Below, one piece after another: positions 1 through 64,000 of a stretch of DNA of 64,000 bases. Location of the stretch: NCBI GenBank assembly GCA_036172245.1, contig JAYWIR010000005.1:2604001-2668000 (forward strand), read 5' to 3'. Both the position numbers and the translations under genes were made by a program. Every line of letters begins with the position of its first letter. The first letter of the stretch is position 1. Origin of the DNA: Raillietiella orientalis. Lineage: Eukaryota. A model generated the notes under the pieces. That model was not told the DNA's origin. It saw only the letters and a list, made by a program, of their open reading frames with translations, and did not search any database.

Positions 1-2614
1 AAGTCCCTCGACGAGCCTTTCACGATGGGCGAGATCATCTCGGCCATCGGAAAGCTCAAGAGGCGCAAGGCTCCAGGGGAGGACGGCCTGCCCGCGGAGT
101 TTTATCAAACTTTCGCGGCCGAGCTATCCCCCCTGGTACATCAACTCACCTTGCTGATACGCGAGACAGGTGACGTTCCCGCCTCGTTTCGTTCGGCAAA
201 GGTGCGGCTTCTCCCTAAGGGAGGAGATCTGAGGAGCATGAACAACTGGCGTCCCATCACAATAGTGAATGCGGGGGTCAATTTGATACCAAAGATGTAG
301 TCAGAGCGTCTGAGAAGGGTTGCAAACCCCTTCATCAGCCCGGAACAGACATATGCTGTTCCCGGGCGAAGCATGGAGGCAAACCTGTTCCACGCTTCCA
401 CCTGGCTAGAGCTCCAACAAGAAAGGGGCTTGATGCGCAGCCGGAATTCCTGTGCGTCCGTAGGCAATGGGTCGGATGGTTGGGTGGGGGAGGGAGCCCT
501 TGCGGTCGCAGTCGACTTGCACAAAGCATTCCACTGCGTCGACCAGAAACTCCTGTTGGAGCTTCTGGAATGCTTGGGCTTCTTGGCCTCATTGTTAGCC
601 TATCTGCGCTCCAGCTGGCGCGACGCGTTGATCATTCTTTCTTTCAGCGGGCAGACCGTGCACGGCGTGGCGGAGCGGCGTGGGATACGGCAAGGAGACA
701 GCCTGAGCCCCTTGCTCTTCAGTACCTACTTTGAGTTGCTACTGAGAGCGTACAGGGGAACTCTGGCGCACCTGCCGCACGACTGTCCCGGTACGCCCGC
801 GGTTTCAGCGTACTCGAATGACCTTCTGCTGCTGCTCCCTATGTCCACCCCGGCTGCGGCGGTCGAGGAGTTCTTCGACCTGCTGCATCGGGGAACCGGA
901 CTTACGGTGAACAGGGCGAAGTCGTCCGTGATGTAAGTTGGTGCGGCGTGGGCAGGGCAGTAGGACTGGGCGTGCTTGGAGATCCCCACGGTGAGGTACT
1001 TCAAGTACTTCGATGTTCCGTTAAGGTACTATCCTTCTACGGAAGGGTGGTCCCGCTGCCTCCAGAAACTAGTGATGGCGATCGGCCCGTTCCAATTCGG
1101 CAGGTTCTTTCTGCAGATGTGGGCCGCGGTTTGGAACACATTTGCTGCTCCTCTCCTCCGTACCCTGCTTTTTGTTTGCTTCTCCACAGAGAGGATCAAA
1201 AGGCGGACGAAGGACCTCCTCCGTACCGCCATTTGGGACAACGGGAGGACCCGAGTCCGCTTGAAGGACTTGTTCTCTCCGCGTCGGGAGGGCGGTCTCG
1301 ACCTACTGACGCTGGAGCGGCTGGAGCTTCAGCTCCGGTTCCGGATGTTGGCCGTTGTGCCGGAGTTGTGGGGCAGCTTCTGGTGCGTCCTCGCACGTCT
1401 CCTCGTCAAGGAAGCCGCCGTCAAGGAAGATGGGGCTCACGTCCTTTCTTGCACTCCATCGCAGCCGCATCAACCAATATAGACTCCAGCTGCGGAGGGT
1501 GGCTGACTGGAGTAGAAAAAATTTAGGATGGATCTCCTGTCGCCCCGCGAACGGTAGTGTCCGGTTGCAGAAAACCGTTCGACATGGGCACAGAGCGGCA
1601 TGCAACGTGTCGAACAGGAACGACGGTTCCTGTTCGGACGCTACAGAAGTTGCACGCTTTGAGAGATCCTGGAGGATCCGAATAAGGGAGAGTGGTCAGA
1701 AAGAACCCTCCTCTCTGCTGCGCTGGTCTTCCTCATAAAAGATGTGGACAGCGATTTGCGGCGAAGTCAGTGGTTAAAGTCGAAATTCCCGGAATGGAGA
1801 GGAAGATAGGAGAGTAGAACATCTAGCAGACGCTGCGACTCCGAGTACGCCTCCCCATGGACTTCTGCGCTGAAGCGCGCTGCTCGATGTTCCAGTTGAA
1901 CTTCTGAAGTGTCTCCCAGTGCTAATGAATACCTTCACTCTCCTCTAAAAATGGCAGGAGTCGGCTCTTCTGTTGCAGCACTGGTGACTCCCGTGCAACT
2001 CCCGCCGGCACCATTGGACCTGGGGAGCGGTGAACCCCAATTGTGTTAGGTACGGGGTACGAGCGTCCTTCCCCCACCTCCTTGTGGATTGTGTTGCTCT
2101 CCTGCCCCTTTGGTTACGCTTTGCCGCGGCCATTGGAATCCCCTGCAGCAACCCCAGGGATGCCTTAAAAGCCCTCTTCGTTGCCGTCGCCCTTCGGCCT
2201 GCGGCCTCGTTAGCAGCGCTGTGCTTTCTTCTCGGGATCGTCGCCGCTTGGAGCAAGGCAACGGGAGGACCTTGAGATAAGGGTGCAATCCAGCACGCTG
2301 CCGAATTTTTGAGGTGGGTGTCGCGATGGCTTCACCTGTATCCAAGCCTACAGGAAGAGCTTGCCAGCATCCTGCAAAGGATGCAACGACCCCAGCAGCA
2401 ACAGTGATCCCTTCCCGTACCCTCCCACCTTTTCTTTTACTTTTGTTTAGTTTTTTGTTTATTCCTCTTCCCCCTGCTGCCGTGTACCGTACCGGTCTGC
2501 GAACCGGTGACCCGGCAGGCTCTGTGTTTCTTCGTGAGTAGCTGGAGCACTGGTCCAGCCACAGCGCGTGTTGAAGTTTGTTTTAAATTAAAGCCCCGGC
2601 GTCTCAGGTGAAAA
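1..2614 (+). mobile_element. Degenerate L1/Tx1-like LINE (copy A): RT domain, zf-RVT and structured 3' UTR; 5' part lies outside the window
   Basis: Broken ORFs carry non-LTR RT motifs: KAPGEDGLPAEFY and NNWRPIT (25-300); VAVDLHKAF, RGIRQGDSLSPLLF, AYSND (degenerate YADD) and GLTVNRAKS (373-936); EGGLDL (976-1482); zf-RVT-like NCVRYGVRASFPHLLVDC (2030-2275). T-rich 3' UTR with ATTAAA at 2587-2592. Many stops and frameshifts. Confidence 0.9.
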
Positions 2615-4990
2615 TCGAGTGCCTTTGGCAAATCTATTACGACCACAGAGGGCATCCGGCGACTCCGACTCAACATGGCCTCCTGATCCCTAACCATCTT
2701 TCAACTCAGGATTCGTTTGACCGACTGGCACAACTTTTTGTTGCAACCGAAGCCATGAGCTGACCAGGAACAGATTGGTTTCAACACTTCGTCCAGGAAC
2801 AAATTGCGTCTACTCCTTACTGATGAACGTTCCCGCCAACCGTCCCAGGCGTTCAATCCTTAGCTCCGGGAGCAGCTTGGCGTTTGTGTTGATTACGGTA
2901 ATCGGACGGAAGTTGCTTATCTTTCGGTGGACTCCTTTGGAAGGAGACATACTCTTGCTTATGGGAAGGAGGCAGACATCTTGCCTGTCTCCTGAATCAT
3001 CGTGCATATGCCACACACTAATGGGGTCAGCTCTGTTGCGAAACACTGTTCGAATATCGTCACCTGGTTCCTTCCTCTTCTTGAGCTTGCTGATGGCGGA
3101 TATCTCTCCCGTCGTGAACGGCTCTGTCAAGAGATCCCTCGTGACGCTTCCCTGATCACGGGAACGCCTTCAAGCAGCAATCGCTCTGTGAAATCGCATT
3201 CCGGTGGTACTTTCGCGTACAAGGAGGAGTCAAATTGGTGAGCCATGCATCATTCTACTGCCAAGGACCTGCGCTCTTGGTCCTGGTCGTGCATTAAGCT
3301 GGTCATCCTGGACTGTCCGACTTGTTATACAGCCCTGGCTTTCATCTCTGCCAGACGACGAACGTCTGGTCTTTTTTGCCAGCACCGAGCTTTGAGATAC
3401 GGGCGCTCGTTGAGCAATCTCTAAGCAAACCCGGCGAGGAGGCGGCCTACAGAGAAGCTCGTGCAGAACTCTCGAACCAAGCGCTTCGTATCGTCTCAGT
3501 CTTTGAGTTGCTGCACATTTACCTCTCGCAGGAATTTGAGGAGGTGTTTCGCAGCCTGCGGGAGATGGACTCAATCCCATGGTAGGCGCCACGTTGGAAC
3601 CTTTTCCGCGTGGGAGTAGTTCCAGCGCAATGCGGTCGTGGTCCGACAACGTCGTTCGCGCCTTTCCACAATACCTGACCCGCAAGCGCTGGTGGTTGTC
3701 GCGGAAAACATGATCGATGATGTCTTTCATGCCGATGAGCCTGCTCAGCAAGTAGCACGTATGCACTGCTGCACACAGCTCGTTAACCAGGTTGATCTGG
3801 TCTCTAGCCTTTCCTGAAAGCAGAGGGAGGTTCAAATTTCTTGCTATCAGGTGGGCTTTCCTCGCGCTTGCTTCCACCAACCATTCGCGCTTCAGGGCTT
3901 GAAGAATCTGATCCTCTCCGCGCTTATGTTGCAGCCGCTTGGTACCTTCAAGACGAGGTCGATCGACTCGGACCATTTGAGAATATGCTCGATTTTCTTC
4001 GTTGAACTCAACATCTCGTACCTCACTCTCCACGGTTGGTTTCAGCAAAAAGGCGACCCCTCACGAGTGCGTCGAGCCGCAATTCCGATGCAGCTTGCCG
4101 CCTACGATCAATTCAGTGTCCTGGATTTATTCTGCAGAAATCTTTTCGATTTCTTCCAGAAGCACCAGGTCGAAAGGTCAAAAGGAGGTGGCTGCGTCTT
4201 GTCTCCTGCCTCGCCACGCAACCCGTTACATTCCAGCTGGCTACATGCTCATGTAGTCTCCGACAGGAGCCAAGCTCACGTTACTTCTGACATGTCGGTG
4301 CTGCGGTTCCCACCTGCTGCTAAGGCGGACTCCATTCCGTGGAGGACTCCCGGAAAAAAATCTGTATCCTCTCGACTTCCGGAGCCGATGCATTCTTTCC
4401 TTGTGGAAATGCATCCTTCCACGGGGCCTTGGGCGTCTTTAAGGCGGTTTCCGTTGCTTCCGCTTCTCCGTTCATGCTTATCTTATCCGGTTGGTTTCGG
4501 AAGTCATGCTGAGATTATACTGAAGTTGTCCTCCGCGAGACGCCTCATGGCCTTTTTTTTTTGTGGCCTTTTATTTTCAAGGATGTTGAAGTATCAACCT
4601 TCTCCGAAGAGATGGCAGCAGCGTTGCAACGACCTTCGTTGCTGTTAATCAGTTTGACGATTACGCTTTCCATGGCTGCGTTTGCGACGTTTTCGATCGT
4701 CGCCTCGATCGCGCCAATCTGTTGAAGCGTCCTTCGACTTGCAGTCCTTCGACTGCTTAGCAATCGCTCTCGCGTTGCCGCGACTTTTTTCGTTTTGGGG
4801 AGGTTTTCTTCCTTTCTTTTTTGTTGTTGCCACTTGCCATCCCGCTTGATCGGTCATTTCTTCCCCTCTTCTGGAAGTTTGTTCCGATGAATTCTGGTTT
4901 GGCTTAGGTGGACATCTTTGCTTCCTCCCTTTGCTTCCGTTCTCTCCCTCACACCACCTCTTCGGTTTTGCGCTCGGAGGAAAGCTACAC
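2610..4990 (-). mobile_element. Degenerate L1-clade LINE: 5' UTR, ORF1-like leader, APE endonuclease and N-terminal RT, cut off by copy A
   Basis: Minus strand: ATG at 4857 (MTDQAGWQVATTKKKGRK); frameshifted APE start VASWNV(N)GLRG (4244-4214); FDLVLLEEIE (4174-4145); TLSDHDRI (about 3649-3632); RT EPFTTGEISAISKLKKRKEPGDD and NFRPITVINTNAKLL (2810-3130); VVIDLPKALD ends at the 3' end of copy A. Confidence 0.85.
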
Positions 4991-7900
4991 AGGGAACGAG
5001 GCTCTGCACGAGCGTGTGGTGTCGCAGTATGGCGGGAAAGGTGCGTAGCGTTCGCTCCAACAAGGAAGGGCGGAATCGGCCAACTTGTTCTCAAGTGGTT
5101 GGATTCAGTCGATTTTGTCGTGACGGACATCTACGCGCCGAGCGGCTTGCATCGGCGGGCCGAACGGATGGAGTTCTTCGGCGTGTTGGCTCGCTATCTG
5201 CGGAGCCAGGGTGCCGCATCTTGTAGCAGAAGACTTCAACGTCCGCCAGTTTTCCAGAGAAAACTGTTCCCTGGAGGGAAAGACGCGGGGGAACGCGATA
5301 TGCGCGTCCATGAACGCACGTTACTTGCTCGCCAGCAAACCTAGAATTAAAGGGTCCGTGGAAAAAATCTGCCTTTATGAGCACCTGCTTCCACGAGAGG
5401 GAAGGAGAGCAATCCACGATCTCCGACCATTCCAAGCTGGAGTTGTACGCACTTTTGAACAACGTTTGGAGGATACTAAAGGACTGGCTGAGCCATCCAG
5501 AGGTGGCGGAGCATTTTCGCCAGTACCTCCATGACTTCACCATTCGGGAACTCGCGGACTGGAACGATCTGAAAAGATGGGTCCTAGAGTTTTGCTACCG
5601 ATCTTGCTTACACCTGCTTGTCTGAGGTTTTGGAGAAAACGTGGCCAACGGCAGAGCGTTTCTGCAGGCCTGCACTTTCTTCCGAAGGTCCGGAGCCTCG
5701 TGGAGTACAAAGCGAGAGCTGAGCGCCAGATTCTGGAGCTGCTAGCCCGCCCGAAGACCAGGGCCAAGACCAATGGTCGGTCCCTGACGATGTGCGCCGA
5801 GCAGTATGACGTTACTACTCCTCGTTGTACGCGGAGGCGCAGACCGAACGCAGTCTTTCCGAGCTGCCTCTGCCGACGGGTACCCCTGCTGTCGACGAGG
5901 AGGAACGCGCGCGTCTCGACGATCCCTTCACGGTGAAGGAAATCTCTTCCACCATCGCGGGGCGTAAGAAGCGGAAAGCGCCAGGCGAGGATGGCCTGCC
6001 CTCGAAGTTCTTCCCGTGCTTAGCGAGAGTGCTCATCCGCCTGGCGCTGAGCCTCTCGACGCTGATGATGTCCCTGCTTCCATCCGCTCAGCGAGAGTAA
6101 GTCCTCGGTCGAAAGGCGGAGACTTGCGCCACCTCGACAACTGGCGTCCGATCACCCTCGTGGATTTGGACGTAAAGTTGTTCTCGAAGCTGTGGGTCGC
6201 GCAGCTAGGGAGGATTGCCGAGTCCTTGGTGAACCTGGAGCAGACGCATGCTGTTCCTGGGCGTTCCATGGATGCGAACCTCCTTTCGGGCTTTCCTGGT
6301 TTCAGCTTCAGGAACGCATTGAGTCGGACGGTCGCACAGCAGCGAGAGCTCCTGTGACTGCAAGCGCTAGTGCTGACAGACGAAAGGCCGGAAGTCTTGG
6401 TAGTCACAGTTGATCTGCACAAAAAGCTCAACTGCGTCAACCAGAAACTCTTCATGGAGCCTCTGGTGCTCTTCATCCTGCCGACCCACCTCTTTTTGTA
6501 CCTGCGCTTCTGCTGGCGCAACGCGTCAATGAACTTTTATTTCAGCGGTTCTCATGCGTACGGCATCGCCGTACACAGAGGTATCATCCAGGGCGACAGC
6601 TGCTCTTCAGCATCTAATTCGAGTTGGTACAGAGAGCATACATGCTGACGCTGGCCAACTTGCTGAGCTTCTGCCTGTGCACACCGTCCGTGGCAACCTA
6701 TGCAGATGGCCTGTTCTCCTGCCGCCCAAGATCACCCTGGCAGCAATGCTCGAGGACTTCGAACTGATCCGCCGGGATGTGGGTATGAGCGTCAACAGGA
6801 CGAAGTGCACGGTCGTGATAGTGGGTGCGTAGTGGGAGAAGTATCCCGACTGGAACCGCTTGAGGATTCCCACACACGGGTACTCCAAGTACCTTGGCGT
6901 TCCGTTGGGCGAATTCTGCTCGTCATAAGCGTGGTCGGCTTGCCTCCAAAAGGCAGGGATGACTCTCAGCCCGCTCCTCGACGACAATTTCGTCTTGCCG
7001 GAGCGGATCTCCAACTGGAACACTTTTGTTGATCTTCTCTTCTGTTTCTCATTTTTTGTTTGTCCAACCCCTCATTCGGTGAAGACCCGGGCGCAATGCC
7101 TCCTAAGTAAGGCCTTATGAGGCGCTGGAAGGTCCCGGAACCGCTTGAAAGAGTTGGCAGCTCCATGCAGGGACTCTGGCTTGGGCATCTCGATCATCGA
7201 GAAGATCGAACTGCAGGTGCAATTCCGACGTCTCTCTCTGTGTGGAAATTTGTGGCTTTCCCATTAGTATGCTCCAGCAAGCCACATCCTCCGCCGATGC
7301 GTTCGGGGCGCAGGACTTTTTTCGCTGCTGCCGCGTAACCTACGCCGAAGGACTGGATTCGGCTACCCCCTGGAGCATCTGTCCTTCCTACTGTTAGTCC
7401 ATCCATAGATCTCCTGCTGCCCCATAAACTGGAATGCCTGGCGACAGGAGGTTCTGGAGTCCTGGGTTGCCACTTTGGAAATGGACCCAGAGCTACTGCG
7501 ACTGCTACAGGATCTCTTACGCAAACCGCTGGGAGATCTGCAGATTGGACACAGTGGACCCGAATAGTTGTCACTCCCCAAGGCGCAGGACAAGCAATGA
7601 CAGCACCCAACCGGCAAGGCTGGAATTCTCCTGCAACATTGCAGGAGTTGAAAAACTCCCGAAGGTCTGCAAGACAGGCGAGCTGGTGAACGCCGCCATT
7701 CCTTGTTTCCGGGCAAAGGGACTTCTTTAGTGGAGTGGACTGGCCTGCTTGATGTGCCCCCGGAAAACTTGTTGTTCCTTTCTTTTGCGTGGACACCTCC
7801 GTGTTCCCGTTAAGATGGAAACACGATGTGCGACTGTTTCGGCACTGGGGATTCCAGTGCAATCAGCACAGACACCTGGCTTCCAGAGCAGTTTCCTCCC

Positions 7901-8460
7901 CGGAGTGTCCAGGTGCGAAGGGCACATTCCCGCACTTTTTGTTGGACTGCGATGCCCTCGAAGACTTGTGGCCTAGACTCGCTTCGACTTTCCGTAGACC
8001 GCAGGACACTGCAAGGGACTTGCTGAGGCGATTTTTCACAGAAAAGGGCTGAAGAAGGGCTCTGTGATCTCATGGGTTGCATCCTCGCCATAGTAACTGT
8101 CCACCTTGTGCTGGAATAAAGTTCCGTGGCGAAGAGAGACCGCCAGCATAGCAACAGCCCTCATATGGACAGCATCAAGGTAACATCACCTGACAGAACA
8201 AATCTCTAGGGGGATCGCTACCATCCGCAGCTGCTTCTAGAAATTAAGGAACGTCTCATACCAAAGAGCTTTGTGCCCACCATCTCTTCTTTTTTTATTT
8301 ATTCATCGTCCCCTCCCTTCGTTCCCTACTTCTGAAAAGCCGGACTGAGTGCCAGTGGTTATCCCAGATAAACTTTTTATTTTTGGCATTCCTTGTTTTT
8401 AAGGAGATCCTTTTTGTTCCCTCTTCTTTGTTTTATTTTGTTTTTGGTTTTTGAAATAAA
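4990..8460 (+). mobile_element. Degenerate L1/Tx1-like LINE ORF2 (copy B): APE, RT, zf-RVT, 3' UTR
   Basis: VTDIYAPSG...RMEFF, AEDFN and TISDHSKL (APE, 4990-5440); DPFTVKEI...KAPGEDGLPSKFF, LDNWRPITLVDLDVKLFSK, VTVDLHK, RGIIQGD, GMSVNRTK (RT, 5900-6830); ECPGAKGTFPHFLLDC (zf-RVT, about 7900-7950). T-rich tail ending in AATAAA at 8455-8460. Confidence 0.9.
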
Positions 8461-8462
8461 TG

Positions 8463-10200
8463 TCACCGCGTAACCGGGTTCGAACCTTGTGCTTTCACTT
8501 CAAAGGCAACACCGAAGTGTTCCAACAAAAAAGGGGGGACTACTAGTTTCTTGGAGGGCGCACTCAAAAGTTCGCTCCACCGAAGTAGTCCTTTCTCCCG
8601 GGAACAAGGAGTAGCAGCATCCACCAGAACGTCGCGTCCATCCAAACATCCAGGAGCTTTGTGATTTCCGCAATGGTGAAGAATTCCCCGCCCTGCCGGT
8701 GGACAGCTGTCGTTACCACCGGCAGGAGTTATCCCGGATGAGAAGCTTCTTCTGGAGCTCTTGGGACGCATGGGATTTTACGGCCGACTTCCTGGACTAC
8801 CTGCGCTCCTGCTGGCGCTTCACCATGATAAACATCACTTTCAGCGGCCGGCATGTGTAATGCGTGCCGGTTTGACGTGGCATAAGGCAGGGTGACAGCC
8901 TCAGCCCCCTGCTCTTTAGCATCTATTTCGAGCTGGTGCTACGAGCATACAGGGAGACTTTGGCAACCCTGCCGAACTCGTATCCCGGCACGCCCGCCGT
9001 GTCGGCCTACGCAGACGATCTTCTGCTGCTGCTCCCCGGGTCCACCCGGCTTCCGCTCTCGAGAAGTTTTCCGAGTTGCTACGCTGCGGGACGGGCCTGG
9101 AGGTGATCAGGACATCAGGGAGTGTGGATGCCAATTGTGCAGGGTGCGGGGAAAGGGAAACCTTCCCCCACCTCCTCATCGAGTGTGTCGCCTTCCGTCC
9201 CATGTGGGATCGACTCTCGTCGATTCTGAACATTCCGTTGGACGACTCAAAAGGCATTTTCCGTCGCCTCCTGATACGGGATGCCCTGCCAGCAGCCGCG
9301 TGTGTGGCAGTTCTCTGCTGCATACGCGGAATCCTGGAGAAGTGGACTGCGTCGAGGAGAGGACAAGCCAGAACGCCATTCACTGGGCAGTCCTCTCCAT
9401 GGAGAAGGCTTCCCGATGGCTCCGGTTGAGGACAATTCTACCGGCACTTGCCCGCATCCGAAACCGGATGCAGAGGACTTCTCGCGGCGATCAGTGATTC
9501 CATCCCTTCCCTCCCCATCCCATAAACTTTGTCCCCCCCGGCGTTTTTGTTTTTTTGCTCTTTTTGGGGGGGGTTTCCCGCCCTTTTTGCCCGTGTAGAG
9601 GACCTCACCGGTCTGCGGATCGGCAAGGTCAAGTGCCACAAGACAGTCAGAACCATGTGTTCTGACTGGAAAAAAACAAGAAAAAGACTTTATCATAAAG
9701 TTTCTTGTAAAATTTTAATAAGAAAGTCCCCGGTTTCTCCGGGTGAAAAACTGTCGTTTCCATCCAGCCGGTCGATCTTGTGAGCTCCAGCTCACCATTC
9801 CCTGGAAGGCAGGGAATTCCCAGATACGTTCCGGCGCACGGGACTTTGAACGTGCATCGATGTCAAAATCCTCGAAGCACTTGCGAGTTTTCGAACCTTG
9901 GAAGGAAGCCGTTGGCGAGGAATGTTCCGTTACTAACGAACGACATCACCGTGGAGACTTTCTGACTTCGGGAAAAAAAATCCGCGAGCTGCCGCAATGG
10001 TGTCGCGTGGACGAGAAAGCAAAATAGCTTTTAGAAGACCGCTCCAGGTTAGAAATGGCCCGGGAGAGTGCGGCGTTTGCGGAAACATCCGGATCCACTC
10101 TTCAGAATGAGGCGCTCCTTTTGCGAATGGGAATCGCTGGGAAAATCAGTTCCCCATGGCATTCGAAGGGAAGCTGCGTTTACCTACTCGAGCAGAAGAT
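8463..10200 (-). mobile_element. Older minus-strand LINE fragment (post-RT region), interrupted by copy C
   Basis: 8470-8630 aligns by eye to the reverse complement of copy B 7680-7850. Weaker similarity to the post-RT region continues after 9751. The right boundary is approximate. Confidence 0.5.
8721..9750 (+). mobile_element. 5'-truncated, internally deleted LINE (copy C) with intact YADD, zf-RVT and structured 3' tail
   Basis: GIRQGDSLSPLLF, then SAYADDLLLLL (YADD at 9008-9019). GTGLEVIRT is fused directly to NCAGCGERETFPHLLIEC. Degenerate TSD: ctgtcgttaccacc (8707-8720) and ctgtcgtttccatc (9751-9764). Confidence 0.85.
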
Positions 10201-13200
10201 CCTCCTTATCGCTGAATTCTCATGATTTTGGTTTCCCAACAGCAGCATCTAACCCATGCAAGAGTTGCGATTCCGGTTTTACCTGCTGTGCTCTTAAAGT
10301 TATTTATAGTTCCGAAAGTAATAATTTATCAGTGCATTTGCTAATTATTTCACGTGTGTTTCGATGCGTGGGGTTCTTCGAAGGTTTTCTCCCTGTGTTA
10401 CAGATGATCCTGGAAATGCTGAGAAACAAGCTGATCGAAAAATACCGAAACGCGGATTCGAGTTGCTGTACACGGAAATAAACGAGCAGCCTGGACATGG
10501 GAAAGTTTACTGAGAAGCCAGAGTGAAATTTCGAATTGCCTTCTTAAGATGCAAGTAATGGACACAGTTGCCTGATCAGTGTCAGATTCAGGACAAGTTC
10601 TTTTATATATATATATATACATATATATGTCCCTAGTTTTCTCCCTAGCCATGTCACCGACTGGCACCTTGAATTCCTTCCATCATTTCTGCGCTGTATG
10701 CTCTGATGTGCCTTGTTAATTTCTGCTATAATAGTCTTTGATCTTGTTCTTCGTGAGGTGATCGAATTTCTGCAACGGCAATGCATTGATGTCGAGGGCG
10801 CCCGAGGTTCTTGAAAGCAGTCCCGAATTATTTCATTCTCTTTCTCTCGACTTGAGAACATCCGAAAGCATCCGCTGCGGGCAAGCGGGAAACTGCTTTC
10901 ATCTGCCGCAATCACATCTCGATGAGCGTCTACACTGGGTTCCAGGAGCGACTCGAGATTCCCGCTTCCCGTTTTCGCTTCACATTAGTTCCCGCGTTGG
11001 TGTTGCGCTATGCATCCTTGCACGCCCACTGAAGCAAGCTGAGGCCCCTTGAGACCTCGGCTACGAATTATGTTGAGTTCTCAGTCCTGTATTACCTGTG
11101 GTACTGGAGCAGCGGGATTAGGTCTCCCATGATCAGTGGCTGATGCTATTATTTGGGTGGAGTTTGGATTACATCAAGGAGCCACGGGTTTCTTTCCCCA
11201 TTTCTTCGATTTTTTTTTCTTTTTGCTCCTGAATTCGGTCAGCGTCTCCTCCAGGAATGCGAGTCATTTCTGGAAGTCTGCGCAGCGCACACGTTGTTGT
11301 TTTTTTTTCTTTTTTTTCCACCTCCGTTTTGTTGGTGTCCACGTGGAGAGCATCTGTCTGCCCTGTGCGATGGACGCCTGTGTGCCCTGTGTTGCCAAGC
11401 TTTGCCGCCAGTCCGCCAGGAAACGAAGGTTCCCCGCCAACCATCAACATCAATACTTCGGAAGGGAATCTTTCACACCCTCCCTCACCGGAGCACACGT
11501 CGATTTTAAGGGGAGGTTCCATCCTCTCGATCGAGAAAATTGTCCTTAATCATCAAGTGAGACCTTCTTTGATCTTTCGTCCAGTTTTCATTTTGGAAAG
11601 GCTTCCTCTTGAGTAAAGAACTTCAAACTTCAAACGCAACTGAGGATGTGACGCGAAATTTGAAAGGTGGATGGACAATAAAGGGAAAGATTGATTCCAG
11701 TCCCGTTTTTTTCGTTTTTTTTTTTTTCCTTACTTTCTTGAAAGATTAAAAATGACATGAAATGTTTTCAAGAATTGTTGAGATAAAGTCTGGTTCACTT
11801 CAGTGACATTTATGACCTTCGTCCACTCGACTAGTGGAAAAAACTTCATGCACTGGAAATTTGCAATGGAAACTCCGGGTCTCGCCGCCTTCTTCGGCGG
11901 AAGGAAGGAGAGACGGCGGGAGAAAGGAGTGCCTGAACGTTTTGCCGAACAGGAACCAGCGTGCGAATTCCCTGCTGGGAAACGAGCAGCAAACGCAGGG
12001 AGCGCGGGAAGAAGAAGAAGAAGAGAAAAAAAACATTCTCACTTTTCTTTCTTCATCCTGGATGCAGGCAGCATTCGCCTCTCGAAGCCGGAACTTACGT
12101 GGGGGAGGGGGGGGGCGGCGGTCAAAGAGCAGGAGGCTTTCCAGGACTCCCTCCGGCCGGAACGAGGAGTTTTGCGGGCTGACTCAGACGGTTGTGAGAA
12201 GGAAAACGCAAAACCGTTCGCATTGCCCTTTCGCTGACACCTCCAGCAAATCGGCGGGACGACCTGCTATGGGTGCGAAGGGATCCCGGCTCGCAGCTGC
12301 AGGGATCGATCGAGGTCCACCTCTCATCAGCGAAGAACGCAGAAACGCGGATGCCAAATTCGGGGAAGCGGAAACCCGAGATCGACAAACGTCAACCCCG
12401 CCGCTCCCGAAATCAAATCGATAAATCGGTGAAGAGTGTTTGTTCGACGGCCGCGAGTTATCTCGTTCTGAGGGTGAGCCTAACGCAACCGCCTGTCAAT
12501 GAGGCAATTTAAAAATAGATCCTCTGCTGATCTTTCGGATTCGAGATAAAAATTCGGAGTTTGCTTTCCCACCAAAATACGCCTCTTTTCTACACAAATC
12601 GGTTTCGAAAAATTATTTATACCTTGCTCGTGCATATAATTGGATCATGAGTCACTCGCTCGTGCGTCATTAGTGACCTCACGCTCCCTGAGAAAACCCT
12701 CGCAAGACCTCGGTGACGGTGTGATCATCCGTGGCTGCTGCCACGCGCGCGATCCCTCAAAAGCTCCGGAAAGAGAGACCGTCGATGAAGACCCGGGGAC
12801 CAGAATTTCCTGGGAGACGCGTTTGAAAGAGGCACTTCGCTCCCCGTCAAAAAGCGAAGACGTGGGAGGGGATGTACGGGTTCAAATGCACGCGGCAGAA
12901 AATAAGCGAGCGACGCAGGAGATCCATTTCCAGGAGGAAAGGGGGAAGAAACGTGTAAGGAAAGGTATCTTTGTTTTTAGATAAATAAATCTGTATCAAT
13001 TAACCGAGGAATCCTACGCAGACGAGGAGGAAAAAAAAGTGAAAGAGAAAGAGACGTTCGAGTAGGTTGCCAAGCAAAAACTCACTGGGCGGGTCCATAG
13101 GTCAGTTCAGAGAACCGCAGACGATTTCCAGTTGGGTGCATTCTTCCACCCGAAACCGTCTGGATGTACAGACATGTTCTCGAAGCTTCTCCTTCTTTTA

Positions 13201-13949
13201 ACTTGTTCTCCGGAAGGGAAAACCGAAAAAGGAGAGAGGCTAAAGGAAGTCTTCCTCGGTTCCCCGCGAGGAACGCCAGGATTGAATTTTGAAACCGGAA
13301 CGGGAAGCGGACTCCCCCTTGGGTTCGCTTGTCGCGTAAACTTTTGCCCTTCCGCTTCTCAAAGCTGATCCACTAGGCCGTTCCCACAGGAAAGCTGGCC
13401 CACGTTCCATGCGCTGAATCCTGGCGCACTCCGAGGGACCTACAGCGAGTTTTGCAAACTCGGCAGGAACCGAAAGACGGGGTCTCCCAGAGGTGCAACG
13501 AGAAGGCCGGCCGGAAGTCATCTTCCCGAGAACGTCCCTTCGCTTTTTCGCTTGCGAATGCCTTCTTACCTCCCTCTTCCGCTTTCCCGGAACAGACCGT
13601 GCCGTGAAAGTCTGCTCGAAGAAGTGGATCACGGCTCTCGAAGCGCGACGGGGAAGGAGACTCGAAGAAAGAGCGAGGTCCGATGCGAAAAGCACCTGGA
13701 GAGAAGCAGAAGTGCGCCACGTGATCACACCTCTTCGTTCCCTGAGATTTCAGGAACGCAGAAGCCGTCACGGGGAATTCCATCATCGCCACGGAGCTCG
13801 CACTTTGGGGGCCGCGTTGCTGCCGGCTGTTTCGAGCTGACTGCAAACGTGAAGCGTCGGAAAGGAACCACACGACCCACCCTCTCCCTAGCGGCGAGTG
13901 ATTATCGCAAGCGGCAGCAGAAATCCAACTAAAGACAGCGTGTCAGCGA

Positions 13950-14750
13950 GCGTGTGGCCACACGATCTCCTCTCGTGGAAGCAAGCGTCGCGGGTTCGAA
14001 TCTCGCCCGGAAAAGGATCGACTCCAGAGAAATGGGTGTGCGTGGTGGGTTTTGAGTCCCCTCCCCTTTGCAAGAGGTCTCTGGTTGACCGATGGGCTTC
14101 GGGTGTGGCGGTACTGGTGGAATCCGGAAACCCTTGGATGCTCCCGTCGACCGGCCGGGATTGGATGCTGAACCTCCGGGTCCTTCCAGAACATCAAGGA
14201 TTCGGTTCTCTTCCGGTTGCGAGAAGGGAGTCATCCTCCATCTCGCACCGTGGAGCTGTTGGATTGATGCTACCTCTCCAGAGTATGTAGAAGAGCTCTA
14301 CTCCCTTCCAGAAGCGACCTTTCAGAGAAAACCAGGAAGTGTCCCTCTGGGGTTCTCAGCGGAGAGGTTCTCCTGCGGGTTCCCTCCGGAGAAGAAATGA
14401 GCAGTGACCTCCTCTGGGGGACTTCTACGAAGAGAATGAGGAAGAGGTGGTTCCCTTCGGAGGTAACTAGGGCAAGGGTTCCCTCCCGAGAGTAAAGGGA
14501 ACGGACTCCTTCCTTCCTACTAGGTCTTCCAGGATTCATGAAATGGTCCCCTCCCGAGGCATTCCCTGTCTTGAAGAGCCACACACGCGCCCAAGGGTGT
14601 CGTGGAACAGTGTCAGAGAGCTTCCCGAGCCCCTAGGCGAACGGTCCTTCAGCACTCAGCGGACCAAAAAGGGAGAACACGAAAAAAAAGGAAGAAAAGA
14701 AGGGTGGAAGGAAAACGGCGAAACAGGAAAGAACCCAGAAGGATTCTCAT
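13950..14750 (-). repeat. Interspersed repeat family 2, copy 1 (possible LINE 5' UTR plus ORF1 start)
   Basis: Clear nucleotide similarity to 39665-40620 and 50635-51960 (e.g. gagaatgaggaag, gtggaacagtgtc...gagccctaggcgaacg). Conserved minus-strand ATGAAT start at 14539. May extend further left. Confidence 0.75.
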
Positions 14751-14754
14751 TATT

Positions 14755-15230
14755 TTAGGCCGGATCAGTAGTAACGCTCTCACCCGTGTGGTCGCTACTA
14801 GACTTTTTCAAAAAATAAAAATAGAAAATAAAAATGAAAACGAAAGGCAGCAGCGATCCCCAAACCATATATATGGCTTGGTCACTCGCGGGAATTTCGA
14901 TGGGAGGAACATCCGTGAGGAGGTTTGCGGCAAGGACGTGCTACACGGAGAGCTACTGCTCAAGGGACTGGCGCCCCTGGCTCGGTCAGCGGAGAATGCA
15001 CTCTCTCTCGCAAACCTGTTGGCATGGTGATCTGATTGTAGGCAATGGGGTCAGGAATATGACCGATGTAAGCACCATGAGCAGCAGCAACAGCAGCAGC
15101 AGCCATGTGGGTGCCGACGGGAATGACCTCGTTGCAGGAATGCTTTCTGCACCGGAACAGCTTTTGTCCCTGTCGGAGAAAATTTCTGACGCTCAGTCCT
15201 TGCAGATGATGGGCCAAACTTTCTTTCTCC
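14755..15230 (-). mobile_element. Probable 3' end of another L1-clade LINE
   Basis: Minus ORF contains ESLAHHLQGLSVRNFL, resembling the zf-RVT pattern ET..HL...C..V...W. It is followed by an Ala-rich hydrophobic stretch like the ORF2 C-termini of copies A and C, a T-rich tail and a hairpin (tagtagcg...cgttacta). Confidence 0.4.
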
Positions 15231-18200
15231 TTTTCTTTTCTTTTCTTTTTTTTTTGGTTTAAAAAAAGAAAGAAAGAAACCAAAACCACCACCTGCAAAA
15301 TGTTGCACCGGAGAAAAAAAAAAAAAAACTGACTCCTCAAAAAATGAAAAAAAAATTCATCTCTGAATGATAAATTTAGAAAACATCTGGAGAAGAAACA
15401 GGGTCTCTTTCCTGTGTGGAATAATGGAGGAGAAAGGAAAAAAAAAAAAACTTTTACTTTTCCTCTCTATTTCTTTATTGCTTCCTCCTTCCCCCCCCCC
15501 CCCGCCTCCCTCCTTTCCTCCCTTGCTTACCCCGCGGATTATCTAGCTGTGCCTTCCTAATTAAATACTCCAGCAGTGCCTTGCATTTTATAACGACATT
15601 TCTGCACTTCGGTACTGATTACGCGATTCGGCGTCAACAAGCATTTGTACGAAAGTGAGCCAAAGTTCAACAGTCGTCTGCCAAACGCGTATTTGAAAAA
15701 AAAAATCCATTCTGGGAACGTGGCTTCGAGTGACGGAGAAATAGCATCTTGAGCGCATTCCCGTTCACTCCGAAATAGCAGGGCAGGAGGTGGTGGGGGC
15801 GTCGAAGACGCATCCTTTCCTTTCCTTTCTTTTTTTTTCACGTTTCCGAAACCACTTGACGTCTCGTTGCTATCGCTTCTCCGACGTTTGTTTTCCACCT
15901 GCTGAATTCGCTGACCTGACCCGCGGAAAGGTCTCTTGGATGCTTCACCGCAGGTACAGGGGAACCCTTCCTTTACGTTCCTCGAACAAATGACTTCAGG
16001 AAAGAGGGACCACATTGAGAGGAAGAAAGATCGCATTGATGCGAATGCGTCCACGATGCTGGAACACTGCTAGCAGCTTCCTAGTCGCAGGGAGCCTTGG
16101 AAAACAGCATCCAAAAGAGCTTTTGAAGCGAACCGTATCCACGAGAACGGGATCTTTCCGCTGTCGCGGGACGCAGCGGCGCGCGCGCGCACACTCACGC
16201 GCATGCGGGAAGCTTCCCGCTTGCGCTCGCAGATGGGGCTGGCCGCAAGGTGCGCGAGCCCCGTATCTCCACGCCGTCATACCTCTGGAACGTAACCGTC
16301 GATGCTGCGCAGGTGGTTGCAGGAGCGAAAGTGGCCGGAGCCGGCGATCCCCGCGAAGCCGCCTTTCCTTCTTGGGGGTGCGCGCGAGGTACGCACGTCC
16401 TCCCACCGGCAGGGTGTCGTGCTCTCGGGTCAGTTGGCTATGGAGCGAGGGAGCACGGAGCGCTCTCCGTACTCCTCCGTACTTCGTGCTTCCGCTTTAA
16501 ATCCCCTCCTCCCCGCGCGTTCTCCGGAGCCAATCACGCGCCTCCCTCCATTGACGACAAGGCCCGCCCGCCACGTATCCAAAGCAGAGGGGCTGAAGGC
16601 AGCGCTAGCAGAAACAGCGAGCGGAAAGAGTGACTCTTCGCCAGCCCGAGGCGGCGGTGGTGTGTCCGAAGGAAGGTCTCCACGGAAACGCGCTCCGTTT
16701 TTCCTTCTTCCCTCCCCTCCCCACTCCTCCCTTTCCGGATTCTGATAAGCTACCATGGAGGGCGTACCCGCCGCGCTCCCGGCACCGGGAAACGGGAGCA
16801 GAGAGAACCAGAGACACAGCCAGCCGAAGGCGTGATGGTTTCTACGGTCGCGGGGCGCGCGACCCGCTCGGCGACCAGAGAGATTGCCGCCTACCGGACT
16901 CTCTGTCCATCGAGCCCTCCTCCTCACTATGATCACCATCGCCATCCTCGGTCTACGGAGAGGGAAAAAGATCGCCCGGAAGCCGGAAGAGATGACGCTC
17001 GAGGTGGCTCCTTGCTCCCCAGCCTCGGCAGCTGCCGCGGCGGAGAAGCGGACGCAGCGAGGATTGTCCAGTCTCCCGCTCGGATGTTCGCAGGACGCGA
17101 GGACCGGCAGCCGTCCCTCTGGTTGGGGTCTCCCCGCCCCTCCTCTCCCCCTACCATTAGCTCGAAGGATGCCTCCCACGCACTTTCCCCCTCCTCCAGG
17201 AGGACCCCCCCCTGTCCTCCGCGTGCTCGGACGCCGGATACGGCCGTAGCCTGGACCTCCTCTGGGTGCACCACGGTGCAACGGCGCTCAGAACCACCTG
17301 GTGGAGATCCCGAGACCGACATTTCGAGGTCCAGGTAACCTCGGGCGGTCCGGAGGCACCGACGTACTGCGATGTGAGCGACCACAGCAGGAAGAATGGA
17401 CAATGCCAAACAGGCTCCCTGGGATGTCACCGTGGGGGAAGTGATGGAGGACGAGGGACGGCAGGTCCACCCTTCCCATCCCCACGGGAGGAACCTCCGA
17501 GGGGGCACCCAGTACCTTCCCCTCCCCCTCTGGCTTTCTCGGATTCTTCCCGACGCCCCGGAAGCCTTTGGATGGCACACGCCGCTTCAGAAGGAGATGG
17601 GCGAGAGACCCCGGGAGAAGAACAGGGATGATCCGGTATCTGCGCCTTCCTCAAGGACTCCAGCTCCAGCAGGACCTCCTTGGTCCGCATGATCCAGGTC
17701 AGGGAGCTGTCGCGCCGCGTTGGCCGGCGGCGCCAGTCACGTGAACGCACCTCGCGAGCGACCCTGAGGGTTTCCGGCCATCCGTGCTCCTCCTCCGACA
17801 GCACACGAAGCCCGGGGGCAGAAACTCGCCTCCTAGGCAGCCAGCACGCGCGCGGACGAGTGGACAAGACGCCTCTCTTCCCCTCCCCTTCTCCCCCTAC
17901 CGTCTCTCTCCCTCTCACCTCGTTGGTTTGGTGGGGTCTCCGCTGTCCCCCTTCCGGCTTGCGCTCTCGGGCGCGTGTCTTCACCCTCCGGGGAGCGCGA
18001 CCCCTTCTGAAAGAAGCAGGAGGGTGCAGGGACGAGGAATGAGGGCACCCTGCCCTCCAGGACGCTCTCAGAACGTAAAGAAGGCGCTCAGCGTCTCTCC
18101 CGGCATTCCCAGGGAGGCGCGGCTCCCGCACGCAAAGCGGGCGGGAGGCTCCGTGCAGAAACAAATCGGGGCAAATCCCTGAACCGGACGACCTCCTGGA

Positions 18201-20349
18201 GAGCTCTGGTGCTCCGGACGCTAGCTGCTCCTTTCCTCCGGCCCTGCTCTGCTCTGTTACCTGCCGGGCGCCGGAAGAGATCCACTTGTTCGGGACGCTG
18301 CGCTGGAACTCCTCCCCTCCTTGCTCCCTGTGCCATCTGAGATGGAAGGGAGGCGAGCCGTGCAGTACGGTAGAAAGAGTAGGAGGAGAAGAGGAGGAGG
18401 TGGAGGAGGGGAGGAGGTAGAAAAGGAGGGGAAAAAGAGAGGAGGAAGGGGTACGGCGTCACGTAGCCGACCCACGTGCCATTCCTCTCAGGCCGTTGCC
18501 CAGCCAGGAAATAGCCGAGGGCGTCCGTCAACCGAACCCGAGCGTGTGACGTTAGCACCCGGAGTGGCTGCCCCGGTGAACGGACGTGGAGCGTTCGGGT
18601 GGGCACACGCGTGTCCCACGCGCGTGCCTCTGCCGCGCTTCTTGCTTAGAGGATGAGCATCCCAAGGCTGACTCGCCCACCGCCTCAGGGCGTAGCGAGG
18701 CGAGCCACCCAGCTCACGAAGTTGAAGGGGAGATCCGGAGGGGAATCCAGAGCTGCTCCGGGCGGGATGAGACGGGCGCGACTCCTCGAGAGCAAGAGTG
18801 CGGTTTCCGAAAGGTCTGGGTGGTCTCTTTGCCTCATGTGCCTCTCACAAAGACCCCTTTCTCCCTGGTCCTTGCTCTCCCTCCCTCCTCTTCTGTCTCC
18901 GGACCTCGGGATGGCCTGACATCTGGAGAGTCGTCCTTCCTTGCCCATCGCAAAGCTGTCCGCCGGTCAGACTACGTTCTTCTTCGGGAAAGGCAGGTCA
19001 ACGCGCTCTTTCCGAAGAGAGTCCTCAGCCAGTGTCTTCAGGCGGAAGGTGCGCCGTTCTTAAGCAATACGGGAACACTCGCCGTGATGAATGCGAGGGC
19101 GCGGGAGACGTCGTGCTGGCGACACGTCTTCTGCGGTGCGTTACCTTCGAGCGCTCCTGTGCCGGGCGAGATCTTCCCGGGATATCGAACGGCGGCCGCC
19201 TCTTCGATCCAGAGCGCCATCGAGCGTGACAGGGGCCGCTACCCCTGCTGTCCCCTGAGAAGGGAAGCGGGATGGCAGATCGAGAAAGCGAAAGTGACCT
19301 GTCGAGGCGATGGAGTTTTCGAGTGCCCCGGTCCCACTGCGTGCGAAGGTGCAGTAGCACGCGAGACGCCGTGCCCCTAGCCAATGCTCCCAGACGCTCG
19401 CACTCCGAAACGGCATTCTTCTTTTCAGGACAGGGGTCAGAAATCTGCATCCCCTTCTAATTGTTTGCGCTCGAGTCCCCCATCCGCAGTAGGTTTTTCC
19501 GATCTGCTGCCTCGAAATTCTTCCCCCATGCTCGCCTCCCCTGTGTGTTTGTTGCTTCTCTTCCATGTCCGCAGGCACCAGCACTCAGAAAGTTTGAGTG
19601 CTGGTGCCTCTCCTGGAAGTAAACTCCTGCGGGATCCAGCCGAAGAGCAGTGTGCGGACGCCGGGAGCAGACAGGCAGCTCCCGAAGGGGGTGCGTGGGT
19701 GGTTGGGAGGAGGCGGGATGGGGACTCCCCTTCGTTCCCTCGCGAAGCGACCGAGGGCGCGCTTCCGTCCCGATGCCAGCCACTTGTGGGTTTTCTCCTT
19801 CCGCCCGATTCCGGGAAGCAAACAGCCCGCGGCGGCCTTTCGCCTTCCTCGCTTCCCACGGGGACTTCGGGCGCGGGGAAAACGAAGATTAGAACGAAGA
19901 TGACGTCTTACCAGCTGGAAACAAAAATAATCCCCCTCGGAAGTGCATTCCGTGCTGGAACCTGCGAAGGTGATGATGCTTTTATCAATCGTTGCTCCCG
20001 TCTCCGTGATACCGGGGAATATTTTTGGCCAGGGAGCATCTGCGCTGACCTTATTTTTGGACCCACCGGCACCGTAGTGGCAGTCGTCTTGATCGGAGCT
20101 TTCGCGCGCTTATCTTTTATATCAGAAATTTTCTACACACGTTTTTAAGAGCAGCATCCTTATCTCGCGTAATACATTATTAGATAAAATAGATTGATAC
20201 TGGAAGTGTAATGTCGCACTTACAATCGCGCGTTAATTTATTACAAAGACTTCTGAGATGATAAAGGTCGTTTGCAACTTATCAATATTGGACTCTTTAT
20301 AAAAAAAGAAAAAAGAAAAAACTTATCGCTGGGCGATGTGTACGAGTTG

Positions 20350-20591
20350 TATATATAGCTTTCGCGACCAGGCATCGGGTTTAGTAGTCGAAAATTGTTG
20401 TTTCTTCTGAACCCCACTCGACGGATGCACCGCACGCCGCACTACCTGCGACTGCAAAGGGATACGCTCGCGCCCCACAGGCGGAAGAGGACGTAAGCGG
20501 CTGACGCAACAATCGCCCGGCGCCATTGTTGAAAAGAACTTTTCCCCGGCGGGCCCTCTGAGCAAAGTGCCGGAAACAGAAAACGGACAAG
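20350..20591 (+). promoter_or_regulatory. Candidate core promoter and non-coding 5' exon of the myostatin-like gene
   Basis: TATATATA at 20350-20357 and an arthropod Inr-like TTAGT at 20381-20385, about 30 nt downstream. Strong donor AAG|GTAAGA after 20591. Matching acceptor (polypyrimidine tract, ttccag) ends at 21270. Confidence 0.5.
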
Positions 20592-20601
20592 GTAAGACTG
20601 C

Positions 20602-20698
20602 TGTGCGTGTGCGTGCGCGCGCGCGCGCGCGCGCGCGCGTGTGGGGTGTGTGTGTGTGTGTGTGCGTGCGTGTGTGTGTGCGTGTGCGTGTGCGTGTG
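20602..20698. repeat. Compound (GC)n/(GT)n microsatellite
   Basis: Alternating purine-pyrimidine tract including (GC)12 at 20615-20638, with one GGGG interruption. Confidence 0.95.
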
Positions 20699-20849
20699 GC
20701 CGCGGCTCGTGGCCTCTCGACTCCGAAGAGTGCTTGCGTGTGTGCGCGTTTTTCATTGCCGTACATCCCCCGCCGCCCCAGTGTCCAGGAAGTGCCAAGG
20801 GCTCCAAGGCGCGCGCCTTCTCGAGATGCAGCTCAAAGCCTCCAACATG

Positions 20850-20880
<31 letters not shown>

Positions 20881-21437
20881 GAGGGGGGCATCGTCCGTCC
20901 GCGCGCGCGCTCTGCAAGAGGAGACCGTGGACCCCCCGGAGGGGGGGATCACGCGCGCATCGCAGAGGGGAAACACTCAGACCCTCGACTGCAGCGTGTG
21001 TCCCTCGAAGGGCCAGGAAATGTTCCGAGAGGCACCGGCGCTCAGAACTCTTAGCCGTGCCTGGATCTCCTCCATGTCTTGCGCGCGGAACCAGGGAAGA
21101 AAGCTGCACCCGCCGCGAGGATCAACTCGCATTCGCGTCCCTCTTGAAAGCGGCGAACTGGGCACGCGCCCCTCGTGAAATTAAGACTCGCCATGCAGAC
21201 GTCTGGAAGGCGCCTTCCGTGGTGACTGGGATCGTCGTGATTTTATTTTATTTTGTCTCTCTCGTTCCAGGACAGTCAATCCCTGAATACGAAGAGATCC
21301 CGACGAACAGCTTCCGAAACCCCCAGAAGAGAATTCATCCGCAGGAATCCGAGTCGCAACATGAACTCTTTGACTGCTTGACTTCCAGTTTCAAAGTATC
21401 TGAGTGCAAAGGGGAAAATCTCAAAGTGCGGAAGAAG

Positions 21438-22257
21438 ATGTTGCGAAACAAGCAGAACACGTCGTCTGATCAAGACTCCTCGCTGCCAGCCCAGAGCCTG
21501 AAGAGTGCCGCCTTCCAGCTGACCTGCCTAACCATTGCGGCTTGTCCGAATCTGAACAAATCCGAGGGAGCCAGCGGCCAGTTCCGAGTGATTCCTCGCA
21601 AAGACGTTAGCAAACCCCACCACAGAAAAGCTCCGAACCCTAGCAATGACTCGCGCTGCAACCCTGAAGCTTGCAGAATCTTCCTGTGTGATAAAACAGA
21701 AACGTTCGTGCCTTCTCTGGTTCGACAGGCGTGTCACGTCCGCTCCTGGATCAGGAACTCTCTCCTTCCCTTATGCTTCTTGCTTCTACTACAGATGCAG
21801 CTACTGCAAGCGGCTCACATCTCCAACTCTGGAAACGCCTTCGACGTGAGCGCCAAGAAACCCCGCCAAGTGAGCGGACAGTCCGAGGCGGTCTCCGTGC
21901 GCCACCATAGGCAAAGCCCGAACCAGCATCACGTCAAAAGCGAAGAAGACTATCCGGACAGCAGCGAAGAAGACTACGACGAGGATTACAATAATCAGCA
22001 GCCTCAGGCTTCATCCAACTGCACATGGTGCCAGTTCAGAGAAGAGGTGAAGAGCTTCCGCATACAGGAAATCAAAGCGCACATTCTGAAAAGCCTCGGA
22101 ATCAAGAAGACACCCAACATGACCGGCAGACCCACGCTGAAGCAGCAGATCCCTAGCCTCATAAACCTCATGGGGATGCAGAAAGAAAGCGCTCCTCAGA
22201 TCGAAGAGGACGAAGAAAGAGTCAAGACCAAAAGGGTTCTGATTTTCTCTCAAGAGA
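21438..22257 (+). CDS. MSTN: Myostatin/GDF11 (myoglianin)-like TGF-beta precursor, coding exon 1 (N-terminus, hydrophobic segment, prodomain start)
   Basis: NCTWCQFREEVKSFRIQEIKAHILKSLGIKKTPNMT matches the myostatin prodomain CxxC/latency helix (vertebrate CNACTWRQ...RIEAIKIQILSKL...PNIS). Donor A|GTGAGT at 22257/22258 (phase 1). The start ATG at 21438 is inferred as the first in-frame ATG after the 21270 acceptor. Confidence 0.85.
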
Positions 22258-23453
22258 GTGAGTAAAACTGTTTTTATGGTTTCCTTTTTTGTGTGTGTGC
22301 GGTGTGGCTGATCGGATGAAATCTTCTCGAAAGTTCCTTTATCGTCGAGACAGGTTTTGGATCCTCAGCAGACAGCGATCCAGTTCGATAAGGCTTCACT
22401 TTGAATACACTTAAGAGCGCTTCTGACCAATGGCTTCCCCCTTCTACCACCGTATCTTTAGAGAAAAAAAACAAAACGTTAGCACAAGCTCAGCTGACAC
22501 AAAACACGACGCTCACAGCTGCTACTCGACCATTTTTTTTCCTACTAGGAATGCCACATTCTTGAAACAGTGCTTATATCATATAGGTCGTGCAGATGTG
22601 ACCGGAATCCCCCCATGCCTTCTCCACCAGAAGTCACGTTTGTTATAATCAGATACAGTCTAAGGCCTGCACGGCAACCGATCCTTACGGCCCATGCCGT
22701 TGACACATGCTCTTGGCTGGCGCTGCAAATAGTCAACATCAGCAACGGAGCAGCGTCTTCCATAAGAAACGAGAAACAGCAGCGCGAAATCCTCGAACAC
22801 TGATACCAAGTCATTAATTAGGGTCGAAGAAGAACGCACTTGCCTCGATTGTCTTTGTATTTCATTTTTTTTTTTTTTTTTTTGCCTTTCTGGAATGCTG
22901 AGGTACAAAAAGAGCGCAAATTGGGTATAAAGTCAGGTAAATGGGGGATTCCCTTTTCTTTTTGGTCTTTTTTTTTGTTTTTATCTTTCGCTTATTCCGG
23001 GTTCCATGAGATTCAAGAAACTCCACCAAATAAGCACTCTTTTGCATATCCTCGAATTCAAATGCTCTCGAAATTTAAAATCTTTCCGGTTGTCTGGCGG
23101 TGGCGGTGAACTACCATCGTGTCATGACAAAAGCGCGAAATTCGTGAGAAAATCCCAGCGTCCGGTCGTCTGGGGACCGCGGCGCATCCAAAATTTTTGG
23201 ATTTGAACGTGCGTTCATCTAAATCCCGAACGCGTGATAGAGAAGATGCCCAAAGATCCAACGCTTCTTCTGGGGGGCTTTGATTTGAAACACCAAAGCA
23301 GACATCGAGCTGCAAAAACGTGAAAGACCAAAACAATCAAATAAAATATCGCAACGCACGTCAGGCGCAAAGAATCGCCAACGACTGTCTTTTTAAACGT
23401 CCTCGACTGTCGGAAACCCAGTCGCTGATTCCCCGTTCCCTGTTTCTTTCCAG

Positions 23454-23857
23454 ATCCCCAGCTCAACCCCATATTGAAAAGATTCAATGTTCAGTTCTTC
23501 AAGATATCTCGGAAAGTGACGAAAGACAAAGTGGCCAAAGCCAACTTGTGGCTTTACATGAGGGTGAACGAGGCCCTCAACCCCGTCAAGATCCAACTGT
23601 ACAACGTGGACATCGAGAAGCACCAGTCCCCGACCCTCACCCAAATATCCGAAAAATCCACAGAGAGGTATCTTCAGTCGGGCTCTGCCAACTGGGTGAC
23701 GGTGGACGTGAAGAAGGTCGTTTTGGACTGGCTGAGGGAAAACCCTTTCAAAGAAGAGTTCTGTCTGGGGATCCAAGTGAAGGATGCCCACAACACCCCG
23801 TTTGACGAGGACAAGGTGGTCATATTATCGGACACGGAAGACAAATCCAACACCATG
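23454..23857 (+). CDS. MSTN: Myostatin/GDF11-like precursor, coding exon 2 (prodomain)
   Basis: Acceptor tttctttccag| at 23453 is frame-compatible with phase 1. FFKIS...VAKANLWLY...WVTVDVKKVVLDWL...LGIQV is a TGF-beta propeptide pattern. Donor ATG|GTAATG at 23857/23858 (phase 0). Confidence 0.92.
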
Positions 23858-24547
23858 GTAATGAAACTCTCTTTTTTCCCCTTTTTTTGCATGCTTCCAA
23901 CATGGGCTTTGGCGAGGCTTTCGAGTAAAGGATTGGGTCTGCTCTCCCTGCGAAATCTTCCCACACGTTGAAGCGAAATTCCACTCCGCCCGCAGCGCAT
24001 CTTCGCGATAAGACTCTTTGGTTCGAGCCACGCTTCTCATCTCAGAAGGTCCCGCGAAGCCACCTCGTCCTGAGCCGGAGCAGTTGGTCAGCACTGAGCG
24101 AAAGAATCCTGCCACAAGGAGAAAAAAAAAAAAAAGTTTCTCAAGGCAACCGCTTCGCGTCGTGGTGTACTTAGGTCGACAACGATGAGGATGAATGACG
24201 GTCCATCGATAACCATCATCCACCCATTCGAGGCGAATCCGCTGCAGTTTGTTAACCTGGGGCTCTTTTGCCGCGTGCTCCCTTCGGGTTGGTGGCCATT
24301 AACCGGCGCGAGCAAAGCACAGAGGGGGAGGAGGAAGAGTCGCAGCTTCTTTTTTTCGGGGCGTAAATTCTCCCTCCTCATGCAGATTGCTTGCCGGCGC
24401 GCCGCTGTCGAGCTGCTGGTCCAGTGATCCCTCTATCCTCTTCTATCCAGCTTGCCCTCGTTCCTTCGAGAATTCAGGTTTGCAAAGAGCACTCCCGACT
24501 ACGAATGCGAAGACAGCCGCCGCGTTCCTTTTCTTGAAACTCTGACA

Positions 24548-24722
24548 GCGGAAAGCTTCCAGAACTTTCCCTTCTAGCATCGTCGTCAGATTCTTTTGCT
24601 CTTTGGGGCCTCAAGTCTCCTTTGTGACCGCGGCTTGGAGATTTGAACTCCGAGACGCCAGCTGTCGGCCATCCGCTCTCGTTCTTGCTACGCAACCCGT
24701 CTAGGGGCTAGGTGGCAGCCCC
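24548..24722. repeat. Repeat fragment in intron 2, with a direct-orientation copy at 26675-26845; probably part of an old minus-strand LINE 5' region
   Basis: Shared blocks ttccagaac..ttccc.tctagc.tcgtcg, gtgaccgcggct.ggaga, gctgtcggccatccgc.ctcg and gcaacccgtct. The adjacent minus ORF (24088-24381) has an APE-like FILIVVDLSTP...RNFF. Confidence 0.65.
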
Positions 24723-25144
24723 TCCACTCGCTGGCTGCATAGGGAAGACCAGTGGCTCCGCCCGCGTGCTCCTCAATCCAGTGGTCGATACTCTATCATC
24801 CCCTGCAGAGGGCTCCCGGTTCCGATTCTAGAAAGTCAGCGCCGCCTCGAAATGACGAGGAAGGGAGGCGCTTTTTTCCCTTTCTGGAGGCTCCCATGCG
24901 AGGAATAAGGGAGCAGCGGAGGAGTAGGGAGAGTCGAGGAACTCCCTTATCCCAAGAAACGCTCCTGGGAGACAAAAATCCCCACCACCCGCAGCGCTCC
25001 GCGAACGTCTGCATTCGATGCGCACTCATGACACACACACGCGTCCGTTGTCCGCGTGAACTACTCCGCTCGCAAACGGCGATCCCCTTCGGCACTGTTG
25101 ACTGCTGATTGACTAATTGTTTGTCTTTTTTTTCTCTTCCACAG

Positions 25145-25531
25145 CAGCGCCCTTTCCTCGAGATCTACACAGAATCCAGCAAAAAGCACCGCTCGCGCAG
25201 ATCCACGGGACTGACCTGCGACGAGAATTCCGCTGAAACTCGCTGCTGCCGCTATCCGCTAACCGTGGACTTTGTGGAGTTTGGCTGGGACTGGATCATT
25301 GCTCCCACCAAGTACGAGGCCAACTACTGTGCGGGAGACTGCCCTTTCTTCTTCCTCCAAAAATTCCCCCACGCCCACATAGTCCAGCAAGCGAAACCGG
25401 GAGGGAAAGCAGGACCTTGCTGCGCCCCCAGAAAGATGTCCCCGATCTCGATGTTGTACTTCAATAACCTCTACAACGTGGTCTACAGCACGCTTCCCGG
25501 AATGGTCGTCGATAAGTGCGGGTGCTCGTAG
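25145..25531 (+). CDS. MSTN: Myostatin/GDF11-like precursor, coding exon 3 (furin site and mature cystine-knot domain)
   Basis: Branch point-like gactaat (25111-25117), polypyrimidine tract, acag| acceptor. RPFLEI, RSRR (25190-25201), then the 109-aa mature peptide [33 protein letters not shown]...[17 protein letters not shown]...[12 protein letters not shown] with 9 Cys; TAG at 25529-25531. Confidence 0.97.
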
Positions 25532-26255
25532 AGGAACCGGAGGAAGAGCTTCTTCCAAGACCCAACACGTTCCCTTCCTCCCTCCAGCTGTACCAAACAC
25601 GAATCTCATACGTTCAAAGAAGGACTGGACTCCCTTTGCACTGGGTGTCCGCTGTCCCTTCCTCGGAGACAGAGCCCCGTCTCTGGACACGACGCTTCCG
25701 CTTCCTCGGCGCTGCTTCTGGTGCTTGCAAGACGACCGGCAGGCGCCGGCGATGGAACCAACGAACCGCAGTGTCTTCTCAGGGGAGCGCTGCGCGGTCT
25801 AAAGGAGACTCGCAGGATCAACCTGACGGTCAGTCTTCCTGCTTCCCACGAAAACCTGACTTCTCCGAGCCGAGCAGCTGATGGTGGGGCCATGGACGAT
25901 CTGCGAAACAAACCGAATCTCAAGTGAAAGTCTGTGCCCTGGGAGAGAGCCCCTCGTGTCTTCCTGAAAACTCTGGAAAGAGACCGATCCCCACGTGAGA
26001 TCCTGCCTCTCTTGTCCCCCCCTCTCCTTCTCCCCGGAACAGTACAAACGGGAGGAGGAGGCGCTTGGAGGCATTCCCACTTTGACTGCTCTAAGAGACT
26101 TGGATTGTGGTGGCCCACTCGAACTCAGGTTTTCAAAGACTCCCTTCCGAACCACCGCGCTTCCAAAGTTTGGGAAACCTCGACAGGGGGGAGAGCATGC
26201 TGGCAGCAAATGGAATGGACTGCACTTTCTTCGCGCATGCGCCTCCCCGTTCCTG

Positions 26256-26261
26256 AATAAA
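26256..26261 (+). other. Candidate polyadenylation signal of the myostatin-like gene
   Basis: First AATAAA seen after the stop codon, about 725 nt downstream. Confidence 0.4.
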
Positions 26262-26674
26262 GTCAAGCATGTTCGTTTCGAAAATTGCCCCGGATGAATG
26301 CTTGGGAGCTCAGTGGGAGATGTTCACTCGTCTGCCCTCTCCCTTGGGGCACATGGATTTCTTGTTCCTGGTCCTCATCCCTCTTCTTTATGCCCCGGCA
26401 GCATTTTCGTTTCCTTGAGACGCGATTCCCTCAAGGTCTCGCGTTCCCTTCGAGGCTTTGCCTTCACTCCGAGCGGAGCGGTCCACGTCCAGGTCTTCTT
26501 CGCGCAGGTGTTTTGCTCTCGCTCACCACCGATGGTCTGGAACTCTTTCCTGGCTCCTGGACGTCATGCTGCCTTCTTGCCGTGCTTCCCCTCCAAACCC
26601 CACTGCTAATGTGCGCAGTGGGTTTTTCTAGGTAACTGTTTGCACTCCTTGAGGAGGATCAACGAAGAAGGGGC

Positions 26675-26845
26675 TCGGAAATTTCCAGAACCTTTCCCTC
26701 TAGCGTCGTCGACGGATTCTTTCGCTCTTTGAGGCGGCAAGTCTTCCAGGTGACCGCGGCTCGGAGACCAGAACTACAAGATGCGTGCTGTCGGCCATCC
26801 GCGCTCGCAGCAGGCAACCCGTCTCGGGGTGAGGCTGCAGCCCCG
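26675..26845. repeat. Second copy of the intron-2 repeat fragment, downstream of the gene
   Basis: Aligns by eye with 24548-24722. Confidence 0.65.
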
Positions 26846-29800
26846 GCCGGCTTCCCTTCCAACGTCTTCGGGCTCCTCCATGTCCTTGTATAGCGCCATC
26901 GATTTTCGGCCACATCAACATTCGCACTTTTGATCAAAAAAGAAAAAAAAAAGTTAAGAGGAAGAAAGACGGGAGTTATGAAGATAAGGAAAAGAGGCCG
27001 CCACCTAACGCATCTTTGCAGACAGCGAATCCAGCGCCTCTAACAGCGGTCGGTGTCTACTCATCTGAGCTGCTGCGCCCCGCTTTAAAGAAAGACAATC
27101 GCACGCCTATCCTTCCCCCCCCCAAAAAAAATATATGTATATATGCAGTCAGTGAGGAATGATGATGAGCATCTGGGAAGTCCTTGGTGGATCCCAAGCA
27201 CTGGAGAGTTGTGTCCAAGTCCCAAGTTGAGGCAGGCGCGGCTCCTCTCGCTGACTGACTCAGAAGCTTTCGAATGACGTAGTGGAAAACCGCATACGAG
27301 GAACGATTGCGCAACGGTTGCTCTGGCAGGGCAGGAAGACTGCGTCTGCGTCAAGGAGGAAAGAGAGCTCCGAAATAGGGAGCGGCATCTTTTCCTCTTG
27401 TACGTGCGAGTCTTATTCCTCGCTGCCGTCATCTTTTTGAGATCAGGACTTCCTCTGTAGCAGCTTTCAATGCCCTCAGGTTTATTATCATTATCATTAT
27501 TTGGAAAACAAATCCGGTAAGAGTTGAAAACGGTTCTCTCCCCCCCTGCTTGTCCTCTGACAAGGTGGTTGTTCCTCAGCAACACCTCGTACTGAGAGCA
27601 TGCAACAAATCTCATCGCAGCTTCCGCTTATCTGCAAAACAACAAAAAACACATACACAAAATGCGTGCCCTCCTCACCTGACTTTCTGAAAAAGCTGGA
27701 AGGTTTGTGGATGAGATCCCTGCTCTTCAAAATGCCGCAGCGAAAAGTTTCTTACTGAAAGCCGCTCATCTTCGAGCTTACCACTTGGGCATGCAGCACC
27801 ACTTCCCCATTCGGAGCAATGGTACGTCCCTCTAAGCACGCCGACCGCATCTCCTCACGTCGGAAGAGCAGATTTCTGCCGATCAGAGGCGGGAAATCCG
27901 CGACTAGCAGCTCACTTGTTTGTGCACCTGTTTAGGAGAGAGAGGTGTGTTCTCGAGGATTCCTTTGAAACTCTCTTCGCGGGGGTGATGCTCGCCGCTG
28001 TGGAACTGACCACTCCACCGAATAGCCAGACCAATGAAAACAGAAGACACGTATGTGACTTAAAAGACGAAAATGAGTTTTAGTCTTAAAGAAATCGGAA
28101 GCTTTTGTGTACTGACCCATGGACCAGCGGTACATTTCTTAAAGGAGCACTAGATCCAGCTGTGACAAAAAAAAAAAAAAGTCCGCTGCCACTGGTATGG
28201 TGGTGCGGAAGAATGCAGTTCTCTTTTTCTGGAAATTCCGAGTATCCATCCTTCAGATTCAGATTCCAGGAATAAGAGAAGAATCAAGGACAGAAGGTTG
28301 CCGTATCCGACGGGCAGCCCGCAAGCCGGGATCTTGGTTTTTTGCAAGGTCGCACCCGACGCAAAGCCAGAGATGACGTTCTCTCTCTCTGCCTCTTGCA
28401 AACGGAAGACAGGAGACGAAATCACACGAGCATGACGTGGACCACAAAATTGGAAAACCAGGACCCCTCTTCCGAGCAAGGATTTGTGCACTCTGAGCTC
28501 TCCGGGAATCTTCCCGTTCCGAGCAGGGATCAAGTTTTGCGCGACGTCTACGCGATTGCCTGCCTGCCTGCCTGCAGCCGCTGAGGAGCAAAAGCTCCAT
28601 GGTGGTACCGTCGTCTTTGCGCCGTTTCTGTTTAACCCTTTCCCGAGCTCTCATGAGCAGCTGCTCACCAGGGATGGGATTTCGGACGTGGTCCACAAAC
28701 TGGAGCGCCATTCCCACTACCCGCCTGGGAGAAACACGCGTTTGGAATGAAACGGAAAAAATTTGTTTACGCAACCCGAAGAAACGCGACTCCAGGGATG
28801 AAATTCCCCCTTTTTTGTGCGTCTTCGCCGGCGAATTTCGAAAAACTGGCTGCTTCGGGTGACTCAGGTGTTTTCCCACTTGTCTCTGAGTTATCTTGTC
28901 ACACGACAAAACCGGAAAATGAGTTTTATTTATTTATTTTTTCTTTTGGTAACTTCGCTTTGAACACACTCCTTAGCTCCAGCTCCTTCTACTACCCATT
29001 GCCACGTCCGAACGGAATGCCAATCGATGGTTCGAACGCCTTTTTTTCGGAACACATTCAACAGTAGTTCACGAGCAAACTGGGGATGGGATGGGATGAA
29101 GCAGCAAGATTGCTCCTGACGGACTCAGATCGGATGGCTCTTGAGCCAGCTTCGAAAAGGTTCCATCGAGGCAGTTGAAGAGAGTCCACGTTGAGCACGG
29201 ATCGGCGAATCTCTTAAACTTGCTTGTGGAACAATGATGTTCTTTTTCTTTAAGCATTCTTTCGTTCACTGTAGAATCAGCTGGATAATCATGGAAATCT
29301 TTCAGAAAGCAAGCAGTCGAAAGAAGGGGGAAGAAACTTCTAATCGTCAAGATTAACGTCCAGGAGACAAAAGTAAAATGTGGGAAATTCTTCTTGAAAA
29401 ATTCACATGTCGCACATATGTATTAGGGTCCTCCTCTGCCTAAGAATATGTTGTTTCGCGGTGCTAAAAAATGCCTTAATTACATCGCTTTTTTTAAAGG
29501 ATCGAATAGCTCAAAGAGTTGAATGGAAAAGCTCGAAGACAAAAGAAAACTTAGAAATTCTAGAAAAGACTCGGGTTTCTCAGCTTGAGGTCCTCTCGGA
29601 TCAAACTTGAACTGAATGTCTTCTAATGCCAAACAGATGTGTAACAACTGCGACTCTTGCACGGATACGGAGACCAAAAATAACACGTAGGGAATCCTGG
29701 CAATAAGAGTGAAATTCAAAATCATGAGCGCCCAACACAATCACTTTCAAACAAAATTCCCTACTAACACACACACACACCCAAAAATGACCAGAAAATG

Positions 29801-30008
29801 AACCAGGGATCTCGACCACTTCATGTGTCGCGCAAAATAATCATGAAGAAAAGATAGCCGGAAACATTTCATGATGATTACCATCAAGAAGTGAAGTGCA
29901 CCGTTTCAAAAAGCCAGCAGATGGGAAAAGAGGGTTTTCAGATACTTTTCCGATCCCTTCCTGCATCTCTCGCTTCAATTTCTTTCACATTTTTTGGCTA
30001 ATTTCTGC

Positions 30009-30284
30009 ACATCATTCCAGTTGACCAGTGTGCCTACAGTGAAGATATGATGCCTTACACCAACTACACATTCGACTTCAAAGGAATGATCGATTATATC
30101 GACTATACAAAAGGCACAGTGCGTCTTCTTAGGCTCCTTGGACAACTGGATCATCAATGGCTTAAAGAAAACAAGGTGGTAGGTTGTCCACATCCACATA
30201 TTCCTTCCGATCACTTTCCACTGCTGGCTTAAATGGAGTTTTCTCAATCATCTCCTTCCCGATGGACTGCTTGCCCGAAGATAA
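30009..30284 (+). pseudogene. CNOT6: C-terminal fragment of CCR4/CNOT6 (twin) deadenylase, disrupted
   Basis: MPYTNYTFDFKGMIDYI...LLGQLDHQWLKENKVVGCPHPHIPSDHFPLL is the CCR4 EEP C-terminus. SFQLTS/AYSED lies upstream across a frameshift; premature TAA at 30230-30232; frameshifted GLLARR-stop ends at 30284. No other CCR4 exons seen in the window. Confidence 0.88.
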
Positions 30285-33200
30285 CAGAATTTCGTCTGTG
30301 ATGGATTAGTACAAAGATCTCTGCTGTATCCCGATATCGGGAAAATTCAGCACCGAACCAAATAGAACCGAAACGTTGAAAGGACAGCACAAACCCAAGG
30401 CTGCTTGTGGTTTTTCTCTTCGTTGTTTCCGTGGAAACGTGTCCACACAGCTTGCTGACCCATTCCTGTTTGCACAGTGGACAAAATAGGATGTGTAACA
30501 CGTATTGAAAGGAGGACTGAGAATTCTCCACCGTCAGGGGGATGACCTTGTAATTGGTTTATCCATTGATTGAGCTGTTTTCCCTTTTGCATTGAAGAAA
30601 GAGTTTTGAATTTCAAGAGAAGAGTTTTTTCGTTTGTTTGTTTGTTTATTGGAAAATGGAAAGCAGTTGATTATAGCGTGCCCTGAAGGAATTTCAGCCT
30701 CCAGATACGTAGTTATCAAACATCCTTACAGAATGCATTCTACCGCTTTTAAAGAATCAAGGTCCACTGCTAACATTTTCTCTCGCATCTAAGAGGCTGG
30801 AAATTTGATACCGTTCTCATTGCTGAAGTGATCCCTCGTCTGGAGACGGTTCTTCAATATGTGTAGTCGGAAGAACGAAAGTCGTTGTCTCCATGAATCA
30901 TTTTTAAGGGAAATAATGGGGGGAAAAACTGCATGCTGTAAACGAGAACGCATGAAATAAGGAATACAAGCAAATGGAAACCACATCATCATACCTGGAC
31001 CGCGTCAGCTCACGAACGCACTCATTTCACGTCTGCTCCCCAGCCTCCCTTCTCGTCTCTAGCTGAAACGGAAATTTGCCCACCAGGAAGGAGCTTTTGC
31101 TTTCTTTTACACGCTCTCCGATACTTGTAATTTAGCCTGTTGCCTGGTTGATCTGGTTCTCCTTGAAAGGTGCTTTCCGCACATCATGCTGAAGATGAAG
31201 CGGAGAGATTTGTTGAGATGAAAATAAATCGAAAGTAACTTTTCCCGAGCAACATGCATTGACTACAGTCTCTCTTCACGTTAGGTCTAAGAGCATCTAA
31301 CACTGAGAACAATCTTCTTCCTTCATCAATGTCATCTGATGAAGAAAAGAATAAATTTTTTTTTTTTTTTCTTTTAGTTTACTTTCAAAAGCCCGACTAT
31401 TTTGTGTCCCTTTTTTCTTTTTTCATTCTCCGCTATAAAGTTGAATTCGCATGAATCTGTCCCATTATCTACATATATGTTGTTAACACATACTAGCATT
31501 TTCAAGAAAAAAACGATTGTGTGTTTTTTAAAAGCTTATGTTAAACGCCCAGGAAATTTTACGTCTCTTTAGCTTACTGAGTGTAAAACGTTTTCGGTGT
31601 GTAAAACATCATTTCAGTACATCCATTCTCAATTAAACACTGAATCGAAGATTTCATTCATCCCGTTATGTATTTATTCATTATGTTTGTACATAATTTA
31701 AAATCAAATAATGTACTTGTTGAATAAACGTTTACATGCACCCTTAATATAATAATTATAATTGTATCATGGAATAGACAGTGGAATCTGATCTAATCAA
31801 TATCCTAAACTGATAGAATATGCCGTGTTCATATACACTACTCTTCGTACATAGAGTGGATTCATATCGATAAGAATTTGCATCGTATACGATAGGGTGA
31901 TAACGATTGCTAGGTTCACCAATGGAAACATCTTGTATGTGTCTGGTATTTATTGAATTTTCAAGATTTCGTTCTTCAGGTAAAATCGAAAATTACAGAC
32001 GGTAGGCACTGGTCAGGATTAGTAGAGTTGATGAAGTAGTTTACTGAGAAAAACGATGTTAGATGAGACTAAATGGGAGGACACTTAGTGTCATCGACAT
32101 GTTCCTATTAATAATAAATAACTATGTTCGGATTCCATAGACTTCAAGAAATTCAGAAATTAATTTTCGTCTGAATATGAGGAAGATTTTTGAGTATTTG
32201 CTCCCCCTCCGAGATCCTCAAAGCAGTTCCTTCAGGGCAGAAGACTCTAAAGCTTGTCTCTTATTCTGTTTCACCTCAGGGAATTTCCTGTTTGCAGGGA
32301 AGCTGTTTTTCTTTTATCCAATTGCTTTTCATTTTCTCTCTTTCTTTCTTTTTTTTGACTGCTTACTTGGACTTTCCCTGATGCTGAGACATCAGGGTAT
32401 TTTATTTTCAATTTTAATGGCACACAGTTTGCTATGCATTCCCAATTAAAATATTTACATTAATTGTGAATGAGGTTACAAGGTCTCATAATGTAATTCA
32501 TGAAACTTTTTGGTCCTTTTCCTATTTTATGCTTCCTCATGGTAACTGTCGGAGAATCCCTGGTGGATCCCTGCCGCACTCGTTTACGGCAGCCTCCTTC
32601 TTCAGGAGTCCCTCCACGACCTCCTTAGCTGTTGACCATTTTCCGTTTTGCGCGTTCCGCCTTCCGATGGCAGCCGCTGTGATGAAGAATGCCTGGTGAG
32701 GTCTTGGTGGCACGTTTCGTATCGGAATTTGTCTTCGCACTTTTCCCAGAGCTTCATTGGTGATGCTTTCAAAGATTGAACACTCCGTGCAAGTTCATTT
32801 CTTTTGCACTCTGCGCCGCTGTTTGCCCTCACCCTTCTCTTTTTCCCACAGGATCACCTGGTGTAAGAGTCCTTCCAATGCTGATTGCCCGGCGGTTGTC
32901 CATTGTTCTTTCATCTATTCCGCTGACTCCTTACTTCCAGGAGGAAATTTCGCATTGTATAAATACGGAGAGCAAACTCTCCGTATTTATACAATGCGAA
33001 ATTCCGGTTTCATTTTGCTTATGTACCCCGTGCAAGGGCAGTAACACTTTGTGTGGTTTCCATCGCGACTCGGCATTGCTATGCATTTGGGCATTTCCGA
33101 TTGCACTTAGGCATTTTTATTATTATCATTATTATTACCATTATTATTACTCCTTCCCTGGACAATATTATTCCCCATGAACTACACAAGAGGATCTCAC

Positions 33201-35949
33201 TCAAAAGCGTTGGCAAGATGCAAAAGTATCCGGAGCCGAGAGGAGAACTGAAAGTGGGAACTTTTTGGCCACTCTGGTTCGAGATAAGCATCTGAGCTGG
33301 ATTAAGATACACTGCAAATTAGAATGACGACTGGCGTTTCCATTTCATTTTAAGGAGAATATCGTGCCCTTAATCTGACCTCTTGTACGTGTGTGTATAC
33401 AGTGAGGGAATTTTTCTTTTCTAGTACGGTTTCCTCGTACTTTTATAGCCTGCTACTTCCTCTTTTTTTTCTCATTATTATGATTTTTTTTTATGATTTC
33501 AGAGGATAATTTTGACAAATCTCTTGTCATAATCATCCTCTGTTTCAGGTTCTGAATTTATTAATCATCGTTGCCCGTGTTTCGAATTGCCTTCTGTATT
33601 GACGTCAGCTGCCGAACCGTCGTGATCTTCCCAGCAACAGCATGATCTATTGCAAAAAATCTCAAGTCCACCTTACCCGTTCCTTCAATTCCGGATAGAT
33701 AGTGGAGCCTTATAAAAAAAAAAAAAACTTCATGAGTGAGCCGACTACAGCTCCTGATCGGATGACTCGCGAACAATAAAGATGAAAGGGAAAAGTGAGA
33801 ATGGTTCCATCTGTTGCATTTTCTTATGTTTGCTTTCTTCCGTAGCGTTTTTCGGTGAGACTCCCACATTGTGCACTTCCCGAGCAGACAACTTGGTTGA
33901 AACTTTCACTTCAAGTTAACATGGACACAATGCTGGCTGACTGTTTGTGGTAAGGTGTAGTATGGAATTCCTCGATATCCGGTCTTGGAAGACCTTCGTT
34001 CGACCTGCTCACCTCGTTCAGTCCACAAGTGATGAATGCACTGCAGTCTTTGTACCTCACTAGCCTGAAACCCAGTTTCTTGCTGTCAACAAACCGAGCG
34101 CCAGATTGTCTGTCCACAGAGCGAGGACACATAGTCAGGAATGCCTCTGGCTACCATTCTGAGAAGACAGCATGCCGAAAAAGTTTCGAGATCCCTCAGT
34201 TCGATTTCGATCTTATTTTTGAACACTGAATTTTTCGATCAAAGTCTTCGAACATAGTTATCTTAGTATTTGCTGCGTTTCCTTGATCCAACTCGATCAG
34301 CCATGACCCTGAACACTAACCGAAATCATTCGTCCGTCGCTAGTGGAAAACTCTAGTCAGTTATAGATGGAAAATTGCAAGTTCTTGAACCTTAGGTAAA
34401 ACGCAAGATGAAGATTCATCTAAATACTGAAGGACCGAAAACTAGATAATATTCGGAAGAAACCTCGATAGCATTTGTAGGAAGTGATAGAAGGATCCCG
34501 AGAATTTTCCGTTTTCTTGGAAATTTTATGCAATTTTTTCGCTCCTTTGACTTTTTTGTGTTTTTTTAATATCGTTAGAACTGCTAAAAAAATTCTGTTG
34601 CACGCACTTGCGTTCAAATTTGAAGTGTTGATACGGAGATACCTCCCAGCCTTTTAATGCCCGGGCTGTGTTCTTATTGCAGCTACGTTGATAAGCGCGC
34701 TCCAGAGCTGATTACATGAGATCTAGCAGAATGAAACAGACGTTGTTTACATCACTTCTGAGAGCCCACGTCTTTCAGCGAAAGAGGTGAGTTGTTTGAT
34801 GGCAAGTTTAAGAACAGCATTCTTCAGAAAGATCTTCGCGATATTTTCCTGATTATTAGATGCCTCCTATTCAAGATTATATTAGGTTTCATCATTTCTG
34901 TACAAAAAAAAAAAAAAAGGATCTTAGATTTGCCGAATTACTAACATCTCTTTAAGAAATCCAAGATAAACAATTACAGGACTTCACGGCGATGTACATC
35001 TCCCATGAAATGTGCAAATGTGACACCCTGAAGCAGTAATCTCCATAGATTGCTAGCCAAAAAAATCAAAGATATGATCACCTACATTACTTCGTCCTTT
35101 GAAATGACCACACCATGTGGAAGCAAAAAATGGCTCTTGAGTATTAGGATTTAACCGACGCTGAATCTGACATTGGATCAAACCAGATGACGGTCCTTCA
35201 CAGGTGGTTATTTGGAGAAATTTTAGCAGCTTTGGGTTGGGTTTTTTTCTTTCCCTCCCCCCCCCCTTGAGGAGGAAAATCACATTAGAATGCATTGATT
35301 TTCTTTCTTCAAATCGCCTTGACGACACAGTAGCTTCACCGTTGAATCATTTGTGCATCTCAACTTGTTTTCGTGCCCTTTTCCTGTTCAAAACTTTGGA
35401 AGGCGAAAATAACGTGGGAAAAGAATATTTTGAGTGGGAAGGCTAAATGGAAAAGACAGCAGTGCTGTTTTCAGAACTGCAGCACCTCCTTAAGCCTTCC
35501 TCCAAGGTCCATCCTGAAAGTCGTCTTCCTGATAGACGCTGACGGGTGGCTGTGGACGTTACAAAGAACTCGAGGTGTGTGCCACCCGTGGTTTAAGATC
35601 GGAAGCGACCAAACCTGAAGTGGTGATGCAGGATGATGAATCGATCCAAAGCAGAGGCAAGGATTTTGAACTCCCTGGAAACAAACAGTTTCTTGCAAAG
35701 CTACAAGGGAGAAACCCAAACCCGGCAATGAGATACAGAAATTCTGTGTGAAGGAATGTGAAATGAAGATGCAAAATGGGAAGGAAGCAAGGAGTCATTC
35801 ACAAAAGAAGTGGAAGGAAGGAAAATAGAAACTGGAACTAAACGAAAGTTTTTTTTGGGGCCCCACGGGCTAACTGCCGGATATCATGGTTTCGCTTTTA
35901 TTTTCACAGTAGTTTTGAAAGAAAAGAATTGACGTCTCCCGAGGTGTTC

Positions 35950-37000
35950 CTGACGTGAGGTTTTTCGCAGGAAAACTACCCGCACTCCTCTAAAGCATCG
36001 AATGAGGACAAGGGAAACAGTGGCAGTTGGCTTCAGCACCAAAACCGCACAGCTTGAATGAAGGAAATCCCGGTGAAAGGCAGAGAGCATGCTGGGAGGA
36101 AATTCAGCAAAAAGTTTTCCCTGTGACTCCGGGTAATTTCTCCATGCAATCAGGGAATCAGGGATAAGGGAGTATAGGGAGGAGCCTTTCCAGTCACAAC
36201 TTCAGAAAAAACGGTAGACTTCCAAAGGGGAAACTTCGTTTGTCCTTTGCAGTCATACAGGCGAATGTCTCGTCCACCCATGTAAAATGATGAACTCTTG
36301 CATGCACCTGAAGAAGCGAGGGTCCATGGGTCTGCACTTCTGGAGATTCAGGAATTCGGGAACTGGTGGCATTTTTCTTTTTCGAGTAAAGAGGACATCC
36401 AGACGAAGGCAGTTTATTACAGCGGATAAACAGGGAGACAACCATATCGACAGCCGTATTCTCTTGAGATGTATTCTACGACTGCGTGCTTATACTCTGC
36501 CCGTTCCAATCTTTCTTTGCTGTAACTTCCACAGACTCCCATTTGTTCGACTGCTCTTGTTCATCAACTCTTCTGCTTTCGAATTCCTAATTCGTATCTT
36601 GGTTGCACTCTCACATCCCATATCAGAGGCTTCATGAAATTTTACAAGCATATTTTTACTCTTGTTTGTCGGACGTCTCCTGGAATTGCCAGTTCATAAA
36701 TCCTATCTTCTCGGTTTTTCGAAACTCACCATGAAATCCACTCCCACTCTTCCTTGGCCAGCTACACCCACTCAAGTAACCAGTTGCTCAAAGTACCCTT
36801 TCCTTTGATCTTTTCTCATCTTATCCTGATCTCCATGACCTCTATACCGATCGTGGTGAAAGATTATGAAAGGTTTTCTTTGTGGTTTGGTTTGCTCCTA
36901 GAGAAAAAGTTGCTCTTGCAAGCTCTTTCTTTCTCTCAGCAACCCTCGCGGAAGACTCACAGGGAATTTGAATTTTGGTACCGTTCTGAAAACTGATCAC
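35950..37000 (-). mobile_element. Highly decayed Penelope-like RT remnant
   Basis: Ordered minus-strand motifs: DMVVSLF (cf. SFDVxSLFT, 36448-36428), LPSSGCPL (cf. GxPMGSPLS), TWVDETFAC (cf. RYVDDTF, 36280-36254), SLPFFL (cf. LPFLD). Confidence 0.5.
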
Positions 37001-37613
37001 CAATAAAACCTGCGCATTTCAGTTCGGGAGTGCCGATGCTCCCTCGAAGGACCCAACGTTTCGCGAATGCAGAAGAGTTATGTATGCTGCTCAAGACTCT
37101 GAGTTTGCCCATCCGGCCTCAACTTATGTGTTCCATCCTAGTCTTAGGGCACGTTCAAATCTGTAATATTTCAGACCGTTTAACTCAACGGTGCTTTCGC
37201 AAATGGCGCCCTCGTGGCAGAGGCGTCGTCCAGGTGGCAGAGCAGTCCCATCTTCCCCGAGGCGCACTGGCAGTGAAAACTCCCATGTGGTCTCTGCAGG
37301 TCTCTCCGTTGAAACAGACGGCGCTGATGCAGTTGTCGTTTCCTTCGCAGTCCTGCTGCACCTTCGTTTACAGACCACCTGGAATGGTTTTCGATCTTCG
37401 CTCGCTTAGTCATCTCCCAAAGGTGGACAGTTCAAAAGGTGACAGTGAGAAATATTGAATTTCAGCTTCATTTCAGCTTGGAGCGCAGCATCAATTGAGA
37501 GAGAAGCTTTTGTAATGAATCTTCTCATTTTGTTGCTGCATGTGCTTTCTTCTTGGCAAGCCCTCCTGAGACAGGGGTTCTCAGTCACAGCATGCCCTCA
37601 ACAAAATCGCCTC

Positions 37614-38623
37614 GGAACTACAACTGCAGCTCCGAGAGATCCTGGGGGATCCTGAGAAAGGCGCTTCGGCGGGAAGAACCTCTTTCGCTGCAGCGCTGCT
37701 CTTCCTCAGGAAACACATGGACAGCAGCATTGTGGCGAAATTAGAAATTCTAGTGGACATCTCCGGAAGGGATAGAAGATTAGGAGAGTGGAGGACGGGA
37801 CTGCTCTCGGATGCTGCGACGCCAAGTACCCCACCTCATGTACTTTTGCACTGAGACATGGTAGTGGGTGTTCCGGAGGAAGACCAGCAGTGTCCGCCAG
37901 TGCTTATGAGCAGACGCAGCCCCCCCCCCCTTGAAGTGGCAGGAGTCGGCGCTGTCAGTGTTGCACTGAGTCTCCCGTGGAACTCCCGCCTGCACCACTG
38001 GACGCGGGTGCGTGTGGATCCCAACTTTGTTAGGTGCGGAGAGCGTGAATCCCTCCTTGATTGCTAGTGGATCGTTTTGCCCCCCGGCCTCTCTGGGAAC
38101 GCTTTGTCGCGATCCCAGATATCCTCGGCGGCAATCTCAGGGACGCTCTTAGACTCCTCTTCGTGTGCGACGTCCTTCGGCCAGCGGCCTCGCTAGCAGC
38201 TTTGTGTTGCCTATGCGAGATCGGCGCTTCATGAAACAACGCAACGGGAGGACCCAGCCATAGGGATGCCATCCACTTTACTTCGCTGTCTGCTTCATCA
38301 GCATGGCAACGCGATGACCTCACCTGGACAGTACTGTCCAGCAAGACCTTGAGAGCATCCTACAGAAGATGCACAGAACCGCCCCAGCGCAACATGATCC
38401 CTTCCTGCGCCCCCCAAAATTTATTTATCTTTACTTTTGTTTCTTTTTTTCTTTTTTGTTTGCCCCCTCTCCTCTGCTTCCGTGGTGAATCTCAGCGGTC
38501 TACGAACCGGTAACCCGGTAGGTTCAGAACAAAAAGCGCGTGATTGGACCGCTGGTCCAACCACAGATTTCGTAAATGTTTATTTGTTTTATAAATAAAA
38601 TTCCCGGTGTATCCGGGTTAAAA
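37614..38623 (+). mobile_element. 5'-truncated LINE (copy D), ORF2 C-terminus and 3' UTR, bounded by a perfect 16-bp TSD
   Basis: Homologous to copy A 1640-2614. TSD tcaacaaaatcgcctc at 37598-37613 and 38624-38639. zf-RVT remnant NFVRCGERESLLDC. Ends aaataaaattcccggtgtatccgggttaaaa. Confidence 0.92.
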
Positions 38624-39664
38624 TCAACAAAATCGCCTCACCGTCTCCCCTGCCTGCTAACTGAGAATGTCACTAAGGATAGCTATTCTCTGCGGTAAGC
38701 AGTGTTGGACAAGAAATGGCGCATTTTTCAGCCCTTCCATCATCAGAGTATCTGCAGAGATAAAGGGTATGGCGCACACACGTGACGATCCAATTCTGGA
38801 AAATGAATTTCCCGGGCACACTTTGCTTGGGAGTATTTGAACCCTACGCGCAAGACTGGCAATAATTGGAACTCTGCTGCTCGCATTTGGGACTACTTGG
38901 GTAATGATCCCAAGTCATTAATGCCTCGATGTTCTGTATGTATGTATCCCAGCATTTAAGCAACGTGCTTGAAGTGACACAGAAGTCGCTGAAATTTTTT
39001 TGGAGTTGAAACTAGGCAGAACAAAAAGACTATTCCCCCCCCCCCCCTTCCCTGCTTGGACCCCTTTCTTATTCAAGTGTTACTGCGCAATAGTGAAAGA
39101 TTTTGCGAAAGAGATGCTGTTATTCTACGGACAAGAAGTAGACATCTCGAAACTGAAGGATGTACGGAACGCATTCCCTGTCATTTCTTCTTTACCTATG
39201 CTTCTTTATAAAAGTAAAACTCTGTGGAATTTCCTCACCTTCTGGAGGTTTGGAAATCTGAAATGTGAGATCATTATCGTTTTTCCCTCTCAACGAGTGA
39301 GGCCGCATGAAAATGAATTGGTGAGGAGAATAAGGACAACCACATTATCTCGCTAAAACCATTGCGTCCGTAAGGACAGTTGCTTGCTCAATAAGATGTT
39401 TCAGCTTTTCTTTCTATGAGAATTATTATCTCCATTTTTCACTCTTCACTTTTTTTTCCCTGGTAAGATTTTGGTGGCAACGCGTGCGCGTAGATGAGAG
39501 GAAAACGATTCTTCTCAAGCGGATGAAGAGAAGTGAAGAAATGTCCTTTATGCCTAGGGATTTAAAGAAACAGACTTTTGCAAACCTTCAGATATCCATC
39601 GGAAATTTGATTCCACGATGTAAAAAAAAGAGTGGGCTCAGTGAAGAAACGACTGGAGTAACGG

Positions 39665-40620
39665 AATGATCTCCAGAAGAAAGAGAAGCCCGCATCGGAG
39701 GACTTGTGGTTAAGGCTTCCGCGCGTGGCACCACGCGTCGCGGGGCAGAAACTGACGCCATAGCGCCGTTGGGTTCCGAGTTTCTCCTGCAGTGGCGCTG
39801 GCTGGCCTAATCATTCGGGCGTGGCGCCGGCGGTGGATTAAGCCGGAGGCCCCCGATGAAGGCCGGAACAATGGGAAATTGACCTTGGGGTCTTCCCAGG
39901 AATAAAGGAGTAGAGAGTTCCCCCTCCGGTCGTACAACGGAGAGCGGACCCCTCCCACCGAAGGGGTCCCTCCGGTTTCAAGATGGAACAGGAGCCCTCA
40001 CGGGCACCTCTCCAGTTGTCTCCAGGAGCGGATCCGCCCCGGTTGCAGGGGGACCCTCCGAGTCGTCGCCTCTTCACAGAGTGCACAAGGAAGCAAGCGA
40101 GAGCGATCCCCCTGTGGGAAGCTGCAGCGCTCCTTCTGAATTTCGGAAGCGTCCCTTCGGGGTTCTCTTCAGAGGAGTGAACAGGAGCGATTCCCTTGCG
40201 GGTTCCCTCCGGAGAAGAAATTCCTTCTCCGGGTTCCCTTCGGAGAAGTTGAAATGGATAGGACCATCCCCCATAACGGGGGGTGTCCCTCCGGAGAGAA
40301 TGAGGAAGGAGATTCCCTTCGCGGTTCCCTTTTGGAGACAACCAGGGTGGGAGCTGCGATCCCCCCTTCCGGGGGGGATCTCTCCCCAAGCGTGAGAGGA
40401 ACGGGCTCCGAGCCTTTCCTGTATTCATAGGGAGGACCCCATCCCGGGGTGCCCCCTATCCTGAAGAATTACACTGAAGAATTACACGCGCACCTGCGGG
40501 GTTGTCTCAGGGGAGAGGCGTGGAAACAAAACAGTGTTTAAAGGAGCCACGTGCGCCGCAAGGCACGCGACCGGCTCTTGAGGCGCACTTAGCGAACCAA
40601 AAAAAAGAAGCAGACTCTGC
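39665..40620 (-). repeat. Interspersed repeat family 2, copy 2
   Basis: Similar to 13950-14750. Minus ORF 39838-40428 starts MNTGKA at the conserved ATGAAT. Confidence 0.75.
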
Positions 40621-43600
40621 AGTGGAAGACGTCACAGCGTATCTTCCGAACGTAAGCTCAGCCAGAAAGAAAATCCTGAAATTCCAACCTTCGTTACTTC
40701 ACAGGGTAGGTAGATATTAATAATAAACAGATTAAGCAAATAAGTATAAGAGTTGAGAAAACAAAGCAAGCATTTATTCTCAAATTTCAATCATGTAAAA
40801 CAAAAAGCACATGAAAATCGTACATATATATATATTGTGAAATGAGGTTCTTAACGACTTGGATGTTTTTTGGGATCTTTGAATTACCAATTCCTCTGAT
40901 ATAAGGCGCAACATTGGAAAGCTGCTGACACGCAAAGTGAGGAGCGCCAGAGTTTCAAACGTGTGTCAACTTGGCGCAGCATTTGAAGTTTCCACAATTT
41001 TTCACAGAACACTTATTAGCTTTCCGAGGAACACCAGTGTTCAGTTGGGAAACGCTGTCCTAGGCCACGATTCCAGGCAGCTGATAAGTATCATTACGCT
41101 AACATTTGCATGCTATCGGAGATGAGATAAAAAAACACACACACACACATTCATCAGCTTCATCTTACTTCCAGGGACCAGATCAGGGGATTCTCTGGAA
41201 GTCATTTCAAAAATCATCTCTGATTCAGATGAATGAGAGACGAACGGGAGCCCATTGAGGGAAAAAAATTGAGCTGCAAGTGACTCAATCTGAATGCGAG
41301 GGCGAACTTAGAAATGTCTGAGCAATGAACAGTCAAAAAAAGTTTGACTTTAAGAAACAGAAGAAAAAAGCTTCATGATTAGCATTCTTTTTTCCAGAGT
41401 CTAAATAAAATAGAAAATTGAAAAAAAGATTTCGGCATCTGAAAGCACAAAATAGTCTTTTTTTTTTTTTTTTTTTTGAAAAAAAAAAGACTCAGAGACT
41501 CCTAGAAAATGAAATAAGAGAAACGAGCACATTTTTACTGCTTGAGAATGGAACATCTGTCATAAGATATAAGCAGGAAACATAATTGGTGATCATGGTC
41601 TGCTAACTGACGGTGTAGAAACGTGAGGTGGTGCAGAAGAAATCCTTATCTCGAAATATCATCCCAACAGTATTATTCCATTGCTGATTTTACCACTTTT
41701 ATATTATCACTCTTATCATGCCTGATTTCCAACAAGTCCGGTTTCTGAGTTCCACTTCGCGTTTTCCTTTTCTGTCATCTGATGCTGCAAGTGGTCTTAT
41801 CTTCACTTCAGAGTCCATCCTCTATTCCTAGAGCCATCTGCATCTCTTTGTCCATTTTCGAACAAGCACTCTTGCAAGTGCTCAAGATGCATGCCAACTT
41901 TTATTTCTCCACAATGAAAGTCTGAATTTGAAAGTCTTTTCCACAAAAACACTTCGTCAGAGGACTGTATCCATCTTTTGTGTGTGAGTGTGGGGAGGGG
42001 GAGTTCATTGAAGAGGATAGTTGAATGCTTTGCTGGTTGCATTTACACGTGAAAATCAGAATTTAGGAAAGTGGAAAGTTCAGACAGAATTGCAAAAACA
42101 CTAGCTCGAGTGTTCCTTTTTATATGCGGGTGCGAGAAAGATGGCTGTAGAAATGTAAGCTCATCTTTTATAGGATATTCGATCATAACGAAAATACTGA
42201 CCCTTTAAATAGCATCCAGTTTTAATACCATTTTATTATCTGTTACATAGGAATATGTATCATGGGGAATTTCCATTAGTTAGACGTAATCTATGAATCA
42301 ATGAGATATATTTGCTACCTGGAAATAATATAATGATCATACTTTATCTCAGAAGAAACTGTGAATATCCTAAATGCATAAAAATTGCATGTTCGTGTAC
42401 TATGTCATAATTTGCTATGAGAAATGGCAGGTAATAAAAGATCTGATTTGAGGTATGTTATGAATAGAAAAAAATAATGTGCCTTTAGATTACTGATTAC
42501 ATAAATAGGATTCTATCATAAGCAGACTTTGGCTCCATATTCACCTGTACGTTACTTCCACTCATTATGTGCCTATAGGTTACTAATTTCATATTGTTTT
42601 CAACTATTTCAGCTGCATGTTGAGCTGCACTCTTGTCTGTGAGTCCTGGTTTCCAGTCCACTAAATCGTAACAGGGAAAATAGGGCCATTTCTTTATGGA
42701 GTGTACGGCAGAGGCAGATGACTCTTGCAAAAGTATAGAAACGAGCATCTACGGCCGCTCGTGGAGCACCAGAAAAAGACTTCTCGATAGCCGAGAGTTA
42801 TGAACGTGATTCGATATTCGATGAATGGCATCAAAGCAAATAGAGTGGTAAATGCAAGCAGATAATGAAGCAGGGATTTCTGTTTAGAATATTCTGCTCT
42901 GCGGTAGCTTTCGGTTTCCTTCGAGCTTCCCTCTTGGATTTTTCACTGCTCCAAAGTCCCATTTGGGCAGCACGAAGGTTCACTCGCAAACATGCTCGCG
43001 TTTATATCAAGTGACTTGCAGGTCAGTGTTTTCCCCTCAACTGGCCCCTGTTCGTCTCTAATTCATCTGAATCAGGGACGACTTCCCAAGGGACGAATTC
43101 ATGGTGCAGTTCCTGGAAGCAAGCCCGGAACATCAGCGACTTCTCGGTGTAAAGTGTACTGTGGAAATCTGAGACGATTCGAAGGAATTGTATTTTCGGA
43201 CCCTGGTCCTGAGGGCTCAATTCTGTTGGACAGTTTCAGGGGTCAGTAGGAAAACAGGTGTTTGTTCTGTGCCTCTTGAACACAATGCCATTTTTCTTGA
43301 ATAAGATGGTACGTGCGGGGGCCCGGAAGTTCCCAAAGATGAGAACAAACGGGATGCAAAGGAAAAGTGTTGAAACTCATGTTTTCTTGAAGCTTATTTT
43401 TTCCAGAAGCCTATCTGCAAGAGTTTTCTTTAATACAAAGGACCTTGGCTGAATGCACGCTGTGATGCCATTAACTATTTAGTAGTTGGAAGAAATGGTC
43501 ATCCATTTGGAATTGGATTTTGATACACAGCTTGATAGTGGCATGGAACGGAAGAGGCGGAGCATTGAAAACTTCTCTTGAAGTCTTCGGTATGTGGTAT

Positions 43601-46595
43601 TAGAAGTGCATATGAAGTTTATGATGTCCAGAAACCCTTCTTGCAGACAAATGTGATCCTAAGAGAGATTGAATACAGGTATAGAATATGTTTAGCAAAT
43701 CGATGGGTCCAGTGGTCCATCAGGCATAAAAGGAATTATGAGAAGTGTTCTTAACAGAAAGCTCTTAAAATAACTAACCAAACTAACTACTCAAACAAAA
43801 CTAACCCTTATAGTCTTAACTCCTGTCAGCGCACAAAAATTACCACTATCCACCAAACTCCCCTTGACTGACACTAATTTAAAATTAAAATTCCCTAATA
43901 CTAACAAATTATACACTCCATTTACTATCAATGTTGCCACCCCCAATCTCCTGCACTAACAATAAATCAAACGCTTTCTCAATCTCATACCAATATAACA
44001 CCAACTACTACTCAACCCAACTAAAAATCTACCTGCTCAACACATCCCCCAATACTAAAATAAATACACAACCACAGAAATGGATGAAATGGAACCACGT
44101 GGAGTGCCATATCTTCATTCACGACTTTGATTTAGACGAAAGCAAAGTTGAAACTCATCTGAGTGTGTGCAAGTCAAGGGTACTTTCCCTGAGTCCACGA
44201 TTTCACAGAGCATTCCCTGCTCATGGCAATGGGGAAAGGGTAAGAAATTTCTCTAGTGGTTGCAGCGGTTGCAGTCAGTTTGTGAATCTTCTTCTGCTAT
44301 GATGACTCCTGATCACATCAGGAGGCGAGCAGGCTAGAGCAATTTGCTTTTGCCTTTCTTCCCATATTTTCAGTGCAAATGCGCACCCTCTTTAGTGCTG
44401 GGGGGGAAAAAGTAGGTTCCACGGACGCTTTCCACATTCACTGCTTTTATCATAATGGCAGGTATCGGTTTGAAAGTGACCGTGCACGAATTGGATTGGG
44501 GACATCCGTGGCAGGCTGTAACTAAGAAACCGAAACAAACCGGGAAAACTGTTGGAAGTCCCTTCATTCCCAATGCCGTAGGTCTAGTGTAACAAGTGCG
44601 AAACATTTTGCCTATCTATCCGAAGCAGCAAGCAAAACAGATTCGTGTCTGTGACGGACGCACGAGAATTCCACAAAAAAAAAAAAAATCCGCTTCTCGC
44701 TAAAAATGCTACATTTGACGCTACGTTCATCTTGTATTTACATGCTCACGTATTTGTACGAAGACCAAAAACAAGTTGGAGAAAATTAATCTTGTTTATG
44801 TTTCCTGGATGAAAGGGAGCATCTGCATCCAAGTTAATTCTGCAATCTTGGCGCTACAGGCTTCATTTTTTTCTTTTTTTTGGCAAAGATACAGTAAAAT
44901 TATAAAGCTGAGCTTAGCATAAGCTCGGTTTGACGTTCGAAAGGAAAGGACGGCTGCAGCCATCGCGTGCGTTCCCATTATCACTGGGATAAATAATTGA
45001 GCACGAAAACTTGGACTTTTCAAGCTAAATGCTTCTTTTCTTCTTCTTCCTCCCCTTCTTCTTCTTCTTTCACTCTTGTGTTGGACAACTGTAACTAGAG
45101 CCTAGCTGACTCTTTTTCTTCGGTTGAAGCTTTGGCCTTTCTGTTCATCCTGATTTGCATTTTTCTTCCACACAGGGAAAACGGTGTTCTCGACATGGAT
45201 CGGAACTGTACGAAAGTTCCGTGTGCTTTACAACTAGCCAAATGTACAGATGGGAAATTTCGAAATTGTCAAAATGAAAGATTCGCAAATCAGTGGTTTA
45301 TTAATCGCTTTTTGGAAAGCAATAAATTCCCCTTTCCAAAGATGTTAACCACTTCGGTACGGAGGCGGTTTGCTGGCTGGCAAAATTGGATCATCAATAA
45401 ATTCAGATCACATGTAAACATGGGAACTTCCACTGTCAATGATTTGTTCACAGAACTGCTTATAGCTTTCCTCTGCAGTTTCTGGAAAAATCAAAAGGAT
45501 GAAATAAAGACAGAATCAAGAACGCGGAAACACAGAAATCACCGACGAACGAGGCAGACAGTGAGTAATTGGGAATTGAAAAACAATCCTTCTCAATAAA
45601 TATAGGAAAACAGTGTCACAGTGGTGTAAGAAGTGAACAGAGGAGTGTACTCATGAACAGAAGCGAGGATTCAACTAAACAACAGATGTATCCAGCCGCT
45701 GTGCTAAACTGGAAAGTTCCATTCGTACAGCAAGCTTAGGAACGTCCGAGCTGTGCAAACGGTTTCTGTTCTGTGACTCCATATTCCCAGTTCCCTTGAC
45801 CATTCTCAAATCGAAAACTTCAGCCGAAACTTCTTCCCTAAACTCTTTAACGTATCCTATTTCTTGGAGAGCCTTCCAGCTTCATTCCTGGTCGATCCCT
45901 GGCGGCTATCGCCTCCTCCCAAATTTGCAGCCTTCTCAGTTTAGATGACCTTAATCGATGGATTGAATGATCTCTTCTGAATTATGATTTGTTCCGCTCA
46001 TCGGTAAAAGGAAATTTGAAAGTCAATGTCATTTTAACCGGTTTCTTGCTAAAGGATTATAATGGGATAATTTGCAGTCTAATAGATGCTTGAAAACGTC
46101 TTTGATGCAGTTTTGCACCCCTAATCAGTCGGAACCTTGAACTTTTGTGGCTGGATTGCTTACCAGAATGAACATTTAGCAGATAAATTCGGTTCAAAAG
46201 CATCCGTGCTGTGAGATGCTGAATGGGCATCCAAAATTCTTTTCATGCAGAGTATGAAATGATATAAAGAGGTTCTATCCTTTTCATGGAGACTTTTGTT
46301 ACATCCACCATTTCAAAAAACAGAAAAGTCTCTACAGTTTCTAGGAACACTCATTCTTTTTTCTTTCTGTAAAAAAAAAAAAATTGCCCGATTTTGGATT
46401 TTCTCCATTAGTGTTTCATTGAGATAATCAATTAACCAGTCATCCAGGACTAATAATGGAGACTTTACTGTAGAAGAGTTTATATTTTTAACAAAACTTT
46501 TTGTTTGCAGATCACATAAAAAAGCATATCTTTCATTTCGAAATAAAAAAAATTCGTTATCTGTGCTTCTGTGATTTAGGAACCGTGAGCTCAGG

Positions 46596-47384
46596 TACGA
46601 GACCAATCTCAAAATATCCGATCAGATATAAAAAAGAACCAATAAGAGAAACAGAAATGCATTCGAAGTTCGAAACACATACATCCTCATATCATTTGCC
46701 TACGTAGCCACCATTTTTTTCTTGAAACACTTTTGATACCGTGGAAGAAGCTCATTGAAAGCGTCTGCATGAAAGTCCGCCGCCTGGGGGCCCAGCCAGA
46801 CAGCTCAGCAGCACTGCGGTTTTCAGCTCTCCACTTTCCTGGAATGGTTGGATGCAAGCCCCTTCTGGAAGTGCAGAGAGGAAGGCGTGGGCGGGACTGT
46901 GAGGTGGGCGATCGAAAAGTTCCCATTCGAATTTCCGAATTGTCTGGAATGTGTGGACAGCATGTGTTGCCAGGGAGCGCGTTGTCGTGGAGGAGAAGAG
47001 CAATCCCTGATCTCAGCATCCCACTTCGTCGGTTCTGCTGAATGACACGTCGCAGTTTTGAAAGTAGTTCCATAGTGAATTGAGAAGGTGATGGTTGTTC
47101 CAGGCTCCATGAAGTCCTTTTGGTCCCACACGCTGCTTCCCGCAAGTGGAGAGCTGAAATTCGCAGTTCTGCTGAGCTGTCTGGCTGGGCCCCCAGGCGG
47201 CAGACTTTCACGCAGACGCTTTCAATGAGCTTCTTCCACGGTATCAAAAGTGTTTCAAGAAAAAAATGGTGGCTACGTAGGCAAATGATATGAGGATGTA
47301 TGTGTTTCAAACTCCGAATGCATTTCTGTTTCTCTCATTGGTTCTTTTTTATATCCGATCGGCTCTTTTGAGATGCGCCTCGTA
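46596..47384. mobile_element. Non-autonomous mariner derivative with 241-bp inverted arms made of two transposase 3' ends
   Basis: Arms 46596-46836 and 47144-47384 are near-perfect reverse complements that begin TA-CGAG. Each encodes the mariner C-terminus (DFH..AF..LLPRYQKCF..NGGYVGK-stop). The core has LLHDNA and KFEWELFDRPPHSP on the minus strand. Confidence 0.92.
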
Positions 47385-50300
47385 TTTGGGTTCACTCGTA
47401 TACAAATATACATATATACACATATTTAGCCATTCAGAGAATTATATCAAGTGTTGACTATAACATCAATTACAAAAGAAAGAAGATGGAGGCGAAATCA
47501 AATAGAGAAAATGGAATTTAAGTTGTAGGATGTTTGAATAAAACTATGAGGGAAAGCAGTACTTCGTATCTGGTAATATTAAAACTAACATGAAGGTGTG
47601 ATTGAAAAATATTCCCTGGTTATTCATTTATGGAAATTATAGGATATGTGCTCTATGAAATGCAACCAAGCAGTAATTACTTGGCAAAACAGTAACTTAC
47701 TTGAAATTTTTAGTTTGTTTTTTCTATAAAAGCTGAAATTCATGCAAACCTTTGCTCTCTACGAAATGAATAAAGGTAAACACATTACCGATTCCAGTTC
47801 TAGTAGTCCCTTTTGATAAGATAATGAGTGAGGCTAATATCTCCGTATAGCTAATCTGAAGTCTTCATATTCTTTCATTTACAGGCACTGTTACTATGTT
47901 TTGTATTGTAACCTCTCCCCCTAGTACTATACATCTTACTTACTTTATTGCCGAGAAATTTGGTCTTTCAAACGTCTTGTAGTAACCCTTTATGGTGTGA
48001 AGAAGGAGTTTTCTTTCTCACTAGTAGCATATTGTTTTTCTCTCTCCATCTTTCAGTTCGGGACAATCACTTTCAATGTTCGCCATCTATTTCATTCCAA
48101 TAATCTTATGGATAAGGACAAGCGTGTTTCCATAAAACACACTGAGACAAAGCTTAACAGAGATACCAATGAAACGAGGAGAAAAGAACAAAATTATCCA
48201 AATTAGATTCACTTCCTGGGACCTTCAGCGAAAGTGTAAACTTGGATACCAGGATTTAACATAGAGGATTGCAAATCAAATGGACCACACTACGAAGTAC
48301 ACGTACGTGAAGATGCAGTTTACGATGGCATGCTTACAAATACCATGACTACCACCGGTAGGGTTGTTAGTACGTCTGCTTGCACTGCAAAATCAACTAC
48401 CCTCAATTTTCTGCATCCACTTATTCCCTTTCGAGATGCAATTTTTTCAACAGCGATGGTTTGGCAGGCATAAAAATGAATAGCAAAGCAAGAAACGCGC
48501 GAAGCATTTTCCTTTTGCTTTGAGTCCAGTGTATCTCTGTGCACCCCTTAACTCTTTCAAGCGGAAGATGTGCAGCGAGATGCTCGCCCTCGAGAATTTT
48601 GAAAATTCGAAGCAAAGATATGATGCTGCTCCTCCCACTGATCCAAGTGCAAACTTCATAACCCATTCAGGAGATCAGCGCTACTGATAACTTGCATGTG
48701 ACCCAGAGATGGAAAAAATATGGCACTTCCCAAGTGCCCAAATCGAACTTTGGAAGTTCACAGTCGTTGGCAAGAATTTCCACACTTCCAGGGGAAAAAA
48801 ATGCGAGTTCCATGGAAATGTTCCGAATCACTGGTTGGGTACCTTCGTAATTATTTATAATTATGGATGCAATGATAATGTCCGCCCACGAGATGATGTA
48901 TTTCCCGATATGAGATGCACTTGCAGCATCCTATTTAGCATTATGCATCGGTGGCAATGTGTTTTAGAATCGTTCAAGATAAAGGTTGTTAATTTGATGC
49001 ATAGGACTCAGTTATTCACTTTAATTTGTTCCAATGAAATGCATCCTGAAGGCTATATGTAGTCGAGATTAAGCGAATTTTTTTTTTTTTTTCAAGAAAA
49101 CACTTCCTCAAACGCTTCAAGACAAGTAGATAAGTCTAAGAATTGCAATGGAATAGCTTCACCGTTTAGATGACCCGAGAAGCTCTGCTTCCAACTTATT
49201 ATCTGGACAACTGACATGTTTATCGTCAAATTGGCATATTTATAATCGTGTTTTCTTTCCAGGCAGCTTTTTTTTTTTTAAAAAAAAAAAAAACTGGATG
49301 AAACTTCATCAAGAGAAGTTTCTTATACGATGATGAAAGAGAAACGTACTGTCATGGAGGATAAATGAGTAGAAGAAGATGGTTCTTCAATCTGATGTTC
49401 CAAAACGAAACATGAACTGTAAAGCATCATGTAACTGATGACTTTTTATTTGCAAATGCTGTCAATTCCAGTGACTTGCCTTTCAAATTGAATGGCCCCT
49501 TGCCTTGATTCTTCCATGGGAAAAAATACAAGACTTTCGATCATTTGAAAAGATGATTATGGTACATGGAATCCTCGAACGTGCATTGGAAAGTTGGTTC
49601 GAATTTTGAACAAAAAAAAATCGGCCTGTATACTCCCAAGGCTTTTCAGTGGAAAAATAAAACCAGCAACCCACTTTAGTAACTCAAGAAGGCACTCGTG
49701 ATTTATCCAGCAATGAATTGTTATTAATTATATAATCAGTATGAGAATTAATGTTATCGAAAGGCTCGAGGAAACAAAATATTGACCAAGAAGGGATTTT
49801 CTGGATGGATGTGATGTACTGGATAGCCATCACGACCAGGAAATGCAGACATAGGAGCAGGGAAAGAAACAAAATACTCCAAATAGCAGTTTGATTATCA
49901 TTGAATTGAAAGCATCTAAATCGCCCGAGCATCATCAGTGCTTTACGATAGGAATCAAAGGATTTCGATTCTAAAGTGCATCACCATCACCTTCCTATGG
50001 ACCAAGTCCAAGAGAATCTTAAGAGAACGAGTTTCTGGAAAGAAATGTTCGATGAGTCGATTAATCACATAAGAAACAAATGTCGAATTTCTGAAGAAAT
50101 GTCTCGGATCATTATGAAATAAGTCATCTCTCCACATGATGGCTTGAAAAAAGTGGAAAGGCAAAAGAAACAAATAAATAGAAAAAAATATTAATATTTA
50201 AAGCAACACTGACTGGCAGCAAATGAAAGCCAAGCATCCAGCAGCGCTCATCACGCTCCCACTGTCGCAGTCAAAAAATGGGAAGCGGCTCGGATCATGA

Positions 50301-50634
50301 AGAATGGGTCCTTGAGAAAAAAAAAAAAACTCTGCCATGCAGCATCAGGAATTTCTTGCGACTTCCATTTCGATCTTGATAATTACACGGATGCGCACCT
50401 GTAATGAAGGAACGTTCCGTGTTCCAAAGACAAACTTTAGATCGGTTCAAGAAATCAGCAGATGTAAAGACGAAAGACACGACAGTGAGGGAATAAGTGT
50501 TTTCGAGATGTGTCCTGATTGAACTCGAGGGCGTAAAGTTATGATATGACCACACCTGGAATGATTCTGCTTAGACGCTCTTTGAAGCAAGTAACAAGTC
50601 CATTGATCGTTCATTATGGACCCCAAATACTTGG

Positions 50635-51960
50635 GATCCTTTTCTGGCAAGATCCTTTTCCCGCAAGGGAACCTCTCCTTGCTACTCCTCTGGAGAAAGG
50701 GAATCCCGAAGAGACGCTTCCAAATTTCTCTGAAGGCCTTTTCCCGAAGGGAGCAGTGCACCGCTCGATACTCTGGAGAGGTAGCAATCAGCTCCATGAT
50801 ACTCGATGAAGGGTTTTCCCTCGTAGGGGAGGGGAGGTCTCCACTTTCACAGCCAGAGGGGAATCCTGGGGAGCTCCTCGATTCCTGGCAGGACCCCGGA
50901 GGGTCCACTTCCAATCCCTGCTAGTCAACGGAAGCATCCAGTTTCCGCCGGTGCCCTTCGCCCCTTTGGGGACGCTTGGCCAAGACCCTTGGAACTCCCG
51001 GAGACGTTGTAAAGCACCTCTTCCTGCGCGACGCCCTCACGCTGGCCTCATCCCTCCCTAGCAGAGCTTTGCTGCCCACGCGGCGGGACCGTGGCTGCAT
51101 GGAGCAACGCCAGAGGCCAAGAAGATAGGGACGCCATCTATTTTGCTGTCCTCTTCATGAGGACAGCGTCAAGATGGCCCCATCTGAGAACCATAAAACA
51201 GGAACTTGCCGGCATCCTGACAAGGATGCAGAAGACTCCCTCCAGCACACAGTGATCCCTTCCCCAACTCGCAATCCCTTCCTTTTTTTTCTTGCTGTTT
51301 TTTTCTGTTTTGTTTTTGTTTTTTTCTTTTTGTTTGGCTCCCCTTCTCCTGTGCTGCTGAGGCGAACCTCGCTGGCCTCCAGATCCCGGCAGGTTCCTTT
51401 TCGTATTCATAAGTAACGTGACAGGATCGCACGTCCTACTACAAACACGTATGCTTATTTGATAAATAAACGCCCGGCGTGTCCGGGTGTCAACCAGGGC
51501 CTCCGCACCCGGAGCCTTCAATTCAACCAGTGTCATCTTGCGGGAGAACTCGAAACCCACGAAACATCCATGTCTCTGGCGTTGATCCTTCCCCGGGCGA
51601 GATGCGAACCTGCAACGGGAGTGCCGCGAGAGCTGGGAAAACAGAGTCCCCTCCGGGCGGTCCTTCCGGAGAGAATGAGGAGAGGTTTCCATCGGGGTTC
51701 CCTCCCAGCCTTAAGAAGAACGGACTCGTTCCTCCGGAGCCCTTCCTGAATTCATAGGTGGCTCCCTCCCGGGGTCTCCCTATCTTGAAGAGTCATACAC
51801 GCACCCTCGGGTGGAACAGTGTCGGAGAGCTTTCTGAGCCCCTAGGCGAACGATACTGCAGCACGCGCATACCAAAAAAGGAAAACCCTAAAAAAAAGAA
51901 AAAAAAGAAAGCAGGATGGGAAACAGCGAAACAAAAAAGAACCCAAAAGGATTTCCAGCA
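50635..51960. repeat. Interspersed repeat family 2, copy 3: internally inverted and interrupted by a LINE tail
   Basis: 50635-50947 and 51488-51632 are reverse complements of 14400-14125 and 14125-13965. 51640-51960 is co-oriented with 14400-14750 and has the minus-strand ATGAAT at 51755. Confidence 0.75.
50948..51488 (+). mobile_element. Short 5'-truncated LINE 3' end (copy E)
   Basis: ORF2 C-terminal similarity to copies A, C and D; conserved acagtgatcccttccc, T-rich tract and hairpins; AATAAA at 51465-51470; CCCGG-cgtgt-CCGGG at 51473-51487. Confidence 0.85.
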
Positions 51961-54900
51961 TCCTAGATCTACAATATTGTCCTCCCTATGAGGTCTCTTT
52001 TGGCCTTTCCTATTGAAAAAAAAAAGCTCTTGCTTTCCAAATGTGCAGAACTCCACAAACTCTGATTGCCGGAAAGTTACGCGGTGTACACTCTGTGAAC
52101 AAAATCCATAGTATGGTGCACGCACCTCTTTTCCTCCTTGCTCGCTGGGAATACCGCGACGGGAAACAAAGAGACATCGCCTGACAAACCCCATTCCTGA
52201 AATTTGCCTGAGCCCTGTTGGGATGAACCACTCTGAATTTCTGGCAATGCACCCCACGTGTGAATGAGGGATCGGTGTTTAACCATTTTTCGCTGCGTGT
52301 TCGTGAAATATACCCAGGTGTATCAAAGCCCCGCCGCACGCGTGAGGACGGCCGCGGGACAGAGATGAATTCGCTGGGACGCTCCGCGGCAACTTTTGGA
52401 TCTCCCCACGGATTGGCACAAGCAACCGCTAGCGGCCCGTCGGGCCTACCCGAAGTTGTTAACTCGTCCGGCCTGGTGACAGCCCTCGTGAGGTCGAGCC
52501 GGGGAGCGGGTAAACGCCGTGGATCCCGCCTGAAAAGGAAAGAGGGCATCCGTGAGGGTTCACCATTTTGAAATGGCGCCTAGGAGTAAAGAAGTGTGGG
52601 AAGAGGAACTAACCTCAACGATTCCTTTCTTCCTTCCCGTTGCATGGGAGGCATCGCAACGGATTTATCAGAATCCCAGGATTAAGACTGGGCGCTGAGA
52701 ACCCTTCGCAACCGTAGCACCGCCGCCTCTGAATTCCGCACCCAGCAAATCAAAAGAAAATTCACCCGCAAGACACACAAGACTTTGGAAGGGACCATCA
52801 GCAACCACACGTGGTCTAAGATGATGAATAACACCGGGAACTCTGTCTCGTTAAAAATGAAAAAAACGCGATGTGCTCGTCATAGCTGCCAGCCCCTACG
52901 GGAACCGAAATGTGAAACTGAGGGAGGCTGGTGCGACCTATTACTGGACTCTCAGGATGACTCTTGATGTTTCATCATGGAGGAATACTGAGTGACTCCA
53001 GGATTGGATAAGTAACAGCCACGATGAGTTCTGCAAGTCACGTAGAGTCAGAGAAACTTAGCTCCACGCTCTCACCTGCTCGACGCTGAGCCAGGGTTGG
53101 GCAGCGCTAAAGGCGGTGGCGGGTCTGCAGACGACCCCGAAGGTGGAGATATTGGCGGGAATGCTTGAGGGGAAAAGGGACATTCCTCGATACAATCCCA
53201 TGGTCTATACTACCATCTTCCTCTTCATCACCAGCACTGTGATAAGAAGGAGCAAAAATGCGGAACACCGGACCTCTGCCAGCATCTTACAAGGAGCGTT
53301 ACAAAGGGAAGCAGGCATTCATGTCCTGGACATACCGCTACATCTTGAAGAAGATGACGAACGTTGCTCGAGTGGGCGGGATGCTCACCAGAGATGGCCT
53401 CATCCCAAACCTGGAAAATCGAACGTCGACCACGATTGTGACACTTAGTTACCGACAGTTTGGCGCGCAGACACTCGATGAAGTGTCTGCAAGTATGTGT
53501 GATGGTTGGAATTGTATGCAGTTTATCATGCTGCACAAATTATTCACCGGATGAATAATTTTCTCGAATGCTAATACAAAACGAGGAAATTATTCATGGG
53601 TCAGGCAAACGAATGCGTTTCCGTGAGGAGGACAGTAAGAGATCCATTTATACAACGGAACGAACTTCAATCGACTGACCAATCTGCGACTTTTTCCTCC
53701 GGCATCCTGCGGTTCTTATTTTTAAAAGATCGTTTGATGAGGAACATCCGGTGTGCACGATGAGTTTATTTCATTGCGCAGATGAAGCATCCCTCACATC
53801 AGCGGAGTTGCATGAATGTTTTCATGTAGCGCAGAGCATGCCAGGATGAAGTTATTCGAAAGGATTTATGGAGGTCCCGGTACATTCCCTTTCTTGGCAT
53901 AAATGATAGCAGTCACAATTATAAAGACTGCAGGAATTAAAGTTCGGAAAATCGGATCCATGCTACATATGTAAACGGAGCTCCAGCCTCGTACTGATGT
54001 TTTCCTCAGGCGAGGAAGAATTTTTTTTTTTCTCTCTCTCTCCCTCCTGTACATTTGAAATCGAAATTCCCCATAGGGAGGTGCTTGGGAGATTTCCTGG
54101 GATCAGTCGCTCGAGGCAAACCAAACGGATCGCCGAAAGTTCACAGCACAGCTGCTTGACTGTCCCTATCTCCTGCCGTGCAGTCAGTTCTGGAATAACT
54201 GGGATCCTCTGACGTAACAGTCGTTCATATCTGGAGAATAGGTTCATTACGTAGCCACGTCCAGAGATATGAATCAAGTAGTCTCTTGGTTGGTTCTTGT
54301 GCCAATTAATCATTTCAGTGGTTACCAAGCCGCGTTTTCTCGACGTCTGATTGATACTTGAAGACCGAAAACTGTTGCATAAAAAACAGTCAGTCTGGAA
54401 GGCGGATGCATGATTATTTGTACAAGCAGTATTATCAGCAAGCAACTTCTTAAACGAAAATAATACACACACACACATACATGACCTTGTATGCTGCAGC
54501 TGTGAGTGCAGCCTTTAGAGTCCTCTCAGTCCCCGACTTTTCTTTTTTTCAGTCTTGAGGAAAGAGCGATCTGAAAAGTAGTTATTAGGGGAAGTTTAGT
54601 TATTCAGTGACTCTTTGTAAAGTTGAGCGTTATATTAAAGGATCGTCCAACAAGATTACTACCAAGACCGGCCTAACTGATTCTGAAGCACGGATGGGAA
54701 TTCCTTGCTGCCTTTCTCGAGTGCTTCTCGGGTAGTTTGGAATTCCAAGAATTTTTTCTTCCAGCTGGCCGCACAAATGATGACGTAAAAGCCACCTGGT
54801 CAGCAAACCTATTAAACTACTAAATCCAAGACATGAATCTCCTTTTGCTTCCAGTCAAGTCTTTATTTGGGTTAAGATCTGCTCTCATACCCTGGGAAAC

Positions 54901-57386
54901 ATTCCGTCGACTCCGAAATGAAAACTGGATTGCTGCAGCCGTTCTTGGATGCATTGCCCTCGAGAAAGCGGCGATCGAGATCGTAAAAGTGTTAATGAAT
55001 TGAATGAATCGTTGTCTTTGGATTTACCGCACTCGGCTGTATCGGAAAAACATAATATACCGAATAATAGAACTGTTCGCATATGACAGATTTGTAAAGC
55101 TCGAATTCCTTGTAGGTGGCTATGGCATGAATAGAATTCCTGGATCTCCAAGCCGATTCTCAACAGTTTTCAGATAAACCGCCTCTTTCTCTGCCTCCCA
55201 AACTGTAATAAGCAGCTTCTGATTTGATCGAATAATCCATCCATTAATAAACGGATGGATGCACTACACTGCTTCTTGACACTTGTTTGATCGTAAATCT
55301 GTGCTTCTTAACACATCTCGTAGTTGATTTCACAGCTGGTTGCCATGGGGACAGCTTCCTCTTCCTACCTGGAGACCTTCCCGCTAGATTGCAACACAAG
55401 TTCTATGTCTCGGAGCGTATTTCTCTACTTTCCAAAATTCCAAAGCCAGTTTGAAAATTACCTCATTTCGGGATATGCCAGGGCCATTGGTTTGCCAGAG
55501 AAAAGCCCCTCCGATAGGTATCGAACATGGAATGGCTTGAATTAGAATTCAATTCTAAATTCCATTTTTCGTCATCATTTTTGGGAAATGATTGGAATCC
55601 TGCTACGTTCTCGCATGAGGGAACTTTTCATTCAATTTTCAATTTCATGCAACCTTAGGAATGGCTTTTCCCTTTCCCCAGAACAGTTCCAGATTTTTAT
55701 GGTTTATTTTCGGAGTTCGGAATTAAATACATTTAACAAATTCTTTGGCCTGTTCCCAATTCTCAGGTCGTTACTGTTTTTCGAGGGATCCTTGATCCTC
55801 CATGAAATGGTACACGACCCTCCTCACGGTTTCCAGATGCCGATCTGTAATGCACGAAAGTGAGAAATGCTTTTCGAAAACCATCCGGGATTCTCATTGC
55901 AAGGGCGCGTCCTCCTATCCTTTTTCATAATATCTTTGAGGTTTCGTCTTCCTTTGCTTTGCTTTCTCTTCGATGGGCTTTCCTTCTCGGAGGAACAGGC
56001 GAGGCAATGGGTTGCTTATTCGCTTTTTGCTTTATTCTCAGTTCAACTGGCTAATACAATAGACGTGTGCGTGTTTTCCTTTTTCTTTTCTTTTTCTTTT
56101 TTTTTTTTTGTTTCATACGTTTGAGTTTCAAGAACTCCAAAAATCTTCTCGTCCTGGTAGGTGAAATTTGTTCCATTGCCTTGCTGAACAAAAGAACGAA
56201 AGCCCTCCACTCTCAAAGTTTTCACAGTTCGCAAAATAACAAAGAGCACCATCGAGGAAGTCCTCATTAGAAGAAGGAAGAAAATCTCAACGTGTTCCGG
56301 AAATGCTGAGACTCAACTCATAACTAGAAGGCTTCATGCCACCAGAGTTGACAGCTGCTTTTCGATCTGGTGGCCTGGACTTCGCCTATTCGGACGAGGT
56401 AGAAACACACCGTCAGCCACTCTTATGAGACTGTGCATCATCTCTTGGCATCCGAATTGACGACCAGCAACGGAAATCGCCGAAGCAACTTCTGTTCTGA
56501 AGCAACTGGAAACAGAGATTACTAAAAAGTGAAGAAAAAAGGTTGCCTTCTTTGAGTACGCAAAGATTCGAAAATGCTTTGATTGGATGTGAAAACAAAA
56601 TTTGCATATGAATCGGAGATGCCGTATTTTTTATTTTAAGTCGACGCTTTTTATTTTCAAAAAACCATTCCAGCTGTCCTTTTTCCAGAGAGGTAAAAGG
56701 CCCCAAACTCACGCTGGAGTCCGTGGCAGCCCACGGGGCCAGTCCTCGACTGACCTTGCACGCTGGCATGGACTCGTTCGATTGACATTCCTTCCTGTAC
56801 ATTAGGAAAACATTGACTACACAAATGCACCATTCACATGATCGATAAGGTATTCGACGACATTTTTTTGTAATTTCGATCCACTTGTACTTTGAAAGAT
56901 TTCTACTCATGCTTATCGGCTAGAGTTTGTGGGACGACTGGCAAGACTAATGTTGAGGAATCCAGCACTGAAACGAAAAAATCAGGATGTAATGAAAATG
57001 ATGGAATGGAACATCTACTGGTTGCGTTTCATCTTGAGCTACATTTTAATCGAGAGATGTATGCTTGTTTTAGATAAAAGTGCCTCGACAACTGCATCAT
57101 AAACAAGCTTTTATTTTCAAGTTAATCACCAGACAGTTTGTTTGTTTCTTCAACATTGAATGTCTTTCCTTTAAGCTGTGTTGAAGACCCAAGTTTCCCC
57201 ACAATTCCCCTCTGCAGACTCCGTCTAATGCCCTCAAAAGTTACGTAATTTACGCAATATTTTTAGCTCAATACTTAAGAATTGCACATTACCGAATCTG
57301 GGTAAACAAGAACCCGATCCCAAATAAATAAAGTGGTAGCCAGGGTTGACATACACTTATGAAATAGTTATCAAAATGACGTCATG

Positions 57387-57425
57387 ATCGTTCGACTGGT
57401 TCCCTTTGGGAACCAGTCGAACGAT
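57387..57425. repeat. Perfect 18-bp inverted repeat with 3-nt loop
   Basis: atcgttcgactggttccc-ttt-gggaaccagtcgaacgat. Confidence 0.95.
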
Positions 57426-59059
57426 GACCGATTACCAACGAAAAATCACCGATTAGTTTCATCCTCATTAAGTGTAAGGGAATGAAGTTCTGAAAATGAG
57501 CTATTTATTATTTTCATAGAAAGGCATGAGCCTTTAGGTTACATATCTGATATGTCGTATTCACTTACATCCTTTACTCGTACTGCCTAGAGCCGTTAGC
57601 TCCTTTGCAAAAGCTTTCGCAGTCGCATTTCTTCCAGGTTACCTGGTTGCACCATATGACTTGAAGAAATAACTAAGAAATATGGAACATATTCTTGACT
57701 CAATTAGTTATCATTCACTTCGAATAAAACTTTTAGAACAGATTTCTTGCAAAAAAATATTGCTGAGGCTATCGGCAGTCGATGAGGTAAAGACCATTAT
57801 TTTGTAGGCAGTTAATATTTTCTACTATCTTACATCTAACTAAAACAACAGAAGAAAAAAAAAATGAAAAATCCTAGTGCTACATCAAGCCATCCCTACA
57901 AACTTGAGGTCCAAAAAAATTTGAAACGGAAATCTCTGTTTTCATTGATACACAATGATTTGTTTGTTTTCTTTTTTTTGTCAGAATCAGAGTCGAAAAA
58001 TTAAGCACTCTTTGATATTTATAGCGTTAGTTTTCACTGTGATAACATGCAGCTGCTTCTGCGATTGATTCTTTTCTGTGCACCTTATGATTATTTTTTA
58101 ACAAAAAAGAATTTACATACCAAGGTTTTTATGGAGTTTTTTCAGATAATTGCATTCAAAATAAAACGTGATTATACTGTTTTTCGGCATCCTTATTTAA
58201 TTGCAGAATTTGTATCCAAAATATTACATCCTATTTTCAATTTTGATAGAATTACTCTACCTGGCAACAGTGCTCTCGATTTGCATAGTTGTGGATTCCT
58301 AATTCAGATTTTCTTTTCTAATCCCTTGGATCAGCCATCTTCAAGAAGTTTGAGAAAATAATAGTGACAGGAAAAATTAAAGTGTCGGTAAATTAAGTTA
58401 AGCCTTAATGGAATTTCAAGGAAGCAATTTTGAATGCTATTTCAAAATATTTACTCAGTATGTATGAGATTACATAGATTTTTTGATCCAAGATAATTGA
58501 AAATAAATTTAAGTTCAAATAGTTGGGAATACTTATGGTATGCTCGACTCTATACTCAACTCTTTTATTATTCAATCAGATGTATCTTTACATTATCCCT
58601 GGCATCATATGTAACAATTGTATCGTAGGAAGAGAAATTCAGCATGCTTTGATTTACGAAAACCATAAATATATAGAATATGAATAAATATGCAATAAAT
58701 AAAATCTTTAAATCCTCATTTAAAAAGTTTAACAAAAATCTAGGCAAAAATGCATTTTAAAAGATTTATTCGAAATAAAATGAAGATGGAACCTCAGTTA
58801 TGATTTCTAGTTTTTAATTTATAGGTGTAACATTTAAGGTAGCATGGAAAATAATTTAATGGAAAATGAATGAGCTTAGCAAAAATACTAAATCTGGAAA
58901 TGATGTGAAAATTTTCAATTTTTGCGATAAATTATTTCGCTTTGATAAACTTTTCCTTTGTGCGTAGCTTTCATTTTTTGACCATCAGATATAACCAAAC
59001 AAAGAAAGATGAAAAATTAACCAATTTAAAATGCCTACATTGAATTTCATCTTATGACA

Positions 59060-59400
59060 TTTTGGATCGAAAACTGGAAAATGCCAGTCTGAAAATTTTC
59101 AAACCTTGCAAGCTAAAAATTGACTCCGGTATTGCATCGAGATATTTCCTTATTCACCGAAAATATCGTGAAGAACGAATATCATTTCATTTTTCCAAAT
59201 CGGTTCTTCAAGAATACTCGAATACACTGAATGTACAAAAAGCAAGTCTTGTCTTCAGTTTCATGGAATTTCTTGACAAAGCCGTTCATAAGAGGAGTGA
59301 TTTCGGAGTTCAGGGAAATGATACCGAAAACCCCAAGTTCCCATCCGGCATCTCACGTCCAAAGATTCTGAGATGATCTTCATCTTTAAATATGTTCCCC
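59060..59400 (+). mobile_element. Possible Penelope-like RT remnant
   Basis: VLQEYSNTLNVQKASLVFSFMEFLDKAVHK resembles the PLE RT pattern L..F...LN.....I.FT.E.....FLDV.V.K. Confidence 0.35.
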
Positions 59401-62400
59401 TCGTGAAACAGAAAGCGCGCCTACATAAGCATTACACAATTACTTTCGATTCCCCTCAAACTCGGACAAATAAGCCCACATTCCTGTGAGCAAAAGGCAT
59501 TATCCCTGCTGTATTTCAAATCCGTTCTTCAAACACAGACGTACTCCCCTATTTTAACAGAATAGGAACATGGTTAATAAATTGCCCTACTACCCGCACA
59601 TGTGAAATATCACTCCAAAGTGTGATCACCATCAGTCAGCAGCAGCTCTGCTTTTCGCATATTATTTTCACTTACCACGAGCTCCACTGTGAAAACATGT
59701 GAAAAGTGCGATGCATTAAAATAAGTGTGCAGTATGTGTAATCTTTGCTTGTGTCTGCAGCTCAAGAGAATTTAAGTCACATTTCCGATGGATAGAATTT
59801 CGCGTGTTCTTAAATCCGATTCGTTAGAACAGCGTTATGTATCTCACGGTTTGGATTTTGCATTTGGCATTCATGCGCAACGCATTTGGCCATTTTGTTT
59901 GCGTTAATTATTTCATAAAGTTGTGTTTTCCCTCTTCCAGAGAAACACTTCTGTGGATACTGAGGTCTATTCGTACGGTGGGACAGAATGGTTGTGTGCA
60001 TTCTGATACTATTAATTGATGCTCAGTAAAGTTTTAGTTAGATAATCAAGAGTAAAAAAAAAAAAATGCGAAATCACAAGAGCAAATGAGTCTGGAATAC
60101 CAGAAAACTACCTAATCAGTTGCGATAGATAAAAAAGGACTCCTTTCGAAATGTTTTTTTCTTCCTGGGGAAGCAGAAGCATTTTCTGGTGAATTCTGAA
60201 CCGGGCTCCTTTTACTAGCCAACATGGAGCGGCAAAATGAACCGTTGGAGTGATCACTATGGTAAAACTTTGATCTGCACATCAGTTTCCCAACAGCAAA
60301 GATTCTGTGCTCATCGAACGCATAACCTAAAATGGCTTCCGGAACTGGAGATACTCAGGACTCTTGTTTCAAGAGTCATGTTATCATGATGATAACAGTG
60401 GTAGCTCATAATGTTTTATGAATTTTCTGAAAGAACTCTTGCGAGTTGAAGAAGCTCCTGCGGTGTGAATACGAAGATCTGGAAATTCCCACGTAGCCTG
60501 TCACTTTGCTCAAAAATATTTCCTGCAAAATTCTTTGAGCCGGCACGTCAACGGACTAGTCAAAGGTCATAGTGGTTTCAGGAGTATCCCGGAGGGCGCC
60601 TTTTGCAGCGGAGATGGAAGCATGCATGGATCTTGGAGGCGAAAAGCATTTAGCGCTTTCAACACCTTGAAGCTTGTTGTTTCTTCGGTTCGAATCTAAT
60701 GATTGTGAGTGCTGCAATCGAAAACGCAATAAAGCCTGGATCCGTTGTTCCTTTGGAGGAGAAACATGAAGATGGATCACTGCTGTAGTTTATGCCATGA
60801 TACTTGAGCATGGCAACGACTGATTTCTCTCTTCTATAAGCCATATGCATTCCTGACTCCGGTGGGACTTATTTGAGTGCTTGGAAAACTTTTGCATTTG
60901 TACTGGACTATGAGGTCCACGACGAGCCATCACGTCCGCGTAAGTGATGTGGGGGGGGGGGGGGGCGCGCTCTTCTGCATGACCCTGGTTTGCCTGTAAA
61001 GCAAGCAAGCCAGGTATCAGATATGATTAAGAGTGCGATGTGCTGATTCGGGAAAAACTAAGGATCCGCTGCCTATTCTAGAGAATTCACTGTTTTTTTT
61101 TTTTTTTTCTTGGAAATCTTGGAGATCGCACTAGTCACACTGAGAATCCTAATCCTTCAAGACTGCAAGAACAGCTTCTTGGTTTAACGCCCGCCTTCAC
61201 GCAAAGCGATACAAATCATGGTTTAAAGAACAGGCCACCCAAGGCTTATCTCACAGAATTGTGTTCCAATTTACCATGCTGCCTTCCATCGGAAAGTTTG
61301 CCACATCCACGATGCTGCTTAAGCGAGCATATAGTTGGCACCACGCTAGCAACGAACATCCACCATTTTCTAAGCATTATCTGATTTTTCGTCCACTTCC
61401 ATTCAAATAGGATTGAATTTGTGCTCAGTCAAGTTTCACTGGACAACTTGACTTCAAGAGAAAACCACACTTCATGCAATACTTATAACGTGGTGCTCAG
61501 CATTTGAAACCACATCCCTTTGATGAGATGTTGAAGATTGTGTTTCTGGAGATATTGCATATCTGAGGAATTTTCCAAAGGAAACTTTCAGTCGGGGAAT
61601 TTCCTAGTGACTGTTTCATGGGGCTTCAGAGAGAAGGATGAGAAATGCACTTAAGAAGTACATTTAACAAATTACAAACACCGTTAAACGACGTTTATCA
61701 TACAGATACAGTTAACAGGGAATTATAGAAAAGTGGGTGTTACTGTTAATGGATGCTTTCAGCTGCTTTTATACGCTGACTACACACATCTAAAATGGGA
61801 AACTGCATCAGGAGAAAAGTTTTCCATAAACGACATAATCTGATTCAGAACAAGAATCCATCAGAGCATGGCATCATCTGCGCAAGTGGGAGTATTCAGT
61901 CATTCGGTCATTCGGATTCAATTGGGAGAGTGCTTACAATTTAGGCCCGAAGCTCATTTAAGCATTTTTTTTTTCATGACTTCCGATTGAAGGGTATTCG
62001 TATTCGTTTCTCCTTATAAAAGGGAAAAAAAAACAAAGAATCACAATCTTCTTAATGTGGACTTGCTTTCTGATCCGGTGGAATACTCAAACGTAAAGGA
62101 AGCAAACAAAGTGTATGTCATGGAATGGAGCAGAACGGAAAGTAGGAGACCACGAGGCGGAGGGATTTTAAGATTCAGACTCGGACGACGCTGCTTAGGA
62201 ACAGAAGACTCCGTATTTTCTTGCCTTGTAGCCAAACACTCTGATTGTCTTACGAAATTTAAAAGCAGCACTACTCTTTAATGGAATCTAATATACGAAA
62301 AAAAATAAAAGAAAAATACCTCATCCATTAAGAAGAATACAAAAGGAAGAGTGATCAGATGTGGCACTTCAGAAGTTTCCTTCACACGTAGCAAAGTAGC

Positions 62401-62851
62401 GAAAGAATGGATGAGTAAGTAATGGATGAGTATGAGAACAAGGAGATTCGTTCACTTAGAAACTATGAAATTAGAAAGCCAGTTTCTCTAATTGATTAGA
62501 AACAAAGGCAGACCTAGTCTGCCAATGAACAACGGAAGAAAGGAAAATCAGTATTTTAAACTTTATATCCCCCTCACTCATATTAATTCAAAGAGGAAAT
62601 TAGGCGCGCGATTACAGTCTCATACATAAAATGATCAGTAAGTATGCATATAGGAAAAGTCAAAAAGCAGTCCGACAAAAAATGGGAAACAATAATAAAA
62701 AGTTCATAAGTTTTAAATTGATGGAGAGTGGTAAAAGAAACAGATGAATACACAAAATTTCATTTGTTCCTGCCAATGAACAAATGGAATTTGTTTATTC
62801 CTAGTGATAGAAAATCATATATCAAAAGAGTGAACACGAATAGATGTTTAG

Positions 62852-62911
62852 ATGACAGGAAATATTAGATGTTTTTCACTAATGTGAAAAACATCTAATA
62901 TTTCCTGTCAT
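62852..62911. repeat. Perfect 28-bp inverted repeat with 4-nt loop
   Basis: atgacaggaaatattagatgtttttcac-taat-gtgaaaaacatctaatatttcctgtcat. Confidence 0.95.
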
Positions 62912-63429
62912 TGAGTAATGAGAAAACGACTTTTAAATATGATAAATTACATAACTAGAAGAAATGATTCTATCGCTATCAAAATGATCAGTTGTTGTAG
63001 AGTAATTGTATCAAAAATATCGGAATTTCATAAGAATGACAATATCGGTACTTTTTTTTTCACTACAATTATAAGTGATTTTGGTATGCATTATTTGTGA
63101 ACATTTTTGTGGCTCCCTATACATTTTATGCCTTTAATAGTGTTTAAATTAGTATCTGATGACGAAACGCCTCACGAACATAAAACTGTCATTCTGGTCT
63201 TAACGGCTGAAAGGGAAAGAATGGTGAATACTTTCAAAAGTCTAATGGACGTATATTATGATTGGAGCGAAGAAATCCGAACAATTAGACAGGAGATAAA
63301 TAAACACGTGAGATGAAAGAGAGAATGTGGGAAATGAGATATCAGAAAATGAAGTGGGAATGTCAGAAAATCAAACATCATTATGAATGATGAATAAGGA
63401 ATCAGCTAATCATCGAGATCAAAAAGTTA

Positions 63430-63860
63430 ATTCTAGTGGAGATTATGAGGAAAGGTCAATAATTAATTCCAAAGCATATATCGCTATGCTGCAAGGACTT
63501 TAGAAATATTTGAAAAATCTACGGAAGAGCTCGACAAGAGAAGAATGTTTAAGTTGTTCTTTTGTTATACTATAATGCAAGACCACACACCAGCTTGTAA
63601 ACAGATGCCATCACAAAACTGTATTGTTCCATTTTCCGTACAGTCCGTATTGGTCGCATCAGCTCCCATTCTTTTGGTCCGGCGTAGATTAATATTCTTT
63701 GAAAAAACTACAGTATAATGACAATGCCATTCAGGAAGTTAAGACATGGTTGTCACAGAGAACACAGGATTTTTACCAAAAATGAATATAGGTCCTTGTT
63801 CTAGAGAGCAGACCAAGCCGCAGAAAAAGATAAAGACTTCATAGCAAAAAACAGATTCCA
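63430..63860 (+). mobile_element. Decayed mariner transposase remnant
   Basis: Ordered degenerate motifs: IINSKAYIAML (cf. TINSxxY), LLYYNARPHT (cf. LLHDNARPH, about 63565-63590), HFPYSP (cf. HPPYSPDL), EVKTWLSQRTQDFYQ. Confidence 0.7.
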
Positions 63861-64000
63861 GTTATAAGGCATGAGACCATTCTTATTGCAAATCTCATTC
63901 AATTCCGTAGGAGTCTCTGAAGGAAGGTATAACTACTAAGCTGCTGTCTTTGATAATGGGCAGAAAAGTATTTTAAAATGAATACTCCGATGGAGAAGAA

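Follow-up and report, generated by a model that had tools for sequence, protein, structure and literature searches.

How does an L1-group LINE that leaves hardly any A tail in the genome choose the base at which its reverse transcription starts? The question is raised by copy D, a 5′-truncated element in a 64,000-nucleotide stretch of the Raillietiella orientalis genome (GCA_036172245.1, contig JAYWIR010000005.1, positions 2,604,001 to 2,668,000; hereafter the window). A first-pass annotation of the window had proposed that four diverged copies share a 3′ end made of three covarying hairpins instead of a poly(A) tail. The strings that it had quoted (T-rich tracts, hairpin 2 arms, hexamers and CCCGG-N5-CCGGG) were all located where it had placed them, and tblastn of the window with a full ORF2 query placed an ORF2 remnant on the same strand upstream of each of the four. 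The four copies stand, and a fifth, copy B, had been overlooked. The window therefore contains five decayed copies (A to E), which belong to a large radiation of L1-group LINEs (Table 1). The host is most likely an arthropod, since a myostatin/myoglianin-like gene in the window has its best named matches in insects and Daphnia. The 16-bp target-site duplication (TSD) of copy D is exact, and it fixes the element end six bases past hairpin 3, as had been claimed.

Table 1. Coordinates of the LINE copies, of the parts of copy D and of other features in the window
Feature	Position	Strand	Description	Basis
Copy A	1..2614	+	RT to tail, cut by window start	RVT_1 match, tblastn
Copy B	4976..8484	+	APE, RT, divergent tail 8455-8484	tblastn
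Copy C	8737..9749	+	ORF2 with internal deletion; tail end TGAAAA	tblastn
Copy E	51037..51493	+	ORF2 C-terminus; tail end TGTCAA	tblastn
Copy D, 5′ TSD copy	37598..37613	+	16 bp, identical to 38624-38639	
Copy D, ORF2 C-terminus	37614..38397	+	zf-RVT region, 5′-truncated, frameshifted	tblastn to ORF2 P0001
Copy D, ORF2 stop	38395-38397	+	TGA	stop position
Copy D, 3′ UTR tract	38420..38476	+	T-rich, then C-rich	sequence, alignment
Copy D, outer stem	38477..38521	+	CTTCCG 38477-38482 / CGGTAG 38516-38521	
Copy D, inner hairpin	38494..38511	+	CUGCGN hexaloop, main covarying element	
Copy D, hairpin 2	38540..38564	+	11-bp stem, variable loop	
Copy D, GTTTATT	38578..38584	+	complement of poly(A) signal	
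Copy D, poly(A) signal	38594..38599	+	AATAAA, first A 30 nt before element end	
Copy D, terminal hairpin 3	38603..38617	+	CCCGG-N5(6)-CCGGG, stem invariant, loop variable	
Copy D, six-base 3′ end	38618..38623	+	family form TGNNAA; element end	
Copy D, 3′ TSD copy	38624..38639	+	starts TC, typical for the subfamily of copy D	
Hexamer, copy A	2587		ATTAAA	
Hexamer, copy C	9717		AATAAG	
Hexamer, copy E	51465		AATAAA	
CCCGG-N5-CCGGG, copies C and E	9729; 51473		degenerate in copy A	
APE-RT fragment	2672-4210	-	same LINE group, antisense, between copies A and B	tblastn
Myostatin/myoglianin (GDF8/11) gene exons	~21800-22265, 23429-23900, 25109-25531	+	best named matches insects and Daphnia	
Inverted repeat pair	46585-47395		252 bp, 93% identity, around frames like mariner-type transposase fragments	by eye
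Pieces of another repeat	13986-14745, 40138-40330, 50660-50786, 51479-51953		diverged; include 3′ flank of copy E	
Short near-perfect palindromes	32946-33003, 57387-57425, 62852-62911		possibly MITEs	

Full-length units of the family measure 5.5-5.9 kb; 5′ truncation occurs, and TSDs are of ∼10-17 bp. ORF1 lies upstream and codes for a protein of 554 amino acids with two CCHC-like knuckles, read by eye, and no Pfam match. ORF2 codes for ∼1200 amino acids, and its product P0001 matched Exo_endo_phos (7e-9), RVT_1 (4e-21) and, under Pfam's cut-off, zf-RVT (1.3e-3). The closest solved structure was human L1 ORF2p (E 5e-45, against 2e-13 or weaker for R2 proteins), with CR1, RTE and I outside the comparison. 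These domain matches and the best structure bear out the earlier description of an APE/RT/zf-RVT element, and membership of the family in the L1 group is supported at the level of its sequence. Database relatives, fish proteins among them, are ∼30% identical in the RT region; the exceptions are two metagenomic proteins (70%, P0167, and 65%) and a fragmented turtle protein (36%). In a quick IQ-TREE tree of 68 RT rows, the family joined an open node through a long branch (1.6) and did not fall within the fish group containing BAC82609; the Tx1-like label of the first-pass annotation is thus not established. The tail motif was absent from the seven distant loci of a second metagenome scan, and the first metagenome scan returned no relatives. 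No SINE sharing the tail was found in a sample much of which had been chosen by ORF2 or tail similarity: 178 of 196 tails had ORF2 directly upstream, and several others were short TSD-bounded truncations. Full-length copies of different subfamilies (L072, L073, L156 and L158) start near a common (G)GACGTGT-like motif, perhaps an internal promoter.

Within the window alone, the 15-nt palindrome motif at up to two mismatches was not above chance (25 found, 17.9 expected). Over the 210-Mb genome, the exact pattern of AATAAA, hairpin and TG gave 1784 matches, against 0 for the reversed pattern, and ends of the form CCGG-N5/6-CCGGG-TKNNAA numbered 3066, against 8 in the control. With a pattern that allowed four mismatches and required the T-rich tract, we assembled 204 non-redundant tails (44 clusters), a sample of which one part was picked by the hairpin pattern itself and another by similarity to ORF2 or at the DNA level. 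Of the 204 tails, 41 were accompanied by a direct repeat of at least 11 bp, a TSD candidate. This repeat started at the predicted end (offset 0) in 22 cases and at offset -1 in 8. When the expected end was moved 30 nt downstream as a control, 15 of 203 tails still gave a repeat, so that noise accounts for part of the remaining offsets. Within 14 nt of the hairpin 3 stem, the longest run of A comprised 1-6 residues in every one of the 204 tails.

The first-pass annotation had reasoned that, if young copies carried long poly(A) tails, the short tails seen here would reflect decay. Twenty stretches around long-ORF2 copies were fetched and 16 of them were read in detail; nine of the 16 copies score ∼96% alike over the last 1 kb. 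All 16 finish in 2-4 A, and therefore decay does not explain the short A tail.

A poly(A) signal is nevertheless embedded in this compact end. An exact AATAAA was present in 164 of the 204 tails and missing from the other 40; its first A lay 30 nt before the end in 137 tails and at 29-31 nt in 159. The complement, TTTATT, precedes the signal by no more than 50 nt in 103 of the 204 tails (15 in shuffles), and is seen in five of the seven largest subfamilies. The pair flanking this motif was G-C in 41 of 80 tails, with no covariation. GTTTATT could pair with AAUAAA in a fourth helix and so hide it, or it could act as an upstream U-rich element.

Genome-wide, only 30 hairpin matches were followed by at least six A, and those followed by at least eight fell at four distinct loci (eight matches, five of them overlapping at one locus; three in the control), with runs of 8, 11, 12 and 15 A. 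At three of these loci a TSD directly follows the run, of 11, 12 or 15 A, and the 5′ TSD copy lacks it. One locus has an exact 11-bp TSD at 1953 nt and another a 16-bp TSD with two mismatches at 1943 nt; at L192 (G000:C6:5698611-5698639) the insertion comprises little more than hairpin 3 and A12, with flanking repeats of 10-11 bp and an ATAAA microhomology at the 5′ junction. The fourth locus showed no TSD within 7 kb. The A-run between hairpin and TSD at three loci suggests that the RNA is likely polyadenylated and normally copied from the poly(A) junction. On these three loci, it is simplest to suppose that poly(A) is added to the template RNA a few bases past the hairpin, and that copying rarely begins inside the tail. 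Slippage of an A-run after insertion is a possible alternative source, and would need to start from 3-4 A. The formula "instead of poly(A)" is hence accurate for the DNA copies and, given copies with 11-15 A inside the TSD, probably wrong for the RNA.

We lean, with no great confidence, towards the reading that the RNA is polyadenylated just behind the terminal hairpin, and that ORF2p, seated on the tail in its folded form, begins to copy the RNA at the poly(A) junction and not inside the poly(A). The RNA would be cleaved and polyadenylated ∼21-24 nt past AAUAAA, and ORF2p would bind the folded tail, with the CUGCGN loop of the inner hairpin read as an identity signal. Hairpin 3 would serve as a spacer or ruler that fixes the start point six bases past the last stem. 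The target would be nicked at a subfamily-specific site, and priming would proceed without a T-rich target pairing to the poly(A). The ORF2 protein may in this manner select its own RNA via the structure of the tail. As described in PMC10830416, human ORF2p grips an RNA stem that helps to set the start of target-primed reverse transcription (TPRT) and needs ∼15 nt of poly(A), and unpairing of the template stem leads to heterogeneous TPRT products. By analogy, the human spacing may speak against initiation at the junction, since ∼15 nt of single-stranded A reach from the stem to the active site there, against 6 nt here. Human L1 also copies its long single-stranded poly(A), whereas the family studied here leaves the tail uncopied and its target is not A-rich.

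A fixed end of this kind, together with rare long-A copies, would equally be produced if the RNA were polyadenylated and then deadenylated or trimmed until hairpin 3, or a protein bound to it, halted the nuclease, with reverse transcription starting from the free 3′ end. We regard this as the main rival explanation, though on the unlikely side. The geometry of an end trimmed up to a hairpin resembles the stem-loop end of histone mRNA, and an invariant stem with a free loop fits recognition of the stem by a protein of the host or of the element. Trimming would also sidestep the conflict with the 15-nt spacer that PMC10830416 gives for human ORF2p. A nuclease should nonetheless scatter the ends more widely than is seen, with 30 of 41 TSDs at two neighbouring offsets, and trimming alone does not account for a conserved CUGCGN loop 100-150 nt upstream. 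Genome sequence cannot separate trimming from initiation at the poly(A) junction.

The hallmark of the L1 group, a 3′ poly(A) with an A-rich target start, was not encountered: four loci with at least eight A stand against 3066 short ends, and the flank after the end started with AA in 2 and with AAAA in 0 of 204 tails. PMC5203782 defines L1 by its poly(A) tail. The second base of the flank was C in 131 of 204 tails, and the first base depended on the subfamily (chi-square p 4e-32, seven clusters), with TC, CC or AC as subfamily-specific target starts; dispersed subfamilies have just 2-4 target bases in common. A preference for target sequences is a Tx1-clade trait, stated for Tx1 in PMC4494074, and here it takes the form of these subfamily-specific starts and of two subfamilies at fixed antisense sites in ORF2. 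A young subfamily (L073-L078, L082, L083 and L088; e.g., G000:C5:2479000-2488999) lies antisense at one site in the ORF2 linker of a related LINE, at the LQDWD codons, with a 17-bp TSD and head-to-tail tandems. A second (L072, L079, L080 and L086) lies antisense at the KAFD codons in the RT of diverged relatives. Like Tx1-clade LINEs (Tx1 in Tx1D, as covered in PMC4494074), the family has an APE-RT-zinc finger ORF2, a CCHC-type ORF1 and fixed targets in other repeats; its RT, at ∼30% identity to the fish proteins found, formed no supported grouping with them. L071 is inserted in sense orientation at the RT motif of the KAFD site. At L061/L062 and at L157, a second copy abuts the 3′ end of an earlier one, whose target start it reuses.

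Subfamily-specific starts (TC, CC and AC), and a common 17-bp TSD in one young subfamily, are also what would be observed if transcription read through into the target-site copy of the donor, with reverse transcription starting internally where the RNA pairs with the nicked target, so that the structure only marks the RNA. A TTTATT/AATAAA helix could weaken polyadenylation, and fixed internal initiation is described for a Penelope-like element in PMC11167929. We judge this improbable: the long-A copies have their A directly behind the hairpin, endonuclease preference explains 2-4 common target bases, and none of the 41 TSD candidates gave evidence of 3′ transduction.

Covariation within the tail, as the first-pass annotation had claimed, was indeed found, and it lies in the inner CUGCGN hairpin and in hairpin 2, where compensatory swaps separate the subfamilies. 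In the window, the loop reads CTGCGA in copy A (2497), CTGCGG in copy C (9613) and, decayed, CTACGA in copy D; in copy E it is partly deleted. An exact CTGCG occurred in 122 of the 204 tails, where 29 were expected. The inner hairpin was located by anchoring on CTGCG with a weak 5′ context term, without pairing information, on 42 cluster medoids (two clusters had no anchor, and several anchors were visibly misplaced). At its five stem positions 71.9% of cells were paired, against 60.5% when permuted and 22-49% in slid controls, with 33 double-change cells against 13 and 0 of 2000 permutations as high. The closing pair alternates between U-A (12) and C-G (17). In hairpin 2, seven of the 11 pairs carried double changes, with U-A/A-U/G-U and U-A/C-G swaps, as had been claimed for it.

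A four-helix model was drawn by us from a MAFFT alignment of 51 A/D/E-type tails taken from the clusters. The model had 79 double-change cells where shuffles had 33, and none of 500 shuffles reached that figure; like the other shuffle counts, this one is inflated by the kinship of the copies and is not a probability. Besides hairpin 2, double changes were found in four of six pairs of the inner hairpin, in one of six of the outer stem and in none of five of hairpin 3. The outer stem is 88% paired and nearly invariant; it is kept in A/D/E-type subfamilies and missing from the inspected C-type tails. On two of five measures the model did no better than shuffles (12 against 11 pairs with changes on both sides, 44 against 41 further pair types). 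An unbiased MI/APC ranking placed only 2 of 28 model pairs among the top 30 of 11628 (ranks 13 and 14), and was discarded as structure evidence, being dominated by the relatedness of copies. RNAalifold retained only four pairs, all from the inner hairpin, and the folding z-score of the hairpin-2 window did no better than that of a control window upstream, each having 4 of 42 values below -2. Decay after insertion weakens all of these structure tests.

Two of the hairpins first proposed as covarying fared differently. For hairpin 1, the arms of copy A (ctgccg/cggcag) and of copies D and E (gaa(t/c)ct/aggttc) form different, non-homologous helices in different registers; in the D/E register, over the 51 A/D/E-type tails and with no C-type row, 68.9% of cells were paired against 70.5% in shuffles, and 495 of 500 shuffles were as high. 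Hairpin 3 is conserved instead of covarying, with no double change at any pair. As its stem is invariant we infer its fold, for which the predicted pairing probability ranged from 0.0 to 1.0 across ten copies. A contact between UGCG and the loop of hairpin 3 is possible and shows no covariation: 85% of cells pair, 31-59 of 500 shuffles reach its scores, 556 of 2000 permutations were as high in the 42-tail subset, and the contact is broken in the C-type and 6-nt-loop subfamilies. A search for Rfam and ribozyme matches returned 16 at E ≤5, none of them overlapping a tail. The traits of stringent-type LINEs, a 3′ stem-loop whose stem shows compensatory changes and whose loop is conserved, are thus present in the family, and come out weaker in the z-score, MI/APC and RNAalifold tests. 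Although hairpin 3 does not covary and several structure tests were weak, it is very improbable that the terminal palindrome works as DNA (a binding or termination site), or that A tails decayed, with the hairpins incidental, since pairs of the inner hairpin and of hairpin 2 are swapped in a compensatory way from one subfamily to another, and decay is contradicted by young open-ORF2 copies without A tails and by TSDs that abut the six-base end.

Structured 3′ ends have been described in other LINEs. According to PMC3472496 and PMC3747384, the monocot 1a L1 lineage (LINE1-1_ZM, with ZmSINE2/3) has a conserved, covarying 3′ hairpin, and in Chlamydomonas L1-1_CR and SINEX-3_CR share a tail with poly(A) at its end. 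The family resembles these stringent-type plant and algal L1s in its L1-clade membership, its conserved 3′-end hairpin with compensatory stem changes, and its conserved loop. The Chlamydomonas pair and almost all flowering-plant L1s end in poly(A), and one hairpin is described there; unlike them, the family here, from an animal host, has three to four helices and a six-base fixed end, lacks the A tail, and yielded no partner SINE. In zebrafish, dependence of L2 elements on the stem-loop has been demonstrated, and ZfL2 needs its own stem-loop (PMC4176376). UnaL2, ZfL2-1 and ZfL2-2 share with our family a 3′ stem-loop and DNA copies without poly(A), and in L2 the loop confers specificity, according to the same source. 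L2 differs in belonging to another clade and in ending in short tandem repeats (TGTAA in UnaL2, as given in PMC3747384), whereas the family here has no terminal repeat; binding in L2 was shown experimentally (PMC4176376), whereas the present family is known from its sequence alone. Structured tails are thus already known, from L2 and from some plant and algal L1s. What appears to be new is an L1-group end without poly(A) and without repeats: in the literature searched, outside which Repbase lies, no animal L1/Tx1 family was found whose end lacks poly(A) as well as tandem repeats.

A broader and more doubtful proposal is that priming has become independent of polyadenylation in an animal L1-group lineage, by means of a compact tail (a CUGCG loop that may dock on the CGYR loop of the terminal hairpin, and a GUUUAUU helix hiding AAUAAA) that sets ORF2p exactly six bases past the last stem. 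If this is true, the poly(A) would be skipped and A:T pairing would not be needed, and subfamilies would be free to evolve their target sites, such as fixed codons in one another's ORF2. Reverse transcription that starts at one defined base without an A tail would also be of interest for retrotransposon-based insertion tools. The published cases of structured L1s that we found are from plants and one green alga, and poly(A) is kept at least in the alga. The family in R. orientalis bears on whether the L1 clade began as structure-reading (stringent) and was later relaxed to the reading of poly(A), and, as one tail design recurs in dozens of its diverged subfamilies and some copies have open ORF2 frames, this question is directly testable against the solved human ORF2p.
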